From assembly GCA_903871935.1 (NCBI GenBank), contig CAIQIQ010000062.1, positions 72,020 to 136,019 of the forward strand: a DNA stretch of 64,000 nt, written 5' to 3'. Source of the DNA: an uncultured Phycisphaerales bacterium (lineage in GTDB: Bacteria; Planctomycetota; Phycisphaerae; Tepidisphaerales; Tepidisphaeraceae). How positions within the stretch are numbered: the stretch's first letter is position 1; each line of letters opens with the position of its first letter. This document shows, piece after piece, positions 1 to 64,000 of the stretch. A program made the position numbers and the translations under genes. The notes under the pieces are model-generated. The model ran no database searches, had not been told where the DNA came from, and saw only the letters and a program-made list of their open reading frames with translations.

Positions 1-377
1 GCCCCTGGCGCAACCTGCAACTCCGGATTTACCTGTTTCCGTGATCCCCGTCATGCTGATTGCTGCCCTGCCGGTCATGGTCCGACGAGTGGTTATTCCC
101 GTGACCGCCGTCGTGATGGTCGTGATCGCATCCGGCCAATGCCATCAGGATCGCCGCAGCCATCACAACTACCACCGAAATGCTTCGTGCTCTTGCTTTC
201 GTTCTTTGCTTTCACAGTCAGCGCTGTATGCGCATAGAAGTCCATCGAGGTCGCGAGAAACAGATCAGGCGACACGCCGGAAGCGACCGGCCGCATGGGC
301 ATGGACCACGCGGATCCATGCCCATGCGGCCTTATGTCATCACTTGGTGCTCCACGCTCCACCCTCCGCCGCCGCGA

Positions 378-1217
378 TTACTGCATCCAAGGCTGCGCCG
401 GATGGCTGGGCCAATGTGCTTTGTCGAACCCAGAGGCCCTCTTGAGCTGCTCCTTGTCGGCATCCAGCACCAGGCCGGATACGCCCGGCTGAATCTTGAA
501 GTCGTCGATCGGAATCGCAAAGTACTTGTCACCGACGCCCAGCATGCCGCCAAATGACAGGACGCCGTAGAGCGTGGCGCCAGTCTTTTCATCCATGACA
601 ATATCCTTCAGATCGCCGAGGCCTTCGCCCCTGGCGTTCTGTACGGGCCTGCCCAGCAGGTCACCGGCTCGCTGCGTCCAGGTAGCCTCCTTGCCAATCT
701 CGGCTGCAGCAGGCTGGGCGTTCCCGGCATTCGACTCAACCTTGGCCTGCTTCTGGTAGTAGTTGTCGGCCGTGGAATACGTGTCGGCAGCCACCCCGGC
801 CGGCCACTGTCCTCGGGCGAAGGTAGGACCACTCTTGATCGTCTGAAGATCTACGGTCAGCCGCGCCTCATCCCCACCGGTGAATTGCAGTGTCTGATAG
901 GGAATCGCCGCCAACCTGTCGGCCAAGCCGGGAACCTTGTCGCAGGAGATGATGACGTACCCGGCCTGGTGCCGGGCGCCATCAAACACAATGTCTTTCA
1001 CATTGCCCAGCGCCTGAGTGTCACTGCTGAACACGGCCGCCCCCATCAGCTTGCTGAGCCGACGCGAGGCAAGTTCCTGTTGCGCCTGTTGCGCCGGCAT
1101 CGCCTGCGCAGGCGTGTTCTGAGCCGGAGGCGTGGTCATAGTGTCGTCCGCGGCAAACACGACTGTTCCGATCGCCATGGGAATCATCCAAATGCACTTC
1201 GATAGTTGTCTGGTCAT
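378..1217 (-). CDS. Secreted PRC-barrel domain protein with two PRC-barrel-like halves
   Basis: The ORF at 378..1295 has an internal ATG at 1217, preceded by a GAGG-like RBS. The protein begins MTRQLSKCIWMIPMAIGTVVFAADD, which reads as a signal peptide. Motifs such as GDKYFAIPIDDFK and GYVIISCDKVPGLADRLAAIPYQTLQF are typical of PRC-barrel proteins. Confidence 0.55.
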   Translation of the reverse strand: MTRQLSKCIWMIPMAIGTVVFAADDTMTTPPAQNTPAQAMPAQQAQQELASRRLSKLMGAAVFSSDTQALGNVKDIVFDGARHQAGYVIISCDKVPGLADRLAAIPYQTLQFTGGDEARLTVDLQTIKSGPTFARGQWPAGVAADTYSTADNYYQKQAKVESNAGNAQPAAAEIGKEATWTQRAGDLLGRPVQNARGEGLGDLKDIVMDEKTGATLYGVLSFGGMLGVGDKYFAIPIDDFKIQPGVSGLVLDADKEQLKRASGFDKAHWPSHPAQPWMQ

Positions 1218-1452
1218 AGAAAAACCTCGTTTGTTGTGTCGAAATACTACTGATGCCAACTCGACGCCTGACGCCTGTTGCGCACCAGCGTTCATGTGAG
1301 TCTCAACCGTTCACCGCCGTCTGCAAATCGTCTTCGCCAAGTCCCTCATCAGCCCCCGCTGATGGTGGATCCTTGACCCATTCTGATCCCCCTCTTCACA
1401 ATGTAAGCTTCCCTAGAAGCACGCTGCCGTGAACACCACGACAGCGGAAGGT

Positions 1453-1917
1453 TCAGCGGGCCGCTGGACCTTCCTGCCCTACCGATAGGCCTGTTGTTCG
1501 ATCTGATGCCAGCGTTGCGTAAAACTCTCGGGCTTTGGCCAGCAACTGGCCATCGCTCAAGTGGTGCTCATCCACCGCAACGGAACCAACCACGCGATTG
1601 GCCACTCCGGGGTGATGGCGATGCAACTCCGCCAGCAACTGCTCCATGGCACTGCTCGCCCCAGTGCTGCTGCCGAAGATCAGGATCTTCTCTGCTCCAT
1701 GCAAAGCCCGGGCCACCGCCTCATAGAACGTCTTGCGTTCCGGTTTGCGCTGGCCGTTGGCATCATCCTGCACGTTATGGAGATACCGGCCATAGCCGTG
1801 TGGGTCATACGGCGTGATCCGCTCGGGCACCGACCCGTGCAGTTCGGCTTTGTAGATGCGCGCCTCGCGATGATCGATCACAACCAGAAAATGTGAACCA
1901 GCCGGGTGTGTTGTCAT
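1453..1917 (-). CDS. Host-attachment-protein / baeRF-like family protein
   Basis: The N-terminus HFLVVIDHREARIYKAE matches the ilVaDgsrARlf start typical of the Host_attach family. It is a roughly 155-aa soluble protein. The ATG at 1917 is preferred over the TTG at 1935. Confidence 0.45.
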   Translation of the reverse strand: MTTHPAGSHFLVVIDHREARIYKAELHGSVPERITPYDPHGYGRYLHNVQDDANGQRKPERKTFYEAVARALHGAEKILIFGSSTGASSAMEQLLAELHRHHPGVANRVVGSVAVDEHHLSDGQLLAKAREFYATLASDRTTGLSVGQEGPAAR

Positions 1918-1931
1918 GGCATCTTTCCGTA

Positions 1932-2432
1932 TCAATGAAATGGGGCGTTGATGATGTCCTTTGCGCCACGTACGGATTTCGAGAGCACATCGGAAATCGT
2001 CCTGGCAGTGTTGCCGCCGATGTCACTGGCGGCCTCCAATGCTCCATTCACTGCATGCTCCACGGCTCTGCTGGTGTCGGCGCCGATCTCTCCCGTCGCG
2101 GCGATGGCTGATTGCGTTGCGGCCACTGCCACCTTCGCAACGTCGCCGCCAACTTCGGCGGCGGCCTTGATCGTCCCGCACACGGCCGATTTCGTCACCA
2201 TGCCAACATCCTCACCCGTGCTGGATGCGGCTCGAATCGCTCCGCGGACGATAGCGGCGGCGGCCTCCTCAGCCGCGATGCCAACTTTCGACGCTCCGCC
2301 AACTGCGGTCAGAAGCACATCTCGGGCGGCATCAATCACCGCCTGGGCAAGATTGCTTCCGATGTGAATCCCCCCGATAATCGCCATTTCCGTGGTTCTG
2401 CCAATGGCAGATGATGTAACCTGATTCTCCAT
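1932..2432 (-). CDS. Gly/Ala-rich low-complexity hypothetical protein
   Basis: A 166-aa ORF with periodic A/G/I-rich segments such as AAAEVGGDVAKVAVAAT and GALEAASDIGG. Its stop lies immediately upstream of the 1453..1917 gene on the same strand. Confidence 0.4.
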   Translation of the reverse strand: MENQVTSSAIGRTTEMAIIGGIHIGSNLAQAVIDAARDVLLTAVGGASKVGIAAEEAAAAIVRGAIRAASSTGEDVGMVTKSAVCGTIKAAAEVGGDVAKVAVAATQSAIAATGEIGADTSRAVEHAVNGALEAASDIGGNTARTISDVLSKSVRGAKDIINAPFH

Positions 2433-2851
2433 GAGCTGGTCTCCCCTTTTAGAAGGAATGATTCACGCGGTGCAACTACCTCTTTGGTCGAGAACACCGA
2501 TTCTCCTCGCGGTTGCGCCGCATGAACTGTCGCAGTGGTGATCTCGCCGACGGCAATCTGACAATACTGCAGCGCGACAGCTTCTGGCAACGCCCAAACG
2601 GCGCAGTTCGTTAAGTGATCAGGTGCCAGACCCATGCATGGCTACTGACAGACCCGTCACATTTTTTAGGAGCGATACGTTCATGCCTGTCGCAGAACAA
2701 CGTGATGGATACCCACTGACCCGTTCCAGCGCTGCATCCAGGCAGGACGATCCCCATCTTGAGAGCCCTGAACCGTTTTGACAGCGGGCATGGCAGGAGC
2801 GACAATTCGATGCAGTTAAGCCGGTTCCCTAACCCCGTGAAGGAGATCCAC

Positions 2852-3349
2852 ATGTCAGACACCAGGACGAATCTGAAAGAGGCTTTCGCCGGTGAAAGCC
2901 AGGCAAACCGCAAATACCTCGCCTTCGCCAAGAAGGCGGAACAGGAGGGCTTCCCGGTCGTCGCCCGGCTCTTCCGGGCGGCCGCTGAAGCTGAGACGAT
3001 CCATGCGCTGGGCCACCTTGCCGCGTTGGATGGCGTCGGTGCCACCGCTGAGAACCTGAAAGCCGCCGTCGATGGCGAAACCTACGAATTCGAGAAGATG
3101 TACCCGCCGATGATCGCTCAGGCAGAGGCTGAGAAACACAAAGGCAAACGGATGTTTGACCTCGCCGCCAGGGCCGAAGCGGTGCACGCAAAGCTCTATG
3201 CCATGGCGCTCGATGCCGTCAAAGGCGGCAAAGACCTTGCGGCCGAGGCATTCTACCTCTGTCCGGTCTGCGGCAATGTCGAGCTTGGAAAAGCGCCGGC
3301 CGCCTGCCCCATCTGCGGATGCAGGGGCGATCGTTTCCAGAAGATCTAG
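2852..3349 (+). CDS. Rubrerythrin with C-terminal rubredoxin-like CxxC...CxxC domain
   Basis: An AGGAGA RBS precedes the ATG at 2852. The N-terminus is MSDTRTNLKEAFAGESQANRKYLAFAKKAEQEGF (ferritin-like diiron) and the C-terminus is CPVCG...CPICG. Confidence 0.9.
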   Translation: MSDTRTNLKEAFAGESQANRKYLAFAKKAEQEGFPVVARLFRAAAEAETIHALGHLAALDGVGATAENLKAAVDGETYEFEKMYPPMIAQAEAEKHKGKRMFDLAARAEAVHAKLYAMALDAVKGGKDLAAEAFYLCPVCGNVELGKAPAACPICGCRGDRFQKI

Positions 3350-3414
3350 CAACCGAAGGCAAATGGTCGTCCTCAGGCACGGCATCACCGTGCCTGAGGA
3401 TAGACTCTTGCTCT

Positions 3415-4233
3415 ATGCCAGAACTTCCCGAAGTCCAGACTGTGGTGAACTCGCTGCTCCCGCACGTTGTGGGCGCGCGATTCATTCGCGTCACAACCCT
3501 CCGTCCGGACTTCATCGTTCCACCAGGCACCGACCTGCCGGCCCTTCTCACCGGTCGGACAGTCACCTCGATTCACCGCCGGGCCAAGCGCATCATCTTC
3601 ACCCTCGACACACACCAGCGTTTCCTCATTCACCTGGGTATGACGGGCCGAGTTACCTTGCATCCCGTCGGTTCACCGCCGGTCCGTCACACACATGTTG
3701 TCCTCGCCGTTGCGTCGCCGGTTCGCAAATCCATTGAGATCCATCTCTGCGACCCGCGCCGATTCGGCGAACTGCGCTGGTTAGGCGATGACACCGGCGA
3801 GGATGGGTTGGGCTATGAGCCCCTGGCCCTTCGTCCCCGCGCTCTGGCGGCTCTTCTTGCCACCAGCCGCCGGCCGGTGAAGAGTTTCCTCCTCGATCAA
3901 GCTGCGGTTGCCGGCTTAGGAAACATCTACGCCGATGAGTCGCTCTTTGCCGCAGGTTTGCATCCACTCACGCCCTGCAACCGGATTACCCGTGATCAGG
4001 CAGCCCGCCTCTGTCGCTGCATCAAAGCCGTGATCCGCAAGGCACTGTACCATCGCGGCAGTTCGCTGCGCGACTACGTCGATGCCGAAGGCGGCAAAGG
4101 CGCATTCCAGAAACTCCATCAGGTCTATGGCCGCGCAGGCAAGCCTTGCCGCCGGTGCCGCACCCCCATCGAACGCATTGTCCTATCTGGTCGATCCACC
4201 TGCTTTTGCCCGAAGTGCCAGAGCGCTGCCTGA
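3415..4233 (+). CDS. mutM: Formamidopyrimidine-DNA glycosylase (Fpg/MutM)
   Basis: The N-terminus MPELPEVQTV carries the catalytic Pro2 and Glu3. The C-terminus has the zinc finger CRRC...CPKC. Confidence 0.9.
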   Translation: MPELPEVQTVVNSLLPHVVGARFIRVTTLRPDFIVPPGTDLPALLTGRTVTSIHRRAKRIIFTLDTHQRFLIHLGMTGRVTLHPVGSPPVRHTHVVLAVASPVRKSIEIHLCDPRRFGELRWLGDDTGEDGLGYEPLALRPRALAALLATSRRPVKSFLLDQAAVAGLGNIYADESLFAAGLHPLTPCNRITRDQAARLCRCIKAVIRKALYHRGSSLRDYVDAEGGKGAFQKLHQVYGRAGKPCRRCRTPIERIVLSGRSTCFCPKCQSAA

Positions 4234-4355
4234 TCCCCAGGCAAACGGCTCGCGGATGGCGACAGGCACCGGCTTGCGTCTCTTCTCAAGTGCAATTGCC
4301 TAATTACCAGGCACACGCAATTGCGTATTAACTGTGCAATGTCTATACTGGAGGC

Positions 4356-5981
<1,626 letters not shown>

Positions 5982-6088
5982 AGCGGGCTCCCTGGCAATC
6001 CGCGCGTCGACTTTTTCCCCTACGTTGACGCAGGCAGGCGGAGTTTCACCCGTTGACTATCGGTCATAAATCGTCTTAATCACCATAC

Positions 6089-7312
6089 ATGGCTTGGCCT
6101 CTTGCCCAGACAACTCCGGACGCAGCCACGATCTTCTACATCTCGCTGGCGCTGATCTTCCTGACTGGCGTGATCACCACCATCGCCACCAAGTGGATGC
6201 GCGACAAGTGCCTGAAGCTTTTCGATGGCTATCACGTCACCCTCGAAGGCCTCCGCGGCTCGACCGACTGGGGCCGATTCAAGGCCCTCTCCAGCGGCAT
6301 CGAACTGCTCTACGACCATCCCTACACGGACACCCACGGCCGCAAGAAGACTTCGCTGCTCATCTACGGCCAGGAGATCGAGCCGCGCATGCTCACACTC
6401 TTCCGCTACCATGATGAGCTTACCCCCGAAAAGCAGAAGGTTCGCCTGGAGCAGGTCCGCCACACCTTCAATCCGGGATTTCGCCGCCGCATTGGCCGCG
6501 GCATCCGCAACATGCTCAACACGCTCCGCGATGCCTTCGGCGCCGCCATCGGGGCGGCCGTAGGACAGGCCCAGCGCATGAACCCCGGCAATGTCGTCCT
6601 CAGTACTCAGGCCAGCCAGGTCACCCAGATCGGCCAAACCATTCTCGGCCGCGCCGCTGCCAATGCCTACGAACCCCTGCTCGAGCAGTACATCGGCCAG
6701 CCGGTCATTCTTGAAGTCCTTGATCCCATCAACCCCAACAATGTCACGCAGCAGTATGCTGGCTATCTCGCCGATTACACCCAGCAGTTCATCGCAGTCC
6801 TCAACATCGATCACGCCACCTCGCAGTGGATAGAGATCACCCTTCCCGATGTGGCCGAAGGTGAATTGCTCCCGCCGTTAGCCCCCCCACCCGCTGCCGG
6901 CGGCCCTGCCCCCATTCTCCCCGCACCTGCGAAAATCGAGAACGAGATTGCCGTCCGCATCGATGGCAGGCGTTTTCGCCTGCACAACACCCGCAGTGAA
7001 CCTGTTGTGGTTCGTCGCCTCGAGCGGGAAGGCTACGAGCCACTGGAGATTGGCTCTGTCATCCCGCCCAATGGCACCATGAGCCTGCCCGCCCGCGACG
7101 CCCGCGGTGCCAGGGTCATCATGGAAGTCATCCGCTGCATGGACATCATCGCCCCGCGCAAATACGCGACCGTTCGCCATGCCGGCGAACTGGTGGAACG
7201 CCCCGGCCTGATCGAAGACCTGGGTCTGGGCCATCTGCCGCTGGTTCCTGCCCTTCCGGAGCTGGTGAAGATCTCGCGCCTGCACGGGTCCGAACCGCCC
7301 CGCAACACCTAG
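6089..7312 (+). CDS. Hypothetical membrane-anchored protein
   Basis: A 407-aa ORF with one N-terminal TM helix (IFYISLALIFLTGVITTIATKW) and a Pro/Ala-rich linker. I recognise no family. It lies directly downstream of the GAF-sigma54 activator. Confidence 0.5.
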   Translation: MAWPLAQTTPDAATIFYISLALIFLTGVITTIATKWMRDKCLKLFDGYHVTLEGLRGSTDWGRFKALSSGIELLYDHPYTDTHGRKKTSLLIYGQEIEPRMLTLFRYHDELTPEKQKVRLEQVRHTFNPGFRRRIGRGIRNMLNTLRDAFGAAIGAAVGQAQRMNPGNVVLSTQASQVTQIGQTILGRAAANAYEPLLEQYIGQPVILEVLDPINPNNVTQQYAGYLADYTQQFIAVLNIDHATSQWIEITLPDVAEGELLPPLAPPPAAGGPAPILPAPAKIENEIAVRIDGRRFRLHNTRSEPVVVRRLEREGYEPLEIGSVIPPNGTMSLPARDARGARVIMEVIRCMDIIAPRKYATVRHAGELVERPGLIEDLGLGHLPLVPALPELVKISRLHGSEPPRNT

Positions 7313-7318
7313 ACCCAG

Positions 7319-8020
7319 TCACTGCAGGTGTTGGAGCAGTCCCATCTCCATACGTTCCTGCGCCTCGGGTTTGCGAATATAGAGCGGCGTGAGTTTGAAA
7401 GGATCGGCATAGGCTCCCTGCTCACGCAGTTGCAGCGCCAGATGCGCTACGGTTGCGGCCTTCGGCCACCATAGCTCCTCTGCGGCTATGCGAATCTCCT
7501 TCTCGACCGCGCCGATCAGATGCTGCTGGTGGTACTTTACGCCCTCGCCGAGAATGACCACCGGCCGGGGAACTCGCGCCAGCAGGTCCGGCAGATGGAC
7601 CAGTTGCGGCGGTTCAATCTCATCCAGTGCGTGGCCAGCCCGGCGATACAGGCCCGCGTAGACCTGATCGCGCTTGGCATCGAGGATGGGCATCACCCAC
7701 TGGGCATCGGCCGGGGCGTTGCTGGCGATCACAGGCAATGTGGGAACCGCCAGCAGCTTGGCGCCAGTCGCAAATGCCAGTGTCTTGGCCAGCGTGACGC
7801 CAATTCGAAGCCCGGTGAACGATCCCGGCCCGATCGACACCGCAACATCAGTGATATCCTTCGCTGTGATCCCCTGCTCTCGGCACACTTCGTCAATCAG
7901 CGGCAGCACTCTGGCCGCATTCTGCAGACCATGTGAGAAGGTTCGCTGCGCCCGCAGAACTGCCCCATCACACAGGGCAATGGACCCAACGCTTGACGAT
8001 GTCTCGATGGCCAGCAACAT
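7319..8020 (-). CDS. tsaB: tRNA threonylcarbamoyladenosine biosynthesis protein TsaB (YeaZ family)
   Basis: The N-terminus MLLAIETSSSVGSIALCDG is typical of inactive Kae1/TsaD homologs. Length is 233 aa. Confidence 0.8.
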   Translation of the reverse strand: MLLAIETSSSVGSIALCDGAVLRAQRTFSHGLQNAARVLPLIDEVCREQGITAKDITDVAVSIGPGSFTGLRIGVTLAKTLAFATGAKLLAVPTLPVIASNAPADAQWVMPILDAKRDQVYAGLYRRAGHALDEIEPPQLVHLPDLLARVPRPVVILGEGVKYHQQHLIGAVEKEIRIAAEELWWPKAATVAHLALQLREQGAYADPFKLTPLYIRKPEAQERMEMGLLQHLQ

Positions 8021-8053
8021 CGGATGCGATCATACTCAGGGTACCGTGTGCGT

Positions 8054-10669
8054 CTATGTATCTACCCATGGCTCAGCCTTAATGCCCTGGCGAACCAGGG
8101 AAACACAATTCGTGACCGCCATCAGTGCAGTCACCTTTCCAGCGGAATCGCGGACGGGGCGGAGGTCCACATCTACAGTGAGTTGCCGACCGTCTTTTGT
8201 CTGGCAGGGAACAGCAGATAGCGACAAGGACTCGCCAGCGCGCCGTCGCTCAAGCAGTTTCGCGTACGTTTCGCGCTTATCGTCAGGCACGACTGGCATA
8301 GGCTTGCCAACCACCTCCTCCTGTGTCCAACCGAACAGTTTCGTAGCAGCATCGTTCCAGATGATGACGTTCCCCTGGAGATCCAGGACATTGATCGGGA
8401 CCGGCGTAACCTGCAAGACAGCTTCGAGCAACCCGAGGATCTCTTCTCTGCTCCGCTGCGATGCCTTTGCCTCCGTTCGGTCGATCATGAAGATAGTAGC
8501 GAGATCTCTATCCTCAGGGTCCAAAGGAGCGCCACCGACCATGACCGGAATTCGCCGGCCATCTTTGCGGACATACTCTTTCTCGTAGGGGCAACGCAGG
8601 CCGTTGCGAATTCGTTCGTGTTGTTCTCTAGTAACATCTATCCAATCGGGAGGAGTCAGAGTGATCCAATTGATCCTTCCCTCTTTCAAGTCTTCACGTG
8701 TATAACCGAGAATGCGGAGATACGTATCATTGGCATCAACTATGAGGCCAGTAGTGATGTGGGCGATTGCCATACCCATCATATTGCACTCAAAGATGCC
8801 GCGGAAATGCTGCTCGCTGGCGCGCAATTCCTCTTCCATCCTCTTACGCTGGCTGACATCGCGGAAATGCACAGCCAGGCCATCTTGCCATCCGTACGCA
8901 TTCAACGCGACGTGGGCCCGGGCAGCATCGCTGTAGTACTCGATGTGCAGCGTTCCGCAGGTCTGCATGCACTGCGCCAACTGGCGTGTGACATCGGCAT
9001 GTGCGTTTGGCGGCAGGACGTCTTCCAGCAGCTTGCCCATGGCGGCGTCGCGGTCGATCCGTAGCATCTGGGCCGCCTTTTCGTTCATCCAGGTAACGTG
9101 ATGCTCGCGATCCAGCACAACAAACCCGTCGGTGATGGAGCCCAGCACGCCGGTCAGGTACCGATTGCTGGCCTGAAGCGACTCCTCCATGCGTTTGCGC
9201 TCGCCGATGTCGTGGAAATAGACGGTCAAGCCTTGGACAGAAGCGTAGGCGTGCAGTTCCAGTGGCACACCCAGTAAAGGACTGAAAGCCTCGAAGTGTT
9301 CAGTTCGAGATTGCTCCAAACATGACTTCAGTCGATCGTATATCGGGGTATCGATCACGCCCGGAAAGACGTCTTTGAGCGTGCGCCCGACGATGGACTC
9401 ACGCTCGCGGCCGAACATCCGTGCGCTTTCCTGGTTCATCCAGGTCACGGTGCCATTTTGGTCGAACGCTATAAACGCATCGGTGATCGACTCAAGGATG
9501 TTTGTGATGCGCTGGTTGGTATCCCACAGTGCCGATTGGAGGCGATGCCGCTCGCTGACGTCGGTGGCCGTTCGCATCAGCCCCTGCCGTCCGCCGGTAA
9601 GCTTGCCGATCGCCATGGTAGTAAAATCCCAGATCCGCGTCTGGCCGGATGCGGTGTGGATCGTGTACTCGCCCTCTTCAACCGGTTCCGGCCAGTCGTA
9701 CAGTACTTCGACATCGGTCGGCTCCCAGCGGTTCTGGTCGTGCTCGCCCTTGTCAAACCAGTCGCCCATCGTAGGCACATCTCTCAAGTGCCACCCGCTC
9801 TGCTGCGTCCAGGCGCGATTGACCATGACGACTTCGCCATCCGCCGCATAGACCATGACCGGAAACGGCATGTTCTCGACGACAGTTCGGAAGCGACGCT
9901 CGCTGTCGCGCAGCGCCTCACGGATACGGTCCTGTTTGGCAATCTCGACCAGCAGTTTCCGTTCGCGCGGCCCGGGATTGCGGGTGGTGGAGCGCTTGCG
10001 GGCACTGTCCCAAACCTGTGCAAATTCCGGTGTTTCCTTCAGAAGTGCCTTGTGTACGGCCATCACGCGCCCATCCTGCATGGCATCAGCGTCGGGATGA
10101 GCGTCGATCCAAACTCGCTGCATGGCGGCAAAGGTCGAGAGCACCACCACCTTGTTGAAGAGTTCATCACCCAACGCATCATGGGCGGCGTTACGGCAAC
10201 GGCCGCCGGGATCTTTTCGAACCGTCATGCGGGCGACCGCCCAAAGTATCCACAGGTCAAGCCCTTCGGGCATGCTCGCCCAGCCGGAGTGCAGCACCCA
10301 CGTGGCGGAGAGGGTGCGAATCTGCTCGGCGATCAATCGCTGAGGCGGGAGTTTCATCCGCAGGAATTCCAGAATCTGCTGGCCGGTCATCCCCATCTGC
10401 CGCAGCGAACAGCTTCGCACGATCAGCGAATACGGCGTCAGATTGAACTTCGCCATCACCGTCAGGAACCGCTCCTTAAAGAGCCGCGGCAGTGTGTTCT
10501 GGACATACCCGGCCTGAGTGATGAGCCACGCAGCGCGCAGCGAAACCGGGTCTTGCGCCAAACTAACCATGGCTGGCGGGATGAACCCGAAAACCTGGTG
10601 GATCTCAGCCAGAATCGGCTGTGACTCAGGCGGCATGCCCGCGAAATCAGGTGTGGCCCCTGCACTCAT
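8054..10669 (-). CDS. Multi-PAS-domain sensor protein with a non-PAS N-terminal domain and no recognisable output domain
   Basis: An 871-aa ORF. Four or five PAS/PAC-like units recur, each followed by a [E/Q]RKRMEE linker. Examples are VVENMPFPVMVYAADGEVVMVNRAW, ILESITDAFIAFDQNGTVTWMNQ and GSITDGFVVLDREHHVTWMN. The first ~230 aa are not PAS and may be AhpD/CMD-like, though that is uncertain. Confidence 0.75.
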   Translation of the reverse strand: MSAGATPDFAGMPPESQPILAEIHQVFGFIPPAMVSLAQDPVSLRAAWLITQAGYVQNTLPRLFKERFLTVMAKFNLTPYSLIVRSCSLRQMGMTGQQILEFLRMKLPPQRLIAEQIRTLSATWVLHSGWASMPEGLDLWILWAVARMTVRKDPGGRCRNAAHDALGDELFNKVVVLSTFAAMQRVWIDAHPDADAMQDGRVMAVHKALLKETPEFAQVWDSARKRSTTRNPGPRERKLLVEIAKQDRIREALRDSERRFRTVVENMPFPVMVYAADGEVVMVNRAWTQQSGWHLRDVPTMGDWFDKGEHDQNRWEPTDVEVLYDWPEPVEEGEYTIHTASGQTRIWDFTTMAIGKLTGGRQGLMRTATDVSERHRLQSALWDTNQRITNILESITDAFIAFDQNGTVTWMNQESARMFGRERESIVGRTLKDVFPGVIDTPIYDRLKSCLEQSRTEHFEAFSPLLGVPLELHAYASVQGLTVYFHDIGERKRMEESLQASNRYLTGVLGSITDGFVVLDREHHVTWMNEKAAQMLRIDRDAAMGKLLEDVLPPNAHADVTRQLAQCMQTCGTLHIEYYSDAARAHVALNAYGWQDGLAVHFRDVSQRKRMEEELRASEQHFRGIFECNMMGMAIAHITTGLIVDANDTYLRILGYTREDLKEGRINWITLTPPDWIDVTREQHERIRNGLRCPYEKEYVRKDGRRIPVMVGGAPLDPEDRDLATIFMIDRTEAKASQRSREEILGLLEAVLQVTPVPINVLDLQGNVIIWNDAATKLFGWTQEEVVGKPMPVVPDDKRETYAKLLERRRAGESLSLSAVPCQTKDGRQLTVDVDLRPVRDSAGKVTALMAVTNCVSLVRQGIKAEPWVDT

Positions 10670-10860
10670 ATCCAGCCCACTGCCTCTTAACAGAGTTAAA
10701 CAGTATCGGTGAAATGCTTACCCATCCAGAGAAGCATTGCTCAACACACCATGCTCGCCTCAATTCGATCAATTTAACCAAATCCCACGGCAATTCCACA
10801 ACCAAATATGAATCCGCTCGCAGCTCTCCTTTTAGCTCGCTACCGCTGGGCGTAGATACT

Positions 10861-10899
10861 CAGCAAATGAAAACCCCCGGCGATCAACATCGCCGGGGG
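10861..10899 (-). terminator. Rho-independent terminator of rpoC
   Basis: Stem CCCCCGGCGAT, loop caac, stem ATCGCCGGGGG at 10874..10899. On the minus strand it is followed by TTTTCATTTG. Confidence 0.6.
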
Positions 10900-10926
10900 A
10901 TGGGGTCACTCATGATGAGAAACTGC

Positions 10927-15387
<4,461 letters not shown>

Positions 15388-15390
15388 GAC

Positions 15391-15596
15391 CTAATCTTTC
15401 TTGGCTTCCGGAAGCTCTTCGCTTCCCCGTTTCATCACTACTTCAAATCCGCCCTGCTCCAGCTTTCTCCGACGTCTGATCTGGATCATCACCAGATTAG
15501 CAATCGCGAGCACCCACATCACCGCCATGAGCAATGCAATCATGAGCACTGCAATCCGGCTTATGTCGAATGTTGGTGCCATCTGGGCATCCTCGG

Positions 15597-15600
<4 letters not shown>
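15391..15600 (-). CDS. Small single-pass membrane protein encoded between rpoB and rpoC
   Basis: A 69-codon ORF that starts with GTG. It has one strong TM helix ([24 protein letters not shown]) followed by RRRRK. Its start overlaps the rpoB stop as GTGA, and its stop lies 3 nt before the rpoC ATG. An internal ATG at codon 7 is also possible. Confidence 0.45.
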
Positions 15601-19388
<3,788 letters not shown>

Positions 19389-19983
19389 CGGGGTTTCGTT
19401 TCAGCCTGCCAAGTTCCACCGACAAAATAAGCCGCCTTACTTAAAGAAGAGCGGCTTTCGTCGCCGGACACGCGGTTTCTCTGCACGTCCGGAGTTTTCT
19501 GGAACCCAACAAGTCAGTCGCTAACCGAAGTTAGTCAAGGCTTGGCGCAAAACGCAACAAGAACCTCTCCCGCTCTCAGCATTCAGAAAGTCGAGACAGA
19601 TTCTTTTCCTTACGAGTTTTGCTTCTTACGCGTCGCCAATTCGACATTCACAAGTCTACCGCGCTGGGCAGGCATGTCAAGCGATAGCCACCGCTCCCAA
19701 CGCGGATTTCTGCCGTCCAACGAGATATGTTATTATCATGCTAAAATATGCGGATTTTCGTTTGCGTTAACATGCTAAAACCATCGGATTCCATATTTGT
19801 CTTATTTTGCTGAAACAGCCATTTCGTCGGCCGCCCCATGGCCCACATGTCGTGATATCCGAACTTCCTGACCACCATCATTCCGGGCGCGGCAGCAAAA
19901 TACCCAATGCGCAGTTTCCCCCGCGATCTCGCTCGCCAATTGCCTTCTTGCATCCCGAAGCCCGACATGCTGCAATCTCCATC

Positions 19984-20718
19984 ATGTGCGACAGTATCAC
20001 CCGATCTCCCCAGCACCACTTCGCGACTACCCGCTGGACCGTGGTCCTCGCGGCCGGCGGCGACCCCGCTGCCCCACAGACGCGCGATGCCCTGTCATCG
20101 CTCGCCCAGACCTACTGGTATCCCCTCTACAGTTTCATCCGCCACCAAGGCTGCCCTGCCCAAGATGCCGAAGACCTGACACAGGAGTTCATCGCCAAGC
20201 TCATTGAAAAGCAATATCTCGCCGATGTTGATCCCGCCAAAGGTCGCTTTCGCTCCTTCCTCCTCGCCTCTTTGCGCCACTTTCTCTCCAACCAGCGCGA
20301 CCATGACCGCGCTGCCAAACGCGGCGGCCACAACAAACTCATCGCCCTTGACCAGCTCGACGCCGAAGCCCGCTATCGGCTTGAGCCCTCAACCGAAATG
20401 ACCCCCGAGCGCCTCTTCGACCGCCGCTGGGCGCTCGCTCTGCTTGACCGGGTTCTGCAGCGTCTCCGCGACGACTACGTCCGCAGTGGCCGGGCCAAGG
20501 TCTACGAAGCCCTCAAACCCGTCCTCCAGGCCGACCCCGATGTTCCTACGTATGCTAAGCTTGGGAAACAACTTGCAATGTCGGAGACCGCCATCAAGGT
20601 AGCAGTCCATCGCCTTCGCACCCGATATCGGCAGCTCCTGCGCGATGAAGTCGCCCAGACCGTGGCGGCCGACGCCGATCTCGATGCCGAACTGAATGAT
20701 CTTCTGAATTGCCTGTAA
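19984..20718 (+). CDS. ECF-type RNA polymerase sigma factor (STK-associated ECF group)
   Basis: The TTRWTVV motif near the N-terminus, a sigma-2 region (DLTQEFIAKLIE) and a C-terminal HTH (MSETAIKVAVHRLRTRYRQLL) are all present. The start at 19984 is taken from the internal Met of ORF 19807..20718. A Ser/Thr kinase gene follows directly. Confidence 0.8.
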   Translation: MCDSITRSPQHHFATTRWTVVLAAGGDPAAPQTRDALSSLAQTYWYPLYSFIRHQGCPAQDAEDLTQEFIAKLIEKQYLADVDPAKGRFRSFLLASLRHFLSNQRDHDRAAKRGGHNKLIALDQLDAEARYRLEPSTEMTPERLFDRRWALALLDRVLQRLRDDYVRSGRAKVYEALKPVLQADPDVPTYAKLGKQLAMSETAIKVAVHRLRTRYRQLLRDEVAQTVAADADLDAELNDLLNCL

Positions 20719-20781
20719 CCTTCTGCGCCATCCGCTTCTGCACGTATTGCAGAATCACCTGCAAGGAGAAGGAGACGGATC

Positions 20782-22428
20782 GTGACCAGCCAAGCCAATT
20801 GCCCCAGTTGCAGCACCCCCCTACCGCCAGACAGCCCCGAAGGTCTCTGCCCCTCATGCCTGATCCGCAAAGGAATGGCGCAGACCCAGCGAGCTGGCGA
20901 GCCCCAAAGCGGTTGGACACCGCCCGATGCGCAGAAGCTGGCCGAGTATTTCCCCGAACTCGATAACATCGACCTGATCGGCCGGGGCGGCATGGGCGCG
21001 GTCTACCGCGTCCGCCAGACCGCCCTCGATCGCGTGGTAGCACTCAAGATCCTCCCGCCACAACTTGCCGCCGATCCCGGCTTCGCCCAACGCTTCGCTC
21101 GCGAGGCCCAAGCCATGGCCCGCCTGAACCACCCGCACATCGTCACACTCTACGAGTCAGGCCAGCGACAGGAACTGTTCTTCTTCATCATGGAGTACAT
21201 CGACGGCGCCAACCTCCGTCATGTGATCGACTCCGGTGGCGTCTCTCCGCGGGAAGCGATGGCGATCATCCCGCAGATCTGTGAAGCACTGCAGTTCGCT
21301 CACGACAACGGCATCGTTCATCGCGACATCAAGCCCGAGAACATCCTGCTCGATCACCAGGGCCGCGTGAAGATTGCAGATTTCGGCCTGGCGCGCATCA
21401 CCGGCGGAGACGTGCCCCAGCACGCCACCGCAATGGTCATGGGCACCCCTTACTACATGGCGCCGGAGCAGGTCAACTCTCCGCAAGCCGTTGACCATCG
21501 CGCCGACATCTATTCACTGGGCGTCGTCTTCTACCAACTCCTCACTGGCGAACTGCCCATCGGCAAGTTCGACCCTCCTTCACGCAAAGTCGTCATCGAT
21601 CTGCGCCTCGATGAAGTCGTCCTGCGCACCCTGGAGAAGGAGCCCGCTCGGCGCTACCAGCACGCCAGCGACGTCAAGACGCGTGTGGAAACGATCGCAG
21701 CCTCGCCGGCATTACAGGACCATCCCGGCATGATCCTGGGCATCCTGCTCGTCGCTCAGCGCAACGGCAAGGTAAAGGTCTGCCCCGGAGGCATCTTTCG
21801 CATGATCTTTACGCTCATCACTGTTTATATCGCCGCCACAGCCATCACCAGCATGTTCGTCTCGCTCGCCGACGCCCGCTACGACCTGCTTATCCTGTTC
21901 TTCTTCCTGTGCGGCGTGATCTTCCGCGCCATCCGCCTGCGTGCCGACCAACTGCTGGACATGGATGCCAAACCGCAGCAATACCCGAAGCAGTCTCTAC
22001 TGACCGGCTGGCGCGCGCTCTTTCGCCTCGCCCGCGTGCGGCGTGAAGACAAGAGCGTGGTCTGGCCCCGGCTTATCCAATTGATCGCATACAGCCTGGG
22101 CGTGGTGATCGTCTACATAGCGGCCGTTCGCATCTATTTCGGCATTCTGGGCGTGTGGACCGGCCCATTCCTCGAACTGCTGACCACCATCGGCATGCTT
22201 GCCGGCATCCCCTTGGGCTATATCCTTGCCAGCCGGTTCTGGGACCTGCCGGCCGCACTGCCCGAACCACCGCACACTGCTCAACCAGCGCCGCAGGTCA
22301 ATAGCCCCATTGTGGATCGACCTGATTCACCAGCGCCTCGCCCGCAATCAAATGGCGAAAGTTCCGCTCCATCAGCTCACCAAACCGCCGGGCATGGTAT
22401 GGAGAGTGACCTGAAACATGGGGGGTGA
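20782..22428 (+). CDS. Ser/Thr protein kinase with N-terminal CxxC...CxxC zinc-ribbon and C-terminal polytopic membrane region
   Basis: A GTG start follows an AAGGAGAAGGAG RBS. The N-terminus is CPSCS...CPSC. Hanks kinase motifs are present: GRGGMGAVY, ALK, HRDIKPENILLD, DFGLAR and APE. Three or four TM helices follow, then a Pro-rich tail. Confidence 0.85.
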   Translation: MTSQANCPSCSTPLPPDSPEGLCPSCLIRKGMAQTQRAGEPQSGWTPPDAQKLAEYFPELDNIDLIGRGGMGAVYRVRQTALDRVVALKILPPQLAADPGFAQRFAREAQAMARLNHPHIVTLYESGQRQELFFFIMEYIDGANLRHVIDSGGVSPREAMAIIPQICEALQFAHDNGIVHRDIKPENILLDHQGRVKIADFGLARITGGDVPQHATAMVMGTPYYMAPEQVNSPQAVDHRADIYSLGVVFYQLLTGELPIGKFDPPSRKVVIDLRLDEVVLRTLEKEPARRYQHASDVKTRVETIAASPALQDHPGMILGILLVAQRNGKVKVCPGGIFRMIFTLITVYIAATAITSMFVSLADARYDLLILFFFLCGVIFRAIRLRADQLLDMDAKPQQYPKQSLLTGWRALFRLARVRREDKSVVWPRLIQLIAYSLGVVIVYIAAVRIYFGILGVWTGPFLELLTTIGMLAGIPLGYILASRFWDLPAALPEPPHTAQPAPQVNSPIVDRPDSPAPRPQSNGESSAPSAHQTAGHGMESDLKHGG

Positions 22429-23242
22429 CGATGACGTTGGGCATCGCCCACAGCGGGCTGTCGGCCGGCAGCGGCTCAGGATCAAACACATCCAGCCCCG
22501 CCCCGCCAAGCCGGCCGGCTAGAAGAGCCTCGATCATCGCCTGCTGGTCGATTGCAGAACCGCGCCCGACATTATAAACGCACGCGCCCGGCATCATCAG
22601 GCCGATGCGCTCGGCACTGATGATGTACCGTGTATGCACGGTTCCAGGCAGCGCAAGAACCACATGATCCGCACGGGGAAGCAGGCTGTCCAAAGCGCCA
22701 AGCGTAGCCAGCTCATCCACGTATGAGGGCATCGCCGACACCGTCCGCTTCACGCCGATTACATGCATCCCCATTGCCCGCGCTCGCTTGGCAACCTCCG
22801 AGCCGATGTCGCCCAAACCGATGATCATGCACGTAGCGCCCAGCAACTCGCGCCGATTCTCCGGCCGGTGCCACCGCTTCTGCTCCTGGCTGCGCACCAT
22901 CTCCGGCAACCGAATCGCCAGCGCAAACATCATCGCCAGCACATGCTCGGCGATCGGAACTCCAAACACCCCGCGAGCGTTCGTAAGGATCACTCCGCCG
23001 GGCATCTTCCCAGCGTAGCCATCAGCGCCCGCACTGGGCAACTGCAGCCAGCGCAACCCAGTCGCACGGTCCAGGTCCGCCTTCGCCGGCCAACCCACAA
23101 TGATCTGCGCCCTGGGCAGTTCTTCATCCACGGCCCTCTCGCGGTGCTTCCCGTGCACAATCCTCAACGTCGCATCCAGCGCCTCGAGCCGCCGACATAA
23201 TACTTCGGGCAATCCGAACAGATCGAGCAGAACACGTTCCAT
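22298..23242 (-). CDS. D-isomer-specific 2-hydroxyacid dehydrogenase family protein (NAD-binding)
   Basis: The Rossmann motif GLGDIGSEVAKRA and the catalytic region with HVSG are present. Start is taken at MERVLLDL. The 3' end overlaps the kinase gene convergently by about 130 nt. Confidence 0.8.
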   Translation of the reverse strand: MERVLLDLFGLPEVLCRRLEALDATLRIVHGKHRERAVDEELPRAQIIVGWPAKADLDRATGLRWLQLPSAGADGYAGKMPGGVILTNARGVFGVPIAEHVLAMMFALAIRLPEMVRSQEQKRWHRPENRRELLGATCMIIGLGDIGSEVAKRARAMGMHVIGVKRTVSAMPSYVDELATLGALDSLLPRADHVVLALPGTVHTRYIISAERIGLMMPGACVYNVGRGSAIDQQAMIEALLAGRLGGAGLDVFDPEPLPADSPLWAMPNVIVTPHVSGHSPYHARRFGELMERNFRHLIAGEALVNQVDPQWGY

Positions 23243-23481
23243 GCCGCCTTTTCTACCGGGCCGGCCGCCCTTTGGCCACTCGCCAAGCACGCGGATGCGC
23301 CCATGGTGACGCACCAGACGGACATACTGTCGCGCCTGCTGCCTTCTATCGCACAACCGAGCACATCCAGACGATTAGCTCTAACCATCAGAACAATGGG
23401 TGTTTACATCTCAACCGCTATCCCGCATGAGCATGGTTGGCCCGGGTTTTGCACCGTGGCGACACAAAGTGGGAGGTGGAC

Positions 23482-23955
23482 ATGTCAAAGGGATCGTCGC
23501 AGAAGTCGGCGTTCACGCTCATAGAACTGATGATCGTCATCATCATTGTGGCGGTGCTTGCCGCGGTCATAGTTCCCATGCTGCAGAACATGTCCCCCGC
23601 TGCCCGTGAGGCAGCACTCCGGGGCGACCTGCACAGTCTTCGCCATCAGATACTGATATATCAGATGCACCACAATGGCGACCCGCCGTCGCCAGCCCAG
23701 CTTCGCGATCAACTGCTGAATCGCACCACAGCAGATGGCCAGATCGATCCGCAGGGGAGCCTCGGTCCTTATCTGATCACTTTCCCGAGCAATCCGTTCA
23801 ACAGTCGCGTTGACGTCAAGGCCCTTGCCTCCGGCGGACAACTCGCCGCCGACGACACCAGCGGGTGGCTGTACGGCGTGGAAGGATCCAACTTCACCAT
23901 CGTCGCCAACTCGTCGGGACAAGACCGCTCGGGCGTACCGCTGATCCAATACTGA
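23482..23955 (+). CDS. Prepilin-type N-terminal cleavage/methylation domain protein (type IV pilin/pseudopilin-like)
   Basis: A GGAGG RBS precedes the start. The N-terminus MSKGSSQKSAFTLIELMIVIIIVAVLAAVIVP matches the class III signal, G FTLIE. Confidence 0.75.
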   Translation: MSKGSSQKSAFTLIELMIVIIIVAVLAAVIVPMLQNMSPAAREAALRGDLHSLRHQILIYQMHHNGDPPSPAQLRDQLLNRTTADGQIDPQGSLGPYLITFPSNPFNSRVDVKALASGGQLAADDTSGWLYGVEGSNFTIVANSSGQDRSGVPLIQY

Positions 23956-24041
23956 CCTGGCGGGCGTGAGGCTGCGTGGATCTCAGGATGACTCTCGACA
24001 CGGAAGCGTGCAGGGTCCGGCTGGAGGTTTGGAGGGAGCAA

Positions 24042-24092
24042 GGCGAGGACGGACGCATGGCATTCATGCCCGTCCTCGCCGATCTTTCCTCT
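24042..24092 (+). terminator. Putative hairpin terminator downstream of the pilin-like gene
   Basis: Stem GGCGAGGACGG, an 18-nt loop, stem CCGTCCTCGCC, then gatctttcctct. The trailing T-run is weak. Confidence 0.35.
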
Positions 24093-24117
24093 GCGCAGAA
24101 CTCGTCCTGCGGGCCAG

Positions 24118-24360
24118 CTACCGCACACTGTCCAGCACGTGTTGAATCCTCTCCACGTCGGCGCCCTTGCCGAACTCAATCACCGCCGCTTCCGGGGTGC
24201 CTATGGGGGCATGAGTATCATCCTCCAGCGTGAAAGGAATGCCGTAAGTCGCCAACAGAGTTTCCACGCGCGCGATCTCGGCCGGCGGGATCATGATGTA
24301 TGGCCCGCATTCCGCATCCTGTCGAACATCAACTCGATCTTCTGCAAAACCATCCCACAT
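24118..24360 (-). CDS. Small hypothetical protein (80 aa)
   Basis: An AAGGGGGA RBS precedes the ATG. I recognise no family with confidence; a DUF2007-like fold is only a guess. It lies immediately downstream of the 145-bp dispersed repeat. Confidence 0.4.
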   Translation of the reverse strand: MWDGFAEDRVDVRQDAECGPYIMIPPAEIARVETLLATYGIPFTLEDDTHAPIGTPEAAVIEFGKGADVERIQHVLDSVR

Positions 24361-24397
24361 GAAATCCCCCTTTCTTCTATGATATTATGGTTGCTGC

Positions 24398-24540
24398 ACC
24401 TTTGTCCTCATCGGCTATCCAGATCACTGATCATCGCAGATTGCGCGCACGAACCTGAGCACCTTTGTCCTCTCCGGCCAATGACTTCAGGACAAGTGAC
24501 CAATGACCAGAAAGAAACTTACGCACCTCCTTCTCCATCA
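24398..24540 (-). repeat. 145-bp dispersed repeat, inverted copy of 34295..34440
   Basis: The reverse complement of 24398..24540 matches 34295..34440 at roughly 90-93% identity, read by eye. It contains two of the SD-plus-start-like units, GGAGGTGCGTAAGTTTC and ACAAAGGTGCTCAGGTTCG. Confidence 0.7.
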
Positions 24541-24694
24541 AAACGCTAACCACTTATACCACAACCCCTTACAACGATAACAGTTATTCGCGCGACCTCG
24601 GCTATCTTCCTTCCCTTCGTGCCTCCGCGCCCCAGTGCCTTCGTGCCTGCCATTTCCGAATTGCACCAACTGCCGTTGCGGGTAGGGTAAGTAC

Positions 24695-25663
24695 ATGGCC
24701 AAGGCATTGGAGGAGAAACTGGCGCGGGTAGGTACTCTGGATGCTTCGACCGTCGAGGGATGCGAACAGTTGCGCAAGGCCTTGGGGGACAAATCGAATC
24801 TCGTGGTGGCGAAGGTCGCGAAGCGCATTCTGCGAGAGAAGATTGCGGAACTCGCGGGAGAGTTGCCGGGCGTGTTCATGCGGCTGATGGCCGGGGGAAC
24901 GGCGGCCGATAAGGGATGCATGGCGAAGCTGGAGATTGCTCAGGCCATCTACCAACTCGGCGCGGCCATGGACGGAGCGGAGGAGGCGCTGGTTGCGGGG
25001 GTACATCATGTGCAAATGGGGCCGACCTTCGGCGGGATGGTCGACACTGCTCCAGAGTTGCGAGGCGTGTGCGCCTTGGGGCTGGTGCGGATGGGGTATC
25101 GGGATGTGATGATGGAGTTGGCGGACCTGCTGGCGGACAAGGAGCCGCAGGCGCGAATCATGGCCGCCCGGGCGATTGCGTATGCGGGCGTGGAAAGCGG
25201 AGCACTGCTGCTGCGACTCAAAGTGCTCAGCGGCGATCCGGATACGACGGTGATGGCGGAGTGCTTTACCGCGCTGGTGCAGCTTACGCCGGCGAAGGCG
25301 CTGCCGCTGCTGGAGCGGTTCCTGGATCGTGGCGACACAGATCTGGCCCAAGAGGCGGCAATTGCGATTGCCTCATCCAGGCGCGAGGAGGCGCTGGGAA
25401 TCCTGTGCCGCCACTGGGAGAAGGATATCACGCGACGAGAATCGCTTTTGGTCCCACTGGCGATCCTGCGCCGGCCAGAGGCAGTGGAGATGCTGCTGAG
25501 CGTGATCGAGAGTGGACCCGAAGCACTGGCGCTAGCCGCCACCGACGCAATGGGAATGTACCGGTCAGATGCCACGGTGGCTCAACGCGTGCTGGCATCG
25601 GCAAAGAGCCGCGGACCCGCCGTGCAGCGGGCAGCAGTCAAGGCGTTGGGGGATTCCGATTGA
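24695..25663 (+). CDS. HEAT-repeat (PBS-lyase-like) protein
   Basis: Repeated alpha-helical units with motifs such as AARAIAYAG, ECFTALVQL and AAVKALGDS. Length is 322 aa. Confidence 0.7.
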   Translation: MAKALEEKLARVGTLDASTVEGCEQLRKALGDKSNLVVAKVAKRILREKIAELAGELPGVFMRLMAGGTAADKGCMAKLEIAQAIYQLGAAMDGAEEALVAGVHHVQMGPTFGGMVDTAPELRGVCALGLVRMGYRDVMMELADLLADKEPQARIMAARAIAYAGVESGALLLRLKVLSGDPDTTVMAECFTALVQLTPAKALPLLERFLDRGDTDLAQEAAIAIASSRREEALGILCRHWEKDITRRESLLVPLAILRRPEAVEMLLSVIESGPEALALAATDAMGMYRSDATVAQRVLASAKSRGPAVQRAAVKALGDSD

Positions 25664-25685
25664 AACCTGGTCCGGTGAGACCGCG

Positions 25686-27059
25686 TTACAGCTCGTATTC
25701 CTTGATCTTCCGGTAGAGCGTGCGTTCGCCGATGCCGAGAATCTTGGCCGCATGTTCGCGGTTGCCTTCGACCATCTTCAGCGTGTTGCGGATCAGTTCC
25801 TTTTCGGCCTGCTCGATGGAGATGCCGACCAGGTTGTTCATTCCGCCAAGAGAGTCGGCGGCGGCTTTAGGCCGAATGTCGGCGGGCAGAGCCTCCACGC
25901 CCAATCGCTTTTCTGAGGAGAGCACCACCATGTTCTCGATCACGTTCTTAAGCTGGCGGACATTGCCCGGCCAGTTAAAGCTCATCAGCGTCTGGTGGGC
26001 CTCGGGTGTAACTCCCTCCAGTTGCTTGCCATACTTCTCGGCCGCCTGGGTGAGGAAGTAGTGGATCAGCACCGGAATGTCTTCGCGGCGCTCCCGCAGC
26101 GGCGGGATCTGGATGGTCGCGCCTTTGATGCGGAAGTAGAGATCCTCCCGGAACTGTCGTTCGGAGACCATCTCTTCGATTTGGCGATTTGTCGCACTGA
26201 TAAAGCGGACGTTCACTCTGATCGGATCGTTGGCGCCCAGGCGGACAACTTCGCCGTTCTCCAGGACACGCAGCAGCTTGGCCTGCATCGCCGCCGGCAT
26301 GTCGCCGATTTCATCGAGGAACAGCGTGCCGGTGTCGGCGTGCTCAAACCGGCCGGCCCGGTCGCCCTGGGCACCGGTAAATGCGCCTCTGACGTGGCCA
26401 AACAGCTCATCTTCAAGGATGGATTCGGACAGCCCGGCGCAGTTCAGGTTCACCATGCGGTTCTTCCGCCGACGCGAGTGGCTGTGGATGGCCCGGGCGA
26501 TGAGTTCTTTGCCGGTCCCGCTTTCGCCCAGGATCAGGATCGGAATATCGCTCATGGCAACCTGCCGTGCCATCTGCACGACGCTGCGCATCGAGGCCGA
26601 GGCGCCGATGATTCCTTCAAATCCGACCTGTTGTTCGATCTGCTCCTGGAGGAACTGGTTCTGTTTCTGCAGAACCGATTTCTCGGCAGCGCGGCCAACC
26701 TGGGCACGAAAATAGTCCAGGTCCAGCGGCTTCTCGATGTAGTCGTAGGCGCCTTCGGAGAGGGCCGTCCGGCAGGTGGGAACGTCGGCATGGGCAGTCA
26801 CCAGGATAACCGGCGGAGCGGGGCTCATTTTCGTTGCCGCACGCAGCACATCCAGGCCTTCGGGTTTGCCTTCCATCATCAGGTCGGTAACGATCACATC
26901 GAAACTGCGTTTGGCCAGGCGTTCATCCGCCTCGGCCTGGTTGTACGCCACCTCACAGCGATGCCCCATGCGCTGCAACGCCTCGCACATTACCTGTGCG
27001 TGGTCCTGCTCATCGTCCACGATGAGGATGGTAGACCGGTTCACCTCATTCTGCGCCAT
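25686..27059 (-). CDS. Sigma54-dependent response regulator (NtrC family: REC + AAA+ + Fis HTH)
   Basis: The receiver domain is ILIVDDEQDHAQV...DVIVTDLMMEG. The AAA+ core has GESGTGKE, GAFTGA and ESELFGH. A C-terminal HTH is present. No cognate histidine kinase is adjacent. Confidence 0.9.
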   Translation of the reverse strand: MAQNEVNRSTILIVDDEQDHAQVMCEALQRMGHRCEVAYNQAEADERLAKRSFDVIVTDLMMEGKPEGLDVLRAATKMSPAPPVILVTAHADVPTCRTALSEGAYDYIEKPLDLDYFRAQVGRAAEKSVLQKQNQFLQEQIEQQVGFEGIIGASASMRSVVQMARQVAMSDIPILILGESGTGKELIARAIHSHSRRRKNRMVNLNCAGLSESILEDELFGHVRGAFTGAQGDRAGRFEHADTGTLFLDEIGDMPAAMQAKLLRVLENGEVVRLGANDPIRVNVRFISATNRQIEEMVSERQFREDLYFRIKGATIQIPPLRERREDIPVLIHYFLTQAAEKYGKQLEGVTPEAHQTLMSFNWPGNVRQLKNVIENMVVLSSEKRLGVEALPADIRPKAAADSLGGMNNLVGISIEQAEKELIRNTLKMVEGNREHAAKILGIGERTLYRKIKEYEL

Positions 27060-27114
27060 GGCGGAAGTGGTAACACAGAATGATGCTAACGTAAATACGC
27101 GGCGTTGGTCTCCT

Positions 27115-28296
27115 CTACCCGAATCCGCCGGTTCGCGTGCCGAGGTTGTCCAGCACATTCATGTAGTTGATGTAACTGTCGTAGGGGCTCTCATAGGGTG
27201 AGAAGTATTTGTGCACATCGCCGTCGGCGAAGTACTTCGTGCTCATGTAGTAGAAGTGGTCGCTGGTGGTCAGGCAGCGCCAGTCGGAGAGAAGCTGCGG
27301 ATCGCCGGAACTCTTCACCGCCTTCTCCAGGCTGAAGAGCCCCCGCATCGCGTGGTCCTGCATAGCATTGCCGGTCCAGGCCGACAGATCGCGTTCGGTG
27401 TCGGCCCAGGATACGGGCTCGGGCACATCATAGGTGTCGCTGGCGCTGCAGTGGGCCAGAAGATCGGAGGGGGTGGCGAAGTCGTTCCGACCGGTCTCGA
27501 GCACACGGATGGGCAGGTATCGCATGAACTCAAAGATGCCGGTCTGGGCCCACTGGTGTTCACCAAGAGTTTCAAGGTCGATGAACAGATTGCAGACACT
27601 GCCGTTGCCGTTGATCTGATCCACCCAGTGGGCGAACTTGTCTGCAGTCAGTGGCCATTGTTCCCAGGCCCGGTTCGAGAAGCGGAAGGCAATGTCATCG
27701 CTCAGGCGGAAGTTCTTCAGAAGTAGCTTGAAGTCTGGCATGCCCGGCGGATGGTATAGCACATTGGGCGTACGAGTACCCAGAAGGTGATCGGCGCCCT
27801 CGGCCAAAGCGCCGGCCAATCCTGCGTGCTGTGCGAACTGGCCCAATGCGTTGGAGTAGACAAGTTCAGTATTGCGAAACACACGCGGCTGATAGCCAAA
27901 CAGGGCATGGATGGTATCGCGGTGCATCTGGACCTGTTGAGCAAACTCATCCCAGGAATGCAGAAACGCCAGCGAGTGGTAATACGTCTCCGCCAGCAGT
28001 TCAACGCAGCCAGTGGCGACCAGTTTCTTCAAGGCCTCAATGACCTCGGGCGAATAGCGTTGAAACTGCTCAATCGCACAGCCGGTAATGGAGAACGACA
28101 CGCGGAAGCGGCCGTTGTGCTCACGAATCAAGTCGTGGAGCAGGTGGGTGGCCGGAAGGTAACATCGGTCGGCGACCTTGCGGCAGATCGTGCGATTAGC
28201 ATGGTCATCGAAGTAGTCCCAGAGGGTATCAAACACGCTATACCGCCGCAGCCGCAGCGGTTGGTGCATTTGAAAATAAAAACATACCGATGCCAT
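27115..28296 (-). CDS. Glycoside hydrolase family 57 protein
   Basis: The N-terminus MASVCFYFQMHQPLRL carries the GH57 HQP signature. Start is taken at the ATG at 28296, preceded by a GGGGA RBS; the ORF extends to a GTG at 28332. It is co-oriented with the sigma54 response regulator, 55 nt away. Confidence 0.8.
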   Translation of the reverse strand: MASVCFYFQMHQPLRLRRYSVFDTLWDYFDDHANRTICRKVADRCYLPATHLLHDLIREHNGRFRVSFSITGCAIEQFQRYSPEVIEALKKLVATGCVELLAETYYHSLAFLHSWDEFAQQVQMHRDTIHALFGYQPRVFRNTELVYSNALGQFAQHAGLAGALAEGADHLLGTRTPNVLYHPPGMPDFKLLLKNFRLSDDIAFRFSNRAWEQWPLTADKFAHWVDQINGNGSVCNLFIDLETLGEHQWAQTGIFEFMRYLPIRVLETGRNDFATPSDLLAHCSASDTYDVPEPVSWADTERDLSAWTGNAMQDHAMRGLFSLEKAVKSSGDPQLLSDWRCLTTSDHFYYMSTKYFADGDVHKYFSPYESPYDSYINYMNVLDNLGTRTGGFG

Positions 28297-28409
28297 GTCC
28301 CCGTACCAATCTTCTGTAGGATTGTAAGGCACAACATGTAACCGTCCATGGCTAAACGAGATAGAATTCCCATTGCCCCTTTGCTGGGTTATAATTCAGT
28401 ATTCAGGCC

Positions 28410-28757
28410 ATGCAGATGCCACCGATCGAGAATCTTCGCATCGCTTTTGCGCAATCCATCATTGCCACAATGGCAACGCAGGTCAGCAGCTACATGCGCC
28501 TAGTCGCTCACCCGGACGTCCAGTTTGCCGACCTGCTGGACGCGTTGGAGCGCAATGCCGTGATTGGCGACGACGCGGCCCAGCGTCTGCACCGGCGACT
28601 GGCCGTGCCCGTCGGCACGAGCTCCCTCATGGTGCAGCGCGGCTACTGGGAGCAGGTGCTTGCAGAACGCAGCATTCCGCTTACCGCGCCATTCCGGACC
28701 CAGCCCGAGGCTGCCGCGCCGGCCGCCGCCCCCGAGGCAGAGTTGAAGGCGTCCTGA
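28410..28757 (+). CDS. Small hypothetical protein (115 aa)
   Basis: The ORF ends 11 nt before the mannitol-dehydrogenase-family gene start and has an Ala/Pro-rich C-terminus. Calling it coding rests only on ORF length and position. Confidence 0.35.
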   Translation: MQMPPIENLRIAFAQSIIATMATQVSSYMRLVAHPDVQFADLLDALERNAVIGDDAAQRLHRRLAVPVGTSSLMVQRGYWEQVLAERSIPLTAPFRTQPEAAAPAAAPEAELKAS

Positions 28758-28768
28758 GCATCACCAAC

Positions 28769-29989
28769 ATGCCTGATCAACGCTGTTTCGCTGGGTTTGG
28801 GTTTGGTCCGATACAGTCGGGCTTGTTCCTCTATGAAGCATTCCGCACCGGACGGTTTTCCCGCCTGGTGGTCGCTGAAGTCGATGACCGGATCGTGGAG
28901 TTACTCCGCGCCAGCGGCGGAGAATATCATCTGAACATCGCCCATGCCCAAGGCATCGAGAAGGCGACCATACGCGGTATCGAGGTCTATAACCCTCACA
29001 GAGCCGAGGATCGGCAGAAGCTGCTGGCGGCGATTGCAGGGGCCGATGAGCTATCCACCGCTCTGCCAAGCGTCAGCTTCTTCGCCTCGGGTGGTGAGGC
29101 GTCGGTGGTTTCCGTATTGGCTGATGCACTGAAGAGTGCACCTGAAAAGCACCGCATTCTCTATGCCGCGGAAAACCACAACCACGCGGCGGAAATCCTG
29201 GCGGACCACCTTACCCAACGGCTTGGGCGCAACGCTCTCGATGGTTTCCAGATCGTCAACACGGTGATCGGCAAGATGAGCGGCGTGATCACCGACCCGG
29301 CGCAGATCCGGGAACTGCAGTTGGCAACGCTGACCCCCGCAGCCGATCGTGCGGTGTTGGTTGAGGCGTTCAACCGGATACTGATTGGCCGAATCCAGCC
29401 GGGCATCGTGCGTGGAATCGACGCCTTCATTGAAAAGGATGATCTTTTGCCGTTCGAGGAGGCAAAGCTGTATGGGCACAACGCGGTTCATGCACTGATC
29501 GGTTACCTGGCGCATCAGCGCGGATTGGCGCTGATGTCGCAGGTTGCGGCCCACCTGGAGATTCTGGCTGTTGCTCGTCGGGCGTTTATGGAGGAGTCCG
29601 GTGCTGCCTTGGTGCAGAAGTATGCCCATTTGAACGATCCATTCTTCACGGCCGAAGGATATGGTGCCTATGCCGAGGATCTGCTGCAACGGATGGTGAA
29701 CCCGAATCTGCAGGATCTGGTGGCGCGGGTTATTCGTGACCCGCAGCGGAAGCTGTCGTGGAATGACCGCCTGCTCGGGACGATGCGCCTGGCGCTGCAG
29801 TACGGCATCCGGCCCGTGAACATGGCGCAAGGGGTGGCCGCGGCCCTGGCATTCGCTCTGGGCCGAACGCCAGAGTCGAAGGCAGAGGTAGGGAACGCGC
29901 TGCAGGCGATCTGGGGCGAGACAGCGCAGGAGCCCACGGCGAGCGAACTGGTGGACCTGACGTGGGACGCCGTGCGACACTGCACTTGA
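28769..29989 (+). CDS. Mannitol dehydrogenase family oxidoreductase (UxuB/UxaB/MtlD-like)
   Basis: The N-terminus MPDQRCFAGFGFGPIQSGLF resembles the FGAGNIGRGF dinucleotide motif of mannitol, mannonate and altronate dehydrogenases. The C-terminal domain is helical. Start is taken at the internal ATG at 28769 of ORF 28373..29989. Confidence 0.7.
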   Translation: MPDQRCFAGFGFGPIQSGLFLYEAFRTGRFSRLVVAEVDDRIVELLRASGGEYHLNIAHAQGIEKATIRGIEVYNPHRAEDRQKLLAAIAGADELSTALPSVSFFASGGEASVVSVLADALKSAPEKHRILYAAENHNHAAEILADHLTQRLGRNALDGFQIVNTVIGKMSGVITDPAQIRELQLATLTPAADRAVLVEAFNRILIGRIQPGIVRGIDAFIEKDDLLPFEEAKLYGHNAVHALIGYLAHQRGLALMSQVAAHLEILAVARRAFMEESGAALVQKYAHLNDPFFTAEGYGAYAEDLLQRMVNPNLQDLVARVIRDPQRKLSWNDRLLGTMRLALQYGIRPVNMAQGVAAALAFALGRTPESKAEVGNALQAIWGETAQEPTASELVDLTWDAVRHCT

Positions 29990-30006
29990 GCACGGTCGGG
30001 ATTACA

Positions 30007-31164
30007 ATGGGCTCAATGGCAAAGGTGAACAGGCCCGTCGAGGTGGTTGTTGCAGGTCATATCTGTCTGGATGTGATTCCAGAGTTCCCTCCACATGCTT
30101 TGGCCGGCGCGATCAGCCCGGGTGCGCTGGTGAAGGTGGGACCGGCGCTGCGCTCAACCGGCGGCGCAGTCGCCAACACGGGGCTGGCGCTGCACCGGCT
30201 TGGCATTGGCGTGCGCCTGGTGGGCAAGGTGGGGCATGACCTGTTTGGAGAAGAGATCATCAACATCTTGCGCTCACATTCCCCCGATTTGGCAGCAGGG
30301 ATGATCGTGTCCGATCGTGATACGTCGAGCTACACCGTGGTGATATCGCCGCCAGGGACCGATCGCACGTTTCTCCATTGTCCCGGCGCCAATGACACGC
30401 TGAGCAGCCGGGATGTGCCAGATAGCGCCCTTGCCGGGGCGCGGCTGCTGCACTTTGGATACCCGCCACTGATGCGGCGGATGTACCTAAAGAACGGCGA
30501 TGAACTGCGGAGGCTGATGAAGCGGGCCAGAACAATGGGGCTGACGACCAGCCTCGACATGGCTGAGCCGGATGCGGCGTCGGAGGCAGGGAAGGTGGAT
30601 TGGGTGGCACTGCTTAAGAATGTGCTGGGCGAGGTAGACATCTTCGCTCCGAGCATCCAGGAAGTGCTTTTTATGGCCGACCGGAAGACGTACGCGAAAC
30701 TGACCAGAAAGACCGGAGCCATCGAGGTCAAACGTGATGTGACGCGAGGCCTTCTGCAGTCGCTGTCGGGCAACCTGCTGGAATGGGGGGCGGCCGTGGT
30801 GATGATCAAGCTGGGAGAGCAGGGGGCGTATTTGCGCACCAGCAGTAACAGGGCCCGCCTGTTTGGGATGGGGGCCTGCACTCCACGAGACGTGTCGCCA
30901 TGGATCGGGTGCGAGTTGAGGGCACCGTGCTTTAAGGCCAAGGTGGTCGGGACCACCGGCGCGGGTGATTGCGCTATTGCGGGTTTTTTGGCTGGCGTGC
31001 TCAAGGGCCTGACTCCTGAGGGCTGCCTGCGATTCGCGGTGGCTGTCGGCGCCTGCAGCGTTGAGGCGCCTGATGCGACCAGCGGCGTGCCGAACTGGAA
31101 CAGGGTAAGACAGCGTATACGCGATGGTTGGCCGACGTTGCCATCTTGCATCGACGTGGCATAG
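30007..31164 (+). CDS. PfkB-family carbohydrate kinase (ribokinase/KdgK-like)
   Basis: The N-terminal sheet VVVAGHICLDV, the TGGAVANTG motif and the C-terminal GAGDCAIAGF anion hole with catalytic Asp are all present. Confidence 0.8.
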   Translation: MGSMAKVNRPVEVVVAGHICLDVIPEFPPHALAGAISPGALVKVGPALRSTGGAVANTGLALHRLGIGVRLVGKVGHDLFGEEIINILRSHSPDLAAGMIVSDRDTSSYTVVISPPGTDRTFLHCPGANDTLSSRDVPDSALAGARLLHFGYPPLMRRMYLKNGDELRRLMKRARTMGLTTSLDMAEPDAASEAGKVDWVALLKNVLGEVDIFAPSIQEVLFMADRKTYAKLTRKTGAIEVKRDVTRGLLQSLSGNLLEWGAAVVMIKLGEQGAYLRTSSNRARLFGMGACTPRDVSPWIGCELRAPCFKAKVVGTTGAGDCAIAGFLAGVLKGLTPEGCLRFAVAVGACSVEAPDATSGVPNWNRVRQRIRDGWPTLPSCIDVA

Positions 31165-31201
31165 AGCGGTGTCCATGCGTTCCAGTCGCTCGCGATCTTC
31201 A

Positions 31202-32005
31202 CTACACGTACTGCATCCGTAAGACCTTTAGCGCGGTGCCACCGAGGATCTTCCGCTTCTCGTCATCGTTGATATTTGCGTAGAGTAAGGAACCCAGGGC
31301 GTGCAGAGCGGAAAACCAACCCAGGGCATCGGAACCAAAGAGGAGCTTTTCGCCTCCCAGTTCTTTGACGAAGTATTCGAGCACTCCGTTGTGAATGCTG
31401 GCGTCGGTCAGTTCCAGGTAGATGTTGGGATGCCTTTGGGCTAAGCGAACGGCACCCGCGAAATCCGGCTCGAAGCAGTGGGCGCAGCAGATTGGCACCG
31501 ATGGGTATTCCGCGGCGATCTTGTCATAGATGGCGACTCCGCTCAGCGGGGAATCCCAGGTATGGCTGATGATGGGTAAGCCATGGTCGGCCGCAAAGCG
31601 GAAGACAGGCTTGTAGTTGGCGCCATCGGCCGGGTAACCATTGCCATCAGGGTGAATCTTGATGCCTTTCCAGCTCAATTCCGATGCGTAATGCTCGAGC
31701 TCCTGCTGCGTTTCTTCCGGGTATCGGGCACTGGGAAGAACAAACGGAATGAAGCGTTTGGGGCTGTGGGCGGCGAATTCTTTGACCACCTGGTTGCCCA
31801 GAACGTGATCGGAACCCATACCCGCGTTCGAGAACAGCACCGAATAGCCAATGCCGGCCGAGTCCATGACCTTGAGCATCGAAGCCGGGGAGAGATCGGG
31901 CGTGTAGAAATTGCGCCAGGGACCGACGTGGCCGTGCATATCGACCACCGGACAGTTCAAGGGCTGTCCCTTTTTCGCCATTTCCAGCAGAGAAGGTTCG
32001 CTCAT
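31202..32005 (-). CDS. Amidohydrolase_2 (TIM-barrel metal-dependent hydrolase) family protein
   Basis: The VVDMHGH metal-binding start, HTWDSP and a conserved Asp near the C-terminus are present. The start overlaps the upstream amidohydrolase stop as ATGA. Confidence 0.75.
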   Translation of the reverse strand: MSEPSLLEMAKKGQPLNCPVVDMHGHVGPWRNFYTPDLSPASMLKVMDSAGIGYSVLFSNAGMGSDHVLGNQVVKEFAAHSPKRFIPFVLPSARYPEETQQELEHYASELSWKGIKIHPDGNGYPADGANYKPVFRFAADHGLPIISHTWDSPLSGVAIYDKIAAEYPSVPICCAHCFEPDFAGAVRLAQRHPNIYLELTDASIHNGVLEYFVKELGGEKLLFGSDALGWFSALHALGSLLYANINDDEKRKILGGTALKVLRMQYV

Positions 32006-32757
32006 TTGGTCCTCACTTGGTCCAGGAGCTGCTGTAGATTGCGGCTGGCGATATTGGCTCGATCGGCGTCCGAAATCGAAGCATAGTTGAGCATTCCCAG
32101 CGAGGCGCCCGGTGTCAACATCGGCCAGCCGGACCCCCACAATAACCGCTGACTGCCGAACTTGGCGCAGATATCTTCCAGGCAAAGATGAGTGCGCAAG
32201 AGGGAAGTCTCCAGTCGCAGCTTCGGGAACTCGGTCATCAGAGGATAGGTAAAGCGGGCGCGATCCCAGGTCGAGATATCGGTTAGAACCAGATTGAGGT
32301 CGTTATATTTGCCGAGTAGGTGGTATACCTCGCTCCAATCGGTTTCACGCAGGCTCAAGAAGACTGGAACCTTGTGTCTTGCCAGAACCTTGAACATGTC
32401 CTGGCAGCCGAATTCCAGCGGATAGCCGTGCATCTTCGGATACAGGGCGACAGCGCGAATACCGCCGGCAACCAGATTCTGCAGAAGCTGATCGATCGGC
32501 GGCAGGTGCATGGTGGCTGAAGGCCCGATGACCGCGAGGCCCTGCAGGACGGGATACGGCTGAATCTCCTTCGTTAGCAGTTCGATACCGGTGGCGGGGT
32601 CGTACTCGCTCGCCGCGGCGAGCCGGACCAGCGCCCGGTCGATGCCACAGCGAGCCATGGTCTGCACCAGATCGTCGGTCTTCCACGGTTCGTAGAACGG
32701 GCGCTGGTTGCGGCGGCCGATCTGACAGTTTGCATCAAAGAGCATTTCCACCTCCAC
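32002..32757 (-). CDS. Amidohydrolase_2-like TIM-barrel hydrolase (second paralog)
   Basis: A 251-aa protein with a similar fold signature (LFDANCQIG ... LLWGSGWP). It is translationally coupled to 31202..32005. Confidence 0.65.
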   Translation of the reverse strand: MEVEMLFDANCQIGRRNQRPFYEPWKTDDLVQTMARCGIDRALVRLAAASEYDPATGIELLTKEIQPYPVLQGLAVIGPSATMHLPPIDQLLQNLVAGGIRAVALYPKMHGYPLEFGCQDMFKVLARHKVPVFLSLRETDWSEVYHLLGKYNDLNLVLTDISTWDRARFTYPLMTEFPKLRLETSLLRTHLCLEDICAKFGSQRLLWGSGWPMLTPGASLGMLNYASISDADRANIASRNLQQLLDQVRTK

Positions 32758-32769
32758 CGTTGGCGACCG

Positions 32770-33774
32770 TTACACCGCTTCGGAGCCCATGGCGACGACG
32801 ATTCGCTCGGCGACTTCGACGGCGGCCATGCCATCTTCGCCGCTGACCGTCGGCCGGGTGCCGTTGCGGACCGCACCAATAAAATCCTCCTGCTCCGCCA
32901 GGAGTTGATCGGTGTTTTCCACGGGCACGGCTTCGAGTTTGACCATATCAGAGAAGCTGAGCTTGGTGGGATCGGCGATTTCGCCGGATTTCACTTTGGC
33001 GAAGGTCTCGCGCAGGTGCTCCAGGTTCTGGCCGCGGCGGGCGATGACGCCCTGTTTCTTTGCATAGTCGATGGCGATCCAGGCGTCGCCGGTGGCGAGG
33101 CGCATGCGGCGGTCGGTCTTTAGCGCCAGGCGCGATCCGGTCATGGTTGCCACGCAGCCGTTCTCAAAGATCAGGCGGGCATTGCAAACATCTTCGCTCT
33201 GGCCGATCACTTTGACGCCGACGGCCTCCACGCTCTTGAGTTTTGACTTCGCCAGCGAGAGCACCACATCGATGTCGTGGACCATCATGTCGAGCACGAC
33301 GCCGACATCGAGGCTGCGGAAGGTCAGCGGACTGACGCGAATGGTTTCGATGAATCGCGGCTTAAGGTTCATCTTCGCCAGGGCGCGGACGGCCGGGTTG
33401 AACCGCTCAACATGGCCCACTGCCAGTGTTACGCCCGCCTTCCTGGCCCATTCGACGATCTGCCGGCATTCCTGGCTGTTGCGCGCCAGCGGCTTCTCGA
33501 TCATGCAGGCAACTCCGGCCTTAAAGCAGGTCTCGGCCATGGCGGCGTGGGCCTCGGTGGTGGTGGCAATGGTCACCGCCTTGACCTCGCGCACCATCTC
33601 ATCAAGGGAGGCGAACGCCTTACAGCGATACTGCTGGGCGACGGCCGCCGCCGCGGCCGGGATGGCATCATAGACGCCGGCGAACTTCACGCCGGCCATC
33701 TGCCCATAGACGCGCGCGTGGTATTTGCCCATGCGGCCGCAACCGATCACACCGACAGGAATGGCTTCGCTCAT
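32770..33774 (-). CDS. Gfo/Idh/MocA family NAD(P)-dependent oxidoreductase
   Basis: The N-terminal Rossmann segment is MSEAIPVGVIGCGRMGKYHARVY. An EKP motif and a C-terminal alpha/beta domain follow. Confidence 0.85.
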   Translation of the reverse strand: MSEAIPVGVIGCGRMGKYHARVYGQMAGVKFAGVYDAIPAAAAAVAQQYRCKAFASLDEMVREVKAVTIATTTEAHAAMAETCFKAGVACMIEKPLARNSQECRQIVEWARKAGVTLAVGHVERFNPAVRALAKMNLKPRFIETIRVSPLTFRSLDVGVVLDMMVHDIDVVLSLAKSKLKSVEAVGVKVIGQSEDVCNARLIFENGCVATMTGSRLALKTDRRMRLATGDAWIAIDYAKKQGVIARRGQNLEHLRETFAKVKSGEIADPTKLSFSDMVKLEAVPVENTDQLLAEQEDFIGAVRNGTRPTVSGEDGMAAVEVAERIVVAMGSEAV

Positions 33775-33879
33775 AGTGCGGGAATGATAGTGGAAACAAA
33801 CCAGAGGCGGCAATGGATGGGTGATCGTCATTGATTCCCGGCCGCGCCGGGATTTCGCTTCGCTCAACATTGGTCAATA

Positions 33880-34930
33880 GTCATTGGTCGGGATGGTCAG
33901 GGCGCATGGGTTGACGGTAGTGCGTATCACTATTCCGTAACGGTAGAGGATGTGGAAATAGGGTAGCAGCGACGAAGCGACGGAGCGACGAGGGGGGGAA
34001 CCGGAGCAGAACAGTAGAGGCGAAGCGTTCCATGGGTGTTCCACGCGCAGGTTGTGGATAAGTAGGAGGTGCGCAAGTTCTCGGCGGGGGTACAACCATG
34101 GTGCTATCTTTCGTGGCTGCAGGCAGTTATGGCAAAACAGAGGGAGGAGATGATCAAGTTCGGTGCGCTTGTGGATGATTCCCGGCAGAAGAGCGGAACT
34201 CGAAAAGCGGAAAGCGAGAATGAAGGCAAAGAGGGCGAGGAGGCGCGTATATCTTCTTGCTTTGTAAGATGTTGTGAGATAAGTGGTTAGCGCTTTGATG
34301 GGGAAGGAGGTGCGCACGTTTCTTTCTGGTCATTGGTCACTTGTCCTGAAGTCATTGGCCGGAGAAGACAAAGGTGCTCAGGTTCGCGCGCGCAATCTGC
34401 GATGATCAGTAATCCGCATTACCGATGAGGACAAAGGGGCTCAAGATCGAGTGCGCATCTTGGGGCGGCATTGCCTACTTGTCCGGTCGGAGTTCTGGGT
34501 ATTCACTTGTGAAAGAACGGCGGCCGGGGTGCAAGCCAAAGACAGCCTAGAGGCTGCACTCCGAACGCAGAACGCGAGGTCCTTCTATATATAAGGGTGG
34601 ATTTGGAGGGGTCGACTTGAGGGAGATGAGTATTGACAGAGACTTACGTGCATCCAGAAATCTTTCCACATTTTGGAGCAGCAGGAAGACGTAATGCAGA
34701 AGTCAGAAGACAGAAGTCAGAAGCAGAGGGAGGAGTGGGCGATTGGCCGCTGTTGAGGCAGAGATCGGGCACGCTTTGAACACGGATATCGCCATATTCA
34801 ACCTGTAGATCTGCTGGAACCTTTGCGGAAGTGTAGAGCGTTGGGTTGATCGCTGCATCCCGCTCGCCTGGCGAGGGAAACGGCCCATCCCCCACATACG
34901 GCGCTCTACACCGCTCCTGACAGACCTGCT
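33880..34930. repeat. About 1 kb noncoding tract of internally repeated SD-plus-start-like units, paralogous to 63.1-64.0 kb
   Basis: Contains no plausible long ORF. At least five copies of the [purine-rich GGAGG/GGGAAG/ACAAAG] + (A/G)TGC(G/T)CA(A/G)G(A/T)T(C/A) unit occur, at 34066, 34306, 34371, 34432 and 34449. Blocks align with 63.44-63.93 kb at about 75%. Confidence 0.6.
34295..34440 (+). repeat. 145-bp dispersed repeat, direct copy (partner at 24398..24540 inverted)
   Basis: The two copies are near-identical apart from about 10 substitutions. Confidence 0.7.
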
Positions 34931-34985
34931 ACAAAGACGTCCCATGGCAACCGGAAACGCTTCACCGTCTCGTCGCGCAGGCAAG
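34895..34985 (+). promoter_or_regulatory. Conserved ~70-nt 5' module spanning the start codon of the GDPD gene (paralog at 37383..37465)
   Basis: CTACACCGCTCCTGACAGACCTGCTACAAAGACGTCCCATGGCAACCGGAAACGCTTCACCGTCTCGTCGCG is about 85% identical to 37383..37455. The module includes TA(C/T)AAAG 8 nt before the ATG and the first ~12 codons. Confidence 0.4.
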
Positions 34986-35684
34986 GATACTTGGAGGCCG
35001 GTCATCATTGCTCATCGTGGTGGTGCGGCGGGGTTTGGTCTGGCAGAGAACTCCCGCGAGGCGTTTGCTGCCGCTTCGGCCGCGGGGTTTGGCAGCGAAT
35101 GCGATGCCTGGGCATCGGCGGATGGGGAACCTGTGGTCATGCACGATCAGGAGTTGGCTCGCACAACGCTCGTAACAGGTCGGGTTACGGACATGATTTC
35201 ATCGGCGCTGCTGCAGGTGCATCTCAGGTCGGCAGGCACGCCCGCGATGGTTCCACTTCTGCGCGACGTGGCATGCGATGTCACGCTGGTCGAGATCAAG
35301 CAGAATAACGCGCGGGATCTGGTTGGCCGGGTGATTCAGGTCATGGAGGGAAGGGAATGGCGTTTACAGTCATTTGACCGTGCGAACCTGGTCTATGCTC
35401 GCGAGTTGGCGCCGTCGGTTCCGGTTGCTTTGCTGATGAGTGACCTTGCCGGTGCAACGGCCGCCATCGCCGGGGGCTGGCCGGCTTACATGGATCACGG
35501 TTTGTTGGATGAGGCGGTTGTGGCTCGTCTGCGGAATGGTGGGCTGGCCGTGGGCGCATGGACAGTCAATAGCGAGCAGGCTTTGCGCCGGATCGCGCCA
35601 TTCCGGCCGGACGTAATCATTAGCGATGTGCCGCAACTGATCCGCGACTGGCTGGCCGATGAACTGCCGGGCGGTAGATGGTGA
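34944..35684 (+). CDS. Glycerophosphodiester phosphodiesterase family protein
   Basis: The VIIAHRGG motif, E..ENS and the HD.ELARTT region are typical of the GDPD fold. Confidence 0.8.
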   Translation: MATGNASPSRRAGKDTWRPVIIAHRGGAAGFGLAENSREAFAAASAAGFGSECDAWASADGEPVVMHDQELARTTLVTGRVTDMISSALLQVHLRSAGTPAMVPLLRDVACDVTLVEIKQNNARDLVGRVIQVMEGREWRLQSFDRANLVYARELAPSVPVALLMSDLAGATAAIAGGWPAYMDHGLLDEAVVARLRNGGLAVGAWTVNSEQALRRIAPFRPDVIISDVPQLIRDWLADELPGGRW

Positions 35685-35759
35685 CGGCTGTAATGGCACA
35701 GAGCCGCGCGGAGCACACGATCTGGATTTGGTGTAGAATCCGCTTCTTGAAGGCGGCAT

Positions 35760-37040
35760 ATGGGTCAGTCAATTACGCAAACGAGTCTCAGGCCGGCAGG
35801 AACGAGGCGGAAAGGCCTGGTGGGATTCGGGCTGGTCTTTGCTGCGATGGGCGGGCTGTTTCTTGTGATGATATTCGGGCCGATGGCGCTCGGCCTGATT
35901 CGCTCGCGGCACTGGGTTTCAACGCCATGCGTTATCGTCAACAGCAATGTGGAGGAGTCGCACGACTCCGAGAACGGCAGCACATATCGCGTTGCCGTCC
36001 GTTATCGGTATCAGGTGGATGACCGGCAGTACGTGGGAGATCGATACAATTGGACGGTCGGCTATTCCTCGGGCTATTCATCCAAACAGCGGGTTGTCGC
36101 CGCTCTGCCGCCGGAGGCGGATGCCACGTGCTTTGTGAATCCGGCGAATCCAGCGGAATCCGTGCTCAATCGGGACGTTGGCTGGGAAGCCGCCTTTATC
36201 CTGTTGCCCCTGGCGTTCATTGCGTTTGGCATCGTGAGCATCTATGCCGGCATCCGTTCGTATTCTCCTGCGATCTCCGATGCGGTCTCGCCTGGCGGAG
36301 AATGGTTGCGACGAAAAGTCCTTTCCGGCGGGCAGGCGGCCAACGGATTCGCGGGCGTCTGGCCGGCGCCCGCAAAGGACCGCGGACCGCGGGAACTGCG
36401 GTCCTCGACCGATCCGCGCACGCAGTTGACAGGTTTGGCCTTCGCCGCGGCAATTTGGAACGGTATCGTCGGAAGCATCCTCTATTTCGGAGGCGTCTGG
36501 TCGCATTTCAGCGATGTCTTCGACATTGTCGGCGCGGTATTCATGATCCCCTTTGTTTTGATCGGGCTGGGCCTCATTATTGGAACGATCTACTCGCTCC
36601 TGGCATTGCGAAATCCACGTCCCGTGGTGACGATTGCCAAGTCGATCCTGCGGTTGGGCGACTCGGTAGAGGTTCGATGGAGAGTCGAGGGACGCACGGA
36701 CACTATCTCCATGCTGAATCTGACGATGGAGGGCCGGGAAGTGGCCACTTATCACAGCGGGACAGACAGCGATGGGAGGGCGAACACGTCTACCGACAAG
36801 CATGTATTTGAGCGAGTCAGCATCGCACATGTCAGCGACCAGATGGAGATTGCCAATGGCCGGTCCGTGCTGCATCTGCCGGAGCGTTCGATGCCAAGCT
36901 TCATCTCGGCCAACAATCGCGTGGAGTGGGTGCTGGTCGTTCACGGAGATATTCCAAATTGGCCGGATGTGAAAGAGGAATTCACACTGGACGTTTTCGG
37001 GCCAGAGGCCAAGGGGGCGAGCGATGCGGATGGCCATTGA
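35760..37040 (+). CDS. DUF3592-like membrane protein with extended C-terminal domain
   Basis: The N-terminal half has TM1, a beta-rich insert (WVSTPCVIVNS...YRVAVRYRYQVDDRQYVGDRY) and TM2, the architecture of DUF3592. Two further TM helices and a soluble domain follow. Confidence 0.6.
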   Translation: MGQSITQTSLRPAGTRRKGLVGFGLVFAAMGGLFLVMIFGPMALGLIRSRHWVSTPCVIVNSNVEESHDSENGSTYRVAVRYRYQVDDRQYVGDRYNWTVGYSSGYSSKQRVVAALPPEADATCFVNPANPAESVLNRDVGWEAAFILLPLAFIAFGIVSIYAGIRSYSPAISDAVSPGGEWLRRKVLSGGQAANGFAGVWPAPAKDRGPRELRSSTDPRTQLTGLAFAAAIWNGIVGSILYFGGVWSHFSDVFDIVGAVFMIPFVLIGLGLIIGTIYSLLALRNPRPVVTIAKSILRLGDSVEVRWRVEGRTDTISMLNLTMEGREVATYHSGTDSDGRANTSTDKHVFERVSIAHVSDQMEIANGRSVLHLPERSMPSFISANNRVEWVLVVHGDIPNWPDVKEEFTLDVFGPEAKGASDADGH

Positions 37041-37401
37041 ACTGTCCGAGGGAAAGCTGAGTTATCGGCCGCGGCAATTGATGCGCGGCTCGTTTTCGTG
37101 GTCTTCACTGGATCAACTCAAGAGCCTGGAACTGCGGCTATTCTGGTACACGCAGGGAAAGGGAACGCAGGATGTGACGCTTGTTGAAATGCGTCGCATC
37201 AACTCACCGGCGTTGATGGGGCGAGAGCGATTTGAATTTCGCGTACCGGACGGTCCGTACACAATGCATGGGAAACTGATCTCGGTGCTGTGGGCATTGG
37301 AGTTGGTGAGCGAAGGTCCGAACGAGGTCACACGAGTGGACGTGGTCGTATCGCCGTGGGGAGAGCCGGTAATCCTGCGGGAAGAACTACACCGCTTCTG
37401 A
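37024..37401 (+). CDS. Hypothetical protein (125 aa) overlapping the 3' end of 35760..37040
   Basis: The ORF overlaps the upstream gene by 17 nt, in a different frame, and its stop is embedded in the conserved 70-nt module. I recognise no family. Confidence 0.35.
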   Translation: MRMAIELSEGKLSYRPRQLMRGSFSWSSLDQLKSLELRLFWYTQGKGTQDVTLVEMRRINSPALMGRERFEFRVPDGPYTMHGKLISVLWALELVSEGPNEVTRVDVVVSPWGEPVILREELHRF

Positions 37402-37465
37402 GAGACCTGCTATAAAGACGCCCCATGGCCAGCGAAAACACTACCTCGTCTCGTCGCGTTCCCTT
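37383..37465 (+). promoter_or_regulatory. Second copy of the conserved ~70-nt 5' module, spanning the start codon of the oxidoreductase gene
   Basis: CTACACCGCTTCTGAGAGACCTGCTATAAAGACGCCCCATGGCCAGCGAAAACACTACCTCGTCTCGTCGCG. Compare with 34895..34985. Confidence 0.4.
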
Positions 37466-38588
37466 CGCCATTATCGGTGTGGGAGGCATCGCACAATCGC
37501 AGCATCTTCCCAACCTGCTGCGCGTGCCGCAGATCGACCTGCAGGTCGCCTGCGATATGCAAGCTGATCGCCTGCGCCAGGTTGCTGACAAGTACTCGAT
37601 TCCGCGGCGCGTCGGCGATGCCCGTGAGGTCTTTGCCGACCCGACGATTGAGGGCGTGATCGTTGCGACGCGCGACGATTTCCAGGCGCCTCTGACGATC
37701 GCCGCATTGAACGCGGGCAAGCATGTCTATGTGGAAAAGCCCCTGGCCACCACGCCCGAACAGTGCGAAAAGGTTGTGGATGCACAGCGACGATCCGGCA
37801 AGCACGTGGCCGTAGGGTTCAACCGCCGCTTTGCCCCGGCTTACCTACAGGCCCGGGAGGTCGTCACTGGCAATGGCGGAGCCCACAACATCCATTACCG
37901 CATCGCCGATTCCTATTGCCGGACCTGGGGCGCTGGTAGCCCACCGGGGCAGCGCATTCTGCACGAGGTCTGCCACATCTTTGACATCCTGCGCTGGTTC
38001 ACCGGCTCGGAAGTCGATTGGATCCACTGCCTGCGCGGCCGGCACGATGATGAGATCTGCCTGCTTCGCTTCGCCTCCGGCTGCATCGCTTCGATCACCA
38101 GTTCCGGCTATGCCACGGTGGATATGCCCAAGGAAGCGCTGGAGATCATCAGCGATTACGGCGGCATTAGCGTGATCGACTTTGTCGAACTGCGCACGTT
38201 CGGCCAGCGCGCCTATCAGAGCGTCTACAGTTATCCCGGCCACATCCACCCCGATCATGAGTACATCTACCGGCATATGTACGCGCAACTCGGTGCTCCA
38301 GCGCTCTATGCACTGCGGCGCACCGCATGGGAGATCAGGGAAGGCCTGGCGCCGGCCGAGCCGGCCGATCGCGCGGTCTTTGAGAAACACCACCGCTCGC
38401 ATATGCCTGACTCCAACTACACGGGAGACAAAGGCTGGGTCCAGGCGATGGCGCACTTTGCCAAGAGTGTCGCCGCCGGCACCAAACCCTTGAACGCGAG
38501 CCCAGCCGACGCCCTGGCGGCCGCCCAGCTCGGGCAGGCGGCCATTACCAGCCGGGAGACGAATCAGGTTGTCTCTATCCACCCATAG
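37425..38588 (+). CDS. Gfo/Idh/MocA family oxidoreductase
   Basis: The N-terminal Rossmann segment is VPFAIIGVGGIAQSQHLPNL. An EKP motif and a C-terminal domain are present. Length is 387 aa. Confidence 0.85.
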   Translation: MASENTTSSRRVPFAIIGVGGIAQSQHLPNLLRVPQIDLQVACDMQADRLRQVADKYSIPRRVGDAREVFADPTIEGVIVATRDDFQAPLTIAALNAGKHVYVEKPLATTPEQCEKVVDAQRRSGKHVAVGFNRRFAPAYLQAREVVTGNGGAHNIHYRIADSYCRTWGAGSPPGQRILHEVCHIFDILRWFTGSEVDWIHCLRGRHDDEICLLRFASGCIASITSSGYATVDMPKEALEIISDYGGISVIDFVELRTFGQRAYQSVYSYPGHIHPDHEYIYRHMYAQLGAPALYALRRTAWEIREGLAPAEPADRAVFEKHHRSHMPDSNYTGDKGWVQAMAHFAKSVAAGTKPLNASPADALAAAQLGQAAITSRETNQVVSIHP

Positions 38589-38898
38589 GAGGCACCATGC
38601 CAACGAGGCGCAGAACATGCCATGCCGCCAGAGTGGACCTTCACAAGTCTGCCAACATGCGTCGGCCGGGCCACCCCCACCCCTGCCCCTCCCCCAAGGG
38701 GGAGGGAACGGTCTGGGTGAGTACCGATGAACTGGCATCGCAGCAGGAACGGGGCGATGCTCGCTCGCTGCTGAATGCTAGCTATCGTCGCCACCCCGAA
38801 CCGGCCGGTCATACCGAATTGGCTCCATCGCCTCTGAACCGCAAGGCGTTTGCACGGCATGTCTGTGAGCGCCTTGCACGAAAGGCGGTAACGAATTG

Positions 38899-39675
38899 AT
38901 GAATGTCGTCACGCACAACCGTGAAGCATGGGATCTGCAAGTGGAGAAGGGCAATCCGTGGACGATTCCCGTCTCCGCCGATGCCATCTCGCGCGCCCGT
39001 GCGGGGGATTGGCAGATCATCCTGACGCCCAACATCCCGGTTCCGCGAAGCTGGTATCCGCCGATCGTCGGTTGCCGCACGCTATGCCTTGCTTCGGGCG
39101 GCGGACAACAGGGACCAATCCTGGCGGCCGCCGGTGCTGTTGTTACTGTCTTCGACAACTCCCCTGCCCAGCTCGAACGTGACCGCCAGCTCTCCGATCA
39201 GCACCACCTCGGCATCACTGCAGTTCAGGGTGATATGGCCGACTTGGGCGCATTTGCCGATGCCAGCTTTGACCTGATCGTACACCCGGTCTCCAACGTG
39301 TTTGCCCAAGATATCCGTCCCGTATGGCGCGGGGCTGCCCGGGTATTACGCCAAGGCGGGGTCCTGATGGCCGGCTTCAACAATCCCGTTCTCTACCTCT
39401 TCGACACCGCCGCGGCCGAGCGCGGCGAATTGATCGTCTGTCACAAGCTCCCCTACTCCGACCTGCACAGCCTTCCGCCCGAAAAACGCGATGACTTGAT
39501 CAGCCGGAAGGTGCCACTGGAGTTCAGCCATACCCTGGAGGACCAGATCGGCGGCCAATGCGATGCCGGCCTGGCCATCACCGCCATGTTTGAGGATCAC
39601 GACTCGCCCGGTTCCCCCAACGCGTTGGACCGCTATATGCCCCTGTACATCGCCACCCGGGCAGTAAAGCTATAG
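38899..39675 (+). CDS. Class I SAM-dependent methyltransferase
   Basis: SAM-binding motif I is LCLASGGGQQGPILAAAG, with the post-I acidic residue VFDNS and motif II DLIVHP. The ATG at 38899 follows the in-frame TTG at 38896. Confidence 0.8.
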   Translation: MNVVTHNREAWDLQVEKGNPWTIPVSADAISRARAGDWQIILTPNIPVPRSWYPPIVGCRTLCLASGGGQQGPILAAAGAVVTVFDNSPAQLERDRQLSDQHHLGITAVQGDMADLGAFADASFDLIVHPVSNVFAQDIRPVWRGAARVLRQGGVLMAGFNNPVLYLFDTAAAERGELIVCHKLPYSDLHSLPPEKRDDLISRKVPLEFSHTLEDQIGGQCDAGLAITAMFEDHDSPGSPNALDRYMPLYIATRAVKL

Positions 39676-39677
39676 CC

Positions 39678-40403
39678 ATGGCCGACTTCCGCGACCAGAC
39701 CGCGTTCGATGTCCGCTGCGAATGGGGACCTCATGGCGTGGCCGCACTCGCGCCATCGTCAGAGCTCGTCATCATCATCGACGTCCTCTCGTTCTCCACG
39801 GCGGTTGATGTGGCTGTTGCTCGTGGCGCCGAGATCTATCCACACCCCAGCAAGGGCCCGTCCGCAGAGGCACGTGCCCGTGAGCTGGGTGCCACACTCG
39901 CCACGGGCCGGGGCCAGGGCGAGTTCTCGCTTTCGCCTGCCTCGATGCTTCGCGCGCAACCAGGTCAGAAGATTGTCCTGCCCTCGCCCAATGGCTCTGC
40001 TCTATCGGTCAAGGCTCGTGCGTTTTGCCCCAATGTCCTCTGCGCGTGCTTTCGCAATGTCTCCGCGGCCGCAAGTTATGCCTCGCAGTTCAGTCCGATC
40101 GCCATCATCCCGGCCGGTGAACGTTGGCCCGATGACACTCTTCGCCCGGCTGTCGAAGACATCGCCTGCGCCGGCGCGTTGATCGAGCAACTCCCTGGCC
40201 GCCGCTCCCCCGAAGCGCTTGCCGCACTGGGTATCTGGCAGAATTTGCGCCAGAACGTTCTGGAGCATCTGCTGGCCTGCTCTTCGGGAAGACAGCTTAT
40301 CGAAATGGGTTATCGCGCGGATGTGGAAATGGCCGCCCAGCTAGACGTCAGTACGGCCACCCCGATTCTCCGCGATGGCTGCTATATCACTCCCGGCACC
40401 TGA
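39678..40403 (+). CDS. 2-phosphosulfolactate phosphatase (ComB) family protein
   Basis: The VIIIDVLSFSTAV N-terminal motif and overall length match the ComB family. The start lies 3 nt after the methyltransferase stop, which suggests translational coupling. Confidence 0.7.
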   Translation: MADFRDQTAFDVRCEWGPHGVAALAPSSELVIIIDVLSFSTAVDVAVARGAEIYPHPSKGPSAEARARELGATLATGRGQGEFSLSPASMLRAQPGQKIVLPSPNGSALSVKARAFCPNVLCACFRNVSAAASYASQFSPIAIIPAGERWPDDTLRPAVEDIACAGALIEQLPGRRSPEALAALGIWQNLRQNVLEHLLACSSGRQLIEMGYRADVEMAAQLDVSTATPILRDGCYITPGT

Positions 40404-40414
40404 ACTTTCGTGAT

Positions 40415-40738
40415 CTATTTCGCCATTCGCTCACCCAGTTCTCTCAGAAAGACAAATGAGTAGATCCCCAAATCGTGGCCGTCGGTCCAAATCAGTCTGA
40501 TAGCGTAGTTTCCCACCAATTCGGCCGCCGCGAGTTTCAGATCGTCGGTATAGTTGCCGGGCAACACCCTCAGCAGCGACTTCTTCGATTGCGTTCGCTC
40601 TTCCTTGCACTTGGCACAGGGACACACGCATCTGAGCATCGCCAGGTCGAAGCTCGAGGTCACGCCATCGGCCCAGACGATGGTCAGGCTCTTGTCTTTC
40701 TTCACGTCGACCTTGGCGGGGATGACACTGGCTTCCAT
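40415..40738 (-). CDS. DUF971 (gamma-butyrobetaine hydroxylase-like N-terminal domain) protein
   Basis: LTIVWADGVTSSFDLAMLRCVCPCAKCKEE and IRLIWTDGHDLGIYSFVFLREL are typical of DUF971. Start is taken at MEASVIPAKV. Confidence 0.6.
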   Translation of the reverse strand: MEASVIPAKVDVKKDKSLTIVWADGVTSSFDLAMLRCVCPCAKCKEERTQSKKSLLRVLPGNYTDDLKLAAAELVGNYAIRLIWTDGHDLGIYSFVFLRELGERMAK

Positions 40739-41294
40739 ATGCACGATCCTACCGCGATCGCCAGAAAACAGAACCGCGGCGAGCGTTCGCCGCGGCTCAC
40801 TCCACGTTCCTTTTCCACTTTGCCTAGTAGAGCCCATCCCACCGCTCTGCATCTCGTTCTTCCTCGGGGACCCCTACGGGAACGCGCAGGGCAATCGCCG
40901 GACCAGTGGGAAACCGCAGAAGACGGCTTGAAACGACCATCGGTTCGGCGGCCAGAGCAAACAGATCCGGCATCTCGCTGATCGTCCTCGCCACGGCACC
41001 TAGGCGGAACTCCTTTTCGCTGCCAGGGGTCATGATATTCACAGTAATACTCCCTTCGTGTTGCGGCCACGTCCGGTCTTCTTGTCACCGATCACAGCCC
41101 ACCTCACTTCTTCCGGCCGTTCATTTATCAGTCTTATCGGTAGGATTCCTGCCTGTCCAGCCAAACTACTAGTGGTGTTTCGCGCTTTCCTTCACCGCCG
41201 CAAAAACGTCCGATAATGTAGCGCCCTCTATCCTCTCACGCGCGAAACGGGGCACTCCACCGAACAATGTTTTCCATAGCCTAAACGAGGACAG

Positions 41295-41397
41295 GTCAAA
41301 GGATGAAGGATGAAGGCGGAAGGATGAAACCAAGAACGCGGCCAATGCGCAGCACAACCCAACGCAGCTTGGCTACGTCTTCATCCTTCATCTTTTT
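41295..41397. repeat. Tandem GGATGAAGG repeats forming a long inverted repeat (17-nt arms, ~60-nt spacer) followed by a T-run
   Basis: AAAGGATGAAGGATGAAGG at 41298..41316 is complementary to CTTCATCCTTCATCTTT at 41379..41395. TTTTTGCC follows on the plus strand. Confidence 0.5.
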
Positions 41398-41415
41398 GCC
41401 TTTATCCTTGGATTA

Positions 41416-41919
41416 TCAGATCCACTGATCGCGGATGAGCTTGAGTTGCGACCAGTCACCATCGGTAAAGAAATCGGGGCGCTGCTCTCCCTGCCCCAGA
41501 ATCCTGCCAAAGAAGGCCTCGGCATCATCCTCAATCAACGCACGATCCTGCCCTAGCGCGGTGCGCGCTGCCCACATGTCGTCTTCCTGACTCGCCAAGC
41601 GCAACGCCTCCGCGCCGGCATACTTTCTCACTGTGTCGGCAAGTTCTTCGTAGTACTTGAGCGTCGCCTCATCCTGTGACGGCGTCGCACAATGGTGTTT
41701 CAGGGCATGGGCGAAATACCGTTTCTTCTCCTCCCACGGAAGCTTGGGGCTGATCGCCAGGGTGATGTAGCGGGCAACCTTCAGTGCTGCCCGGAGATGG
41801 ATGTCTCCCGACTGATCCGCATCGGCAATCGCCCGCATGTAATAAGGATCCGGGCGGCCGATCTCGGGCATCGGCGGAAAATTATCTTGCGCAGCATTCA
41901 TCGGCGCCTCGGTAGACAT
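41416..41919 (-). CDS. Hypothetical protein (167 aa)
   Basis: A 167-aa ORF with a plausible soluble helical composition. I recognise no family. Confidence 0.5.
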   Translation of the reverse strand: MSTEAPMNAAQDNFPPMPEIGRPDPYYMRAIADADQSGDIHLRAALKVARYITLAISPKLPWEEKKRYFAHALKHHCATPSQDEATLKYYEELADTVRKYAGAEALRLASQEDDMWAARTALGQDRALIEDDAEAFFGRILGQGEQRPDFFTDGDWSQLKLIRDQWI

Positions 41920-42039
41920 GGGTGCCTCAATCTACTTCAGTTAGACTTGTGGCCTTTCTATGAAAGTCCAGCGAATCACATTATACCTGCGCCCGGCCCA
42001 CAAATGGAAGGAAAACTTCTGCAAATCCTCATGGAGCGG

Positions 42040-42540
42040 TCACTTGCCGTCGGGCGAGGCACTTGCATCGGCATCAACCCGCGGCGGGCTGGCGGCAGGA
42101 TCGCCTCGCCCGACGCTCGCGTTCTGCTCCTGCAACTCCTTGAGAATCTCGGCTAGTTTCGCCAGAATCTCCGCCTGTAATGCATCGCGCCGGGCACTGG
42201 CCGGACCATCGAGCATCTTCGATACCAGCGATGGACCCACGGTCATGATGAAAGTACCCACCAGCTTGCCGACCGGTGTCACGGGGTGGATATCGGCATA
42301 GCCAACACTGAGGCAGGTCGAACAATAGATGCTCGCATCGACGATGGTGTTGACCTTCGGATTCCTTCCCCGCTCGGCCATGAAAAACACCAGACTTGTC
42401 AACCCGACAATTGCCACCGTGTTCCGCGCTGGCATGTCGCCCAGTCCTGGCGCAACCTGGTCCAGTGCACCCAAGGGAAGAACCTTTCCAAGAGCGCTCT
42501 TCACGTCCGCCAGCGTTACAGGTTCAAAGCTCGTTGCCAT
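42040..42540 (-). CDS. Two-TM ion-channel (Ion_trans_2 / K+-channel-like) protein with atypical selectivity-filter sequence
   Basis: TM1 is VAIVGLTSLVFFMAE, followed by the pore helix and filter CSTCLSVGYADI, where GYAD replaces GYGD. TM2 is VGKLVGTFIMTVGPSLV, followed by a coiled-coil C-terminus. Confidence 0.6.
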   Translation of the reverse strand: MATSFEPVTLADVKSALGKVLPLGALDQVAPGLGDMPARNTVAIVGLTSLVFFMAERGRNPKVNTIVDASIYCSTCLSVGYADIHPVTPVGKLVGTFIMTVGPSLVSKMLDGPASARRDALQAEILAKLAEILKELQEQNASVGRGDPAASPPRVDADASASPDGK

Positions 42541-42655
42541 ATGTCACCTTCGGACGGCATGACGCATACGCAGATCCCAGTGACCAGCGTCTGGGCGGCA
42601 CGTTGGCCATGGCGCATGGTTCATGCGCCATGGCCTTTGGTCATCTGGTCCACCG

Positions 42656-44494
42656 TTACCGATTCGCAACTTCCGGCTGCGGGGGTGCCGGCTTGGCCTC
42701 AGCAGCGGGCGTGGGCTTCACCTGGCTCATCACCGCCGAACCAAGCCGCTCGATCAGGTCGCGCCCCTCGGTCGGGATCGACTTCAGGAAGCCGTCCACG
42801 GCTACACCCATGCTGGTGGCGCGCATGAACTGGGCGCTCATCTTGGACATTGTTTCCGGGTCGCCGAAGATCTGCATATTGGCCTTGCTGAGCATGTTGC
42901 CCAGCGCCTGGGCGGCCGCGATGCGCACTTCCTTGTCCGCCTGGATGCGCAGCTTATCCAATTCAAACTGCAGGGCGGCCTCATTATACTGCTCCCGATT
43001 CGCCAGGCTCTGCCGCTCAACCTCCACGCGGACCTGCTCAACGCCCACGCGCTCGCGCTCGACGGTCACGTCCACCATCTTGATGGCGCGATCACCTTCG
43101 GACTTCTTGGTCATTGCGGCCGAGTCACCTTCGGCCAGACGCAACTTAGCTTCGTACTGCATCTCGGCGGCCAGTTTCTCACCTTCGGCCTCCTTCACGC
43201 GCGTGTACGCCAGCACATCAGCCTGGGTCTGATCGCGGAGTTTCTTCTCCGCAACCTGCTGCTGGGCCGAGATCAGCTTCTTCTGAGCCTCGCGATCGGC
43301 CTCGGCCGTCAACTGCACCATGGCGATCTTCTGTCGCGCCCCTTCTCGATCCGCCTCGGCCGCGAACATGGCTGCCTGGGCGATCGCCCGCTCACGCTCC
43401 TTCTGGGCGACGGCAACTTCCTTGGATCGCGCGGCAACATCGACGGCCGTTGTCTTGGCAATCTCCGAGGTCTCCTGTTCGCGGTTCTTTTCGATCATCG
43501 CGATCTTCTTGGCGACCTCGGCCTGCTCAATGGCCAACAGTTTTTCAACGCCGCTGGTCTCAATCATCTTCTGCTTTTCAATCTCGCGGCGAGCGACGGC
43601 CTCTTCCTGAGCCAGGCGGAACTCGGCCACCTCGCGTTCGCGGGCAGCGCGAACGTTGGCAACCTTCATCCGTTGCTCGGCCTCGAACTCGGCCTGGTCG
43701 CGCTCCATATCCAGCACTTTCTTCTTCGTGCCAACGTTCTGCTGCACGACCTGCCTCTGCGACTCCTGCTCGATGATGTTGCGCTCGACGCGCGCCTTCT
43801 GGGTAATCTCCGCGATCTTCCGCAGGCCCTGGGCATCGAACACGTTGCGTTCCTGTAGTTGCGACGGATCGGTCTGGTCGAGTGACGAGATCGTCACGCT
43901 TTCGAGCGTCAGCCCGTTGTGCGCCAGGTCGTGGATCACAATCTGCTGCACCGCAGTCGCGAACTCATCGCGCTTGGAGTGAAGCTCCACCAGATCCTTG
44001 GTGGCCGCCACCGTGCGCAGGGCCGACACCAGCTTCTCCTCAACCAGTTCACTGACGGCGTTGGCCTCCACACTGCGATTACCCAGCGAACGGGCCGCCT
44101 GGAGGATGTCTTCCTTGTTGGCCTGCACCTTGATGTAGAACTCGGCCGACAGATCCACGCGAAGATTGTCCTTGGTGATCAGTGCATGCGTGCCGCGGCG
44201 CTCGACGTTGAGGCGCATCGTCTCCAGCGACACGAGGATCACCTGGTGCAGGATGGGGAAGATAATCTTACCGCCATCCAGGATGGGCTCAGCCCCGCCC
44301 ATGCCGGTCTTGACGAATGCCATATTCGCCGAGGTCTTGCGATAGAGCCGGGTGAACATGGCCAGGATCGGCGTCAGGATCACCAGCGCCAGACCCACGA
44401 TGAGCATAATGCCTTGCGCCAGAGCGCTGGCCGGAGCAAACATGCTGCCCGCGATCAGTGCCGCACCGATGAGGAATAGAATCAAGAGAATCAT
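42656..44494 (-). CDS. Flotillin-like SPFH/band-7 protein (YqiK-like)
   Basis: An N-terminal TM helix is followed by an SPFH domain and a long E/A/K/R-rich coiled-coil flotillin domain. Length is 612 aa. Confidence 0.9.
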   Translation of the reverse strand: MILLILFLIGAALIAGSMFAPASALAQGIMLIVGLALVILTPILAMFTRLYRKTSANMAFVKTGMGGAEPILDGGKIIFPILHQVILVSLETMRLNVERRGTHALITKDNLRVDLSAEFYIKVQANKEDILQAARSLGNRSVEANAVSELVEEKLVSALRTVAATKDLVELHSKRDEFATAVQQIVIHDLAHNGLTLESVTISSLDQTDPSQLQERNVFDAQGLRKIAEITQKARVERNIIEQESQRQVVQQNVGTKKKVLDMERDQAEFEAEQRMKVANVRAAREREVAEFRLAQEEAVARREIEKQKMIETSGVEKLLAIEQAEVAKKIAMIEKNREQETSEIAKTTAVDVAARSKEVAVAQKERERAIAQAAMFAAEADREGARQKIAMVQLTAEADREAQKKLISAQQQVAEKKLRDQTQADVLAYTRVKEAEGEKLAAEMQYEAKLRLAEGDSAAMTKKSEGDRAIKMVDVTVERERVGVEQVRVEVERQSLANREQYNEAALQFELDKLRIQADKEVRIAAAQALGNMLSKANMQIFGDPETMSKMSAQFMRATSMGVAVDGFLKSIPTEGRDLIERLGSAVMSQVKPTPAAEAKPAPPQPEVANR

Positions 44495-44510
44495 ATGCGC
44501 CCGCCTTTCC

Positions 44511-45299
44511 TTATGGGTTCAGCTCCGGCCGGCCCAGTTCATCCGGGACGACGCGGAAGCAATCTTCGGATTTGTCATAGTCGACCAGCAGTATACGCTG
44601 GTTCTTCTCAATCACCGGCCGATCCGAACTGACCCGGCACGACACCTGAAACACATCGCCAGCGGTGGTTCGAACCTGTCCCAGGCCGAAACTGGCATCG
44701 ATCTGGCTCAGCGCCACTCCGGCCGATCCGACCAAAGCATCCTTGCGCCTGGCCGGGCTGCCGCCCATGGGCAGGAGTCGTCCGATCAGGCGCGCAATCC
44801 ATCGAGTCAGCAGCGCCGCGATCAGCAACGCAGTCGGCATCGATACCAGTGGGATCACCCACTCGGCGAAGCCGGCTGATGCCATGATGCGGTTCAGGTT
44901 ATAGCCTGCAACACCCCAGAACATCGCGAACAGCATCAGCAAAAGCGAGATTGGCACTCGCCCGGCGCCAAGCCAGAACAAGGTATCCATCATCGCACTG
45001 TTGGAAGGGCCGCCACCTTCGTGGTCGGCGTCATGGTCGTGGTCCGCGCCTGCCGCATCGTGATCCGCGTCGCCGTCTGCATCCACATCCCCGTCCGCGT
45101 CTGCGTCAACATCCGCATCGGCGTCAACATCTGCGTCCGCATCGACATCGGCATCAGCATCCACATCCGCGTCTACGTCTACGTCGACGTGGCCGAACGT
45201 GATCCCCGTCGAGACGTACAGCCCCAAATACAGAAGAGCCAGCCCCATAGGGATGATGAACACCAGGTTCCACCACTGCAGTATCCATGTGAGGTTCAT
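44511..45299 (-). CDS. NfeD/YqiJ-like membrane protein with acidic (DV/DA)n repeat
   Basis: The ORF lies upstream of and adjacent to the flotillin gene, which matches the yqiJK arrangement. It has TM helices, a C-terminal OB-fold-like region ([27 protein letters not shown]) and a 60-aa insert [57 protein letters not shown]. Confidence 0.7.
45020..45200 (-). repeat. In-frame nucleotide tandem repeat (GAC/GCN)n encoding the acidic (DV/DA)n tract
   Basis: A periodic gcgtccgcatcgacatcggcatcagcatccacatccgcgtc block sits on the plus strand within the YqiJ-like CDS. Confidence 0.6.
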
Positions 45300-45432
45300 G
45301 AGCCCGTCGCCGGCCGGGCATCAGCCCGAGTCCGCCGCCGGTGTCACCTCCTTACGCTTAACCACGCTACAACACTCAAGCCCTGCGCACAATGGGATCT
45401 GCGTTACAAACAAACGCGGGTTTAGACACGCT

Positions 45433-45475
45433 AAAAGGGGTCGGGAGTCTTTTAAAAAGACTCCCGACCCCTTTA
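45433..45475. repeat. Perfect GC-rich palindrome, copy 1 (AAAAGGGGTCGGGAGTC-ttttaaaaa-GACTCCCGACCCCTTTAT)
   Basis: A 13-bp perfect stem, an A/T-only 9-nt loop and A-tract and T-tract flanks. Copy 2 is at 48682..48725. This copy lies between divergently transcribed genes. Confidence 0.7.
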
Positions 45476-45517
45476 TGTCATCTTGACGGCTATCGGGCTC
45501 GGTACGACGATGCGGAC

Positions 45518-46390
45518 ATGAAGCGCCACCTGGTTGGCTATGCCTTCATCAGCCCGTGGCTGATTGGGTTCGCCGTGTTCACCGCCGTGCCTTTTGTCAT
45601 CAGCATCTATCTCTCGTTTACCAGATACAACGTGGTAACCGAGCCGGTATGGGTAGGCGCGGTGAATTACAGGACGCTGCTGGCGCACGATCCCCTGTTC
45701 TGGAAGGCCATGGGCATCACGCTGAAGTACGCCGCTATCGCGGTGCCGCTGGGCATCTTCACGGGCGTCGCTCTGGCACTGCTGCTCAACCTGGAGATCC
45801 GGGGCATCGCCATCTACCGGACCATTTTCTACCTGCCCAGCATTGTGCCAGTAGTTGCCACCAGCGTCGTGTTCCTGTGGATTCTCAACCCGCAGATCGG
45901 TCTGGTTAACGGAATCCTCCGATCGGTCGACATCATCGGACCCAACTGGCTGGGATCGGAGGATTGGGCATTCACCTCGCTTGTACTGATGGGGCTCTGG
46001 GGCGTCGGCGGCAGCATGATCATCTATCTGGCCGGCCTGAAAGATATCCCCTACACCCTCTATGAGGCCGCAATGATCGATGGCGCCAATGCCTGGCATC
46101 GCATGCGCCACATCACCCTGCCCATGCTGACACCGGTCATCTTCTTCAATCTGGTGATGGGCGTGATCAGCGCCTTTCAGTACTTCACCCAGGCCTACGT
46201 AATCATGGACGCCACCAGTGGACCCAATGACTCAACCCTCTTCTACGCCCTGCACCTGTTCAACCGTGCCTGGCGATACCTCGACATGGGCTACGCGTCG
46301 GCCATGGCCTGGATCCTGTTTGTCCTGGTCATGACCGTCACGCTAACGATCTTCCGATCGCATCGCAGGTGGGTGCACTATGGCAATTGA
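45518..46390 (+). CDS. Carbohydrate ABC transporter permease (UgpA/MalF-like)
   Basis: Six TM helices, with the EAA-like loop YEAAMIDGANAWHRMRHITLPML. Start is taken at the ATG at 45518, downstream of the palindrome. Confidence 0.85.
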   Translation: MKRHLVGYAFISPWLIGFAVFTAVPFVISIYLSFTRYNVVTEPVWVGAVNYRTLLAHDPLFWKAMGITLKYAAIAVPLGIFTGVALALLLNLEIRGIAIYRTIFYLPSIVPVVATSVVFLWILNPQIGLVNGILRSVDIIGPNWLGSEDWAFTSLVLMGLWGVGGSMIIYLAGLKDIPYTLYEAAMIDGANAWHRMRHITLPMLTPVIFFNLVMGVISAFQYFTQAYVIMDATSGPNDSTLFYALHLFNRAWRYLDMGYASAMAWILFVLVMTVTLTIFRSHRRWVHYGN

Positions 46391-47741
46391 TCAGACTTCA
46401 GCCCGTGCCGGCCGCACCTTGCTGGTGCTGGGCATCCTCGCCTTTGTGGGTCTGGTGATCTCGTTCGCGCTGCCCAAACCGGCCGAGCGCCTGTACCCCG
46501 AGCGAATCCCCGTGCGCTTCTGGCACATGTGGACGGCCGAATGGAAGGCTGTCGTCGATGACATCGCCGACCGCTTCAACAAGAGCCAGGACAAGTACGA
46601 AGTGATCGCCCTGTCGATCCCGCCCTCGGGAGGCGAAACCAAATTCGTACTGGCCGTCGCCGGCGGCGACCCACCGGACGTCATGGCTCAATGGAATCCG
46701 GTCATCCCAAGCTGGGTGGATTCTGGCCTGCTCCAGCCGCTGGATGAAATGATGCCACCCGCGCAATGGCGGCAGCTTCACAGCGACATGTACCCGATCG
46801 CCCGCAAGATCGGCATGTACAAGGACCACCTGTACGGCGTGACAGTGGGTCTGGACCTGTGGGCTTGTTACTATCGCCCCGATGACCTGCGGGCGGCCGG
46901 CGTTCCGGATGACCGCTTACCTCCAACACTGGAGGAGCTTTTCGCTCTTGGCGCTCGGCTCGACCGCTTTGACGATCACAAGAACCTGACCCATCTGGGC
47001 TTCCTGCCGGAGGGGTACCTCCACACCACCCCCCTCTTCGGCAACGGCTTTTATGATTGGGAATCCGGCAAGCTGACCATCTACACGCCCGATAATCTGC
47101 GAGCCCTGCAAACGCTCGCCGATGCATACCAGCGACTGGGTTTTGACAACGTCTCCCGATTTCAGGCAGGCATCGACCAAAGTAGTTTCTCGGCCGGCTG
47201 GCCGTTCATCAGCGGCCATTACTCCATCTGTGTCGATGGCCAGTGGCGCGTCGAGCAGCTCGCCCAATATGCCCCAAATCTGCAATACAAGACCGCCCCA
47301 CTCCCTGCTCCCACTGGCGGCCGCCCGCTAGCTAGCTTCGCCGGCGGCAACTTCATGATTATCCCCAAGGGCGCCCGCTGCCCGGCCGGCGCCTGGGAAT
47401 TCGTGAAATTCTGGTCCGGTATCGAGAATCCCGAGCGCGCTGCCGAACTGTATACCAAAGGCGGCTGGCTACCCCTGATGCCCGCCATCACCAATGCGCC
47501 TGCCTATCAGGCCTACCTGAAAAAGTACCCGCAGTTCAAGACGTTCGTGGACATGCTACCGTCAGAAAACATCCAGACCACCCCGCCAGTGCCCTACACC
47601 ATCTACCTGACCGATCGCGTCAGTGTCTGCGGCGACCTGGCGATGCGCGGCCTGCAGACATGCGAGGAGGCCCTGCGTGGCCTGGAAAAGGAGATCGCCC
47701 AAGAGCAAGCCCGCCGAAAGGAGTTTGGCTATGCCGACTGA
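46380..47741 (+). CDS. ABC transporter extracellular solute-binding protein (family 1, sugar-type)
   Basis: An N-terminal signal/anchor helix is followed by an approximately 420-aa periplasmic binding-protein fold. The gene sits between the two permease genes, overlapping both by 11 nt. Confidence 0.8.
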   Translation: MAIDQTSARAGRTLLVLGILAFVGLVISFALPKPAERLYPERIPVRFWHMWTAEWKAVVDDIADRFNKSQDKYEVIALSIPPSGGETKFVLAVAGGDPPDVMAQWNPVIPSWVDSGLLQPLDEMMPPAQWRQLHSDMYPIARKIGMYKDHLYGVTVGLDLWACYYRPDDLRAAGVPDDRLPPTLEELFALGARLDRFDDHKNLTHLGFLPEGYLHTTPLFGNGFYDWESGKLTIYTPDNLRALQTLADAYQRLGFDNVSRFQAGIDQSSFSAGWPFISGHYSICVDGQWRVEQLAQYAPNLQYKTAPLPAPTGGRPLASFAGGNFMIIPKGARCPAGAWEFVKFWSGIENPERAAELYTKGGWLPLMPAITNAPAYQAYLKKYPQFKTFVDMLPSENIQTTPPVPYTIYLTDRVSVCGDLAMRGLQTCEEALRGLEKEIAQEQARRKEFGYAD

Positions 47742-48678
47742 AGCACTCGCGACAGCACCGGTGGAGCCCCTCCACGCTCCTGAGCGACGGCCCGCCCGGC
47801 TCCGACCCTCGGTTGGCGGGACACCCACGCTCTCTCGCACCCAGAAACTCATCACGCATGCAGTGCTTCTGCTGCTGTGCGTGCCGTTTGTCCTGCCGTT
47901 GGTATGGATGCTCTGCACCAGCCTCAAGCCCGAGACTGATATCTACTCCGAGAAGCAGCCCGCCAACGCCGTGCAGTACCTCATCAGCATGCTGCCAGCG
48001 CACGCGCGATGGCAGAACTATCCCGAGGCTCTCCAGACAGTGCCGTTCGCAACCTACCTACAGAACACCCTGTTTCTATGTATCTGCAACGTCCTATTCG
48101 CGGTGCTGTCCAGCGCCGTTGTCGCCTATGGCTTTGCCCGAATCAACTTCAAAGGCCGCGAAGCCTGGTTCATGCTGATGATCTCGACGATGGCCCTGCC
48201 CGACCAGGTGACGATGATCCCCGTCTTTGGCTTCTTCCGGAAACTGGGTCTGTACGGCACTTTCATGCCGCTGATCCTGCCCGCTTTATTTGGCAACGCG
48301 TTCTTCATCTTTCTTCTGCGCCAGTTCTTCCGCACCATCCCCGATGAACTGACCGAGGCCGCCCGCATTGACGGCGCTACCGAATGGGGCATCTTCTGGC
48401 AAATCATGCTGCCCCTGGCCAAGCCCGCCTTGGCAACCTGCGCCCTGTTCCAGTTCCTCTCCACCTGGAACGACTTCTTCGGCCCCCTGCTCTACATCAA
48501 CGACCCCAACCGCTACACGCTGGCCTATGGCCTGCAGCAGTTCATGAGCAGCTACGGCGGCAAGTGGGCGCTACTAATGGCCGGTGCGTGCATCTTCACC
48601 ATCCCCATCATAATCCTCTTCTTCTTCGCTCAGAAGACCTTCATCCAAGGCATCAGCACAACCGGCTCCAAAGCATAG
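47731..48678 (+). CDS. Carbohydrate ABC transporter permease (UgpE/MalG-like)
   Basis: A GGAG RBS precedes the start. Six TM helices are present, with the EAA loop LTEAARIDGATEWGIFWQIMLPLAKPA. Confidence 0.85.
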   Translation: MPTEALATAPVEPLHAPERRPARLRPSVGGTPTLSRTQKLITHAVLLLLCVPFVLPLVWMLCTSLKPETDIYSEKQPANAVQYLISMLPAHARWQNYPEALQTVPFATYLQNTLFLCICNVLFAVLSSAVVAYGFARINFKGREAWFMLMISTMALPDQVTMIPVFGFFRKLGLYGTFMPLILPALFGNAFFIFLLRQFFRTIPDELTEAARIDGATEWGIFWQIMLPLAKPALATCALFQFLSTWNDFFGPLLYINDPNRYTLAYGLQQFMSSYGGKWALLMAGACIFTIPIIILFFFAQKTFIQGISTTGSKA

Positions 48679-48681
48679 CGT

Positions 48682-48725
48682 AAAAAGGGGTCGGGAGTCT
48701 TTTTAAAAGACTCCCGACCCCTTTA
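48682..48725. terminator. Perfect palindrome copy 2, likely bidirectional intrinsic terminator between convergent genes
   Basis: The same 13-bp stem as 45433..45475, but with the loop reverse-complemented (tttttaaaa). It begins 4 nt after the permease stop and ends 14 nt before the stop of the aldo/keto reductase gene on the opposite strand. Confidence 0.65.
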
Positions 48726-48738
48726 TTCAATCCACAGC

Positions 48739-49767
<1,029 letters not shown>

Positions 49768-49860
49768 AGTTGGCGGATCATAGCCGCACTAGGATGCACT
49801 TGGCCAGATCACCAGGATTAGAGCGTCCGCTCCAAGGCATGCACGCTATAATCGCATCAC

Positions 49861-50640
49861 ATGACCCGACTGACGCGCGAGGTGCGATTCGCCATTCCGC
49901 TGGCTGGAGAAACGCCTGCTGTGAACCCGCCCAACGGGCTGGCCGGCAATCTCACTGAGATGCCCGCCATGTACCTGACACTGCAGGTAACATTGTGTGG
50001 CACGGTGAATCCAGAGAGCAACTACGTCGAGAACATCAAGACCATCGACGAGGTCGTGCGATCGACGGTCGTTCCCACGCTCACGCGCCTCGTCCAGGAT
50101 GGACACTACACGCTGATCCGCGCCACGCAGGCGGCCGGCGCGATTCTGCACGCAAGGTGGGCACAGCAGTTCGTGCGCGTGCGGCTTTCGCCTTGTATGT
50201 ACTTCTGGTGCGAAGTGGCTGATCAGGAGCAAACCATGGTGCATCTGACGCAACGTTTTGAGTTCTCCGCCGCCCATCGACTAAACAATCCAGACTTGAG
50301 TGAGCAGCGCAATCACGAAGTCTTTGGCAAGTGCAATAACCCGGCCGGTCATGGGCACAACTATGAGTTTGAGGTCACGCTTGCCGGCACCGTCGGCAAT
50401 GCAGAGCACCTGATCGATCTGGACGAGTTCACGGGGATTGTGAATCAACTGGTAGTCGACCGCTTTGATCACCGGAACCTGAATGTGGAGACGAGCGAGT
50501 TCGCGTCGGTCATTCCGTCGGTGGAGAACATCGCCAGGGTGATCCACGATCTGCTGGCAGATCAGTTTGCCGCTCCGGTTCGACTGCACCGCGTGCGCGT
50601 CTGGGAGACAGGGAAAACCTGGGCGGAATACGTGCCGTAG
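49861..50640 (+). CDS. 6-pyruvoyl-tetrahydropterin synthase family protein (QueD-like), apparently tandem-domain
   Basis: The C-terminal half has CNNPAGHGHNYEFEVTLAG and the FEFSAAHRL motif. The N-terminal half has a similar beta-alpha pattern. A TATAAT box lies 11 nt upstream of the ATG. Confidence 0.7.
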   Translation: MTRLTREVRFAIPLAGETPAVNPPNGLAGNLTEMPAMYLTLQVTLCGTVNPESNYVENIKTIDEVVRSTVVPTLTRLVQDGHYTLIRATQAAGAILHARWAQQFVRVRLSPCMYFWCEVADQEQTMVHLTQRFEFSAAHRLNNPDLSEQRNHEVFGKCNNPAGHGHNYEFEVTLAGTVGNAEHLIDLDEFTGIVNQLVVDRFDHRNLNVETSEFASVIPSVENIARVIHDLLADQFAAPVRLHRVRVWETGKTWAEYVP

Positions 50641-50643
50641 CGA

Positions 50644-50976
50644 CTACCACATCGCCAGCAGCCAGTAGATCATGATGGGGAAGGCGAAGAAGCCGACCAA
50701 GCCGTTAAGCCACAGCGCGCCCTGGACAACGCGTTTGTCTTCTTTGCGCCAGATGAGCGAGGCGATGGCCAGGCCAGTGCCGACAGTGCAGACGGGCACG
50801 GCGGACAGAATGAGCACGCCGACCTGCCCTTTCCAGCCCATCACCTTGCCCAGACTCATGCCGACCACGATCGCCAACACCATGGCAATGCCAAACATCC
50901 AGGAGAGCACTGCCAGAACCGGCGCGTGCTGGGGTTTGACGACCGCTGCTTCTGTTTGCTGCATCATTTGCTCCAT
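50644..50976 (-). CDS. Small membrane protein (3 TM helices)
   Basis: A 110-aa ORF lying 10 nt downstream of sucC on the same strand. Three hydrophobic helices are present. Confidence 0.45.
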   Translation of the reverse strand: MEQMMQQTEAAVVKPQHAPVLAVLSWMFGIAMVLAIVVGMSLGKVMGWKGQVGVLILSAVPVCTVGTGLAIASLIWRKEDKRVVQGALWLNGLVGFFAFPIMIYWLLAMW

Positions 50977-50985
50977 GCCATACGG

Positions 50986-52164
50986 TCAGGCAGCCTTCTT
51001 TACGGCCGCAACCACTTTCCTCGCTGCATCTTCCAGATCATCGGCGATAACCAGTGTGGGCAGAGCGCCCTTGGCAGCCGCGAGGATCTCGCGGGCACGC
51101 TGCACATTCGTGCCCTCAAGGCGCACGACCACCGGCAGCTTGAACCCGACCTGCTGGCCGGCCTGCACCAGCGCTTCGGCAATCAGGTCACACTTGGCAA
51201 TGCCGCCAAAGATGTTCACCAACACACCCTTGACCTTCGCATCCGACAGGATAATCCGAAACGCCTCGACCGCGCCATCGGCCGTTACCGATCCGCCAAC
51301 ATCAAGGAAATTGGCCGGCTCAGCGCCATGCAGCTTGATGATATCCATGGTCGCCATCGCCAACCCGGCGCCATTCACGAGACAGCCAATCGTGCCATCG
51401 AGGGCGATGTAATTCAGGTTGGCTTTGCGCGCTCGCACATCCAGCGGCTTTTCCTGGCTCTCGTCGCCCATCGCCTCAACATCCCTATGCCGGAACGAGG
51501 CGTTGTCATCCACATTCACCTTCGCATCAAGAGCCAGCAGCTTGCCTTCCTTGGTCAGCACCAGCGGGTTGATCTCAGCCAGCGAGGCATCGTACTTGTA
51601 GAACGCTTTGCCCAGCGCGGTGACCAGTTTGGCAGCATCTCGCGCCAGGGCGCCCTCGAAGCCGAGGCGAGCCGCGATGTCGCCGGCCATAAACGGCAGC
51701 AAACCCATCGTCGGATGCAGCGGCACCTTGATGATCTTCTCGGGCGTCTTCTTCGCCACTTCCTCGATCTCAACGCCGCCTTCGGCCGACGCGATCAATG
51801 TCGCGGTGTTCTTCGAGCGGTCAACGGTGATGGAAATATAGTATTCCTTGGCAATCTCGACGGCCGGGGTGATCATGATGACCGTTACCGGGACACCTTC
51901 TGGTCCGGTCTGGACGGAGACCATGCGGTTTCCGAGCATGAACTTGGCGGCGTCGCGTACCTCCTGTTCGGTCTTGACGAGTTTGACGAACCCGGCTTTG
52001 CCGCGCCCGCCAGCATAGACCTGAGCCTTGACGACACAGGAACTGATACCCAGCTTGCGATAGCCCTCGACGGCCTCGTCGATGGACCTTGCCACCTGAG
52101 ATGGCAGGAAAGCAACTCCAGTAGCAGTCAACAGTTCCCGCGCCTGATACTCATGGATCTTCAT
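50986..52164 (-). CDS. sucC: Succinate--CoA ligase [ADP-forming] subunit beta
   Basis: MKIHEYQARELL, the ATP-grasp N-terminus and the C-terminal CoA-ligase domain (GGIAKCD) are present. No sucD lies downstream. Confidence 0.95.
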   Translation of the reverse strand: MKIHEYQARELLTATGVAFLPSQVARSIDEAVEGYRKLGISSCVVKAQVYAGGRGKAGFVKLVKTEQEVRDAAKFMLGNRMVSVQTGPEGVPVTVIMITPAVEIAKEYYISITVDRSKNTATLIASAEGGVEIEEVAKKTPEKIIKVPLHPTMGLLPFMAGDIAARLGFEGALARDAAKLVTALGKAFYKYDASLAEINPLVLTKEGKLLALDAKVNVDDNASFRHRDVEAMGDESQEKPLDVRARKANLNYIALDGTIGCLVNGAGLAMATMDIIKLHGAEPANFLDVGGSVTADGAVEAFRIILSDAKVKGVLVNIFGGIAKCDLIAEALVQAGQQVGFKLPVVVRLEGTNVQRAREILAAAKGALPTLVIADDLEDAARKVVAAVKKAA

Positions 52165-52352
52165 CGTCTAGTTTTCCTATAAGCCAACTGAACGATCCCA
52201 TTATAGCCTGTTGTTGGATCGGCTGCATGCCATCGCTAGAGCTTCTCCGCAGGCCATTTCGCGCATCAGATCACAGGCACCGCCCGAGCGTGGAAACGCG
52301 GACAGGGATCCAGCCATTGGTCAGCCGGTAGCTGCAAGGCTATAACAGTGCC

Positions 52353-52850
52353 ATGCCACAAGAATCCTCATTCGATATCACCTCCGAGATCAACCTTCAG
52401 GAGATGGATAATGCCGTGAACCAAGCCGTGAAAGAGATCGCCACGCGCTATGACTTCAAGGGGTCGGCCGCCGGACTTGAGTTCGACCGCAAAGCGAAGG
52501 AGCTCAAACTCACGGCCCATGCCGAACCGCAACTGGAGGCGGTGAAGAGCGTCCTGCTGAGCAAGATGATCAAGCGCGGCGTTGATGCCCGGGTGCTGGA
52601 CCCGCAGAAACTCGAACAGGCCACCCACAAGACCGTCCGCCAACTTTACAAGCTCAAGAGCGGCATTGACAAGGAAACGGCCAAATCGATCCAGAAAGCA
52701 ATCAAGGAACTGAAGCTGAAGGTCAACGCCTCAATCCAAGGCGATTCGCTGCGCGTCAGCGGCAACAAGAAAGATGATCTGCAGGCGGTGATCCAGTATC
52801 TGCGAACCAACCCGCCGGAGATCCCGCTGCAGTTCACGAATTTCCGGTGA
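52353..52850 (+). CDS. yajQ: YajQ-family (UPF0234) nucleotide/c-di-GMP-binding protein
   Basis: SFDITSEINLQEMDNAVNQAVKEIATRYDFKG is diagnostic of the family. Length is 165 aa. Confidence 0.85.
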   Translation: MPQESSFDITSEINLQEMDNAVNQAVKEIATRYDFKGSAAGLEFDRKAKELKLTAHAEPQLEAVKSVLLSKMIKRGVDARVLDPQKLEQATHKTVRQLYKLKSGIDKETAKSIQKAIKELKLKVNASIQGDSLRVSGNKKDDLQAVIQYLRTNPPEIPLQFTNFR

Positions 52851-52896
52851 GAGGGTCATCGAGTGAACCGGCGTGTATCGCCGCCCGAAAGCTTCT

Positions 52897-54636
52897 CTAC
52901 TTCTCTCTGCGTTTGGCCTTCTTGCCCTGATGGGTCACACGTTTGGCCGCTTCTTTTGCCTCCGCCTCGCGGCGCGACTTGACGGTCGCCTCGGCGATGC
53001 AGCGGTCATGCCAAGCCGTGTAGTTGCCTTCAAAATCGACCACGGCCGGCGGCTGCAGCACCAGCAGCCGCGTGGTGATCTTATCGAGGAAGTAGCGATC
53101 GTGGCTGACGCATAGGATCGTGCCCTGGAAGTCGCAGAGGGTCCGCTCCAATGCTTCGCAGGCGGCGATGTCCAGATGGTTGGTCGGTTCGTCCATGACC
53201 AGGACGTTGGGCTTGTCCATCAGAAGCTGCGCCAGGCGCACACGGGCTTTCTCGCCGCCGGAGAGAACGCTGATGGGCTTGTCGGCCTGATCCTTGGGCA
53301 GCAGCAGGCTGCCAAGCAGGTCATAGATCACCTGTGGATGGCACTTGCGCCCCTCGGCCACCTCCTCGAACGCGGTGCGACCTTCGTGGAGATTCTTCAG
53401 GTTCTGGTCGTAGTAACCGATGCTGATATTGGCGCCCCAGCGGACGCTGCCCCGGTCGGCTTCGCGCCGACCAACGAGCGTCTCCAGCAGCGTGCTCTTG
53501 CCTGAACCATTCGGGCCGATCATGCCAACCCGTTCGCCCCGGGTCATATCGAAAGCAAAGCCATCCCAGAGCTTTCGGTTTCCGTAGCTCTTGCTCAGAT
53601 CGCGCACGGTCAGCAGCCGGTCGCCCGCGCGCTGATCGGTGTTGAAGCTGAGGTAGACCTTCTTTTCCTCGCGCACCTGCCCCACCATGGCATCGCTTTC
53701 CTTGAGGCGATTGAGGATCTTCTCGCGGCCTTTGGCTTCCTTGGAGCGCTGGCCGGCCTTGAACCGACGGATGAACTCCTCGGTCTTGGCGATGTGCGAC
53801 TGCTGGTTCTCGTAGGCCCGCTCCTGGGTCAGCTCCATCAGCTCGCGCTGTTCGACGAAATGGGAATAGTTACCATCGAACGTCATCATTTTGGCATAGT
53901 GAAGCCACGCAATGCGGGTGGCGAGACGATCGAGCAGGTAGCGGTCATGGCTGATGATCAGCACCGCGCCCTTGAAGTCGGCCAGATAGGATTCCAGCCA
54001 TTCGACGGCCGCCAGATCCAGGTGGTTGGTTGGCTCGTCCATGAGCAGTATATCGGGCTCTCCGATCAGTAACCTGGCTAACGCCAGTCGCGACCGCTGT
54101 CCGCCCGAAAGCGTCTCAACCGTCTGTTCCCAAGTCTCTTCGTTGAGGCCGACGCCGTGCAGCGTAGCTTCCAGACGGTGCCGCCAGGCATACCCGCCGG
54201 CCAGCTCGAATGCATGCTGAACATGCTGGTACTTCCCAAGCACCTTCTCAAGCTCATCGCCCAAGACATGCGCCATCTGATGCTCCAGATCGCGCAGGCG
54301 ATGAGACAGGTCATGCAGCTCTGAAAACGCCAGCTCGGCCTCGTCAATGACGGTATTGCCGGGGGCAAACGTGGGATTCTGCTCGAGATACCCGACGCTG
54401 ACTCCCTTGCGAATGGAGGCGACACCATCATCGGGGGGCACCTCGCCCAGCAGGATACGCAGCATTGTGCTCTTGCCGCTGCCGTTGGCGCCGATCATGC
54501 CGATGCGCTGCCCGCGGTGGATGCTCAGGTTCAGCTTCTCAAACAGAGCCTTGTGTCCAAAGCTCTTATTCACATTGTTCAACGTCGCAATCGGCATAGG
54601 GGCGGGGAGTGTACCGGAAACAGGCAATAGTGACAC
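52897..54636 (-). CDS. ABC-F family ATPase (two ABC domains, no TM domain)
   Basis: Two Walker A motifs (GANGSGKST, GPNGSGKST), two LSGG signatures and a linker between the domains are present. Length is 579 aa. Confidence 0.9.
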   Translation of the reverse strand: MSLLPVSGTLPAPMPIATLNNVNKSFGHKALFEKLNLSIHRGQRIGMIGANGSGKSTMLRILLGEVPPDDGVASIRKGVSVGYLEQNPTFAPGNTVIDEAELAFSELHDLSHRLRDLEHQMAHVLGDELEKVLGKYQHVQHAFELAGGYAWRHRLEATLHGVGLNEETWEQTVETLSGGQRSRLALARLLIGEPDILLMDEPTNHLDLAAVEWLESYLADFKGAVLIISHDRYLLDRLATRIAWLHYAKMMTFDGNYSHFVEQRELMELTQERAYENQQSHIAKTEEFIRRFKAGQRSKEAKGREKILNRLKESDAMVGQVREEKKVYLSFNTDQRAGDRLLTVRDLSKSYGNRKLWDGFAFDMTRGERVGMIGPNGSGKSTLLETLVGRREADRGSVRWGANISIGYYDQNLKNLHEGRTAFEEVAEGRKCHPQVIYDLLGSLLLPKDQADKPISVLSGGEKARVRLAQLLMDKPNVLVMDEPTNHLDIAACEALERTLCDFQGTILCVSHDRYFLDKITTRLLVLQPPAVVDFEGNYTAWHDRCIAEATVKSRREAEAKEAAKRVTHQGKKAKRREK

Positions 54637-54687
54637 CCGAAGGCAAAAGCCGACGACGGATCGCCCACACCGTGGCAGGCTGTGCCA

Positions 54688-56997
54688 TCACCGAGTCGGC
54701 GGGCCCACTCGTACGATGGCCGCCTCAATCTGCTTGGCAGCGTTGGCATCGTGCTGCTGGGCGTCGCGGATGAGCATGGCAATCTGCAGGCGAACCGATG
54801 GTTCAGCCACCTTCTCATACTTATCGCCGCCCAGCTCATTGATCTTCCACATCAGATCGTGGATAGCGCGGAAGTCGGCAGCCGCGGCCAGAAGTTCAGT
54901 TTTCGCCTCGGACAGGGCGCGGGCCGAAAGCTCCATAAACCGTTCGGTGGTGTGGCGGCGCTCGGCCAGATCCCAGATCACCGGGTCGAGCAGTCCCTGC
55001 AGCTCCTTAACGCCGCCTGTGCCGATGGGGTAATCGCGATCAAAAGGCTTGGCCCAGACCTCGTAGAGCGCCGGCCCGGCATGATAGCCACCATCCACCC
55101 GCCGTTGCAGCAACTCCACGCCACGCTGCAGCGCCCGAAGGTAAATGGCTCGCTCATCGCGCTGCTCCAGCCGTTGACCGATAACGACCACCGAATCGAC
55201 ATGGCCGAACCAGTCACGATACTTCTCCAGTTTCTCGGGCTCAAAGAGGATGGAGGAAGACCGGCCTCCGCCGCTCCAGCCATACAGGGCGGCGGCATCC
55301 TGCTCATATCCAGTAACCACCGTATATCGCTCGGGGCCGCTCAGGCCATGCATGATGACCGGGCAGGCATCATTGCTGATCGCCTGTGCAATTCGCCGAC
55401 GCAGCGCTTCGAGCGCAAATGCCTCGGATGACTGCCCGTCATCGGGACGGATGAACACGTCGCCGGAATACCCAGCAGCTTCGAGTGCGCGGCGATAGGC
55501 CATCTCACGCTCCGGGGCTGTGAAGCGACGAAAGATGTCCAGGCGCTGGCCTTCCACGGTAATGTTGATCCCGGTCAGAAAAGCATCGCCACAGGCACCG
55601 GCAAACAGCGTATAGGCATCGTTGGTGCTGAAGCCCTCACGGATGCTTCGGCCGAAATTTTCGCCCAGGACATCCATTGCCGCACGAAAGGCGATGGGGA
55701 TTGGGGTGGCCTCGATCTGCCACTTCGCGCCGCGAGTCATCTCGCTGGGGGTGGGAGTTCGGATCTGCCCACGCTGCGGAAGCTGTGGTGGCACGGCCAG
55801 CGCCTTCTCCAGTTGGATTACCGCCTTCAGTTCTGTGGCATGGGCAGCGCGGATCTCCTGCGCAAAGAGCGCCCGTGTATCTCGGTTGGCCAGAGCCGCT
55901 TCCATGTCCTCGCGGACGAGGTTTATGCCGTGCCCTGCCACTTCATCGAGCAGATTGGCGGCCAATGCCAGGGTCTCCATCGATTCGGGAGTTGATGCGG
56001 AAGACTGCCGGAGGAAGTAGGCTGCGCCCGCGCGATCGCGCAGCACTGCGACCTGGCTGAGATGCACCTTCGCCCGCAGTTTCATCACCTCAGGTTTATC
56101 TGATGGGAAAAGTGATGCATCTTCCAGCATCGCCGCCCATGCCCGGGTTCCTTCCAGACCACATACATAGCCGGGAAGTTCCGGCCGCTTAGCCTTGCGT
56201 TCTAGGTCAATCGCATACTTCAGCGTGGTTGCGAGCACGTCGCGTTCGGGTGGGAATCGCCCCTTGTGCACGCCTGGCAACAGCAGCCCCGCATCCGGCA
56301 CCTTTTGAATTGCATCAGTCCATCCTTCCCAAACCTGCGTCGGCTGACCATCGCCCTGCTCGGGCGCGTATCCGATGAGCACATTGCCATCTTGCTCATA
56401 TCCCGTGATGACACTGGCTTGCCTTGAGCCTGCCCATCCGAATGCAATGGCCGGCCGGCCACCATCGATCGCTTCGCAAACTGCAGCCCGCAGCGCTGCG
56501 GGCTGCTGTGGCACCAATTGATCGTCGATTGCCAGAACCCAACAGGCCCGGCGCAGCGGTTCAGGTCCAAACAGGCGAGGATCATCTCCGGGCGAATCCG
56601 CCCGGAAAGCGCGGCGGAACCCCGCCCCCGAGGCCCCTACCAGATAGTCGTAATCACAGCGCAAACCCTGTTGCTGCATGCATGCCCGCAATGCTGCAAA
56701 AAGCGTTGAAGAGCCCTGAGGGCGAGGAACAGCAGCAAGTACGGCACGGGCGCCGGCCGGCGATGTCGTCGTGGTGGACACTCGCCCCACCGTCTTGGCG
56801 AGTTGCCCCATCGTGCCCATCAGATAGCCATAGGCCCAGTAGAGGACTACGAACGCCACAGCGATGACCACTGACAGAAGAACCTGCTTGTTGATGCCAC
56901 GGCCCACCGCGATCATCCTGGCCCGCCACGAACTGCTGGAGGTATGTTTGCTCAATGGTGCTTTCCGAATCACGAACCTGCGGAATTCTACTGCCAA
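54688..56997 (-). CDS. Large hypothetical protein with N-terminal TM anchor and internally duplicated ~300-aa module
   Basis: A TM helix (VLLSVVIAVAFVVLYWAYGY) is followed by two homologous halves sharing the motifs ...AIAFGWAGSRQASVITGYEQDGNVLIGY... and ...PVIMHGLSGPERYTVVTGYEQDAAALYGW.... It may be a BtrH_N/C39-peptidase-like fold, which is uncertain. Confidence 0.55.
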   Translation of the reverse strand: MAVEFRRFVIRKAPLSKHTSSSSWRARMIAVGRGINKQVLLSVVIAVAFVVLYWAYGYLMGTMGQLAKTVGRVSTTTTSPAGARAVLAAVPRPQGSSTLFAALRACMQQQGLRCDYDYLVGASGAGFRRAFRADSPGDDPRLFGPEPLRRACWVLAIDDQLVPQQPAALRAAVCEAIDGGRPAIAFGWAGSRQASVITGYEQDGNVLIGYAPEQGDGQPTQVWEGWTDAIQKVPDAGLLLPGVHKGRFPPERDVLATTLKYAIDLERKAKRPELPGYVCGLEGTRAWAAMLEDASLFPSDKPEVMKLRAKVHLSQVAVLRDRAGAAYFLRQSSASTPESMETLALAANLLDEVAGHGINLVREDMEAALANRDTRALFAQEIRAAHATELKAVIQLEKALAVPPQLPQRGQIRTPTPSEMTRGAKWQIEATPIPIAFRAAMDVLGENFGRSIREGFSTNDAYTLFAGACGDAFLTGINITVEGQRLDIFRRFTAPEREMAYRRALEAAGYSGDVFIRPDDGQSSEAFALEALRRRIAQAISNDACPVIMHGLSGPERYTVVTGYEQDAAALYGWSGGGRSSSILFEPEKLEKYRDWFGHVDSVVVIGQRLEQRDERAIYLRALQRGVELLQRRVDGGYHAGPALYEVWAKPFDRDYPIGTGGVKELQGLLDPVIWDLAERRHTTERFMELSARALSEAKTELLAAAADFRAIHDLMWKINELGGDKYEKVAEPSVRLQIAMLIRDAQQHDANAAKQIEAAIVRVGPPTR

Positions 56998-57020
56998 TCA
57001 AGACGAACGCTATCGTCACA

Positions 57021-58055
57021 TCACGGTTCTGAGGGTCCGGCTCCGATCACCGTCGGAACTCGGGCACGGGGATGAGCGGCATCGTAGACCTGCTTCATCC
57101 GCGCGGTGGTCAGGTGCGTGTAGATCTGGGTGGTTGAAAGGCTCTGATGGCCCAATAGTTCCTGCACACTGCGCAGATCAGCTCCGGCATCGAGCATGTG
57201 GGTGGCGAAACTATGGCGTAAGGTATGAGGGCTAACGCCAGGATCGATGCCGGCCACCAGCAGGTACTTGTCCATCTTCCGGCGGACCGATCGCGTTGAG
57301 AGCGGACCGCCATGCTTGTTGACAAACACACGATTGGCGTGCGGGCCTTGGGCCTTGCCCTCGGCGAGCCGGCGTTGGGAATAGATCTCCAGAGCCTTGA
57401 TGGCCCGCGCGCCAATCGGAGTCAGCCGGTCCTTTCGTCCCTTGCCGCGAATGCGCACAATCCCCTCATGAGGGTCCATATCCTGCATTTCCATGGCAAC
57501 CAGTTCGCTGACTCGCAAACCTGAGGAGTACAGCACCTCCATCATCGCCCGGTCGCGCGCGGCGAGCATATCGTCATCACCCGGAGCATCCAGCAGACGC
57601 GTGATCTGGTCGATATCCAGGCATTTGGGCAGGCGTTTCTCCTGCTTGGGAGTGCGAATTGCGGACATGGGGCTGACCGTCAGTTCCCCACAGCGAACCA
57701 GAAGACGGAAGAAACTGCGCAGACTTGCCAGTTTCCGGGCCGTGGTGCTTTTTGAATAGCGCTGCTGAAACATGAATGCGAGAAACTCGCGAAGGGCAAC
57801 CGCATCGCATCTCAGCAGCAGCCGGTCTGTTTCGGCCTGGTCCGGGACGCTGACCGCATCGCTGGCGGCGTGGGCAGTTCCTCCGCTAAGAAAACGGGCA
57901 AACTGCAGCACATCAGCGCCATAGGCATGCACGGTATGCTCGGAGAAATGCCTCTCAAGACGAAGGTAGTCCAGGAATCGGCCGACCAGCGATGGCGCAG
58001 GATGCTGTGCACAAGCACGATCAGGCGCGTTCCGGGACTCTTCTGCGTCATCCAT
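57021..58055 (-). CDS. Tyrosine recombinase (XerC/XerD family)
   Basis: The N-terminal SAM-like domain is FLDYLRLERHFSEHTVHAYGADV. The C-terminal catalytic residues are R...HxxR...Y (HTLRHSFATHML, LGHQSLSTTQIYTH). Confidence 0.85.
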   Translation of the reverse strand: MDDAEESRNAPDRACAQHPAPSLVGRFLDYLRLERHFSEHTVHAYGADVLQFARFLSGGTAHAASDAVSVPDQAETDRLLLRCDAVALREFLAFMFQQRYSKSTTARKLASLRSFFRLLVRCGELTVSPMSAIRTPKQEKRLPKCLDIDQITRLLDAPGDDDMLAARDRAMMEVLYSSGLRVSELVAMEMQDMDPHEGIVRIRGKGRKDRLTPIGARAIKALEIYSQRRLAEGKAQGPHANRVFVNKHGGPLSTRSVRRKMDKYLLVAGIDPGVSPHTLRHSFATHMLDAGADLRSVQELLGHQSLSTTQIYTHLTTARMKQVYDAAHPRARVPTVIGAGPSEP

Positions 58056-58106
58056 GACACACCTTGGGCTGCAAGAAATCAACTCGATGCTGGTCGGCTG
58101 CGTCGT

Positions 58107-58886
58107 TTAGCGCGGCGTCACGTCAGCGGGAGCACCACTTCCAGGTGCCGCCGTGGGCGCCGCGGGCGTCGGAAACAGTTCGGGTAAATCGTCGATCTTC
58201 CACTGACCATTGTCGTCCTTCTTCAACGTGGCCGTGCGGCGCATCGGGATATCGCTCTTGCTGAAGCGAAACAATAACAACGTTCCCGCAGCCCTGCCCT
58301 CGGCCGACTCGCCTTCAAGCAACACCATGCCGTTGGATACCACGCTCTGCAAATCGCCAGAGAATGGATTGCTCGCCATCGCTTGCCAGCGAGCCACAAA
58401 GGCCTCTCTGGTCAGCTTCTTCTTCGTGAAGAAATCGGGATCAACCATGGACAGCGTCCGCTCGTAATCCTTGGCGACCAGCGTCTTGCCGAATTCGTTT
58501 GCCGCGGCGAGTATTCGTCCTTCTTCCTTGTTGAGCGCACTGTGCATCTTCACTGCGGGCACGATCACAGTCCCCAACATTACGACGGCCAGCACCATGC
58601 CAAGGAAGGCAAGCAACCTGCCGGTTTGCGTACCGTTGCTGTTCCCAATCTGACGCAGGGCAACAATCCCGCAGATCACCGCCAGGATCGGCAGCACCAG
58701 CAGCAGGTTGGCCATGACCACGCTGATGCTGGCAAGCCCCAGCAGCAGCGTCGCGATGGCCGTCTGGTTGATGGCGACATATTCCTGCGAAGCCACGCCG
58801 GCCGTCGTCGACATCCGGTGCAGTGAAGCCAGCGGGTCGTCCGACTGAGGCTTTGGGGCTGGAGGCGTCTGTTGGTTCTGGCTCAT
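58107..58886 (-). CDS. Hypothetical membrane protein (2 TM helices, DUF4190-like)
   Basis: A Pro-rich N-terminus is followed by two TM helices (IATLLLGLASISVVMANLLLVL, LLAFLGMVLAVVMLGTVIV) and a soluble C-terminus. Confidence 0.5.
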   Translation of the reverse strand: MSQNQQTPPAPKPQSDDPLASLHRMSTTAGVASQEYVAINQTAIATLLLGLASISVVMANLLLVLPILAVICGIVALRQIGNSNGTQTGRLLAFLGMVLAVVMLGTVIVPAVKMHSALNKEEGRILAAANEFGKTLVAKDYERTLSMVDPDFFTKKKLTREAFVARWQAMASNPFSGDLQSVVSNGMVLLEGESAEGRAAGTLLLFRFSKSDIPMRRTATLKKDDNGQWKIDDLPELFPTPAAPTAAPGSGAPADVTPR

Positions 58887-58986
58887 AATGCCTGCAGACT
58901 ATGCTAAGTAATGCTTTCTGACCATTCCGTGGCAAGCGAAAAAGCCGCCACCCACTACTGCAAAGTTAGCATCGCTGACGCAAAGG

Positions 58987-60423
58987 TCAACTGCCAACCG
59001 CGGCTGGGGCCGGTTCGCGAGCCGCCGGCTGCTGCACTGCGCCGTCATGACCGGCCCGCAGCATGACATACTTGCGGCTCATCCGATAAAAACCGAACTG
59101 GCCGACGGCACTGAAGAGCGCGCAAATGCCAAACACGTATCTCCCTACCATGGTACTATAGAGCCATATTCCAAGGAATGGGGCAAAGAAACCGCGCGTG
59201 CCGGTGAGCATGACGTTCACCGCCATGTAGGTGCCCGCCTTATCGGCAGGCGCAAAGTCGTTGTGGCCGAGACTCCAGGCCAGATTGCCGGCGCCATTGC
59301 TCACCCCAATCAGGAACTGCGAGACCCCGATCAGCCAGAGTTGGTCATAGATCGCGCCGGCAAACATCACCAGCAACGCAGCCACGGAGACAATGCCCTG
59401 CACAACACGAAAGGTCAGGATTGAGACACGGTCGAAGAACGGGGCCCAGATTTGCGCGCACACGATGGAGATGACCATCGGGATAACCTGCACAATCAGG
59501 GTGGCCAGCGCGTAGTCGCGCTTGCGATCGGTCATCTCGCGACTCACCATCAACAACAATGGCGGGGTCATCATCATGAACGCCATGCCACTGAGGAACT
59601 GCCAGCGCATGTACTCGCGGAAACGCGGGTCATCCTTGAGCACTTGAGCGGCATCGCGCCAGAAGTTGCCTCGCCCGACCGGCGCGGGTTGGTAGTTCAG
59701 AAGGTTGGACTCGCTCGTCTGCGCCATGTCCTCCGGGCGGGCCACCAGGAGCCGGGCCGGCCGGCGCAGCCGCCACTCATGTCGCACGCGGATCTGGGAG
59801 AACTGCCATATCCCGATCACACCCAGTATCGCCGCCATGGGGTAGAGCATCACGTATGCGGTGGGCTGGTAGTCCAGCCACTTTGCCCCGCCGTAGGTCG
59901 CGGTGGCAAGCACCAGAGTAGCGACAGCCGAGATTCGGGCGATGATCTGCCCGCGCACATGTCTGGGATAGTTCAGCCGCCAGATGGTAGAACGTATGGT
60001 GAGAATGCCGGCGACCAGCACGCGGGCGGAGATGATCACAGCGGCAAACACCCACGCCCCAATGTGCCTGGGCATCGGATAGGTGATGGCAACAGCGGCA
60101 ATCAGGCTGACAACGCCCAATTGCAGCCAGTTCACGAAGCGGACCTTCGATCGATGCTCCGCCATCTGCGACCAGAACAGCGCGCCGATGTTGCCGAACA
60201 TCGGGGCAGCGGTGATGACGGCGACGAGCAAAGGTGAGGCATCGAAGTACTTGGCGGCGACAACACTGGTGAACGCGCCTTCCGCGAGAGCTCCGGCCAG
60301 GGGATAGGTTGCTGCCGAGCGCAGTTCGTGCACGTAAGAGTGCCGAACCATATAGGGCTGATGCCTGGCGGCAAATGAGAAGTACTGTCGCATCGCGCAA
60401 AGAGAACCGGCCCCGTTCGTCAT
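58987..60423 (-). CDS. MFS transporter
   Basis: About 12 predicted TM helices, with the typical MFS loop between TM6 and TM7. The exact start is uncertain, either MTNGAG or MRQYFS. Confidence 0.8.
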   Translation of the reverse strand: MTNGAGSLCAMRQYFSFAARHQPYMVRHSYVHELRSAATYPLAGALAEGAFTSVVAAKYFDASPLLVAVITAAPMFGNIGALFWSQMAEHRSKVRFVNWLQLGVVSLIAAVAITYPMPRHIGAWVFAAVIISARVLVAGILTIRSTIWRLNYPRHVRGQIIARISAVATLVLATATYGGAKWLDYQPTAYVMLYPMAAILGVIGIWQFSQIRVRHEWRLRRPARLLVARPEDMAQTSESNLLNYQPAPVGRGNFWRDAAQVLKDDPRFREYMRWQFLSGMAFMMMTPPLLLMVSREMTDRKRDYALATLIVQVIPMVISIVCAQIWAPFFDRVSILTFRVVQGIVSVAALLVMFAGAIYDQLWLIGVSQFLIGVSNGAGNLAWSLGHNDFAPADKAGTYMAVNVMLTGTRGFFAPFLGIWLYSTMVGRYVFGICALFSAVGQFGFYRMSRKYVMLRAGHDGAVQQPAAREPAPAAVGS

Positions 60424-60457
60424 CAGGGCCGGTTAGGACGTTTACGGTGAAAAATGG

Positions 60458-60742
60458 TTAGCGGACGTTCCACAGGGACAGGCCGCTCATCGGCCGCAGC
60501 AGCAGGACGGAGTCAACGTCATCGTTGATCATCTTCCACTCCATCTCCATGTTGCGGGCGATCAGGTCGCTACGCTCAGAGCCGGAGTAGCCAGGCGTCG
60601 CAAATGCGTCCACCTTGTCGATTCGCGAATCCAGGCAACCACCGGCGAGGAACATGAAACCACACGCCACCAGGGTCAGCATCAGCTTGCTCATTGCAGT
60701 CATCCTCATCATTTGGCAGGCAGCTGGAGTAGCCACCAACAC
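60458..60742 (-). CDS. Small putative lipoprotein
   Basis: The signal peptide with lipobox MSKLMLTLVACGFMFLAGGC is present. The mature part is about 60 aa. Confidence 0.45.
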   Translation of the reverse strand: MLVATPAACQMMRMTAMSKLMLTLVACGFMFLAGGCLDSRIDKVDAFATPGYSGSERSDLIARNMEMEWKMINDDVDSVLLLRPMSGLSLWNVR

Positions 60743-60816
60743 AGCTTTTCCTGATTCCAGACTCTACCAGCTTGCGCGATACCTTGTCAAAGGTGTCATC
60801 GGCCGGATCATTCGCA

Positions 60817-63015
60817 TTACTTGGCGCCCAGAAGCACGCCCTTGACTTCGGCGGCACTCAGGTTCAAGGCGCCATGCGCTTCGGCGGCCGCCGCACGTAC
60901 ATCCAGGGCGGGCTCCTGAGTCACTGCGTTCTGCAGTGTCTTGACATCCTGCTCCTCGAGCAGGTTGCCGAAGAACTTCGCGCTGGTTGCCAGGCTGCCG
61001 TACATGCTGATGCGCATCGGGGCATCGAGTTTCGCATCGCTGGCCCTGGTCAGGAGCGACTGCTGGGCCGCCTTGGAGTTCATCAGCGCCAATGTCTTAC
61101 CTGAGGCCTTGGCAATCTCCGGCCGAGGATCTTCCAGAGCCAGGAGCAAAGTGCCCTGGGCGGCGGAGAGATCCAGCACCTGGCCGCGGCTGATCGCCAA
61201 TTGAGCGAGCAGTTCGGTAGCCTTCATCGCATAATCTGAAGCGGCCTTTTCATCCAGGAGCAGCGAACCGGCTTTCTTGCGGGCATCTGCAACGGCTGCC
61301 TTGAGTTCGTCGCCCTTGGTCGCCTGGGTCACGCTGATCAGCGGATCCGATGCGGCAAGGATGGCGAACGGCGAGGCCTGCGTCTTGGTTATGACCAGGA
61401 GTACTGCGCCCTGCAGACGCGGGGTCTGAGTTGCCAGTTTCTGCAGTTTTTCCACTTCGGTGCCGTTTGCATCGGACGCCAGGATCACATCGACCGCAGG
61501 CAGGCCTGTGGCAGCGGCCGCTTCAGCGGTGGTGGCGCCAGCGGCGTTATAACCGGCATCCTTGAGCGCCTGAACCTGTCCATTGAGTTGGTCTTCGGGC
61601 AGCATCACCAGGACGTAAGGCTTCCCGTTCTGCACGACTGCTTCAGCCAGAGTGGGCACGACGCGCTCCTGGCCGTCGAACTTCGTCTGCGGCAACGCTG
61701 CGGCGGCGGCAAACGCAGCCTCAAAGCGCACGATGCGGTCGGGATACTTCATGGCGTCGACCAGCACACCGGCCTGCTGAGGGGCAAACAGGGTGCTCTC
61801 TCCGCCGATCTGCTGCAACGACTTAACCGAAACCATGGCGAGCGCCGTATCGTGATCGCCAAGAGCGCGGGCAAGAACCATGTTCAGGTACTTCGCACCT
61901 GAAGCCACACCATAGTAGTGGGCGCTGGGGGTGTCGGCGGAGCGGGTGGGGTCCTGAGCGCCCTTGGGAAGGCGGACCTCGCTGCCATAGTCGGCAGCCA
62001 GCCAGAGCGCCAGGGCATCTTCACGCGCGGGGTCGATTTGCAGCGCCTTGCGTGCGGCGCGTTTGGCGAGCAGATCGCCGATAATCGGCGACGGCGCTTC
62101 GTGCCGCATGAGGCCCTTGGAATCATCCCACATCCACAGGGAAGCGAGGGCCGATCCAGCGGGGATGGTGATCGCCGATTTGTTGTAGTAGTACTTCTGA
62201 GCGATATCGTAGTAGAGGGCGGCCGGATCCTGTTGCAAGGCATCGGCCGCGCCCATCTTCTGCAGCGCAGCGGCCGCGGCGGCCTTGATCCCGGCGGGAA
62301 CATCGGCGGACTTGGCGAGGTTCACCAGCGGGGGAATGGCGACGTCGTAGCCGATGCTGCCCAGAGCGCCGACAACGTATAGCAGCGTACCTTCGTTGCG
62401 ATCGTTGATGGGCATATCCAGAGCGGCAACCAGCGGAGCCAGGGCCGCGTGGCCCATATCGATCAACGCCTGACGGATGGCACTTTGATACTGGCTCTTC
62501 GTCGGGTCGCGCAGATAGTCGAGCATCATGGGGACGGCAAGTTCACCGCTGTCCCGCAGGCGCTCGCTGGCGATCGCATAGGCCTGATCGCTGACCACAA
62601 GGCGCTTGATGTTGGCTTCGATGATCGCCTGATCTCCGCGGCGCTCACGATGGCCCTGCGCCAGAACGGCGATGACCTGGGTCGTGGCATCGCGAAGTTG
62701 AGGGATCTGCTGCCAGCGAAGCAACCACTGATCGAGGTTGTCCTTGCGCTCGTCGGCAACAGCCTCAAAAGCCTTGAGCAGATCCGCGGGTTGCGGTTTG
62801 GCTTCGAGGATTTTTGTAGCCTGCCCGGCCGCCAGGTCATAGCGGAATGTCTTGGCATAATGCCAGAAGGCATCGACGTCGCCCTTGAGCGAAACGTCGG
62901 CCGACTTCCCCGCGGGATTATCCTGTGCCCAGACGGAAGCAGGGGAAAACAATGGCAGAGCAACCGAACAGCAGGCAATGGCCACACTGGGCAGGAACCG
63001 AGGCAGTCGCATCAT
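60817..63015 (-). CDS. Large secreted alpha-helical (HEAT/ARM-like) repeat protein
   Basis: The signal peptide is MMRLPRFLPSVAIACCSVALPLFSPASVWA. About 700 aa of A/L-rich helical repeats follow. Start is taken at the internal Met of ORF 60817..63054. Confidence 0.6.
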   Translation of the reverse strand: MMRLPRFLPSVAIACCSVALPLFSPASVWAQDNPAGKSADVSLKGDVDAFWHYAKTFRYDLAAGQATKILEAKPQPADLLKAFEAVADERKDNLDQWLLRWQQIPQLRDATTQVIAVLAQGHRERRGDQAIIEANIKRLVVSDQAYAIASERLRDSGELAVPMMLDYLRDPTKSQYQSAIRQALIDMGHAALAPLVAALDMPINDRNEGTLLYVVGALGSIGYDVAIPPLVNLAKSADVPAGIKAAAAAALQKMGAADALQQDPAALYYDIAQKYYYNKSAITIPAGSALASLWMWDDSKGLMRHEAPSPIIGDLLAKRAARKALQIDPAREDALALWLAADYGSEVRLPKGAQDPTRSADTPSAHYYGVASGAKYLNMVLARALGDHDTALAMVSVKSLQQIGGESTLFAPQQAGVLVDAMKYPDRIVRFEAAFAAAAALPQTKFDGQERVVPTLAEAVVQNGKPYVLVMLPEDQLNGQVQALKDAGYNAAGATTAEAAAATGLPAVDVILASDANGTEVEKLQKLATQTPRLQGAVLLVITKTQASPFAILAASDPLISVTQATKGDELKAAVADARKKAGSLLLDEKAASDYAMKATELLAQLAISRGQVLDLSAAQGTLLLALEDPRPEIAKASGKTLALMNSKAAQQSLLTRASDAKLDAPMRISMYGSLATSAKFFGNLLEEQDVKTLQNAVTQEPALDVRAAAAEAHGALNLSAAEVKGVLLGAK

Positions 63016-63379
63016 GGTGCTGGCCTCCAGCGAGAGATAGCCGTAGATACCCAAACCTGAAGAAACAATCCCAGCCGCCGGAAGAGGCTGCTAAGCCAGG
63101 CACCGGAGGCGGAACTTTTCATCACTGCGTATAAGCGGGAGGAACACATTGTCCCAAGCCTAAACCCACTTCGACGCGAGGTGAGCATAAAACGACGCAA
63201 ATACAGTGTCAAGGAAGAGTTGCCCGTTTCCTGAAAGTGGATGGAGGGAACAGGTGGCGGCCGGAAGGCGGATTGGTGGGCAACCGGGCTGGAGAAGGCC
63301 AGCCGCCGAGCACAGCAGATGTGCCGGGAAGGCGTTTGCGTGGATACCATGGAGGCCAGGAAGTCCCAGTTGGAGGGCC

Positions 63380-63940
63380 GATAGATCGGCGGGAGGGAAG
63401 ATGCTCAGGTTCTTGTGCACAGGCAAAGAGGTCGGTGACGCGGATCATGTCGGGTGGAGAAGTCGGAAGCAAGGAGACGAGCGGGGACCCGAATGGCGAA
63501 CTCTGATGACGAGTCAATGACGAAGGCGAGAGCATGACGAATGGGTGGTGGACGGTTGTGGATAAGTAGCACGTGCGCAGGTTCTGGGCGTGGGTACCAC
63601 CTATGCGACAAGTGCCTTGAGGACAATGAGTTAGGTGCAGTTTGGTTGAGGAGGTGCGCAAGTTCGATACGCTTGTGGATAACTCGGACGAAGAGCGGAG
63701 AGCGAATAGCGGAATGCGGAAACACCCAGGCATTGAGGCACGAAGGGAAGGAAGATGCTCAAGATCACGGGTAGTGATTATTGATTGTTCCGTAACGAGA
63801 GAGGGAAGATGCTCAAGATCGTAGCGACGAAGGGGAAGATGCTCAGGTTAGCGCGCGCAACCTCGGGTTCTCGGTGATTTAGCTCACTGATGGCGACAAA
63901 GGTGCTCAGGTTAGCGCGCACAGATTGGGTGGAACGCGTT
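63380..63940. repeat. Noncoding tract of at least seven SD-plus-start-like short units, paralog of 33.94-34.46 kb
   Basis: Units occur at 63388, 63560, 63640, 63739, 63787, 63826 and 63890, with forms such as GGGAAGATGCTCAAGATC, AAGGTGCTCAGGTTAGCGCGC and GAGGAGGTGCGCAAGTTCG. The block 63540..63700 aligns with 34040..34200. Confidence 0.6.
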
Positions 63941-64000
63941 CCATCTTGATCTACTTTGGTCCACTGTCAGTTTGGCAGGGTGGTGGGCGGTATTCAGTTG

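Follow-up and report, generated by a model that had tools for sequence, protein, structure and literature searches.

MITEs, such as the Correia/NEMIS elements of Neisseria, are short, non-coding, intergenic and multi-copy, and may donate promoter elements. Repeats in bacteria are also found at the ends of rearrangements: inversions flanked by pairs of inverted repeats (IR) are the common pattern, surveyed in P. aeruginosa and E. coli, where rRNA operons, IS copies or other repeats recombine homologously (PMC5372343). Putative mobile promoters (PMPs) are homologous upstream regions that stand before non-homologous genes; by definition they share at least 80% identity over 50-100 nt, and recombination-mediated duplication is one mechanism proposed for them (PMC3488235).

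The repeat pair described here lies in a 64,000-nt stretch of DNA from an uncultured planctomycete (the window, to which all coordinates refer unless stated). Its two copies, A and B, face in opposite directions and are separated by 9.6 kb. The reverse complement of 24398-24540 aligns with 34295-34440 at ~92% identity (MAFFT), and blastn within the window extends this to a gapless inverted match of 205 nt (24396-24600 to 34236-34440; 88%, E = 2.6e-67), inside which a core of ~145 nt reaches ~95%. When gaps are allowed, family-level homology of copy A runs to ~24661. Copy A is flanked by an 80-aa ORF (ORF80; 24118-24360, minus strand) and a HEAT-repeat gene (24695-25663, plus strand), and copy B by a GFO/IDH/MocA gene (32770 to about 33774, minus strand) and a GDPD gene (34944-35684, plus strand). 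The edge of copy A is 36 nt from the ATG of ORF80, which is a real conserved gene: it has 49 homologues, nearly all of 80 aa and at 60-92% identity, and is also called as a gene in independent assemblies. The first-pass annotation, made from the sequence alone, was therefore right to describe an inverted repeat with both copies intergenic and A directly upstream of the ORF.

It was also right to see in A a solo piece of a larger family of repeats. A and B, together with a third tract, C, are members of an undescribed family of modular intergenic elements, 0.5-1 kb long, in this uncultured Phycisphaerae-type planctomycete. Block profiles recover seven full and two or three partial members (E 1e-31 to 1e-40). 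At least seven further members, ~70-75% alike, adjoin unrelated genes on related metagenome contigs, and members other than A and B are mutually ~67-80% identical, so that the "75% divergence" first given for the family stands as a figure of identity and falls as one of divergence. A scan of the contigs of representative genomes with a 20-nt core gave 18 single matches in unrelated taxa, with ~17 expected by chance and 0 confirmed by profile.

Two motifs recur in every full element. The R motif, RRTGCKCARGWTC, has 8 occurrences against 0.12 expected, and its boxes frequently read GGAGGTG..., in the manner of an extended Shine-Dalgarno sequence. R units lie on a single strand in every copy and are non-tandem, with spacings of 13-172 nt and a number per element that varies from four to seven. 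The D motif, TTGTGGATAA, is presumably identical to the DnaA-box consensus, the resemblance being one of sequence. Each element carries two invariant TGTGGATAA at fixed spacing plus a degenerate third, and perfect 9-mers of this kind in the window are confined to elements. Conservation over 7 copies is 93-98% in the boxes against 71% in the spacer, and the R1-R2 span stays at 94-95 nt; the sub-motifs TGCGCA and GGTACC are palindromic. The elements end in one of two alternative outward-facing 3' modules, type I or type II, the latter with a conserved TTGACA. Over its full length the element strand has a G>C skew of ~0.25-0.3, as high as in spacers known to be transcribed, rpoB-rpoC among them; in tract B the skew spans about 33840 to about 34830. 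The parts of the three members are as follows.

24396-24661, minus strand: copy A, a truncated family member (centre and first half of block 2)
24422-24566, minus strand: high-identity tract of A, ~95% identical to B 34270-34414 by sliding identity
24118-24360, minus strand: 80-aa gene (ORF80), directly downstream of copy A
33775-34943, plus strand: tract B, the whole 1.17-kb G-rich intergenic region with the full element B (from the true GFO start and the skew)
About 34047-34686, plus strand: element B, the fuller, complete family member
34047-34190, plus strand: block 1 of B (D1, R1, R2, D2), boxes and spacing conserved over 7 copies
34191-34363, plus strand: variable centre of B, with a degenerate R unit, a D-like box TTGTGAGATAAGT, an extra R unit (34309-34321) and the TCATTGG segment
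34364-34520, plus strand: block 2 of B (R3, two hairpins, R4, tail)
34595-34686, plus strand: type II 3' module of B, with the conserved TTGACA (34633-34638) directed at the GDPD gene
63055-64000, plus strand: tract C, a third family member (block 1 at 63551-63694, block 2 from 63828), cut by the contig and window end

The modules of element B follow the canonical order, which seven other copies share. Its D1 is TTGTGGATAAGT (34051-34062), of which 34053-34061 is a perfect TGTGGATAA, followed by R1 (34068-34080), R2 (34149-34161) and D2 (34168-34180). Block 2 runs from R3 (34373-34385, plus GCGCGCGCA) through a hairpin at ~34405-34426 and R4 (34436-34448) to the hairpin CCTACTTGTCCGGTCGG and the tail GGTATTCACTTGTGAAAGAACG. 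Tract C holds seven R units and two perfect TGTGGATAA boxes; no other assembly carries its anchor genes, from which a continuation past the contig end could be read. Copy A is truncated at both its 5' and 3' ends and retains, in degenerate form, an R unit (24591-24625) and a D-like box, together with two R units (24515-24527 and 24451-24463), the TCATTGG segment, a hairpin that has decayed and the first part of R4. Its limits, set by three-way alignments with a relative and an outgroup, show that it occupies the entire gap between the native upstream sequences of ORF80 and the HEAT gene. The end of A supplies a -35-like AGGACA, 18 nt upstream of TATCAT (24408 to 24379; a match to consensus only), and this hybrid -35/-10 pair at the A/ORF80 junction is the one match in the promoter consensus scan.

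The genes between the two copies are inverted relative to sister genomes. The comparison set consists of one close relative (85-92% nucleotide identity) and one outgroup. Window 24660-34326 is collinear with 9966-19483 of the relative's sequence L064, and 34595-41000 and 19003-24376 match it reversed (blastn). The gene order on the relative's contig ctg81627l reads GDPD(-)...HEAT(+)...GFO334(-)-E(+)...ORF80(+)...rpoBC, where E is the relative's own element. The outgroup contig ctg79482l has the relative's arrangement, so the inversion is derived in the window's lineage.

24660-34326, unstranded: inverted block, reversed relative to both flanks in the comparison with the close relative and outgroup; it holds HEAT, a sigma-54 activator, GH57, mannitol dehydrogenase, PfkB, two amidohydrolases, GFO334 and the 5' part of element B
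24377-24659, unstranded: left breakpoint interval, filled by copy A
34327-34594, unstranded: right breakpoint interval, which falls within element B and covers the TCATTGG segment, R3, hairpin, R4 and tail

Both breakpoint intervals thus coincide with the repeat, the one holding A and the other the matching part of B. Element B itself is collinear with the relative through 34326 and reversed from 34595, and its type II module is 94.6% identical to L064 9951-9860, an ortholog that adjoins the HEAT gene in reversed orientation. The junctions are not assembly artefacts: the ORF80-A-HEAT junction is common to at least 22 contigs from several samples, and the relative's junctions are seen in a contig with a long-read-style name as well as in the independent Logan contigs L058 and L065. 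On the HEAT side the relative has a 92-nt type II remnant and no full inverted partner, and its element E is without the piece made up of the TCATTGG segment, R3 and the hairpin. In the outgroup neither block of the element is present. That the two copies bracket a 9.6-kb inversion, the main point of this analysis, was absent from the first-pass annotation.

Could copy A nevertheless be a mobile element in its own right? Recent transposition of a 145-bp MITE-like sub-element had been one of two proposals of the first-pass annotation; it is taken here as transposition, or mobilisation in trans, to the site upstream of the 80-aa ORF. Two highly identical, dispersed intergenic copies, one of them short, do bring such elements to mind. 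However, a repeat search finds no terminal inverted repeats (TIRs) in 24340-24720, the best candidate being an internal 20-nt pair at 75%, and there is no target-site duplication (TSD) at copy A, where the flanking GGTTGCTGCA and TTGCACCAAC do not form a direct repeat. As had been stated, there is no transposase in the window, whose sole recombinase is a housekeeping XerC (57021-58082). The elements have no match in collections of viral contigs, plasmids or phages, and identity between the copies fades gradually to paralogue level with no sharp element ends. At the orthologous site the close relative shows a synteny breakpoint and not an empty insertion site: in relative and outgroup alike homology ends at the element and does not resume, and different genes lie beyond. 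The piece shared by A and B (TCATTGG segment, R3 and hairpin) occurs in these two copies only among all sequences retrieved, and the flanking synteny is rearranged, which is essentially the combination that had been named at the outset as arguing against an inserted sub-element. Recent transposition is accordingly very improbable, and near-identity of dispersed repeats alone does not imply it.

Inverted repeats at both ends of the block, with a tyrosine recombinase in the same window, would also suit a phase-variable invertible switch in which the elements are the programmed sites of a site-specific recombinase. Yet that recombinase is an XerC equivalog 23 kb from the inverted block, with none within or beside it; the block is in a single orientation in all 22 contigs of the population that were read; and invertase sites are short, whereas these repeats are long and have diverged. 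We give this idea hardly any credence. A DGR TR/VR pair was also considered and rejected, as the mismatches are mixed and not adenine-specific, both copies are intergenic and no RT is present.

Identity is unevenly distributed along the two copies. In the 5' third of the alignment A and B agree at 11/29 to 25/40 positions (40-62%), where B and E agree at 27/29 to 35/40, the 5' part of B being orthologous to the relative's element. In the core, A-B identity rises to 36-39/40 per sliding window, above the 85-92% of orthologous DNA between the window's genome and the relative. A 24591-24625 is 83% identical to tract C 63735-63769, and since the 5' part of A matches tract C, not B, A pre-existed as a separate paralogue. 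A core at ~95% beside a 5' part at 40-62% is a pattern that fits a crossover or gene-conversion tract. The exceptional identity had been taken as a sign of recent sequence exchange, and of the two routes then offered it is gene conversion that this gradient favours.

A and B are paralogous members of the family, one truncated and one complete, and recombination between inverted repeats, not a mini-transposon, probably flipped the HEAT-to-GFO334 block. As the copies are inverted and 9.6 kb apart, homologous recombination between them would invert the intervening genes; the partners may have been A and B themselves or the ancestral X and E. Crossing over, with accompanying gene conversion, would have homogenised ~145 nt of A and B, which would account for a tract at ~95% in copies, and in a family, that are otherwise 40-75% alike. 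A deletion with TGC microhomology at its joint, later than the inversion or concurrent with it, would have trimmed A to 36 nt from the ORF80 start codon. Because the relative has no full partner on the HEAT side and E does not carry the shared piece, we infer an ancestral full inverted pair, which assumes at least two extra deletions; the order proposed for these and the inversion is tentative.

The ORF80-side junction of copy A (24395/24396) shows TGC microhomology only, which is the usual mark of an illegitimate joint, not of a homologous one, and counts against the recombination model. Illegitimate breakage and joining, by staggered breaks or microhomology-mediated template switching, could itself have made the inversion, in which case the core of A would be an inverted partial duplicate of B, a by-product and not a substrate. 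This would sit well with that junction, with the incompleteness of A as an element, with the missing full inverted partner at the relative's HEAT junction and with a ~95% core that is younger than the split from the relative. However, the 5' ~100 nt of A is family sequence closer to tract C than to B, which a simple copy of B would not be. Within B, moreover, the duplicated core is internal and away from the breakpoint-proximal end, a placement not predicted by staggered breaks, and the module order of B is the canonical one. We regard illegitimate joining as an unlikely source of the inversion. Recombination between the repeats is the preferred account. The locus offers a natural case, cleanly resolved, of an inversion bounded by repeats in an uncultured planctomycete, with polarity, breakpoints and a putative crossover/conversion tract visible in metagenome data.

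A conserved, modular, oriented intergenic element with DnaA-box-like and Shine-Dalgarno-like boxes is undescribed. The reading that we prefer is that the family may act as a regulatory leader or promoter cassette that is transcribed, rich in G and for the most part unstructured. Such a cassette would carry reiterated one-way R and D protein-binding boxes upstream of either 3' module, and recombination would shuffle it between unrelated genes. In tract B and in L049 the matches of a sigma-70 consensus scan do not rise above chance, and the same holds for a terminator scan. No tRNA or tmRNA lies downstream of the elements. A known RNA family was rejected, Rfam being empty at gathering and permissive thresholds: there is no match at the gathering score in the window and none at E<=1 in six paralogous loci, with one chance match at E = 5. 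A structured RNA was set aside too. RNAalifold on both strands yields no conserved fold (-14 and -9 kcal/mol; covariation terms +1.6 and -0.4), single-sequence stabilities of the type I module are close to those of shuffles (z = -0.25 and -1.37), and one 7-bp spacer hairpin, the first of block 2, shows modest covariation.

The lack of a global RNA structure would also suit a role at the level of DNA, in which the elements are sites of nucleoprotein assembly, such as DnaA-titrating or DnaA-regulated clusters (datA, DARS) or the arrays of another protein, and transcription is irrelevant. The invariant pair of D boxes with its degenerate third, the confinement of perfect 9-mers to elements, the fixed motif spacing despite spacer divergence and the palindromic sub-motifs all point in this direction. 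Duplex binding sites do not, however, need R units on one strand or a strong strand skew; the spacer hairpin shows some compensatory change; and the identity of the D box with a DnaA box is a putative one, a resemblance in sequence. A DNA-level role is a real but minority possibility. A replication origin was rejected, as there is no clear skew switch and perfect boxes occur only in dispersed elements, and so was a plasmid-type iteron origin, the R units not being tandem and neither a rep gene nor plasmid or phage similarity being present.

The family may also have no host function. Elements coincide with synteny breaks, rearrangement, indels, IS insertions and assembly breaks, and their dispersed copies beside unrelated genes, modular and with variable unit number, are what a selfish or neutral non-autonomous repeat spread by recombination, in the manner of BIME or BOX, would look like. 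Old copies at ~70% identity nevertheless retain invariant boxes and fixed spacings, which indicates purifying selection, and element B and its ortholog E are kept at the same locus in two species. A purely selfish or neutral family therefore seems doubtful. Coding roles were rejected both for a JGI-called 53-aa ORF in block 1, which is uncalled in the relative and whose frame is broken by 1-nt indels that distinguish copies in the R1-R2 spacer, and for a 34-codon frame in the type I module, where substitutions are non-codon-like. A leader of a single gene family does not fit either, the downstream genes being unrelated.

The preferred regulatory cassette could be taken further, to a new class of 0.5-1 kb transcribed Phycisphaerae elements, G-rich and mostly unstructured, whose R and D boxes would recruit a global factor or titrate it away, be it an RNA-binding protein, 30S subunits or DnaA, so forming a dispersed regulatory network and, at the same time, recombination hotspots that reshuffle gene order; from the motifs at hand this is a speculative extension with a small chance of being correct. 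The literature on repeats, promoters and DnaA boxes in Planctomycetes yielded nothing specific, and to our knowledge almost nothing is known of promoters and leaders in the host's phylum. If the elements are transcribed or DnaA-bound, they would offer a view onto regulation in a phylum where both are almost uncharted.

How does the family compare with described systems? Like the Correia/NEMIS type of MITE, its members are short, non-coding, intergenic, multi-copy and potential promoter donors to their neighbours, but A and B have no TIRs, TSD, near-identical multi-copy set, clean empty site or cognate transposase. They share with the BIMEs of E. coli and the BOX elements of Streptococcus pneumoniae a modular, transposase-free, intergenic build from few box types in fixed order and variable units. 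The elements here are longer (0.5-1 kb), with a strongly G-rich strand, two alternative 3' modules, copies that are far more diverged, and units that all point one way and are not palindromic REP-like hairpins. DnaA-box clusters (datA and DARS1/2 of E. coli, the DBCs of B. subtilis) likewise have intergenic consensus boxes at fixed spacing, a likeness in sequence only, whereas each element here has two or three boxes alongside four to seven R motifs and there are many copies per genome. The sponge sRNAs of the CsrB/RsmZ type also reiterate a short purine-rich motif one way in non-coding DNA, which here is possibly transcribed, but the elements are without the GGA-in-hairpin-loop architecture, an Rfam match or a terminator. 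As homologous non-coding DNA upstream of non-homologous genes the family resembles PMPs, although the threshold of 80% identity over 50-100 nt is attained by the A/B core and the type I modules alone, and promoters here are candidates. The inversion itself departs from the IR-flanked inversions already surveyed (PMC5372343) in that its repeats, which share ~0.2-0.27 kb, are diverged non-coding members of an undescribed family in place of IS elements or rRNA operons. One of the partners is truncated, the block measures less than 10 kb, and the event is seen in metagenome assemblies, not isolates. It agrees with them in that the inverted pair lies exactly at the ends of the block, close relatives differ in the orientation of that block, and both ends outlast the event.

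The inverted match read by eye between the 24 kb and 34 kb regions is real. By alignment, the reverse complement of 24398-24540 is about 92% identical to 34295-34440, and exact-seed extension with blastn within the window carries the gapless match to 205 nt (24396-24600 against 34236-34440; 88%, E = 2.6e-67), of which the longest exact stretch is 49 nt. Both copies are indeed intergenic, and with a third tract they form one repeat family:

24396-24661: copy A, between ORF80, an 80-aa ORF (24118-24360, - strand), and a HEAT-repeat gene (HEAT; 24695-25663, + strand)
34 kb: copy B, between a GFO/IDH/MocA oxidoreductase gene (- strand) and the GDPD gene (34944-35684, + strand)
63055-64000: tract C, at the window's right end, collinear with tract B in two blocks
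57021-58082, - strand: tyrosine recombinase scoring above the XerC equivalog cutoff, the sole recombinase in the window

ORF80 has 49 homologues, nearly all of 80 aa and 60-92% identical, and is a real gene. The oxidoreductase gene (- strand, from 32770) has homologues of about 334 aa, which suggest a true start near 33774, not 33870.

The setting of the two copies points to a chromosomal rearrangement. The window is chromosomal, carrying rpoB and rpoC at 10.9-19.4 kb, and homologues with a named source indicate Tepidisphaeraceae and Phycisphaerae. Its closest relative (ENA ERZ21831265, contig ctg81627l, loci L057 and L064) shares 85-92% nucleotide identity over most of the common region, though a few genes are at about 80%. 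The relative reads GBBH, 2-phosphosulfolactate phosphatase(-), methyltransferase(-), GFO387(-), ..., GDPD(-), GAF(+), 142 aa(-), HEAT(+), sigma-54 activator(-), GH57(-), ..., GFO334(-), family element E(+), IS21(-), ..., hydrolase(-), ORF80(+), N-methyl protein(-), ..., rpoB(+), rpoC(+). By blastn, window positions 24660-33816, 33958-33999 and 34142-34326 are collinear with L064 9966-19483, while 34595-34686, 34909-35686 and 37386-41000 match L064, and 19003-24376 matches L057, in reverse. These orientations indicate that a 9.67-kb block, 24660-34326, is inverted with respect to both flanks; the breakpoint intervals, 24377-24659 and 34327-34594, correspond to copy A and to the segment of copy B that matches it. 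An outgroup contig, ctg79482l (L066; HEAT protein 74% identical), has GFO387(-)...HEAT(+)...GFO334(-) as in the relative, and since it shares that order the inversion is derived in the window's lineage. Assembly artefacts are unlikely at these junctions: the ORF80-A-HEAT junction is common to at least 22 contigs from several samples, and the relative's junctions are found both in ctg81627l, probably a long-read assembly to judge by its name form (ctg...l), and in Logan contigs independent of it (L058, L065). The A/B pair marks a derived 9.6-kb inversion between two family members, which the first-pass annotation overlooked. The relative also has 9.5 kb between E and ORF80 without counterpart in the window, and a second IS (rve integrase; L057 5381-6370) about 2.4 kb past IS21.

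Scanning metagenomes with the conserved 20-mer TGCTCAGGTTNGYGCGCRCA, and then searching with profiles, yielded five full members (L027, L028, L035, L049 and L055, with L035 equal to L029 over the element) and a partial one (L046); all these loci except L029 are contigs of a single assembly, Ga0209083. In a collection of species-representative genomes the TGCTCAGGTTNGYGCGCRCA pattern gave single matches at chance level only. The genes flanking different copies are unrelated. The architecture is constant across the aligned copies:

Block 1: D1 (TTGTGGATAAGT) - R1 (GGTGCGCARGTTC) - spacer - R2 - D2 (TTGTGGATAACTC)
Centre: variable, with 0-3 additional R units
Block 2: R3 (GATGCTCAGGTTAGCGCGCGCA) - hairpin - R4 (GGTGCTCAAGATCGGTGCGCA) - second hairpin - tail GGTATTCAGTTGnGAAAgAACG
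3' module, type I: TCTACCTATACAGG then GTCGCGCTTTTTGCGCGCAAAGCGCACCAC, about 200 nt, about 90% alike between copies
3' module, type II: alternative to type I, with conserved TTGACA

Tracts B and C align at about 69% in each of two segments, 34050-34216 against 63554-63718 and 34364-34464 against 63829-63929. Of the eight occurrences of the R motif RRTGCKCARGWTC in the window (0.12 expected), seven lie inside the three tracts, and R units lie on a single strand within every copy. Boxes are 93-98% conserved in seven copies and the R1-R2 span is held at 94-95 nt, yet the spacer is merely 71% conserved; invariant boxes at constant spacing despite spacer divergence argue for selection on the boxes. 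The equivalent intergenic tract of the outgroup, on the GFO334 side, keeps the family tail, a TCTACTATAT box and R-like units, and in place of block 1 has about eight copies of GTGTAGCA spaced by about 11-12 nt (L066 19300-19420), which points to tracts of this kind as evolving binding-site arrays. Contig ends cut off both tract C and its 86% relative in L027 (1-62), either just within the type I module or shortly before it; the window, which corresponds to JGI contig Ga0114951_10000068, runs 18 nt (63983-64000) beyond that contig's end. Being about 90% alike between copies, type I modules probably break short-read assemblies.

Copy A had been described as a fragment of a larger repetitive tract, and this holds. 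Three-way alignments with the close relative and the outgroup show native ORF80 upstream DNA up to 24395 and native HEAT upstream DNA from about 24662, which sets the copy at 24396-24661. It continues past the B match into likeness with tract C (24591-24625 against 63735-63769, 83%) and comprises the element centre, R3, the hairpin and the start of R4, without block 1, tail or 3' module. Its composition is that of a truncated family member, not of a sub-element. Immediately ahead of ORF80, TATCAT is preceded at a distance of 18 nt by AGGACA, which the truncated R4 supplies. The MITE-like transposition proposed for it is not supported: neither terminal inverted repeats nor a target-site duplication was found around copy A, which showed none of the four MITE features tested. 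That the window holds no transposase was correctly noted.

Recent sequence exchange, the other part of that proposal, stands. Element E shares with B the 5' flank AGCAGCGACGAAGCGACGGAGCGACGA, block 1 and centre, and is its ortholog. In a three-way A/B/E alignment, A and B are identical at only 11/29 to 25/40 positions over the first ~100 columns, against 27/29 to 35/40 for B and E, and then at 36-39/40 between columns 110 and about 245 (A 24422-24566, B 34270-34414). This core, at about 95%, is closer than orthologous DNA between the two genomes, which implies a localised tract laid on diverged paralogues and younger than the split from the relative. Such a pattern is the expected signature of a crossover with a gene-conversion tract between inverted copies. 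Copy B would then carry the 5' part of E fused to the 3' end of X, an ancestral partner element on the HEAT side, and copy A the reverse combination, 5' from X and 3' from E. The type II module of B (34595-34686) is orthologous (94.6%) to a remnant directly adjoining HEAT in the relative and pointing away from it, in agreement with a crossover. Could the inversion have been illegitimate, with the core of A copied from B during the event? The crossover requires additional steps, for which this alternative is retained: the relative's HEAT-side element would have lost everything 5' of its type II module; E would have lost its R3 unit, while its type I module is split by IS21 (IstA/IstB; L057 444-2983); and A would have had its 3' part deleted, R4 (ending AAAGGTGC) being joined to native AGCAACC at a TGC microhomology. 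The 5' part of A, however, is diverged and C-like, and we regard an illegitimate event as improbable.

As for what the family is, searches of viral contigs, plasmids and phages gave no hit, which speaks against an origin from plasmids, phages or IS elements. A known or structured RNA is disfavoured, as the element has no Rfam match, consensus folds are weak and without covariation on both strands, and type I module stability is at shuffle level; the sole covariation is a 7-bp hairpin between R3 and R4 with modest compensatory change (double changes in three pairs), whose observed values were reached by 5-8 of 500 shuffles. Coding is contradicted by frame-breaking indels in block 1 and non-codon-like substitutions. 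A 34-codon open frame at GTGTCGCGC, kept in three type I copies (L049 ~2985-3091(-), L028 and L046), is probably not coding, since its start overlaps an SD-like motif and substitutions are even over codon positions. The 53-aa gene called by JGI at 34129-34290(+), over block 1 and centre of B, is probably false, as no gene is called at the relative's orthologous place and 1-nt indels in the R1-R2 spacer break the frame.

D1 and D2 contain TGTGGATAA, presumably the reverse complement of the DnaA-box consensus TTATCCACA, a resemblance in sequence, and perfect DnaA-box-like 9-mers in the window lie inside elements only; a purely DNA-level nucleoprotein site, for DnaA or another protein, is possible. 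For 0.8-1 kb, beginning 170-370 nt ahead of block 1, G is near 0.35 and C near 0.19 on the element strand. Necessarily transcribed spacers such as rpoB-rpoC carry the same G>C skew (about 0.25) on their sense strand, as do non-coding spacers between co-directional genes (for example 15388-15596, 10670-10926, 1296-1452, 41034-41295); the skew seems to be a genome-wide compositional mark of untranslated transcribed RNA and could serve to predict transcript strands. Many R units read GGAGGTG, resembling an extended Shine-Dalgarno sequence, the type II module retains TTGACA, and the tail/type I junction of L046 and L027 reads TTGAGA-N17/18-TATACA. Among functional alternatives, which possibly include a selfish mosaic repeat, we tentatively prefer a regulatory leader or promoter cassette that is transcribed, has little structure and carries repeated putative binding boxes.

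Other repeats lie elsewhere in the window. Two near-identical 41-nt perfect palindromes (AAAGGGGTCGGGAGTCTTTT[A/T]AAAAGACTCCCGACCCCTTT; 45434-45474 and 48684-48724) bracket sugar ABC-transporter genes (45392-48678); they may act as bidirectional terminators or form a small family of palindromic repeats. A 72-nt direct repeat (85%; 34906-34977 and 37387-37458), conserved in relative and outgroup, covers the start codons of GDPD and a second GFO/IDH/MocA gene (about -38 to +34 relative to each) and resembles a common leader followed by an N-terminal 'SRR' signal, possibly of Tat type. A GAYGCN-type repeat at 45039-45194 (periods 6, 18, 24 and 30 nt), within ORF 44511-45299(-), would encode a low-complexity acidic stretch.

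As an event, the inversion is ordinary in kind: inversions bounded by pairs of inverted repeats prevail in P. aeruginosa and E. coli (PMC5372343). Putative mobile promoters are stretches of homologous DNA upstream of genes that are not themselves homologous, and recombination is among the routes proposed for their spread (PMC3488235). No publication describing the present family was found in the literature, and we take it to be an undescribed modular variant of known intergenic mosaic repeats. It resembles such mosaics (BIME, BOX) and putative mobile promoters, but differs from them in length, one-way orientation, strand skew, box content and copy age.

Follow-up and report, generated by a model that had tools for sequence, protein, structure and literature searches.

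The window analysed here, the whole 64,000-nt stretch of DNA, contains two long intergenic tracts. The initial annotation placed them at 33.9-34.9 kb and 63.1-64.0 kb; their intergenic status was confirmed, and their extents were revised to 33775-34943 and to 63016 running past the window end, the second gap being about 2.75 kb long as seen in a longer contig. As had been claimed, neither tract holds a credible long open reading frame (ORF), the longest ones (147 and 174 aa) lying on the minus strand and having no outside relatives beyond one weak match. A tRNA and tmRNA search found none. The most prominent feature of the tracts was a short repeated sequence. The pattern RTGCKCARGWT has 11 exact matches in the 64-kb window against 0.83 expected, a count reached by none of 100 shuffles, and nine of the 11 lie on the + strand within the two tracts. 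When one mismatch was allowed, 13 copies were counted in the tracts, six in 34043-34447 and seven in 63401-63912, in agreement with the at least twelve units noted earlier. The over-representation of the unit thus stood, and its size was corrected from about 20 nt to a conserved core of 13 nt, AG-RTGCKCARGWT.

The properties of the unit were derived from a position matrix of 56 instances. An A was present at -2 in 56 of 56 and a G at -1 in 52 of 56; the purine run touches RTG directly, with no spacer, and every base of the unit is kept, third-codon positions included. Motif scanning located the units on the + strand of tract 1 at 34067-34079 (AGGTGCGCAAGTT, module M1), 34148-34160 (degenerate AGATGATCAAGTT, M2), 34308-34320 (AGGTGCGCACGTT, an extra unit), 34372-34384 (AGGTGCTCAGGTT, M3), and 34435-34447 (AGGGGCTCAAGAT, M4, where GGG replaces RTG). 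In tract 2, an isolated unit AGATGCTCAGGTT (63399-63411) precedes ACGTGCGCAGGTT in M1 (63571-63583), AGGTGCGCAAGTT in M2 (63652-63664), two extra units AGATGCTCAAGAT (63753-63765 and 63807-63819), AGATGCTCAGGTT in M3 (63837-63849), and AGGTGCTCAGGTT in M4 (63900-63912), all on the + strand. Two further units, AGGTGCGTAAGTT (24516-24528) and AGGTGCTCAGGTT (24452-24464), were located on the minus strand. A group II intron, considered on account of units that start GTGCG, was rejected: half of the units read ATGCT, and no Rfam intron model matched.

These units belong to three copies of a larger element. Copy t1 (34040-34700, + strand) is full length by alignment, carries a variant-II 3′ end, and was matched by the nhmmer family profile at 34025-34700 (E = 2.9e-122). 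Copy t2 (63541-64000, + strand; nhmmer 63527-64000, E = 1.4e-95) is cut by the window end; in L011, from a 99.9% identical strain, it runs on for another 63 nt as a variant-I 3′ end. Copy t3 (24396-24640, minus strand; nhmmer E = 7.9e-23), which the initial annotation had overlooked, is partial. It lacks M1-M2, is cut inside the M4 unit, and is 88% identical over 205 nt to 34236-34440 of t1. The two tracts had been described as about 75% identical over several hundred nt; we measured 69% over 167 nt and 70% over 94 nt.

The search for further copies, on whose existence the element had been staked, found them on eight contigs of metagenome Ga0209083 and in other samples. The element therefore passed that test, and these copies bear out that it is both copied between loci and repeated internally. 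The family comprises at least 12 distinct copies in boreal-lake metagenomes. These roughly 12 copies are non-coding, 0.45-0.75 kb in size, and all intergenic, with the same module order throughout; most of them border gene starts. Each carries two to six strict 13-mers, all in direct orientation, and is 56-60% purine on the unit strand. A scan of a genome collection with the M3 pattern gave 10 matches, all single chance ones in unrelated phyla. Viral contigs gave 0 matches in one search and five chance matches with no further similarity in another. In the literature, we found no described repeat of such kind, only the general concept of mobile promoters. Searches with the translations of spurious ORFs returned only the query itself or a handful of copies, and the family is therefore narrow. 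These results establish a multicopy family that sits between the genes of an uncultured bacterium from boreal lakes and of its close relatives.

In family alignments, the copies consist of conserved boxes separated by poorly conserved spacers. Module M1 reads TGTGGATAAGT-nnCAG-GTGCGCAGGTTC, and its extended motif TGTGGATAAGT was invariant in 10 of 10 aligned copies. After a spacer follows M2, GGGGAGGAG-GTGCGCARGTTC-n6-TTGTGGATAAsTC. The unit1-unit2 spacer between M1 and M2 is 69-70 nt long in 12 of 12 copies, and the M1-M2 block, cut with fixed flanks, measures 142-143 nt in all 10 full-length copies extracted. M1 and M2 each contain a DnaA-box-like 9-mer. Family copies carry two consensus 9-mers (TGTGGATAA, the reverse complement of the DnaA-box consensus TTATCCACA) 117 nt or about 11 helical turns apart, the consensus used being possibly not that of the host. 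In t1, the M1 box TGTGGATAA lies at 34053-34061 and the M2 box TGTGGATGA, with one mismatch, at 34170-34178; in t2, TGTGGATAA occurs at 63557-63565 and, 117 nt after this first box, at 63674-63682 (all + strand).

Between M2 and M3 lie zero to three extra units. M3 reads GAAG-ATGCTCAGGTT-AGCGCGCGCA and is followed by an inverted repeat with the family consensus GTGA-N6-TCAC, and then by M4. In a pairing test, 81% of cells of this repeat were paired, versus 31-54% in slid controls. It reads ATCaGTAAT-CCGC-ATTACcGAT in t1 (34405-34426, + strand) and TCGGTGA-TTTAGC-TCACTGA in t2 (63871-63890, + strand), and its 3′ arm has decayed in t3 (24410-24431, minus strand). A Xer/dif site was rejected as an identity for GGTGCGCA, which resembles a XerC arm and has no inverted partner arm at 6-8 nt. 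Downstream of M4, a hairpin module precedes the 3′ module, of which there are two alternative forms. In t1, module M5 (34474-34518, + strand) is a hairpin CCTAC-TTGTCCG-GTcGG followed by the box GGTATTCACTTGTGAAAGAAC. In t2, an alternative M5 (GTTCCATCTTG...CTGTC-AGTTT-GGCAG...) with the start of a GGTATTCAGTTG box occupies 63938-64000 (+ strand) and is common to L015, L028, and L030. The variant-II 3′ module of t1 (34581-34661, + strand), common to L019 and L027, consists of CCTTCTATATATAAGGGTGG, a hairpin or -10-like box, and a site TTGACA-N17-AGAAAT that looks promoter-like and would point to gene 34944. Between the conserved boxes M5b and M6 lie inserts that vary in length and can form hairpins, and the 5′ and 3′ ends of copies share the direct motif TAAGT..GGTGCGC.

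We then compared copies at the same loci in related strains. A strain about 90% identical has the same loci with different module sets. Between t2 and its ortholog L032, identity was 92.0% in coding sequence, 81.9% in a neutral-looking flank, and 68.7% in M1-M2, and after M2 the ortholog carries a module set different from that of t2. Between t1 and its ortholog L038, in which the 3′ module has been swapped, identity was 93.9% in coding sequence, 53.3% in the spacer, and 84.5% in the adjoining post-M2 segment. The unit1-unit2 spacer of this pair kept its length of 69-70 nt at about 53% identity, versus about 84% at neutral sites. The spacer of L038 was 79% identical to that of L028 at another locus versus 57% to that of its ortholog t1, and the spacer of t2 was 79% identical to that of L016, again at another locus, versus 63% to that of L032. 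The fixed-length M1-M2 spacer is exchanged between loci.

Unit number also changes. Tract 2 holds seven exact-motif units in the window, six in L011, and three in L032; the extra unit at 63807-63819 has decayed to GGGCTCAAGAT in L011, where no exact match is left. Copy t3 is absent from the orthologous locus L040, where synteny breaks at the element end; breaks were seen at the tracts as well. All five differences between L024 and L031 over 4.9 kb fall inside the element, and contigs end repeatedly inside tract 2. Same-locus copies in related strains therefore differ by unit number, by module swaps, and by presence or absence.

We read the two tracts and t3, with a probability of about one half, as copies of a lineage-specific, modular, interspersed mosaic repeat that would resemble BIME and BOX elements in function, act at the DNA level, and evolve as its copies exchange sequence. 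Constraint acts on the sequence of the boxes themselves, and their conservation relative to the spacers implies selection on each copy, which a purely selfish repeat does not automatically explain. Nothing indicates translation of the element or a conserved RNA fold. The boxes would be recognised by proteins that bind DNA, belonging either to a machinery for spreading or homogenising the element or to the host, DnaA for example. Copies might spread and be homogenised through recombination or gene conversion with one another, together with unequal crossing-over among units, and neighbouring genes could be affected through promoters supplied or separated and through rearrangements. If this reading is correct, its value is mainly that of a caution and a catalogue entry: a sequence that mimics a Shine-Dalgarno (SD) box, a start codon, and codons would not mark where a gene begins, and the long, seemingly 'empty' stretches between genes in a lake bacterium would consist of a private family of mosaic repeats at which metagenome assemblies fragment and synteny is lost, and which vary between near-identical strains. 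Two features stand out, the pair of DnaA-type boxes at fixed spacing in a dispersed repeat and the constant-length spacer swapped between copies. Each might reflect a DNA-level function, or a means of exchange, that has so far gone unrecognised.

The element was compared with known classes of repeats. We found no sign of a transposase, of terminal inverted repeats, or of target-site duplications, and a repeat scan of t1 gave 0 inverted repeats. It does not conform to a MITE, having no terminal inverted repeats and no duplication at the t3/L040 boundary, which is not a clean empty site. BIMEs are extragenic mosaics of REP/PU motifs in enterobacteria that bind IHF and gyrase. The element resembles them as an extragenic, multicopy mosaic of ordered short motifs with variable linkers, whose module number varies by locus and strain. 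However, the BIME core is an imperfect palindrome of about 35 nt in alternating orientation, whereas the box here is 13 nt long, non-palindromic, and in direct orientation, so a palindromic REP-type core is absent. The element is also much longer (0.45-0.75 kb), has a purine skew, and contains DnaA-box 9-mers. In Streptococcus pneumoniae, BOX elements (boxA-boxB(n)-boxC) are dispersed over intergenic sites, encode no transposase, and can affect the genes next to them. Ordered modules and a variable count of an internal module are common to both, and unit number in the present element varies even between near-identical strains. In contrast to BOX elements, which are predicted to fold stably, M1-M2 has a fold z-score of about 0, a modest signal being confined to the 3′ module. 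The two share no sequence relationship, and the present element is several times longer and has alternative 3′ modules and spacer exchange.

Putative mobile promoters are defined as homologous segments of 50-100 nt that lie no more than about 150 nt from the start codons of unrelated genes (PMC3488235). The element likewise places homologous non-coding DNA in front of genes that are not homologous: t3 occupies the interval 36-240 nt before an 80-aa gene and falls within range of it, but the matching part of t1 is 500-700 nt from gene 34944. It differs in being far larger, in lying between convergent genes at L019, and in that its promoters are only putative.

Among the alternatives, we considered whether the tracts are transcribed as a long non-coding RNA, several small RNAs, or long leaders, a reading that we regard as unlikely. 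With its many purine-rich GGAGG/GGAAG-RUG boxes, such an RNA would be a decoy or sponge that captures ribosomes or a CsrA/Hfq-like protein that binds GGA or purines, or the minus strand would yield CU-rich anti-SD RNAs; in a narrower version, only the variant-I 3′ module (about 135 nt) would be a small-RNA gene behind a TTGAGA-N18-TATACA promoter. That the strands are strongly asymmetric and every unit points the same way is in line with such a role, and so is the small M3-M4 hairpin, kept with partly compensatory changes. Hairpins that keep their pairing with different sequences, the variable inserts, and the fold of the 3′ module fit a role in RNA or single-stranded DNA as well as they fit one in DNA; likewise, inverted repeats fold equally on either strand or in DNA. 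M1-M2, the block with the most conserved units, folded no better than shuffled sequence (z-scores from -2.2 to +1.4), and RNAalifold gave -10.3 kcal/mol with a covariation term of +0.44. The covariance check proposed for this block thus revealed no covariation in the alignment. Region B folds weakly on both strands. The 3′ module did score below shuffles, with z from -0.5 to -2.7 on the + strand and from -2.0 to -4.3 on the minus strand, and contains one covarying pair.

Rfam gave no relevant match, either with the whole window at gathering thresholds or with t1 and L024 at E <= 5. A lone snoRNA match at E = 0.33 was judged to be due to chance. GGA occurs 18 times in t1, as against 18.1 expected from composition, and tblastn of two CsrA sequences against 320 kb, part of the genome, found no match. 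Scans for sigma-70 promoters and terminators detected nothing conserved within the modules, and a by-eye check for sigma-54 and ECF promoter consensus found nothing consistent. The promoter-like TTGAGA-N18-TATACA can be read in four to five copies, but its two boxes lie from 18 to about 105 nt apart depending on the copy. Many copies per genome, with rapid loss and swapping of modules between strains, would be unusual for a trans-acting RNA gene. CsrB, RsmY, and RsmZ sponges are likewise non-coding and have many purine-rich, GGA-containing repeats in one orientation, but the element lacks their GGA enrichment, GGA units in hairpin loops, promoter, terminator, and Rfam match, and occurs in many copies per genome. 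The structured or sponge RNA proposed in the initial annotation accordingly gained no support from Rfam, folding, covariation, GGA content, promoters, or terminators.

A second alternative, rather doubtful in our judgement, holds that the host keeps the element as a nucleoprotein or regulatory cassette for its protein-binding boxes. DnaA would bind the two 9-mers, a CRP/FNR-type dimer GTGA-N6-TCAC, and some factor the 13-mers, and the cassette might serve as a distributed DnaA-titration site or as the upstream regulatory region of the gene on the M1 side. Exact TGTGGATAA occurs at three sites in the window, all inside the tracts, and conservation falls exactly at the 5′ edge of the 9-mer, the spacing of the boxes being constant at 117 nt. 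M1-M2 keeps its length even though divergence of the spacer is saturated, and the palindrome spacer is fixed at 6 nt in eight of 11 copies. A divergently transcribed gene starts 55-540 nt from M1 in nine of 11 copies, which could indicate a host regulatory role rather than neutrality. However, the element is dispensable at individual loci, as t3 is in L040, and in L041 M1-M2 is missing upstream of the same Gfo gene. The regulatory regions conserved between strains lie outside it: identity over 63016-63200 is 94.6%, and the Gfo promoter stands apart from the element. The neighbouring genes are functionally unrelated, and the box consensus used may differ from the organism's own DnaA-box preference. 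The palindrome of t1 has changed symmetrically (GTAA/TTAC), which fits a hairpin better than base-specific protein contacts.

Extra-origin DnaA-box clusters such as datA and DARS of E. coli and those of B. subtilis are intergenic, carry TTATCCACA boxes spaced at set distances, and do not serve as origins. Clusters of the datA/DARS type are single-copy and locus-specific with three to five or more boxes, whereas the element has two, is dispersed and strain-variable, and would bind DnaA only putatively. It is improbable that the dispersed cassettes of fixed geometry, with their DnaA boxes, iteron-like 13-mers, and CRP-type palindrome, form a DnaA-titrating or replication-coupled system whose spacer is actively exchanged as a cassette. 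An origin of replication was rejected as a candidate: GC skew in the window has no single switch at the tracts, and at least three copies lie in the window.

The initial annotation had read each unit as an SD sequence, a start codon, and a few codons. Did an array of functional short peptides or leader ORFs, each with its own ribosome-binding site and start, underlie the repeats? This is very improbable. ATG or GTG, the A/G alternation of RTG position 1, is found in 53 of 56 unit instances, but on a purine-rich strand this alternation is the commonest transition, and one unit has GGG for RTG. The purines abut the start codon, whereas most real gene starts in the window have no SD sequence and the two that do have it 5-8 nt from ATG. 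No synonymous changes occurred in GTG-CGC-AAG-TTC across copies with saturated spacers. Units are spaced 80 or 81 nt apart, and the reading frame is therefore not preserved. The ORF of M3 is exactly 12 codons long in several copies, its stop being the TGA/TAA of the inverted repeat, but an in-frame stop at codon 12 is present in about six of 11 copies, or about four of nine independent ones, against one third expected. The micro-ORFs differ from copy to copy in length (8 to 162 codons) and in their tails, and protein searches with their translations found no relatives. The peptides at 34147 and 63640, reported as homologous, are indeed alike, as M2 translations are in general (VRKFG(V/A)(I/L/V)VDNS); both are translations of M2, a conserved stretch of DNA that includes a DnaA-box 9-mer. 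With third positions kept, frame not kept, and tails varying, the gene-start reading of the unit was not supported: what is conserved in the 13-nt box is its nucleotide sequence, not a translated start.

That a multicopy gene, for instance one for a transposase, left the tracts behind as decayed 5′ ends or as a pseudogene with frameshifts, as a multicopy and dispersed family of gene-start-like units and long open minus-strand frames might suggest, can hardly be maintained: the 174-aa ORF matched only itself among 5.8 billion proteins, the 147-aa ORF had one weak match among 1.84 billion representatives, an ORF through the 3′ module had only six protein matches (all other element copies), no frame tried had protein relatives, conserved frames switch between copies because of the 80- or 81-nt spacing, conservation follows boxes and spacers rather than codons, and no full-length parent gene adjoins any of the approximately 12 copies.

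The element thus showed no kept frame, codon-periodic substitution, or protein relatives. CRISPR arrays consist of near-identical repeats of 23-50 nt with unique spacers of uniform length, usually with cas genes nearby; the initial annotation was right to set such an array aside, as the boxes are 13 nt long with position-specific flanks and the 'spacers' recur between loci at 53-79% identity. In the genes that flank the tracts, third positions accounted for 122 of 176 changes between t2 and L032 and for 54 of 61 between t1 and L038.

The window contains 11 matches to the motif RTGCKCARGWT; shuffles that preserve dinucleotides predict 0.83, and none of 100 reached 11. Nine of the 11 matches lie on the plus strand within two intergenic tracts, where 13 copies were counted with one mismatch permitted, bearing out the initial annotation, which had described a strongly repeated unit with at least twelve copies. 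The repeat is real and statistically solid. Tract bounds were set from the sequence together with gene-caller records. Tract 1 (33775-34943) separates a Gfo/Idh/MocA oxidoreductase gene (start at 33774, minus strand) from a glycerophosphodiesterase gene (start at 34944), and tract 2 extends from 63016, next to the start of a 732-aa gene on the minus strand (63015), past the window end; its gap measures about 2.75 kb in a longer contig. On the plus strand the two tracts have GC skews of +0.19 and +0.26, and a purine content of 0.56-0.66 versus 0.485 window-wide. They are related, as had been proposed, at somewhat lower identity than the claimed 75% or so over several hundred nt, namely 69% over 167 nt and 70% over 94 nt. 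Self-comparison of the window revealed a partial third copy, t3 (24396-24640, minus strand), which had been overlooked and is 88% identical to 34236-34440. It stands directly upstream of an 80-aa ORF (24360..24118), breaking off within a unit just ahead of that ORF's promoter region.

Alignments demonstrated that all copies carry conserved boxes in one order, with variable spacers between them. The first box, M1, reads TGTGGATAAGT-nnCAG-GTGCGCAGGTTC..GGGGTACCCCC and is followed by a spacer and by M2, GGGGAGGAG-GTGCGCARGTTC-n6-TTGTGGATAA(C/G)TC. Next comes a purine-rich stretch that varies and contains 0-3 additional units, and then M3 (GAAG-ATGCTCAGGTT-AGCGCGCGCA), which is separated by an inverted repeat, GTGA-N6-TCAC, from M4 (GAAG-RTGCTCAAGAT-CGGTGCGCATCTT). 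M5 consists of one of two hairpin modules and then GGTATTCRnTTGnnAAAkArC, after which comes one of two alternative 3' modules, variant I (CCTCTACCTATACAGG-GGTGTCGCGCTTTnTGCGCGCAAAGCGCACCAC ... GATTGCTGTAAGTCGCGGTGCGCGCCTGyGCGCG) or variant II (CCCCCATAATAAGGGG ... TTGACA ...). The unit described initially corresponds to the 13-nt box AG-RTGCKCARGWT, with A at −2 in all 56 instances and G at −1 in 52 of them. The M1-M2 block, cut with fixed flanks, is 142-143 nt long in all ten full-length copies extracted, and the spacer from the M1 unit to the M2 unit measures 69-70 nt in all 12 copies compared. The sequence TGTGGATAA, which is the DnaA-box consensus TTATCCACA in reverse complement, has three exact matches in the window, all within the tracts, and the DnaA boxes of one copy lie 117 nt apart.

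One contig of JGI metagenome 3300009502 (Ga0114951) matches the window at full identity, and another, from a stratified-lake data set, at 99.87%. Most contigs with tract 2 terminate inside it, as expected where a repeat breaks assemblies. An exact-pattern scan of species-representative genomes gave chance matches only; the same scan of JGI metagenomes found clustered units on seven contigs of Ga0209083 (= 3300025162) and on one other contig. Four more loci were recovered by a protein-space search with translations of spurious ORFs crossing the element. A family profile built from the alignment matches every copy with E = 1e-94 to 1e-150, and nothing else among the DNA scanned. The search for further copies yielded about 12 distinct ones, at least four from the window-identical metagenome and at least eight from Ga0209083. 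The family is a narrow-lineage, multicopy, modular intergenic repeat.

A long-read contig of a related strain (ENA ERZ21831265, ctg81627l) contains orthologs of all three loci. Between tract 2 and its ortholog L032, the flanking coding sequence is 92.0% identical, with 31/23/122 changes by codon position. The first 185 nt upstream of the gene are 94.6% identical, the following 340 nt 81.9%, at about the neutral rate, and M1-M2 68.7%; beyond M2 the sequences are not alignable, L032 having one unit versus four in the window, and a different M5. At tract 1 and its ortholog L038, the coding sequence is 93.9% identical (3/4/54 changes by codon position), the M1-M2 spacer 53.3% with unchanged length, and the adjoining post-M2 segment 84.5%. 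The two also differ in 3' module at this locus, L038 having variant I and the window variant II, and a window segment of about 120 nt (33831-33950) is absent from L038. The variant-I 3' module of the ortholog is itself interrupted (L038:343-2894) by an IS21-family element with IstA/IstB genes; the ends of this element read TGTCAAGCGACAATT..., and its 6-bp duplication is AGGATC. The third copy has no counterpart in the orthologous locus L040, where homology begins exactly at the element end (24398) and the upstream neighbour gene is different.

Spacers are closer to copies elsewhere than to their own orthologs: the L038 spacer is 79% identical to that of metagenome locus L028 and 57% to that of the tract-1 copy, and the tract-2 spacer is 79% identical to that of locus L016 and 63% to that of L032. 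In L041, from a more distant relative (flanks about 80% identical), M1-M2 is lacking upstream of the same gene; what remains there is a single unit, the boxes M5b and M6a, and a tandem array of GTGTAGCA. Between the near-identical contigs L024 and L031 there are five differences in 4.9 kb, all within the element, some of which may come from paralogous reads mixed in assembly. Tract 2 has seven exact-motif units in the window versus six in a 99.9%-identical metagenome contig, where one unit has decayed to GGGCTCAAGAT. The short boxes are under sequence-level constraint, and module content, unit number and inter-box spacer turn over through exchange between copies.

Gene order between the window strain and the roughly 90% identical strain is broken at all three tracts. 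In the related strain, tract 2 is followed by IS630/IS66 fragments and a haemolysin-type gene, and tract 1 by an IS21; at tract 3 its upstream gene is not the same. In this comparison, the repeats are markers of rearrangement breakpoints.

A less likely alternative is that the tracts act as RNA, several hairpins being maintained. The GTGA-N6-TCAC inverted repeat has 81% of cells paired versus 31-54% in slid controls, with a covariation score of 0.289 versus 0.21 in shuffles (15 of 500 reach 0.289). The 135-nt variant-I 3' module gave moderately better folds than its shuffles (z −0.5 to −2.7 on the plus strand, −2.0 to −4.3 on the minus strand), owing to a long imperfect inverted repeat between its two ends, and one of its pairs carries double changes. 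These two local signals identify no RNA, since the pairing of an inverted repeat is the same on either strand and in DNA. The structured or sponge RNA suggested initially gained no positive evidence for the element as a whole. Rfam gave no match, either at gathering thresholds or at E ≤ 5; the z-scores of single M1-M2 folds average near zero (range −2.2 to +1.4); GGA is as frequent as base composition predicts; and in the modules neither a sigma-70-like promoter nor an intrinsic terminator is conserved. The proposed check for compensatory changes in the conserved block fared no better: RNAalifold of ten M1-M2 sequences gave an energy of −10.3 kcal/mol (covariation term +0.44), and its pairs are uninformative, being few and invariant. 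The M3-M5 region gave −5.3 kcal/mol on the plus strand and −3.7 kcal/mol on the minus strand.

The units had been read as an SD, a start codon and conserved codons, and no evidence supports their translation. GTG-CGC-ARG-TTC is unchanged at all positions, third-codon ones included, among copies whose spacers are saturated with change, and the only sites at which it varies are the A/G transitions. M1 and M2 units share no frame, as they are 80 nt apart in some copies and 81 nt in others. The ORFs opened by units have unrelated tails and range from 8 to 162 codons. The M3 ORF is often 12 codons long because its TGA/TAA belongs to the inverted repeat; this stop is in frame in only about four of nine independent copies. 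GGG replaces RTG in one unit. The purine run of the unit directly abuts RTG, without SD spacing; of seven gene starts that gene-caller records confirm, five lack an SD and two have it 5-8 nt upstream. The peptides singled out as homologous at the two tracts are indeed alike, but they are translated M2, including the DnaA-box 9-mer (...ATT GTG GAT AAC TC). The resemblance of the repeat to small gene starts is coincidental.

A decayed gene 5' end or pseudogene fails as the source, since the ORFs have no protein relatives beyond element copies (a 174-aa minus-strand ORF matches itself alone among 5.8 billion proteins, a 147-aa ORF has one weak match among 1.84 billion representatives, and all six protein matches of an ORF crossing the 3' module are other copies) and no candidate parent gene was found next to any copy. 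The element also fails the defining tests of a MITE, a Csr/Rsm sponge RNA, a coding sequence and, as the initial annotation had held, a CRISPR array.

We infer that the element works as DNA, and not as a gene for a peptide or a structured RNA. Four features point this way: the distances between boxes are fixed but the spacer sequence is free, the DnaA boxes match the consensus, the palindrome has a constant 6-nt spacer, and TGCGCA-type palindromes are abundant. The element would be spread and reshuffled by homologous recombination, gene conversion and unequal crossing-over between repeated boxes; no terminal inverted repeats, target duplications or associated enzyme were found for the element. 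Closest in behaviour are enterobacterial BIMEs and pneumococcal BOX elements, in which modules are likewise ordered and an internal module varies in number. The element belongs to neither: its core box is non-palindromic, it is several times longer and strand-asymmetric, and its main block has no stable fold. In concept it overlaps with 'putative mobile promoters' (PMC3488235) and extra-origin DnaA-box clusters, both of them candidate functions here. It is a new example of a lineage-specific mosaic interspersed repeat. Two of its features most merit follow-up: the DnaA boxes, paired at a fixed distance, and the spacer that keeps its length and is swapped between loci.

Every copy is intergenic. 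On the M1 side, a divergently transcribed gene starts 55-540 nt away in 9 of 11 copies, and a gene ends in the other two; on the 3' side, a gene starts in about six copies and ends in about four. The orientation bias is weak (one-sided p ~0.03), and the neighbour genes are functionally unrelated (oxidoreductase, phosphodiesterase, HEAT-repeat protein, QueD, ECF sigma factors, glycosyltransferase, histidine kinase and others). Gene content tentatively points to the Planctomycetes-Verrucomicrobia group.

Several smaller sequences accompany the repeats. Segment 33831-33950 holds GGTCATTGG repeats and a terminator-like hairpin, TCCCGGCCGCGCCGGGATTTCGCTTCGCTCAAC; this hairpin module (33836-33868) recurs at other positions in metagenome loci L023 and L030, and so appears to be a separate small mobile module. 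Tandem arrays of a 10-11-nt unit containing GTGTAGCA share intergenic regions with the repeat family at two loci (L041:3099-3172 and L023:~9800-9900). A hairpin with a tail, GTCGCCACGGCGAC-TCAGGACGAGCGGGTAAACTGCAGGATGAA, was found at L016:2691-2735, at L023:9391-9435 and in locus L019 between M2 and M3, not in the window; its position relative to the element varies, and it is 98% identical between two loci. Tract 1 has short purine-rich tandem repeats at 34696-34727 and 33968-33991 (CAGAAGT x4.6 and AGCGACGA x3), and similar CAGAAG runs are present in L028. The 38-nt stretches 34906-34943 and 37387-37424 are 89% identical and each lie immediately 5' of a start codon, of the glycerophosphodiesterase gene at 34944 and of a Gfo/Idh/MocA oxidoreductase gene at 37425, which look unrelated; the stretch may be a shared leader or regulatory site. 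Elsewhere in the window, adjacent minus-strand ORFs of 1263 and 1486 aa (10927-19388) have the size and order expected of rpoB-rpoC, for which they are candidates, and an ECF-type sigma factor gene is located at 19807-20718.

Follow-up and report, generated by a model that had tools for sequence, protein, structure and literature searches.

A Duplicated Gene Front End Places a Planctomycete Phosphodiesterase behind a Putative Leaderless Promoter

Duplicated promoters in front of unrelated genes are common and occur mostly in pairs (Matus-Garcia, Nijveen and van Passel 2012, PMC3488235). These putative mobile promoters, defined as at least 50 nt of non-coding upstream sequence with at least 80% identity, pairs with similar coding regions being discarded, have been proposed to rewire transcription (PMC3488235). 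Promoter capture by tandem duplication or deletion, with microhomologies of 3-12 bp, has been shown experimentally (PMC6614815; see also PMC11111574 for experimental capture); the classic case cited there is rnk-citT in the Escherichia coli long-term evolution experiment (cited in PMC6614815). Leaderless genes, in which a -10 box lies directly before the start codon, are found in mycobacteria, Deinococcus-Thermus and other groups, and Planctomycetes are listed among the phyla with few Shine-Dalgarno genes and a leaderless or S1-type signal (PMC5397173). In this study, we analysed a stretch of 64,000 nt (the window) from an uncultured Tepidisphaeraceae-like planctomycete, in which the genes for a GDPD-family phosphodiesterase and a Gfo/Idh/MocA oxidoreductase begin with the same short module. 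Our findings identify the two copies as a natural promoter capture, and not as a new kind of mobile cassette or a new class of element.

The module is a direct repeat of 72 nt on the forward strand (34906-34977, copy A, and 37387-37458, copy B; 2481 nt apart), identical at 61 positions (85%), and each copy includes the first start codon of its ORF (table 1). The initial annotation had described a module of about 70 nt and about 85% identity that holds the start codons and first codons of two genes, unrelated beyond their shared N-terminus, and at 37.4 kb also the stop codon of an upstream ORF. All of this was recovered. The 34-nt upstream consensus has exactly two exact matches in the window and none in 100 dinucleotide-preserving shuffles, and a pattern for the promoter part matches twice against 0.01 expected; the predicted N-termini of GDPD and Gfo, MATGNASPSRRAG and MASENTTSSRRVP, match the earlier description; the first 34 coding bases are homologous, even though the products belong to unrelated families (PF03009 and PF01408). 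The overlap of the 125-aa ORF with copy B is restricted to the window lineage, and the ORF has no Pfam or NCBIfam match. An assembly artefact is ruled out, since the same two-copy layout recurs in independent assemblies (JGI contig L001, the 256-kb ENA contig L006 and Logan contig L007).

Table 1. Coordinates of the genes and module features in the window
Feature	Position	Strand	Remarks
Module copy A	34894..34977	+	Spans GDPD upstream and 5' coding sequence; core 34906-34977
-35-like hexamer TACACC, copy A	34907..34912	+	TTCACC in L006; 17 nt 5' of the -10-like hexamer; read from sequence
Extended -10-like element TGcTACAAA, copy A	34927..34935	+	Hexamer 34930-34935 ends 8 nt before ATG
GDPD-family phosphodiesterase gene, module recipient	34944..35684	+	Pfam PF03009, E = 6.7e-23
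Shared start codon, codons 2-11 and one extra base of GDPD (MATGNASPSRR)	34944..34977	+	
DUF3592 membrane-protein gene	35760..37040	+	Pfam PF12158; between the copies, outside the module
125-aa ORF	37024..37401	+	Final 5 codons plus TGA (37399-37401) shared with the 5' part of copy B
Module copy B	37387..37458	+	Spans Gfo/Idh/MocA upstream and 5' coding sequence; probable original copy
-35-like hexamer TACACC, copy B	37388..37393	+	In conserved block -38 to -30
Extended -10-like element TGcTATAAA, copy B	37408..37416	+	Hexamer 37411-37416 ends 8 nt before ATG
Gfo/Idh/MocA oxidoreductase gene, probable module donor	37425..38588	+	Pfam PF01408, E = 9.8e-25

The distribution of the copies among related lineages discloses their history. 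Both are found in the window lineage and in the related contig L006, where the orthologous copy A is identical to that of the window at 64 of 72 positions. Copy B occurs in each of the clade's four lineages (window, L006, L014 and L015/L016), between which the Gfo genes diverge by as much as 30% at third codon positions, whereas copy A is confined to the window and L006 among the lineages compared; L014 has copy B without a partner at the locus. More distant orthologues of both genes lack the module and have short N-termini and ordinary Shine-Dalgarno starts with AGGAGG or GGAGGA boxes; the outgroup GDPD orthologue L010 starts MGDWKPTIIAHRGG after a GGAGGA box. The N-terminal extension is absent from more than 50 Gfo homologues, which begin just 3-5 residues ahead of the Rossmann strand, and from 15 GDPD homologues. 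In a comparison of six copies across genomes, A copies group with A and B copies with B. Upstream of the start codon the homology of the window's copy A to copy B of the relatives begins at 34894 (-50); copy A of L006 aligns with copy B of L014 over -128 to +34 (162 nt, 75%, E = 1e-27), which shows that at least 162 nt, comprising the Gfo upstream region and 11 codons, were copied once in front of GDPD. Both copies therefore derive from one segmental duplication of at least that length, and the direction of copying, from the Gfo front end onto GDPD, is established by the same comparisons; the Gfo gene is probably the donor. The initial annotation had named a remnant of a local duplication as the alternative to its own interpretation. 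The duplication origin is borne out, but the remnant has been kept under constraint and gives GDPD its only usable start.

Could the module instead be a portable cassette of promoter and initiation signals that moves around the genome and settles before many genes, as first proposed? It does sit on two unrelated genes, strain-variable DNA lies directly 5' of both copies, and putative mobile promoter families are known from many genomes (PMC3488235). Yet a profile search at maximum sensitivity (nhmmer) recovered only the known sites, two per genome, within the 184 kb searched, and the window holds only two copies even with three mismatches allowed. The further copies that the initial annotation had suggested looking for were no more apparent in public collections: GTDB species genomes gave no match and then three chance matches with unrelated flanks, IMG/VR gave none, and JGI metagenome contigs, a collection that did not return the window's own contig, gave a single match of 23 nt, which lies at the 3' end of a peptidase gene and has unrelated flanks. 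No terminal repeats were seen, nor any transposase or recombinase domain in the neighbouring ORFs of the window and L006. With both copies traced to one event, the cassette proposal has not been borne out, and we regard it as very improbable; on the same grounds (two copies, no terminal repeats, no transposase or recombinase, no true public matches) the end of a mobile element, a MITE or an att site was rejected.

A related proposal is that the direct repeats are att-like recombination sites bounding an exchangeable gene islet of 2.5 kb. They do flank a strain-variable segment, which contains the DUF3592 gene and the 125-aa ORF in the window and two minus-strand genes in L006, and rearrangement breakpoints adjoin the 5' edge of both copies. 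In L014 the DUF3592 gene is reduced to a 46-nt remnant. However, no integrase or recombinase domain occurs in or near the segment in either genome (window and L006), the variable part begins after the GDPD stop codon and not at copy A, the repeats are only 85% identical, with distinct A and B types and no sign of exchange between them, and the solitary copy B of L014 speaks against paired sites. We give this proposal hardly any credence.

Compared with putative mobile promoters, the module is likewise a highly similar short piece of DNA directly 5' of unrelated genes in one genome, yet the window copies share only 38 nt of upstream sequence (34/38), less than the published length, with homology reaching 50 nt for window copy A across genomes, and 85% over 72 nt is reached only with the 34 coding bases. 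The similarity extends 34 nt into both coding regions and includes the start codon, a part that the published pipeline would count as coding-region homology; moreover, donor and direction can here be inferred. The module also resembles promoter capture: GDPD has been placed behind the putative promoter and 5' end of Gfo, a neighbour on the same strand, with 2481 nt between the copies and a sharp junction. Unlike the experimental cases, the event is natural, old and fixed (dS of about 0.23-0.33 has accrued since the window and L006 lineages later diverged), and, the fusion being in frame, the recipient's N-terminus now derives from the start codon and 11 codons of the donor.

As to how this happened, we propose that, in a recent ancestor shared by L006 and the window lineage, a segment of at least 162 nt, made up of the Gfo/Idh/MocA upstream region, the ATG and the first 11 codons, would have been copied before GDPD. 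It would have been inserted in frame a few bases 5' of the old GDPD start codon, replacing the Shine-Dalgarno region of that gene, and the 72 nt common to the window copies would be the functional core left after later upstream rearrangements. In all copies the module ends abruptly at CGTCGCG, followed by GDPD or Gfo sequence. The junction, whether of a tandem duplication or a template switch, may have used a short CGCG microhomology, which would fit the breakpoints seen in experimental capture: the module terminates in TCGCG, and ACGCG directly precedes the ATG of the outgroup GDPD in L010, which is about 30% diverged and thus leaves the ancestral sequence uncertain. The exact rearrangement, microhomology included, is inferred. 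Unlike capture by tandem duplication, the locus retains no remnant of a first copy, and tandem duplication is therefore only a candidate route: when the DNA 5' of copy A in L006 was compared by sensitive blastn with the window and the remaining loci, neither a second GDPD nor a filler copy emerged. The two genes lie apart in the outgroup contigs, where synteny with the window is absent, so that a tandem-duplication junction cannot be told from another copy mechanism. In L006, whose module start codon is GTG, the old GDPD ATG is still there as M14; in the window, whose module start codon is ATG, it has become AAG. With a GTG and an ATG 13 codons apart, the start used in L006 is ambiguous. In the window, the ATG at 34944 is the sole in-frame start 5' of the HRGG motif of GDPD and hence its only usable start codon. 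Against L006, dN/dS is 0.24 for GDPD and 0.07 for Gfo, and the Gfo product is weakly inositol-2-dehydrogenase-like (TIGR04380, E = 3.6e-37, under the family cut-off).

What the copied segment does is suggested by its pattern of conservation. Among the six copies from four lineages, a -35-like block at -38 to -30 is 93% identical and a TGnTAYAAA block at -20 to -1 is 88% identical, while the spacer between them (72%) and codons 2-8 (73%, with mostly non-synonymous changes) are at about the neutral level, Gfo third codon positions being 70-81% identical. Homology between lineages ends at -39 (copy B, window), -43 (copy B, L006) and -50 (copy A, window), despite differing flanking genes. The box TA(C/T)AAAG that the initial annotation had placed 8 nt before each ATG is there (TACAAA and TATAAA; table 1), and its remark that no suitably spaced Shine-Dalgarno sequence is present also proved correct, none of GGAG, GAGG, AGGA or AAGG occurring at -16 to -5 before either ATG. 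Of 46 other genes in the window, 7 carry TANNNT 6-9 nt 5' of the first ATG, compared with 0.22 for each other spacing (p = 5e-4). As in known leaderless genes, then, a Shine-Dalgarno sequence is missing and a -10-like hexamer lies close to the ATG, at 8 nt, the long end of the usual spacing; in contrast to them, and to the other leaderless-type starts of the window, whose hexamers end in T and lack a TGn extension, the module hexamer (TAYAAA; TATAAG in L016) ends in A or G and carries this extension. Owing to the missing canonical final T, a consensus promoter scan did not flag it.

Given the block-wise conservation, the loss of upstream homology at about -39 to -50 and the -10-like spacing, a compact promoter that leads straight into the start codon, yielding a leaderless transcript, is the best and most economical interpretation of these sequences, and the suggestion of a promoter with initiation signals, possibly leaderless, made at the outset is upheld to this extent. 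A leaderless promoter is favoured because a Shine-Dalgarno sequence is absent, TANNNT precedes other ATGs of the window by 6-9 nt and the region forms weaker folds than shuffled sequences do. In the core, a -35-like block (CTWCACSGC) would be followed by a spacer free to vary and by the extended -10-like element TGnTAYAAA, which ends 8 nt before the ATG; RNA polymerase would start at the A of the start codon or no more than 1-2 nt away, producing an mRNA for which a Shine-Dalgarno sequence is unneeded, and codons 2-8 would form a nearly neutral N-terminal tail. Positions +25 to +34 (Ser-Arg-Arg, TCNCGTCGCG) are conserved as well as the promoter blocks, and the promoter model leaves this unexplained.

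If selection acted on the N-terminus MA-x-E-N-x-x-x-S-R-R as a tag for targeting, export or stability, the similarity of the DNA would be incidental; Ser-Arg-Arg is indeed invariant in the six copies, the Ser codon changing only synonymously (TCT/TCC/TCG), and Glu-Asn is nearly so. Many Gfo/Idh/MocA enzymes carry Tat signals. The proteins encoded here share with Tat signal peptides only a Ser-Arg-Arg near the N-terminus, and lack the hydrophobic core, the cleavage region and any model match: SRR is followed by AGKDTWRP in GDPD and directly by the Rossmann strand VPFAIIGVGG in Gfo, and neither protein matches a Tat (NCBIfam) or other signal model at E <= 1. A Tat signal was thus rejected, as the initial annotation had anticipated. 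The near-neutral, mostly non-synonymous change in codons 2-8, next to non-coding blocks at 88-93%, and the absence of the extension from homologues of both families make selection on the peptide a slim prospect.

The same single duplication could also have carried a 5'-UTR or operator element at -38 to -1, with transcription coming from lineage-specific promoters further upstream or from read-through; the element might be a regulator binding site or a Shine-Dalgarno-independent translation enhancer, possibly acting with +25 to +34. The conserved block at -20 to -1 is longer than a -10 element requires, the hexamer is not canonical in its last base, the conservation at +25 to +34 would otherwise lack an explanation, copy B of the window lies 23 nt behind a co-directional ORF that may be read through, and AGACG at -9 to -5 is complementary to CGTCT at +23 to +27, as read from the sequence. 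Nonetheless, DNA upstream of about -43 is unrelated or rearranged in L006, L014 and L016, and the upstream genes of L006 lie on the other strand, so that each lineage would need a new promoter of its own; the conserved-variable-conserved layout with its 17-nt hexamer spacing also fits a promoter. The module has no Rfam match at gathering score or at E <= 5 and its fold is less stable than that of shuffled sequences (z = +0.96 and +0.98), on which grounds a cis-regulatory RNA (riboswitch, leader or attenuator) was rejected. We consider a UTR or operator element unlikely, if worth keeping in mind.

Overall, we suggest, with somewhat more conviction than doubt, that the Gfo front segment was copied onto GDPD and that its core was retained as a leaderless promoter and start. 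GDPD and Gfo are probably driven by sister promoters and co-regulated, as far as we infer from the shared sequence. A bolder idea, to which we assign little probability, would make the module a self-contained expression unit of leaderless promoter, operator and functional N-terminal tag MA-x-EN-xxx-SRR; +25 to +34 would then be recognized either by a regulator or, on leaderless mRNA, by the ribosome, GDPD would have been recruited to the regulon of an inositol-dehydrogenase-like enzyme, for example for the use of glycerophosphoinositol, and additional, diverged copies in the rest of the genome would mark out a regulon that arose through promoter duplication. On the side of annotation, a start lacking a Shine-Dalgarno sequence is not anticipated by gene callers, which for this reason begin GDPD at Met66 on 38 contigs and so cut off its catalytic HRGG motif.

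To our knowledge, there are almost no promoter data for Phycisphaerae. The locus offers a natural example of a bacterial gene whose promoter and mode of translation initiation would have changed at a stroke: a single copying gave GDPD, until then led by a Shine-Dalgarno sequence, the putative promoter, start codon and first 11 codons of its neighbour. The bases kept in six copies from four lineages provide a hypothesis for what a minimal promoter of leaderless genes may look like in this group.

The module that the initial annotation placed at two gene starts is borne out as a 72-nt direct repeat. Its copies lie 2481 nt apart, agree at 61 of 72 positions (85%) and form a module comprising a putative promoter, a start codon and the first 11 codons, with copy A opening a GDPD-family phosphodiesterase and copy B a Gfo/Idh/MocA oxidoreductase (table). 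The 34-nt upstream consensus matches the window exactly twice and none of 100 dinucleotide-preserving shuffles, and the promoter part alone has two matches against 0.01 expected. Independent assemblies recover the same two-copy layout, which excludes an assembly artefact. The details first read from the sequence also hold, namely both N-terminal peptides, a TAYAAA box whose end lies 8 nt ahead of the ATG, the absence of a Shine-Dalgarno box and the upstream stop codon falling within copy B. An identical GDPD protein is encoded by a JGI metagenome contig of 136 kb and by several contigs from ENA and Logan. The RpoB encoded in the window is about 85% identical to that of Tepidisphaeraceae MAGs, Humisphaera and Fontivita, which identifies the organism as an uncultured member of the Phycisphaerae (Planctomycetota). 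Both genes are under purifying selection against the related contig L006 (dN/dS 0.24 for GDPD, 0.07 for Gfo), and the window offers no in-frame start other than the module ATG ahead of the catalytic HRGG motif of GDPD; thus, GDPD is a functional gene and relies on the start codon that the module supplies. Public gene calls mostly give a 181-aa protein from Met66 (35139; P0001, 38 contigs); for the 246-aa form (P0141) the cluster table lists 4 contigs and the contig look-up 6. The conserved HRGG motif is missing from the short form, so it seems that gene callers overlook the GDPD start that has no Shine-Dalgarno box.

Features of the window discussed in the text (positions in the window; L006 and L014, related contigs)
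Feature	Position	Strand	Remark
Module copy A	34906-34977	+	
Module copy B	37387-37458	+	contains TGA of ORF 37024-37401
GDPD-family phosphodiesterase	34944-35684	+	PF03009, E = 6.7e-23; first start codon inside copy A
Gfo/Idh/MocA oxidoreductase	37425-38588	+	PF01408, E = 9.8e-25; first start codon inside copy B
RpoB	15597-19388	-	
Promoter-pattern match	33520-33550	-	3 mismatches; inside Gfo paralogue coding region
ATG after TATAAT + 8 nt	49861	+	Shine-Dalgarno absent
ATG after TATGAT + 8 nt	8020	-	Shine-Dalgarno absent
ATG after TACAAT + 7 nt	30016	+	Shine-Dalgarno absent
ATG after TAGGGT + 6 nt	24695	+	Shine-Dalgarno absent
Further ATGs with TANNNT 6-9 nt before	4356(+), 40738(-), 41919(-), 49767(-), 58886(-)		
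Start of homology with L006, GDPD side	34894		-50
Start of homology with L006, Gfo side	37386		-39
DUF3592 stretch matching remnant	35987-36032		L014 5746-5791; 46 nt, 89% identical
Inverted block	24660-28256		L006 1-3621; 89%, reverse orientation
Window-specific block	28257-34591		
Inverted repeats, 205 nt	24396-24600 / 34236-34440		88% complementary; absent from L006
Intergenic block, 95 nt	34592-34686		L006 3633-3727; 93.7% identical
CAGAAGT tandem repeat, 7 nt	34697-34727		
100-aa ORF	38597-38899		within 38581-38905; ORF has no L006 counterpart
GACAAAGGTGCTCAGGTTCGCGCGCGCA units	34367-34394, 34430-34457, 59435-59462, 63832-63859, 63895-63922	+	
GACAAAGGTGCTCAGGTTCGCGCGCGCA unit	24442-24469	-	
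Similar G-rich stretches	34050-34216 / 63554-63718		
Palindrome copies, 44 nt	45433-45476 / 48683-48726		98% alike; at gene ends
Imperfect 12/18-nt tandem repeat	45039-45194		8 overlapping GTCNNCATC-type copies
ORF holding the tandem repeat	44511-45299	-	

Comparison with relatives points to the origin of the module. Six distinct versions were compared: copies A and B of the window and of L006, and copy B of L014 and of L015/L016. L006 (ENA contig, 256 kb), with L007, is the closest relative (Gfo 92% nt identity, RpoB 99%); Gfo of L014 and of L015/L016 is 88% identical at the nt level and about 71% at third codon positions, and the L014 locus has no GDPD. The next relatives, L008 for Gfo and L010 for GDPD (73% and 69% protein identity), are without the module: their N-termini, (M)PDTPRVPFAIIG and MGDWKPTIIAHRGG, are preceded by AGGAGG and GGAGGA boxes, respectively. 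In over 50 additional homologues of Gfo and some 15 of GDPD, the first conserved strand is likewise preceded by just a few residues. Thus, the module was recently added to both genes in one narrow clade, where it displaced an ordinary Shine-Dalgarno start in each. Copy B occurs in all four lineages, copy A in the two closest (window and L006). A-type copies resemble one another, as do B-type copies, at 7 or more diagnostic positions, so the duplication is older than the window/L006 split and A and B have not exchanged sequence since. At codons 2-3 the A copies have kept GCA ACC, which matches GCA ACT in copy B of the outlying lineages; copy B of the window and that of L006 carry the derived GCC AGC. 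Decisively, L006 DNA upstream of GDPD aligns with L014 DNA upstream of Gfo over -128..+34, counted from the module start codon (162 nt, 75%, E = 1e-27); the copied piece therefore spanned at least 162 nt, that is, the Gfo upstream region, the ATG and 11 codons. The 72 nt shared in the window are its remainder.

These observations argue, with high confidence, for a single duplication from Gfo to GDPD, in which the 5' region of the Gfo gene would have been placed onto GDPD as a promoter capture. On the 3' side, every version of the copy stops abruptly at CGTCGCG, and the outgroup GDPD has ACGCG directly ahead of its ATG, so the junction may have involved 4 nt of microhomology. The former GDPD start codon appears to persist as Met14 in L006, whose module start has turned GTG; in the window the corresponding codon is AAG. 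The DNA upstream of copy A and the related loci hold no remnant of a first duplicated copy, and the neighbours of GDPD in L010 and of Gfo in L008 are unrelated to those of the window, which leaves ancestral adjacency unsupported and a junction by tandem duplication indistinguishable from another route.

The initial annotation had instead suggested a portable promoter and translation-initiation cassette, to be checked by looking for further copies at gene starts. Allowing up to 3 mismatches, we found the two known copies in the window and nothing else, and nhmmer with a six-copy profile at maximum sensitivity recovered known sites only in 184 kb of the window and related loci. A 26-mer had 0 matches in GTDB species genomes, and IMG/VR had 0 module matches. 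The gapped promoter pattern matched GTDB species genomes three times, with unrelated flanks and at about the number estimated for chance. A 23-mer had one match, also judged chance, in JGI metagenome contigs; it lies 3'-terminally in an M48 peptidase gene, again between unrelated flanks. The contig of the window itself was not among the matches, so this collection does not cover the window's genome. The degenerate match on the minus strand of the window was likewise taken as chance. Neighbouring ORFs of the window and L006 encode no recombinase or transposase domains, and no terminal repeats accompany the module. In the sequences searched, the portable cassette thus finds no support and a single duplication is preferred; the reading as a compact promoter with a leaderless start is retained as probable.

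For that reading, conservation within the module is informative. Mean pairwise identity over the six copies is 93% at -38..-30 (CTWCACSGC), 72% in the spacer (-29..-21), 88% at -20..-1 (GACCTGCTAYAAAGACGYCYC), 73% in codons 2-8 and 93% at +25..+34. The spacer and codons 2-8, the latter with mostly non-synonymous substitutions, are about as similar as Gfo third codon positions (70-81%), and so drift at about the neutral rate; the two upstream blocks are under constraint. Their arrangement, TWCACC, 17 nt and TAYAAA with TGn ahead, has the layout of a putative extended -10 promoter. The final hexamer base is atypical, A (G in L016) instead of T, which explains why it went unreported in a consensus promoter scan; this may be offset by the TGn extension. 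The Ser-Arg-Arg block (+25..+34) is conserved beyond what a promoter accounts for, and its Ser codon varies synonymously only, which hints at constraint on the peptide. The dismissal of a Tat signal in the initial annotation stands, as no hydrophobic core follows the SRR and there was no model match. The motif CGTCNCGTCGCG is not enriched elsewhere in the window. By eye, the copies show neither the GG-N10-GC of a sigma-54 promoter nor a conserved GGAAC...CGTC arrangement of ECF type. An alternative, TTGACA-like -35 element, CTGACA (-27..-22), is unconserved and just 7 nt from the -10-like box. Rfam gave zero matches for the whole window at the gathering score and for 33800-37700 at E <= 5; the copies fold more weakly than shuffles, and two complementary stretches, AGACG and CGTCT, were discounted for their shortness.

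Leaderless-type starts are seen elsewhere in the window. Among 46 other genes, seven have TANNNT 6-9 nt before the first ATG of the ORF, against 0.22 per spacing elsewhere (p = 5e-4); over all ATGs, where internal ones dilute the signal, the test is marginal (p = 0.045), and it was therefore restricted to one first ATG per gene. Most starts with such a box (table) are without a Shine-Dalgarno sequence. Judged by sequence, about one gene in six in the window looks leaderless-type. Other genes have clear AGGAGG boxes, so the genome mixes both initiation modes. Planctomycetes are among the phyla with few Shine-Dalgarno genes and a leaderless or S1-type upstream signal (PMC5397173). The module has the geometry of the leaderless type, and its start region folds less stably than shuffles. 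With moderate confidence, the core kept after duplication would work as a compact promoter with a leaderless start.

The flanks of both copies have been repeatedly rearranged, -38..+34 being retained throughout. Between GDPD and Gfo the window has DUF3592 and a 125-aa ORF versus two minus-strand genes in L006, and the genes upstream of GDPD also differ. In L014, a HAD hydrolase and an intergenic DUF3592 remnant precede Gfo, so DUF3592 is probably ancestral here and was later deleted there. The HEAT-repeat, sigma-54 activator and GH57 genes lie in a block that is inverted relative to L006, and a window-specific block holds a mannitol dehydrogenase, a PfkB kinase, two amidohydrolases and a Gfo paralogue. 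The inverted repeats bracketing both suggest that they mediated an inversion or insertion immediately upstream of copy A. A 95-nt intergenic block, more similar to L006 than the flanking genes (about 89-92%), adjoins the HEAT-repeat gene in L006 and is parted from it in the window by the inversion; neither of its strands folds stably, and a tandem repeat comes after it. Between Gfo and a methyltransferase gene, 4 nt apart in L006, the window has an ORF with a good AGGAGG box and no family match. Other repeats were also noted. Degenerate units of about 28 nt, often paired 63 nt apart and without an Rfam match, lie in G-rich non-coding stretches (33.9-34.9, 24.4-24.7 and 63.5-63.9 kb) that share longer similarity. 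The perfect palindrome AAAGGGGTCGGGAGTCTTTT-AAAAGACTCCCGACCCCTTT, present in two copies, resembles a terminator acting in both directions or a small hairpin element in repeated form, and a tandem repeat within a minus-strand ORF probably encodes a short acidic repeat.

Putative mobile promoters are mostly pairs of alike upstream regions before unrelated genes (PMC3488235), and experiments have shown promoters being captured through tandem duplications or deletions with short microhomologies (PMC6614815); the present case works like both. It falls outside the formal criteria for the former, as fewer than 50 nt upstream are shared in the window and the similarity enters the coding region. It is set apart by an in-frame fusion, a recipient moved from Shine-Dalgarno-led to probably leaderless initiation, and an identifiable donor. 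A GDPD splits glycerophosphodiesters, setting free an alcohol such as inositol, and Gfo bears a weak resemblance to inositol dehydrogenases (TIGR04380, E = 3.6e-37, short of the family cut-off). It is thus tempting to speculate that inositol freed by GDPD and an inositol-dehydrogenase-like Gfo provide a functional rationale for linking the two genes.

Follow-up and report, generated by a model that had tools for sequence, protein, structure and literature searches.

A modular non-coding intergenic repeat upstream of a HEAT-repeat gene in an uncultured freshwater planctomycete

The tract upstream of the HEAT-repeat gene

The window analysed here, a stretch of 64,000 nucleotides, ends in a purine-rich region that we call tract B (Table 1). 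The neighbouring HEAT-repeat gene occupies 60817-63015 on the minus strand. The earlier note had placed the tract downstream of a secreted repeat-protein gene; since the HEAT-repeat gene is read from the minus strand, tract B lies upstream of its start, in divergent arrangement and pointing away from it. The 216 nt that directly precede the gene are not part of the repeat. They are 75-87% conserved at the orthologous loci L011, L012, L013, L015 and L016, whether the repeat is present there or not, and they carry a TTGACA-17-TATGCT site on the minus strand (63212 to 63184). The end of this ortholog-conserved region, position 63231, was taken as the left limit of tract B. At its right end the tract runs past the end of the window into a module designated M3 type 1, of which contig L001 gives 63 more nt. 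Contig ERZ1426627 reads through the tract, across window-equivalent 64064-65771, to an LptD-like gene.

Tract B contains seven purine-rich units, and the region 63100-63900 has a strong excess of G over C and of A over T on the plus strand. The unit pattern RTGMKCARGWTC is matched 10 times in the 64-kb window against 0.49 expected, a number reached in 0 of 100 shuffles, and nine of these matches fall in tract B and two related tracts, A and C. A longer pattern, GGARGRTGCKCARGWT, has 12 matches in the window against 1.0 expected. The units of tract B are present where the earlier note had located them, with core starts at 63402, 63574, 63655, 63756, 63810, 63840 and 63903, at distances of 172, 81, 101, 54, 30 and 63 nt instead of the 40-60 nt that it had given. 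Three consecutive units had been described as nearly identical, and the first of them in fact reads AGGAAGATGCTCAAGATC, a match at 17 of 18 positions. As for the proposed local amplification, what bears it out is one duplicated pair (63744-63766 and 63798-63820, 91% identity, 54-nt period). This duplication is confined to the subtype shared by tract B and copy L004, and one unit of the pair differs between strains and copies by a 12-nt indel, found in the second unit in L001 and L004.

Table 1. Features of tract B, its flank and the two related tracts (window positions)
Feature	Position	Strand	Remarks
Promoter/5'-UTR region of HEAT-repeat gene, outside the repeat	63016..63231	-	conserved in orthologous loci
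Tract B, modular repeat copy	63232..64000	+ (sense)	element HMM match 63518-64000 (E=9e-107); extra unit 63387-63447
Isolated extra unit CGGGAGGGAAGATGCTCAGGTTCTTGTGCACA	63390..63421	+	in variable purine-rich region upstream of M1
Module M1a	63553..63601	+	box1 TTGTGGATAAGT 63556-63567; box2 GCACGTGCGCAGGTTC 63569-63584; GGGTACC core 63592-63598
Module M1b	63646..63685	+	box2 GGAGGTGCGCAAGTTC 63650-63665, then box1 TTGTGGATAACT 63673-63684
Two near-identical units, 54-nt period	63744..63820	+	63744-63766, 63798-63820
Module M2a	63832..63859	+	GGGGAAGATGCTCAGGTTAGCGCGCGCA
Hairpin H1, between M2a and M2b	63871..63890	+	TCGGTGA-TTTAGC-TCACTGA
Module M2b	63895..63922	+	GACAAAGGTGCTCAGGTTAGCGCGCACA; 63 nt after M2a
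Hairpin H2 (B/L004 variant), then junction	63961..64000	+	CCACTG-TCAGTTTGG-CAGGGTGG 63961-63983; conserved GGTATTCAGTTG 63989-64000 leading to M3
Tract A, full paralogous copy	34017..34912	+	M1, one extra box1/box2 unit, M2, M3 type 2
Tract C, truncated copy	24396..24664	-	one box1/box2 unit and M2

Copies, architecture and exchange among copies

The earlier note had assigned tract B to the same family as the tracts at 34 kb and 24.4 kb, and MAFFT alignment, blastn and an element HMM all agree with this assignment. The HMM recognised tract A (E=6e-157), tract B (E=9e-107) and tract C (E=3e-18), and no further copy in the window. Tract A sits between a divergent Gfo/Idh/MocA gene and a GDPD gene, while tract C occupies 269 of the 334 nt between a divergent 80-aa gene and a 322-aa HEAT gene; positions 24396-24600 form an 88% inverted repeat of 34236-34440. 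With the M2a block as query, L003-L010 were retrieved; in addition to the three copies in the window, seven distinct ones come from a single JGI metagenome (Ga0209083). One orthologous copy was found in a related species, L011. All of them are intergenic: the three in the window, the seven in Ga0209083 and the one in L011.

The order M1-spacer-M2-M3 is common to all the copies. M1 consists of two TTGTGGATAA boxes lying 116-117 bp apart, each adjoining a RGGTGCGCARGTTC box; it is separated by a variable purine-rich spacer from M2, which has two GRTGCTCARGWT units with hairpins, and the 3' end is formed by one of two alternative M3 modules. Two boxes recur throughout: box1, TTGTGGATAA(G/C)T, found twice per element, and box2, RGRTGCKCARGWTC, found at least four times. 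Both are near-invariant among the nine full copies, and the spacing of the box1 pair is 116-117 bp in 9/9 of these (117 bp in tract B) with variable sequence in between. The spacers between boxes are free in sequence and length and are purine-rich, and the purine-rich strand is the same in every copy, even where the spacers cannot be aligned. Extra units occur in tract A, tract B and L010, whereas tract C and L008 are truncated. Copies are 70-90% identical to one another (blastn). Their gene neighbours are unrelated (HEAT, Gfo/Idh/MocA, GDPD, ECF sigma, GT4, DUF4265, O-methyltransferase), and the eight independent contexts comprise four divergent, four tandem and no convergent arrangements; copies L005 and L009 are antisense to both of their neighbours.

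The tract is not the 5' part of an ordinary protein gene, a possibility that the earlier note had raised: homologous copies are followed by unrelated genes, which may point either way, and they share no conserved ORF. In the MAFFT alignment of tracts A and B, indels of 2, 5, 7 and 9 nt break the reading frame, and the M3 frame is broken by a stop codon in L008. A 174-aa minus-strand ORF has no homologue except itself among 5.8 billion proteins, and none of 10 ORFs in the tract has a Pfam match. The family is a mosaic interspersed repeat, with many dispersed intergenic copies, ordered modules, a variable number of units and alternative modules. Tract B represents a single copy of this previously undescribed non-coding modular repeat, which measures roughly 0.5-0.9 kb and lies between genes. 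The host, an uncultured planctomycete from freshwater, is probably Tepidisphaeraceae-like.

Comparison of related loci revealed boxes that persist beside spacers that have diverged past alignment. In the orthologous copy L011, whose adjoining gene has 82% amino acid identity, M1 and M2 are kept at about 75-80%, the region 63232-63540 and the M1-M2 spacer cannot be aligned with tract B, and the isolated extra unit CGGGAGGGAAGATGCTCAGGTTCTTGTGCACA is missing. The M3 type also differs at this orthologous site: type 1 in tract B, type 2 in L011. Between the window and L001, all 15 differences over 10.8 kb lie inside 63784-63860, and the final ~330 nt of L001 are 100% identical to a different copy, L004. 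Contigs L001, L002 and L004 all terminate within the element. In L020, a sister genome at ~90% nucleotide identity, the segment that begins at 24660 has the opposite orientation and lies next to the M3 of tract A, placing the inversion end-points at the inverted copies C and A. The M3 type 2 of tract A is kept there at 93.7%, standing alone upstream of a different gene, and M1 and M2 of tract A are lacking at the matching junction. A check for within-species polymorphism gave an identical C/A arrangement in 22/22 contigs. The HEAT locus of the 74% orthologues L015 and L016 is without the element. Copies of the repeat thus coincide with assembly breaks, module swaps and rearrangement end-points.

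Possible role and competing explanations

We give an even chance to the following reading of these sequence patterns: the family would be a lineage-specific non-coding mosaic intergenic repeat that recombines or converts among its copies, is transcribed from its purine-rich strand and acts in cis. Recombination or gene conversion would keep the copies alike, the element would be transcribed from the purine-rich strand, and it would act on adjoining genes as a promoter-bearing or leader sequence, with the boxes as putative factor-binding sites. Tract C fills most of the interval between two divergent genes and must therefore hold at least one promoter. We also counted for a cis role the absence of convergent contexts (0/8) and the preservation of M3 type 2 on its own upstream of a different gene in L020. 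A sigma-70 and terminator scan found no element-borne site common to the copies, and a hand-aligned TTGACA-N17-ARAAAT candidate in M3 is weak and varies in spacing. Because L005 and L009 run antisense to the genes on either side, a plain leader of the downstream gene does not describe the element. Sigma-54, ECF and GacA-box promoters were also considered and dropped on spacing or sequence mismatch.

Box conservation could instead stem from homogenisation of the copies or from the requirements of a mobilising enzyme, and not from a function in the host. A rival reading makes the family a purely selfish non-autonomous repeat, a MITE or a BOX- or REP-like parasite in which the boxes would be recognition sites of a trans-acting recombinase or transposase and effects on neighbours would be incidental. 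Dispersal in unrelated contexts, presence or absence between close relatives (at the L020 junction and at the HEAT locus in L015 and L016), the truncated copies C and L008 and confinement to a narrow clade would all fit, and the pneumococcal BOX, RUP and SPRITE repeats have been judged parasitic on similar grounds (PMC3049150). We nevertheless consider it unlikely. There are no terminal inverted repeats, the region 63000-64000 containing only one 12-nt inverted pair; the left end (TTGTGGATAAGT...) is unrelated to the right ends; and the target-site duplications that were to be sought at the element boundaries are not evident. At 70-90% identity the copies are not near-identical, which argues against a recent burst. 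Moreover, the orthologous copy has outlived a divergence that made the adjacent non-coding DNA unalignable, with boxes, spacing and polarity kept.

Searches for a plasmid or phage iteron origin or other known mobile DNA were negative within their scope: blastn against 72,556 plasmids and 50,697 phages gave no match, nor did a viral-contig scan. Exact M2a and M1b patterns were absent from 185,579 GTDB species genomes, although two exact patterns sample phylogenetic spread poorly. A repeat derived from a MITE or DDE transposon was rejected on the lack of terminal inverted repeats, the unrelated ends and the 70-90% identity. A CRISPR array was rejected as well, because the units are degenerate 12-25-nt cores at 30-172-nt spacing and the supposed spacers are homologous between copies. 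An XerC/D dif arm (GGTGCGCA), a T-box (GGGTGGTACC) and Tn7/Mu-type ends (TGT...) were dropped on spacing or sequence mismatch.

Box1 contains a 9-mer identical to the DnaA box. The elements might be DnaA-binding modules acting at the DNA level. Each would bear a pair of putative high-affinity boxes, read as TTATCCACA on the antisense strand and separated by about 11 helical turns, and the dispersed copies would serve to titrate DnaA or to link it to the transcription of nearby genes. All 17 perfect TGTGGATAA 9-mers in the ~278 kb surveyed lie inside elements and none outside, with about one expected by chance overall, the 9-mer is invariant at 17/18 box1 positions, and the spacing of the pair is fixed at 116-117 bp despite the variable sequence between. 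Regulation of initiation and of nearby genes by DnaA-box clusters away from oriC has precedent (PMC3245932). When the literature was searched for the box sequences themselves, only papers on DnaA boxes and unrelated primers came up. We still regard this explanation as quite unlikely: the identity to the 9-mer was noticed post hoc and is perhaps a coincidence, the consensus may not be that of this lineage, each element has only two boxes and lacks an AT-rich region for unwinding, box2 is conserved to the same degree although DnaA does not account for it, and a DNA-binding role does not need a strand-asymmetric purine content. If it were true, tens to hundreds of DnaA sites per planctomycete genome would lie beside promoters and buffer free DnaA. 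The expression of many unrelated genes would then be tied to the replication initiator, as a repeat-borne equivalent of datA or of the B. subtilis DnaA-box clusters.

The units had been described as Shine-Dalgarno-like, and their composition agrees: a 320-550-nt core has 7-20 GGAG, GAGG and AGGA 4-mers in the sense direction and 1-5 in the antisense direction. They are not working ribosome-binding sites for conserved peptides, because there is no usable spacing from GGAG to GTG or ATG and the nominal third-codon positions are the most conserved. The same asymmetry raises the question of trans-acting long non-coding RNAs, whose GGA/GGAGG units would sequester an RNA-binding protein, as a CsrB/RsmZ-like sponge for CsrA, or the 30S subunit via the anti-Shine-Dalgarno. 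The one-strand enrichment was counted in its favour, as was the apparent likeness of unit cores such as ACAAAGGUGCU to CsrA-type A(N)GGA sites; L005 and L009 stand by themselves, in antisense orientation to the genes beside them, compensatory changes are seen in some hairpins, and M3 has UUCG and GAAA loops.

The GCGCGC units had each been predicted to fold as AGGTT-GCGCGCGC-AACCT; in tract B this is possible at 63845-63863 and impossible at 63908-63926, and the hairpin is not kept in L003, L007, L009 and L010. H1 has 89.8% of cells paired in seven copies against 19-43% in slid controls; three of its seven pairs are changed on both sides, a count reached in 29/500 shuffles. At the position of H2, other copies have CCTAC-TTGTCCG-GTAGG or GCCGG/CCGGG hairpins. 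RNAalifold covariation terms were positive (unfavourable) for M1, M2 and M3, and the whole-element fold z-scores were -0.9 (sense) and -3.4 (antisense). Searches with Rfam 15, whose models include CsrB/Rsm, T-box, riboswitches, group II intron and HEARO/OLE/GOLLD/ROOL, gave no gathering-score match in the window, with only chance-level matches (E>=1) in tracts B and A and in L005 and L009. No tRNA or tmRNA was found with ARAGORN, despite the tRNA-like look of the GCTCAGGTTAGAGCGC and GGTTCGA blocks. A family of trans-acting RNAs is therefore very doubtful in our view: no CsrB, Rsm or other Rfam model matched even at E<=5, promoters or terminators are not consistent among copies, the sense-strand fold z-score is near -0.9, covariation is weak, truncated and module-swapped copies are atypical of functional non-coding RNA genes, and there are three copies within 64 kb against 1-5 for known sponge RNAs.

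It is extremely improbable that translation truly begins at the units, giving short ORFs or leader peptides (M/V-R/L-K/R-F/I...), or that the tract is a protein gene's 5' portion or relic. Every unit is indeed a purine-rich run followed by ATG or GTG, and the frame opened by M1b reads (M/V)RKFGxLVDNS in most copies, but the ORFs vary in length between 17 and 162 codons and their C-termini are unrelated, GGAG abuts GTG at a spacing of 0-2 nt, third-codon positions are the most conserved while second positions vary (the opposite of coding constraint), Pfam matches and protein homologues are lacking, and indels between copies break the frame.

Comparison with known repeats and significance

Among the closest parallels are the BOX element of Streptococcus pneumoniae (boxA-boxB(n)-boxC) and the RUP and SPRITE repeats (Croucher et al. 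2011, PMC3049150), which are likewise interspersed and intergenic, with ordered modules and a variable number of internal units. They too occur in a narrow clade, change slowly and sometimes give rise to spurious ORF calls on either strand; they are co-transcribed with their neighbours, as is proposed for the present element. They measure ~0.1-0.3 kb, whereas the planctomycete element measures 0.5-0.9 kb, is strongly strand-asymmetric (purine-rich), is kept mainly as primary-sequence boxes rather than extensive secondary structure, ends in one or the other of two 3' modules and keeps its boxes at a rigid 117-bp distance. The likeness to BOX, as to BIMEs, is one of way of working and not of family membership, and sequence similarity is not expected.

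The BIMEs (REP) of enterobacteria are intergenic mosaics of short motifs and variable linkers that contain IHF and gyrase sites and serve as rearrangement substrates. The mosaic of motifs and linkers, the sites for DNA-binding proteins (putative in the planctomycete element) and the role as rearrangement substrate are common to both. In BIMEs, palindromic REP units alternate in orientation, and the elements lie mostly at gene 3' ends, whereas here all units are direct, there is no defining palindrome and 0/8 contexts are convergent. MITEs such as the Neisseria Correia elements are likewise dispersed and non-autonomous, and they can carry promoters and influence adjoining genes, as is proposed here; the present family differs in that neither terminal inverted repeats nor target-site duplications were seen and its copies are divergent. 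CsrB and RsmX/Y/Z sponge RNAs carry, on one strand, many purine-rich units with GGA, irregularly placed 30-100 nt apart. GGA-rich one-strand units are found here too, whereas there is no Rfam match and no defined promoter or terminator, the copies are far more numerous and more variable, and the GGA motifs are not demonstrably in hairpin loops. Finally, DnaA-box clusters (the B. subtilis DBCs, PMC3245932; E. coli datA/DARS) are likewise non-coding and intergenic, with perfect 9-mers beside promoters. Each known cluster is a single locus with more boxes and does not belong to a dispersed repeat family, and DnaA binding by the present element is putative.

To our knowledge, interspersed repeat families have barely been described in Planctomycetota. 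The discrete conserved boxes with rigid spacing point to specific binding factors, and if these were DnaA or another global factor, the family would constitute a repeat-borne regulatory network. An inversion, module swaps and a synteny break between sister genomes all coincide with the repeat, which makes it a likely driver of genome rearrangement in this lineage. There are also practical consequences: gene callers report false ORFs of 100-270 aa on the pyrimidine-rich strand of the repeat, and the repeat truncates contigs in several independent metagenome assemblies.

The repeat family represented by tract B

The feature that an earlier note had described at the end of the window, tract B, is real and reproducible, and our comparisons establish it as a copy of a non-coding, dispersed and modular repeat family with a fixed polarity. 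The seven units that the note had counted are present, at spacings of 30-172 nt instead of the 40-60 nt it gave, and a strong G>C and A>T skew runs along the plus strand throughout the tract. The window has 10 occurrences of the motif RTGMKCARGWTC where 0.49 would be expected, and nine of these fall inside tract B and its two paralogous copies, A and C. The proposed kinship with the 34 kb (A) and 24.4 kb (C) tracts was borne out: A and B can be aligned over ~600 nt, and C, a truncated copy, is 88% identical to part of A. No further copies were found in the window by an HMM of the element.

The interval 63016-64000 is the beginning of a long gap separating divergent genes, one coding for a signal-peptide/HEAT-repeat protein and the other, ~2.75 kb off on the plus strand (window-equivalent ~65771 in a read-through contig from the same organism), for a protein of 997 aa that weakly matches LptD. 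Between them lie only three ORF calls, none with a Pfam match. The HEAT gene's own upstream region, 63016-63231, contains a TTGACA-17-TATGCT site and has been conserved in every orthologue, whether or not the repeat is present there, so the repeat starts at ~63232. Homologues of the HEAT protein carry the label Tepidisphaeraceae, suggesting this affiliation for the host.

Searching with the exact pattern of module M2a retrieved seven distinct contigs from the JGI metagenome Ga0209083 (L003-L010), all with a GC content of 0.60, as in the window. A common architecture of three modules, M1 to M3, with hairpins H1 and H2, was derived from all-against-all blastn and a MAFFT alignment. The purine-rich (sense) strand is the same in every copy, unalignable spacers included.

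Coordinates of the tracts and associated ORFs, and modules of the repeat in sense-strand order
Feature	Position	Strand	Sequence, size or copies
Tract A	34017-34912	plus	
Tract B	63232-64000 and beyond	plus	
Tract C	24396-24664	minus	
Signal-peptide/HEAT-repeat gene	60817-63015	minus	732 aa
Spurious ORF, pyrimidine-rich strand	63209-63733	minus	
Spurious ORF, pyrimidine-rich strand	33874-34317	minus	
Spurious ORF, pyrimidine-rich strand	L003 10493-11302	minus	
M1a			TTGTGGATAAGT, ~3 nt, AGGTGCGCARGTTC, then GGGGTACCCC palindrome
M1a-M1b interval			~45 nt, weakly conserved
M1b			GGAGGAGGTGCGCARGTTC, 7 nt, TTGTGGATAACT
Spacer after M1b			60-290 nt, purine-rich, extra units possible
M2a			GAAGATGCTCAGGTTAGCGCGCGCA; H1 next
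M2b			GGTGCTCAAGATCGGTGCGCATCTT; H2 next
Junction after H2			GGTATTCARTTGAGAAAGAAC; then one of two 3' modules (M3)
M3 type 1			B (seen via L001), L003, L004, L005, L008, L009
M3 type 2			A, L007, L010, L011

The repeat family is new, although its broad kind, the mosaic interspersed repeat, is already known, the closest examples being pneumococcal BOX (PMC3049150) and enterobacterial BIMEs. The element has no sequence in common with these, is several times longer, is polar and not palindromic, and avoids the 3' ends of genes.

Smaller repeats were seen alongside. In L008 (~9830-9900, minus), 7-8 tandem GTGTAGCA units with a period of ~11 nt adjoin a terminator-like hairpin module (CCCGGCSCCGCCGGGATTTCGCT), which is also found upstream of tract A (33836-33876) with 90% identity. 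Short AATGACCAATG and TCATTGGTCA repeats turn up in several of the intergenic regions, as does a GATCGCCRCGGCGAC hairpin (L005 spacer, ~2480-2540; L012 1-220; window 34327-34360), indicating that more small mosaic modules exist outside the main element. Purine-rich inverted arms, GGATGAAGGATGAAGG, lie at 41293-41318 and 41376-41401; their GGATGAAGG motif is also present in L005 and L009, where it immediately precedes the repeat.

Retention between species, module exchange and rearrangement

The conserved boxes of the family and their spacing are retained between species. At the locus of the 82% identical (amino acid) HEAT orthologue, L011, the element has the same place, orientation and 117-bp box spacing; it is without the extra units of B, has M3 type 2 in place of type 1, and leads on to different genes. 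M1 and M2 are ~75-80% identical to those of B, while neither the equivalent of 63232-63540 nor the M1-M2 spacer can be aligned. The contig of the 84% orthologue (L012) stops 435 nt upstream of the gene, and the loci of orthologues at or below 74% (L013-L019) have no element.

Copies of the family also swap modules, and they coincide with points where genomes have been rearranged and where assemblies break. Over 10.8 kb shared with L001, a contig of the same species, all 15 differences from the window fall within 63784-63860; the final ~330 nt of L001 are identical to L004, a separate copy with different flanks; and the contigs L001, L002 and L004 all terminate within M3. Together these observations indicate that paralogous 3' halves are near-identical, and that copies either undergo gene conversion or are switched by the assembler.

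Tracts C and A share a 205-nt inverted repeat (24396-24600 and 34236-34440, 88%). In the sister genome L020 (1-2785; ~90% nucleotide identity), window sequence from 27314 to 24660 is inverted and joined, with 12 nt between, to 34592-34686, the M3 of A, which is 93.7% kept and followed by a 3-kb insert and the GDPD gene; M1 and M2 are absent at that junction. From this single junction we infer that the window carries an inversion relative to L020, whose visible end-points coincide with C and A, two copies in opposite orientation. Within the window's species this arrangement is fixed, as all 22 contigs share it. Recombination among copies may be what keeps the family going.

Candidate role in cis and rival readings

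Genes flanking different copies are unrelated. Among eight independent copies with both flanks known, four have divergent neighbours, four tandem neighbours (two copies being sense and two antisense to them) and none convergent ones. As C takes up 269 nt of a 334-nt gap between divergent genes, one or more promoters in that gap must, by inference, come from element sequence. The family would then serve in cis, as leader DNA or as DNA that carries promoters; its purine-rich strand is probably transcribed, and its conserved boxes, box1 and box2, are putative binding sites. Against this cis role stands the reading of a purely selfish repeat.

A further rival holds that the modules bind DnaA. The 9-mer TGTGGATAA is the canonical DnaA box in reverse complement; the two in each element are separated by 116-117 bp in nine of nine full copies, and all 17 perfect occurrences in the ~278 kb surveyed fall within elements. 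DnaA-box clusters outside oriC (PMC3245932) are the nearest analogue for this reading of box1, and the significance of the family would increase sharply if the boxes bind DnaA or another global factor.

A sponge RNA, CsrB-like or anti-SD, is another rival. The sense strand carries 7-20 SD-like 4-mers and the antisense strand 1-5. The AGGTT-GCGCGCGC-AACCT stem of the earlier note holds at 63845-63863, fails at 63908-63926 and is not retained in L003, L007, L009 and L010. In seven copies, 89.8% of H1 (63871-63890 in B) is paired, against 19-43% in slid controls, and three of its seven pairs are altered on both sides, a count matched by 29 of 500 shuffles; stems at the H2 position are unrelated between copies. 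Covariation terms from RNAalifold are unfavourable for M1, M2 and M3; what is conserved is therefore mostly the primary sequence. Whole-element fold z-scores (-0.9 for the purine-rich strand, -3.4 for its complement) show local self-complementarity and identify no structured RNA. A known RNA family was rejected, since Rfam gave nothing at gathering score or permissive E-values and no tRNA or tmRNA was found. None of the plasmids, phages or viral contigs searched resembled the repeat.

Short ORFs are very unlikely, and a protein-coding reading was rejected: indels of 2, 5, 7 and 9 nt separate A from B, the 174-aa gene-caller product on the pyrimidine-rich strand of B matched only itself in a 5.8-billion protein set, ten tract ORFs had no Pfam match, and in the units nominal third-codon positions are best conserved and second positions variable. 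Because the pyrimidine-rich strand is without stop codons, gene callers give spurious ORFs of 100-270 aa lacking homologues; one, P0001, is found in 31 public contigs.

Several other features were also recorded. Public calls (181 aa, P0122) start the GDPD gene (34944-35684) 65 codons into its longest ORF, and more distant homologues have ~227 aa; the gene's start, and hence the intergenic length past tract A, is uncertain. A 72-nt repeat (34906-34977 and 37387-37458, 85%), also retained in L020, spans the immediate upstream and first codons of this gene and of a Gfo/Idh/MocA paralogue, and could be a promoter or leaderless start region that the two genes share. Two 98% identical copies (45433-45476 and 48683-48726) of a 41-nt perfect palindrome (AAAGGGGTCGGGAGTCTTTT.AAAAGACTCCCGACCCCTTT) resemble bidirectional terminators and flank both sides of a 3.2-kb gene block. 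The GTC/ATC-rich repeats of 6/12/18-nt period at 45039-45194 are a low-complexity coding repeat within the ORF 44511..45299 (minus). Finally, L003 1-6763 and L007 3734-5797 hold four paralogous ~1.9-kb genes for a 711-aa membrane protein (70-78% nucleotide identity), three of them in tandem.
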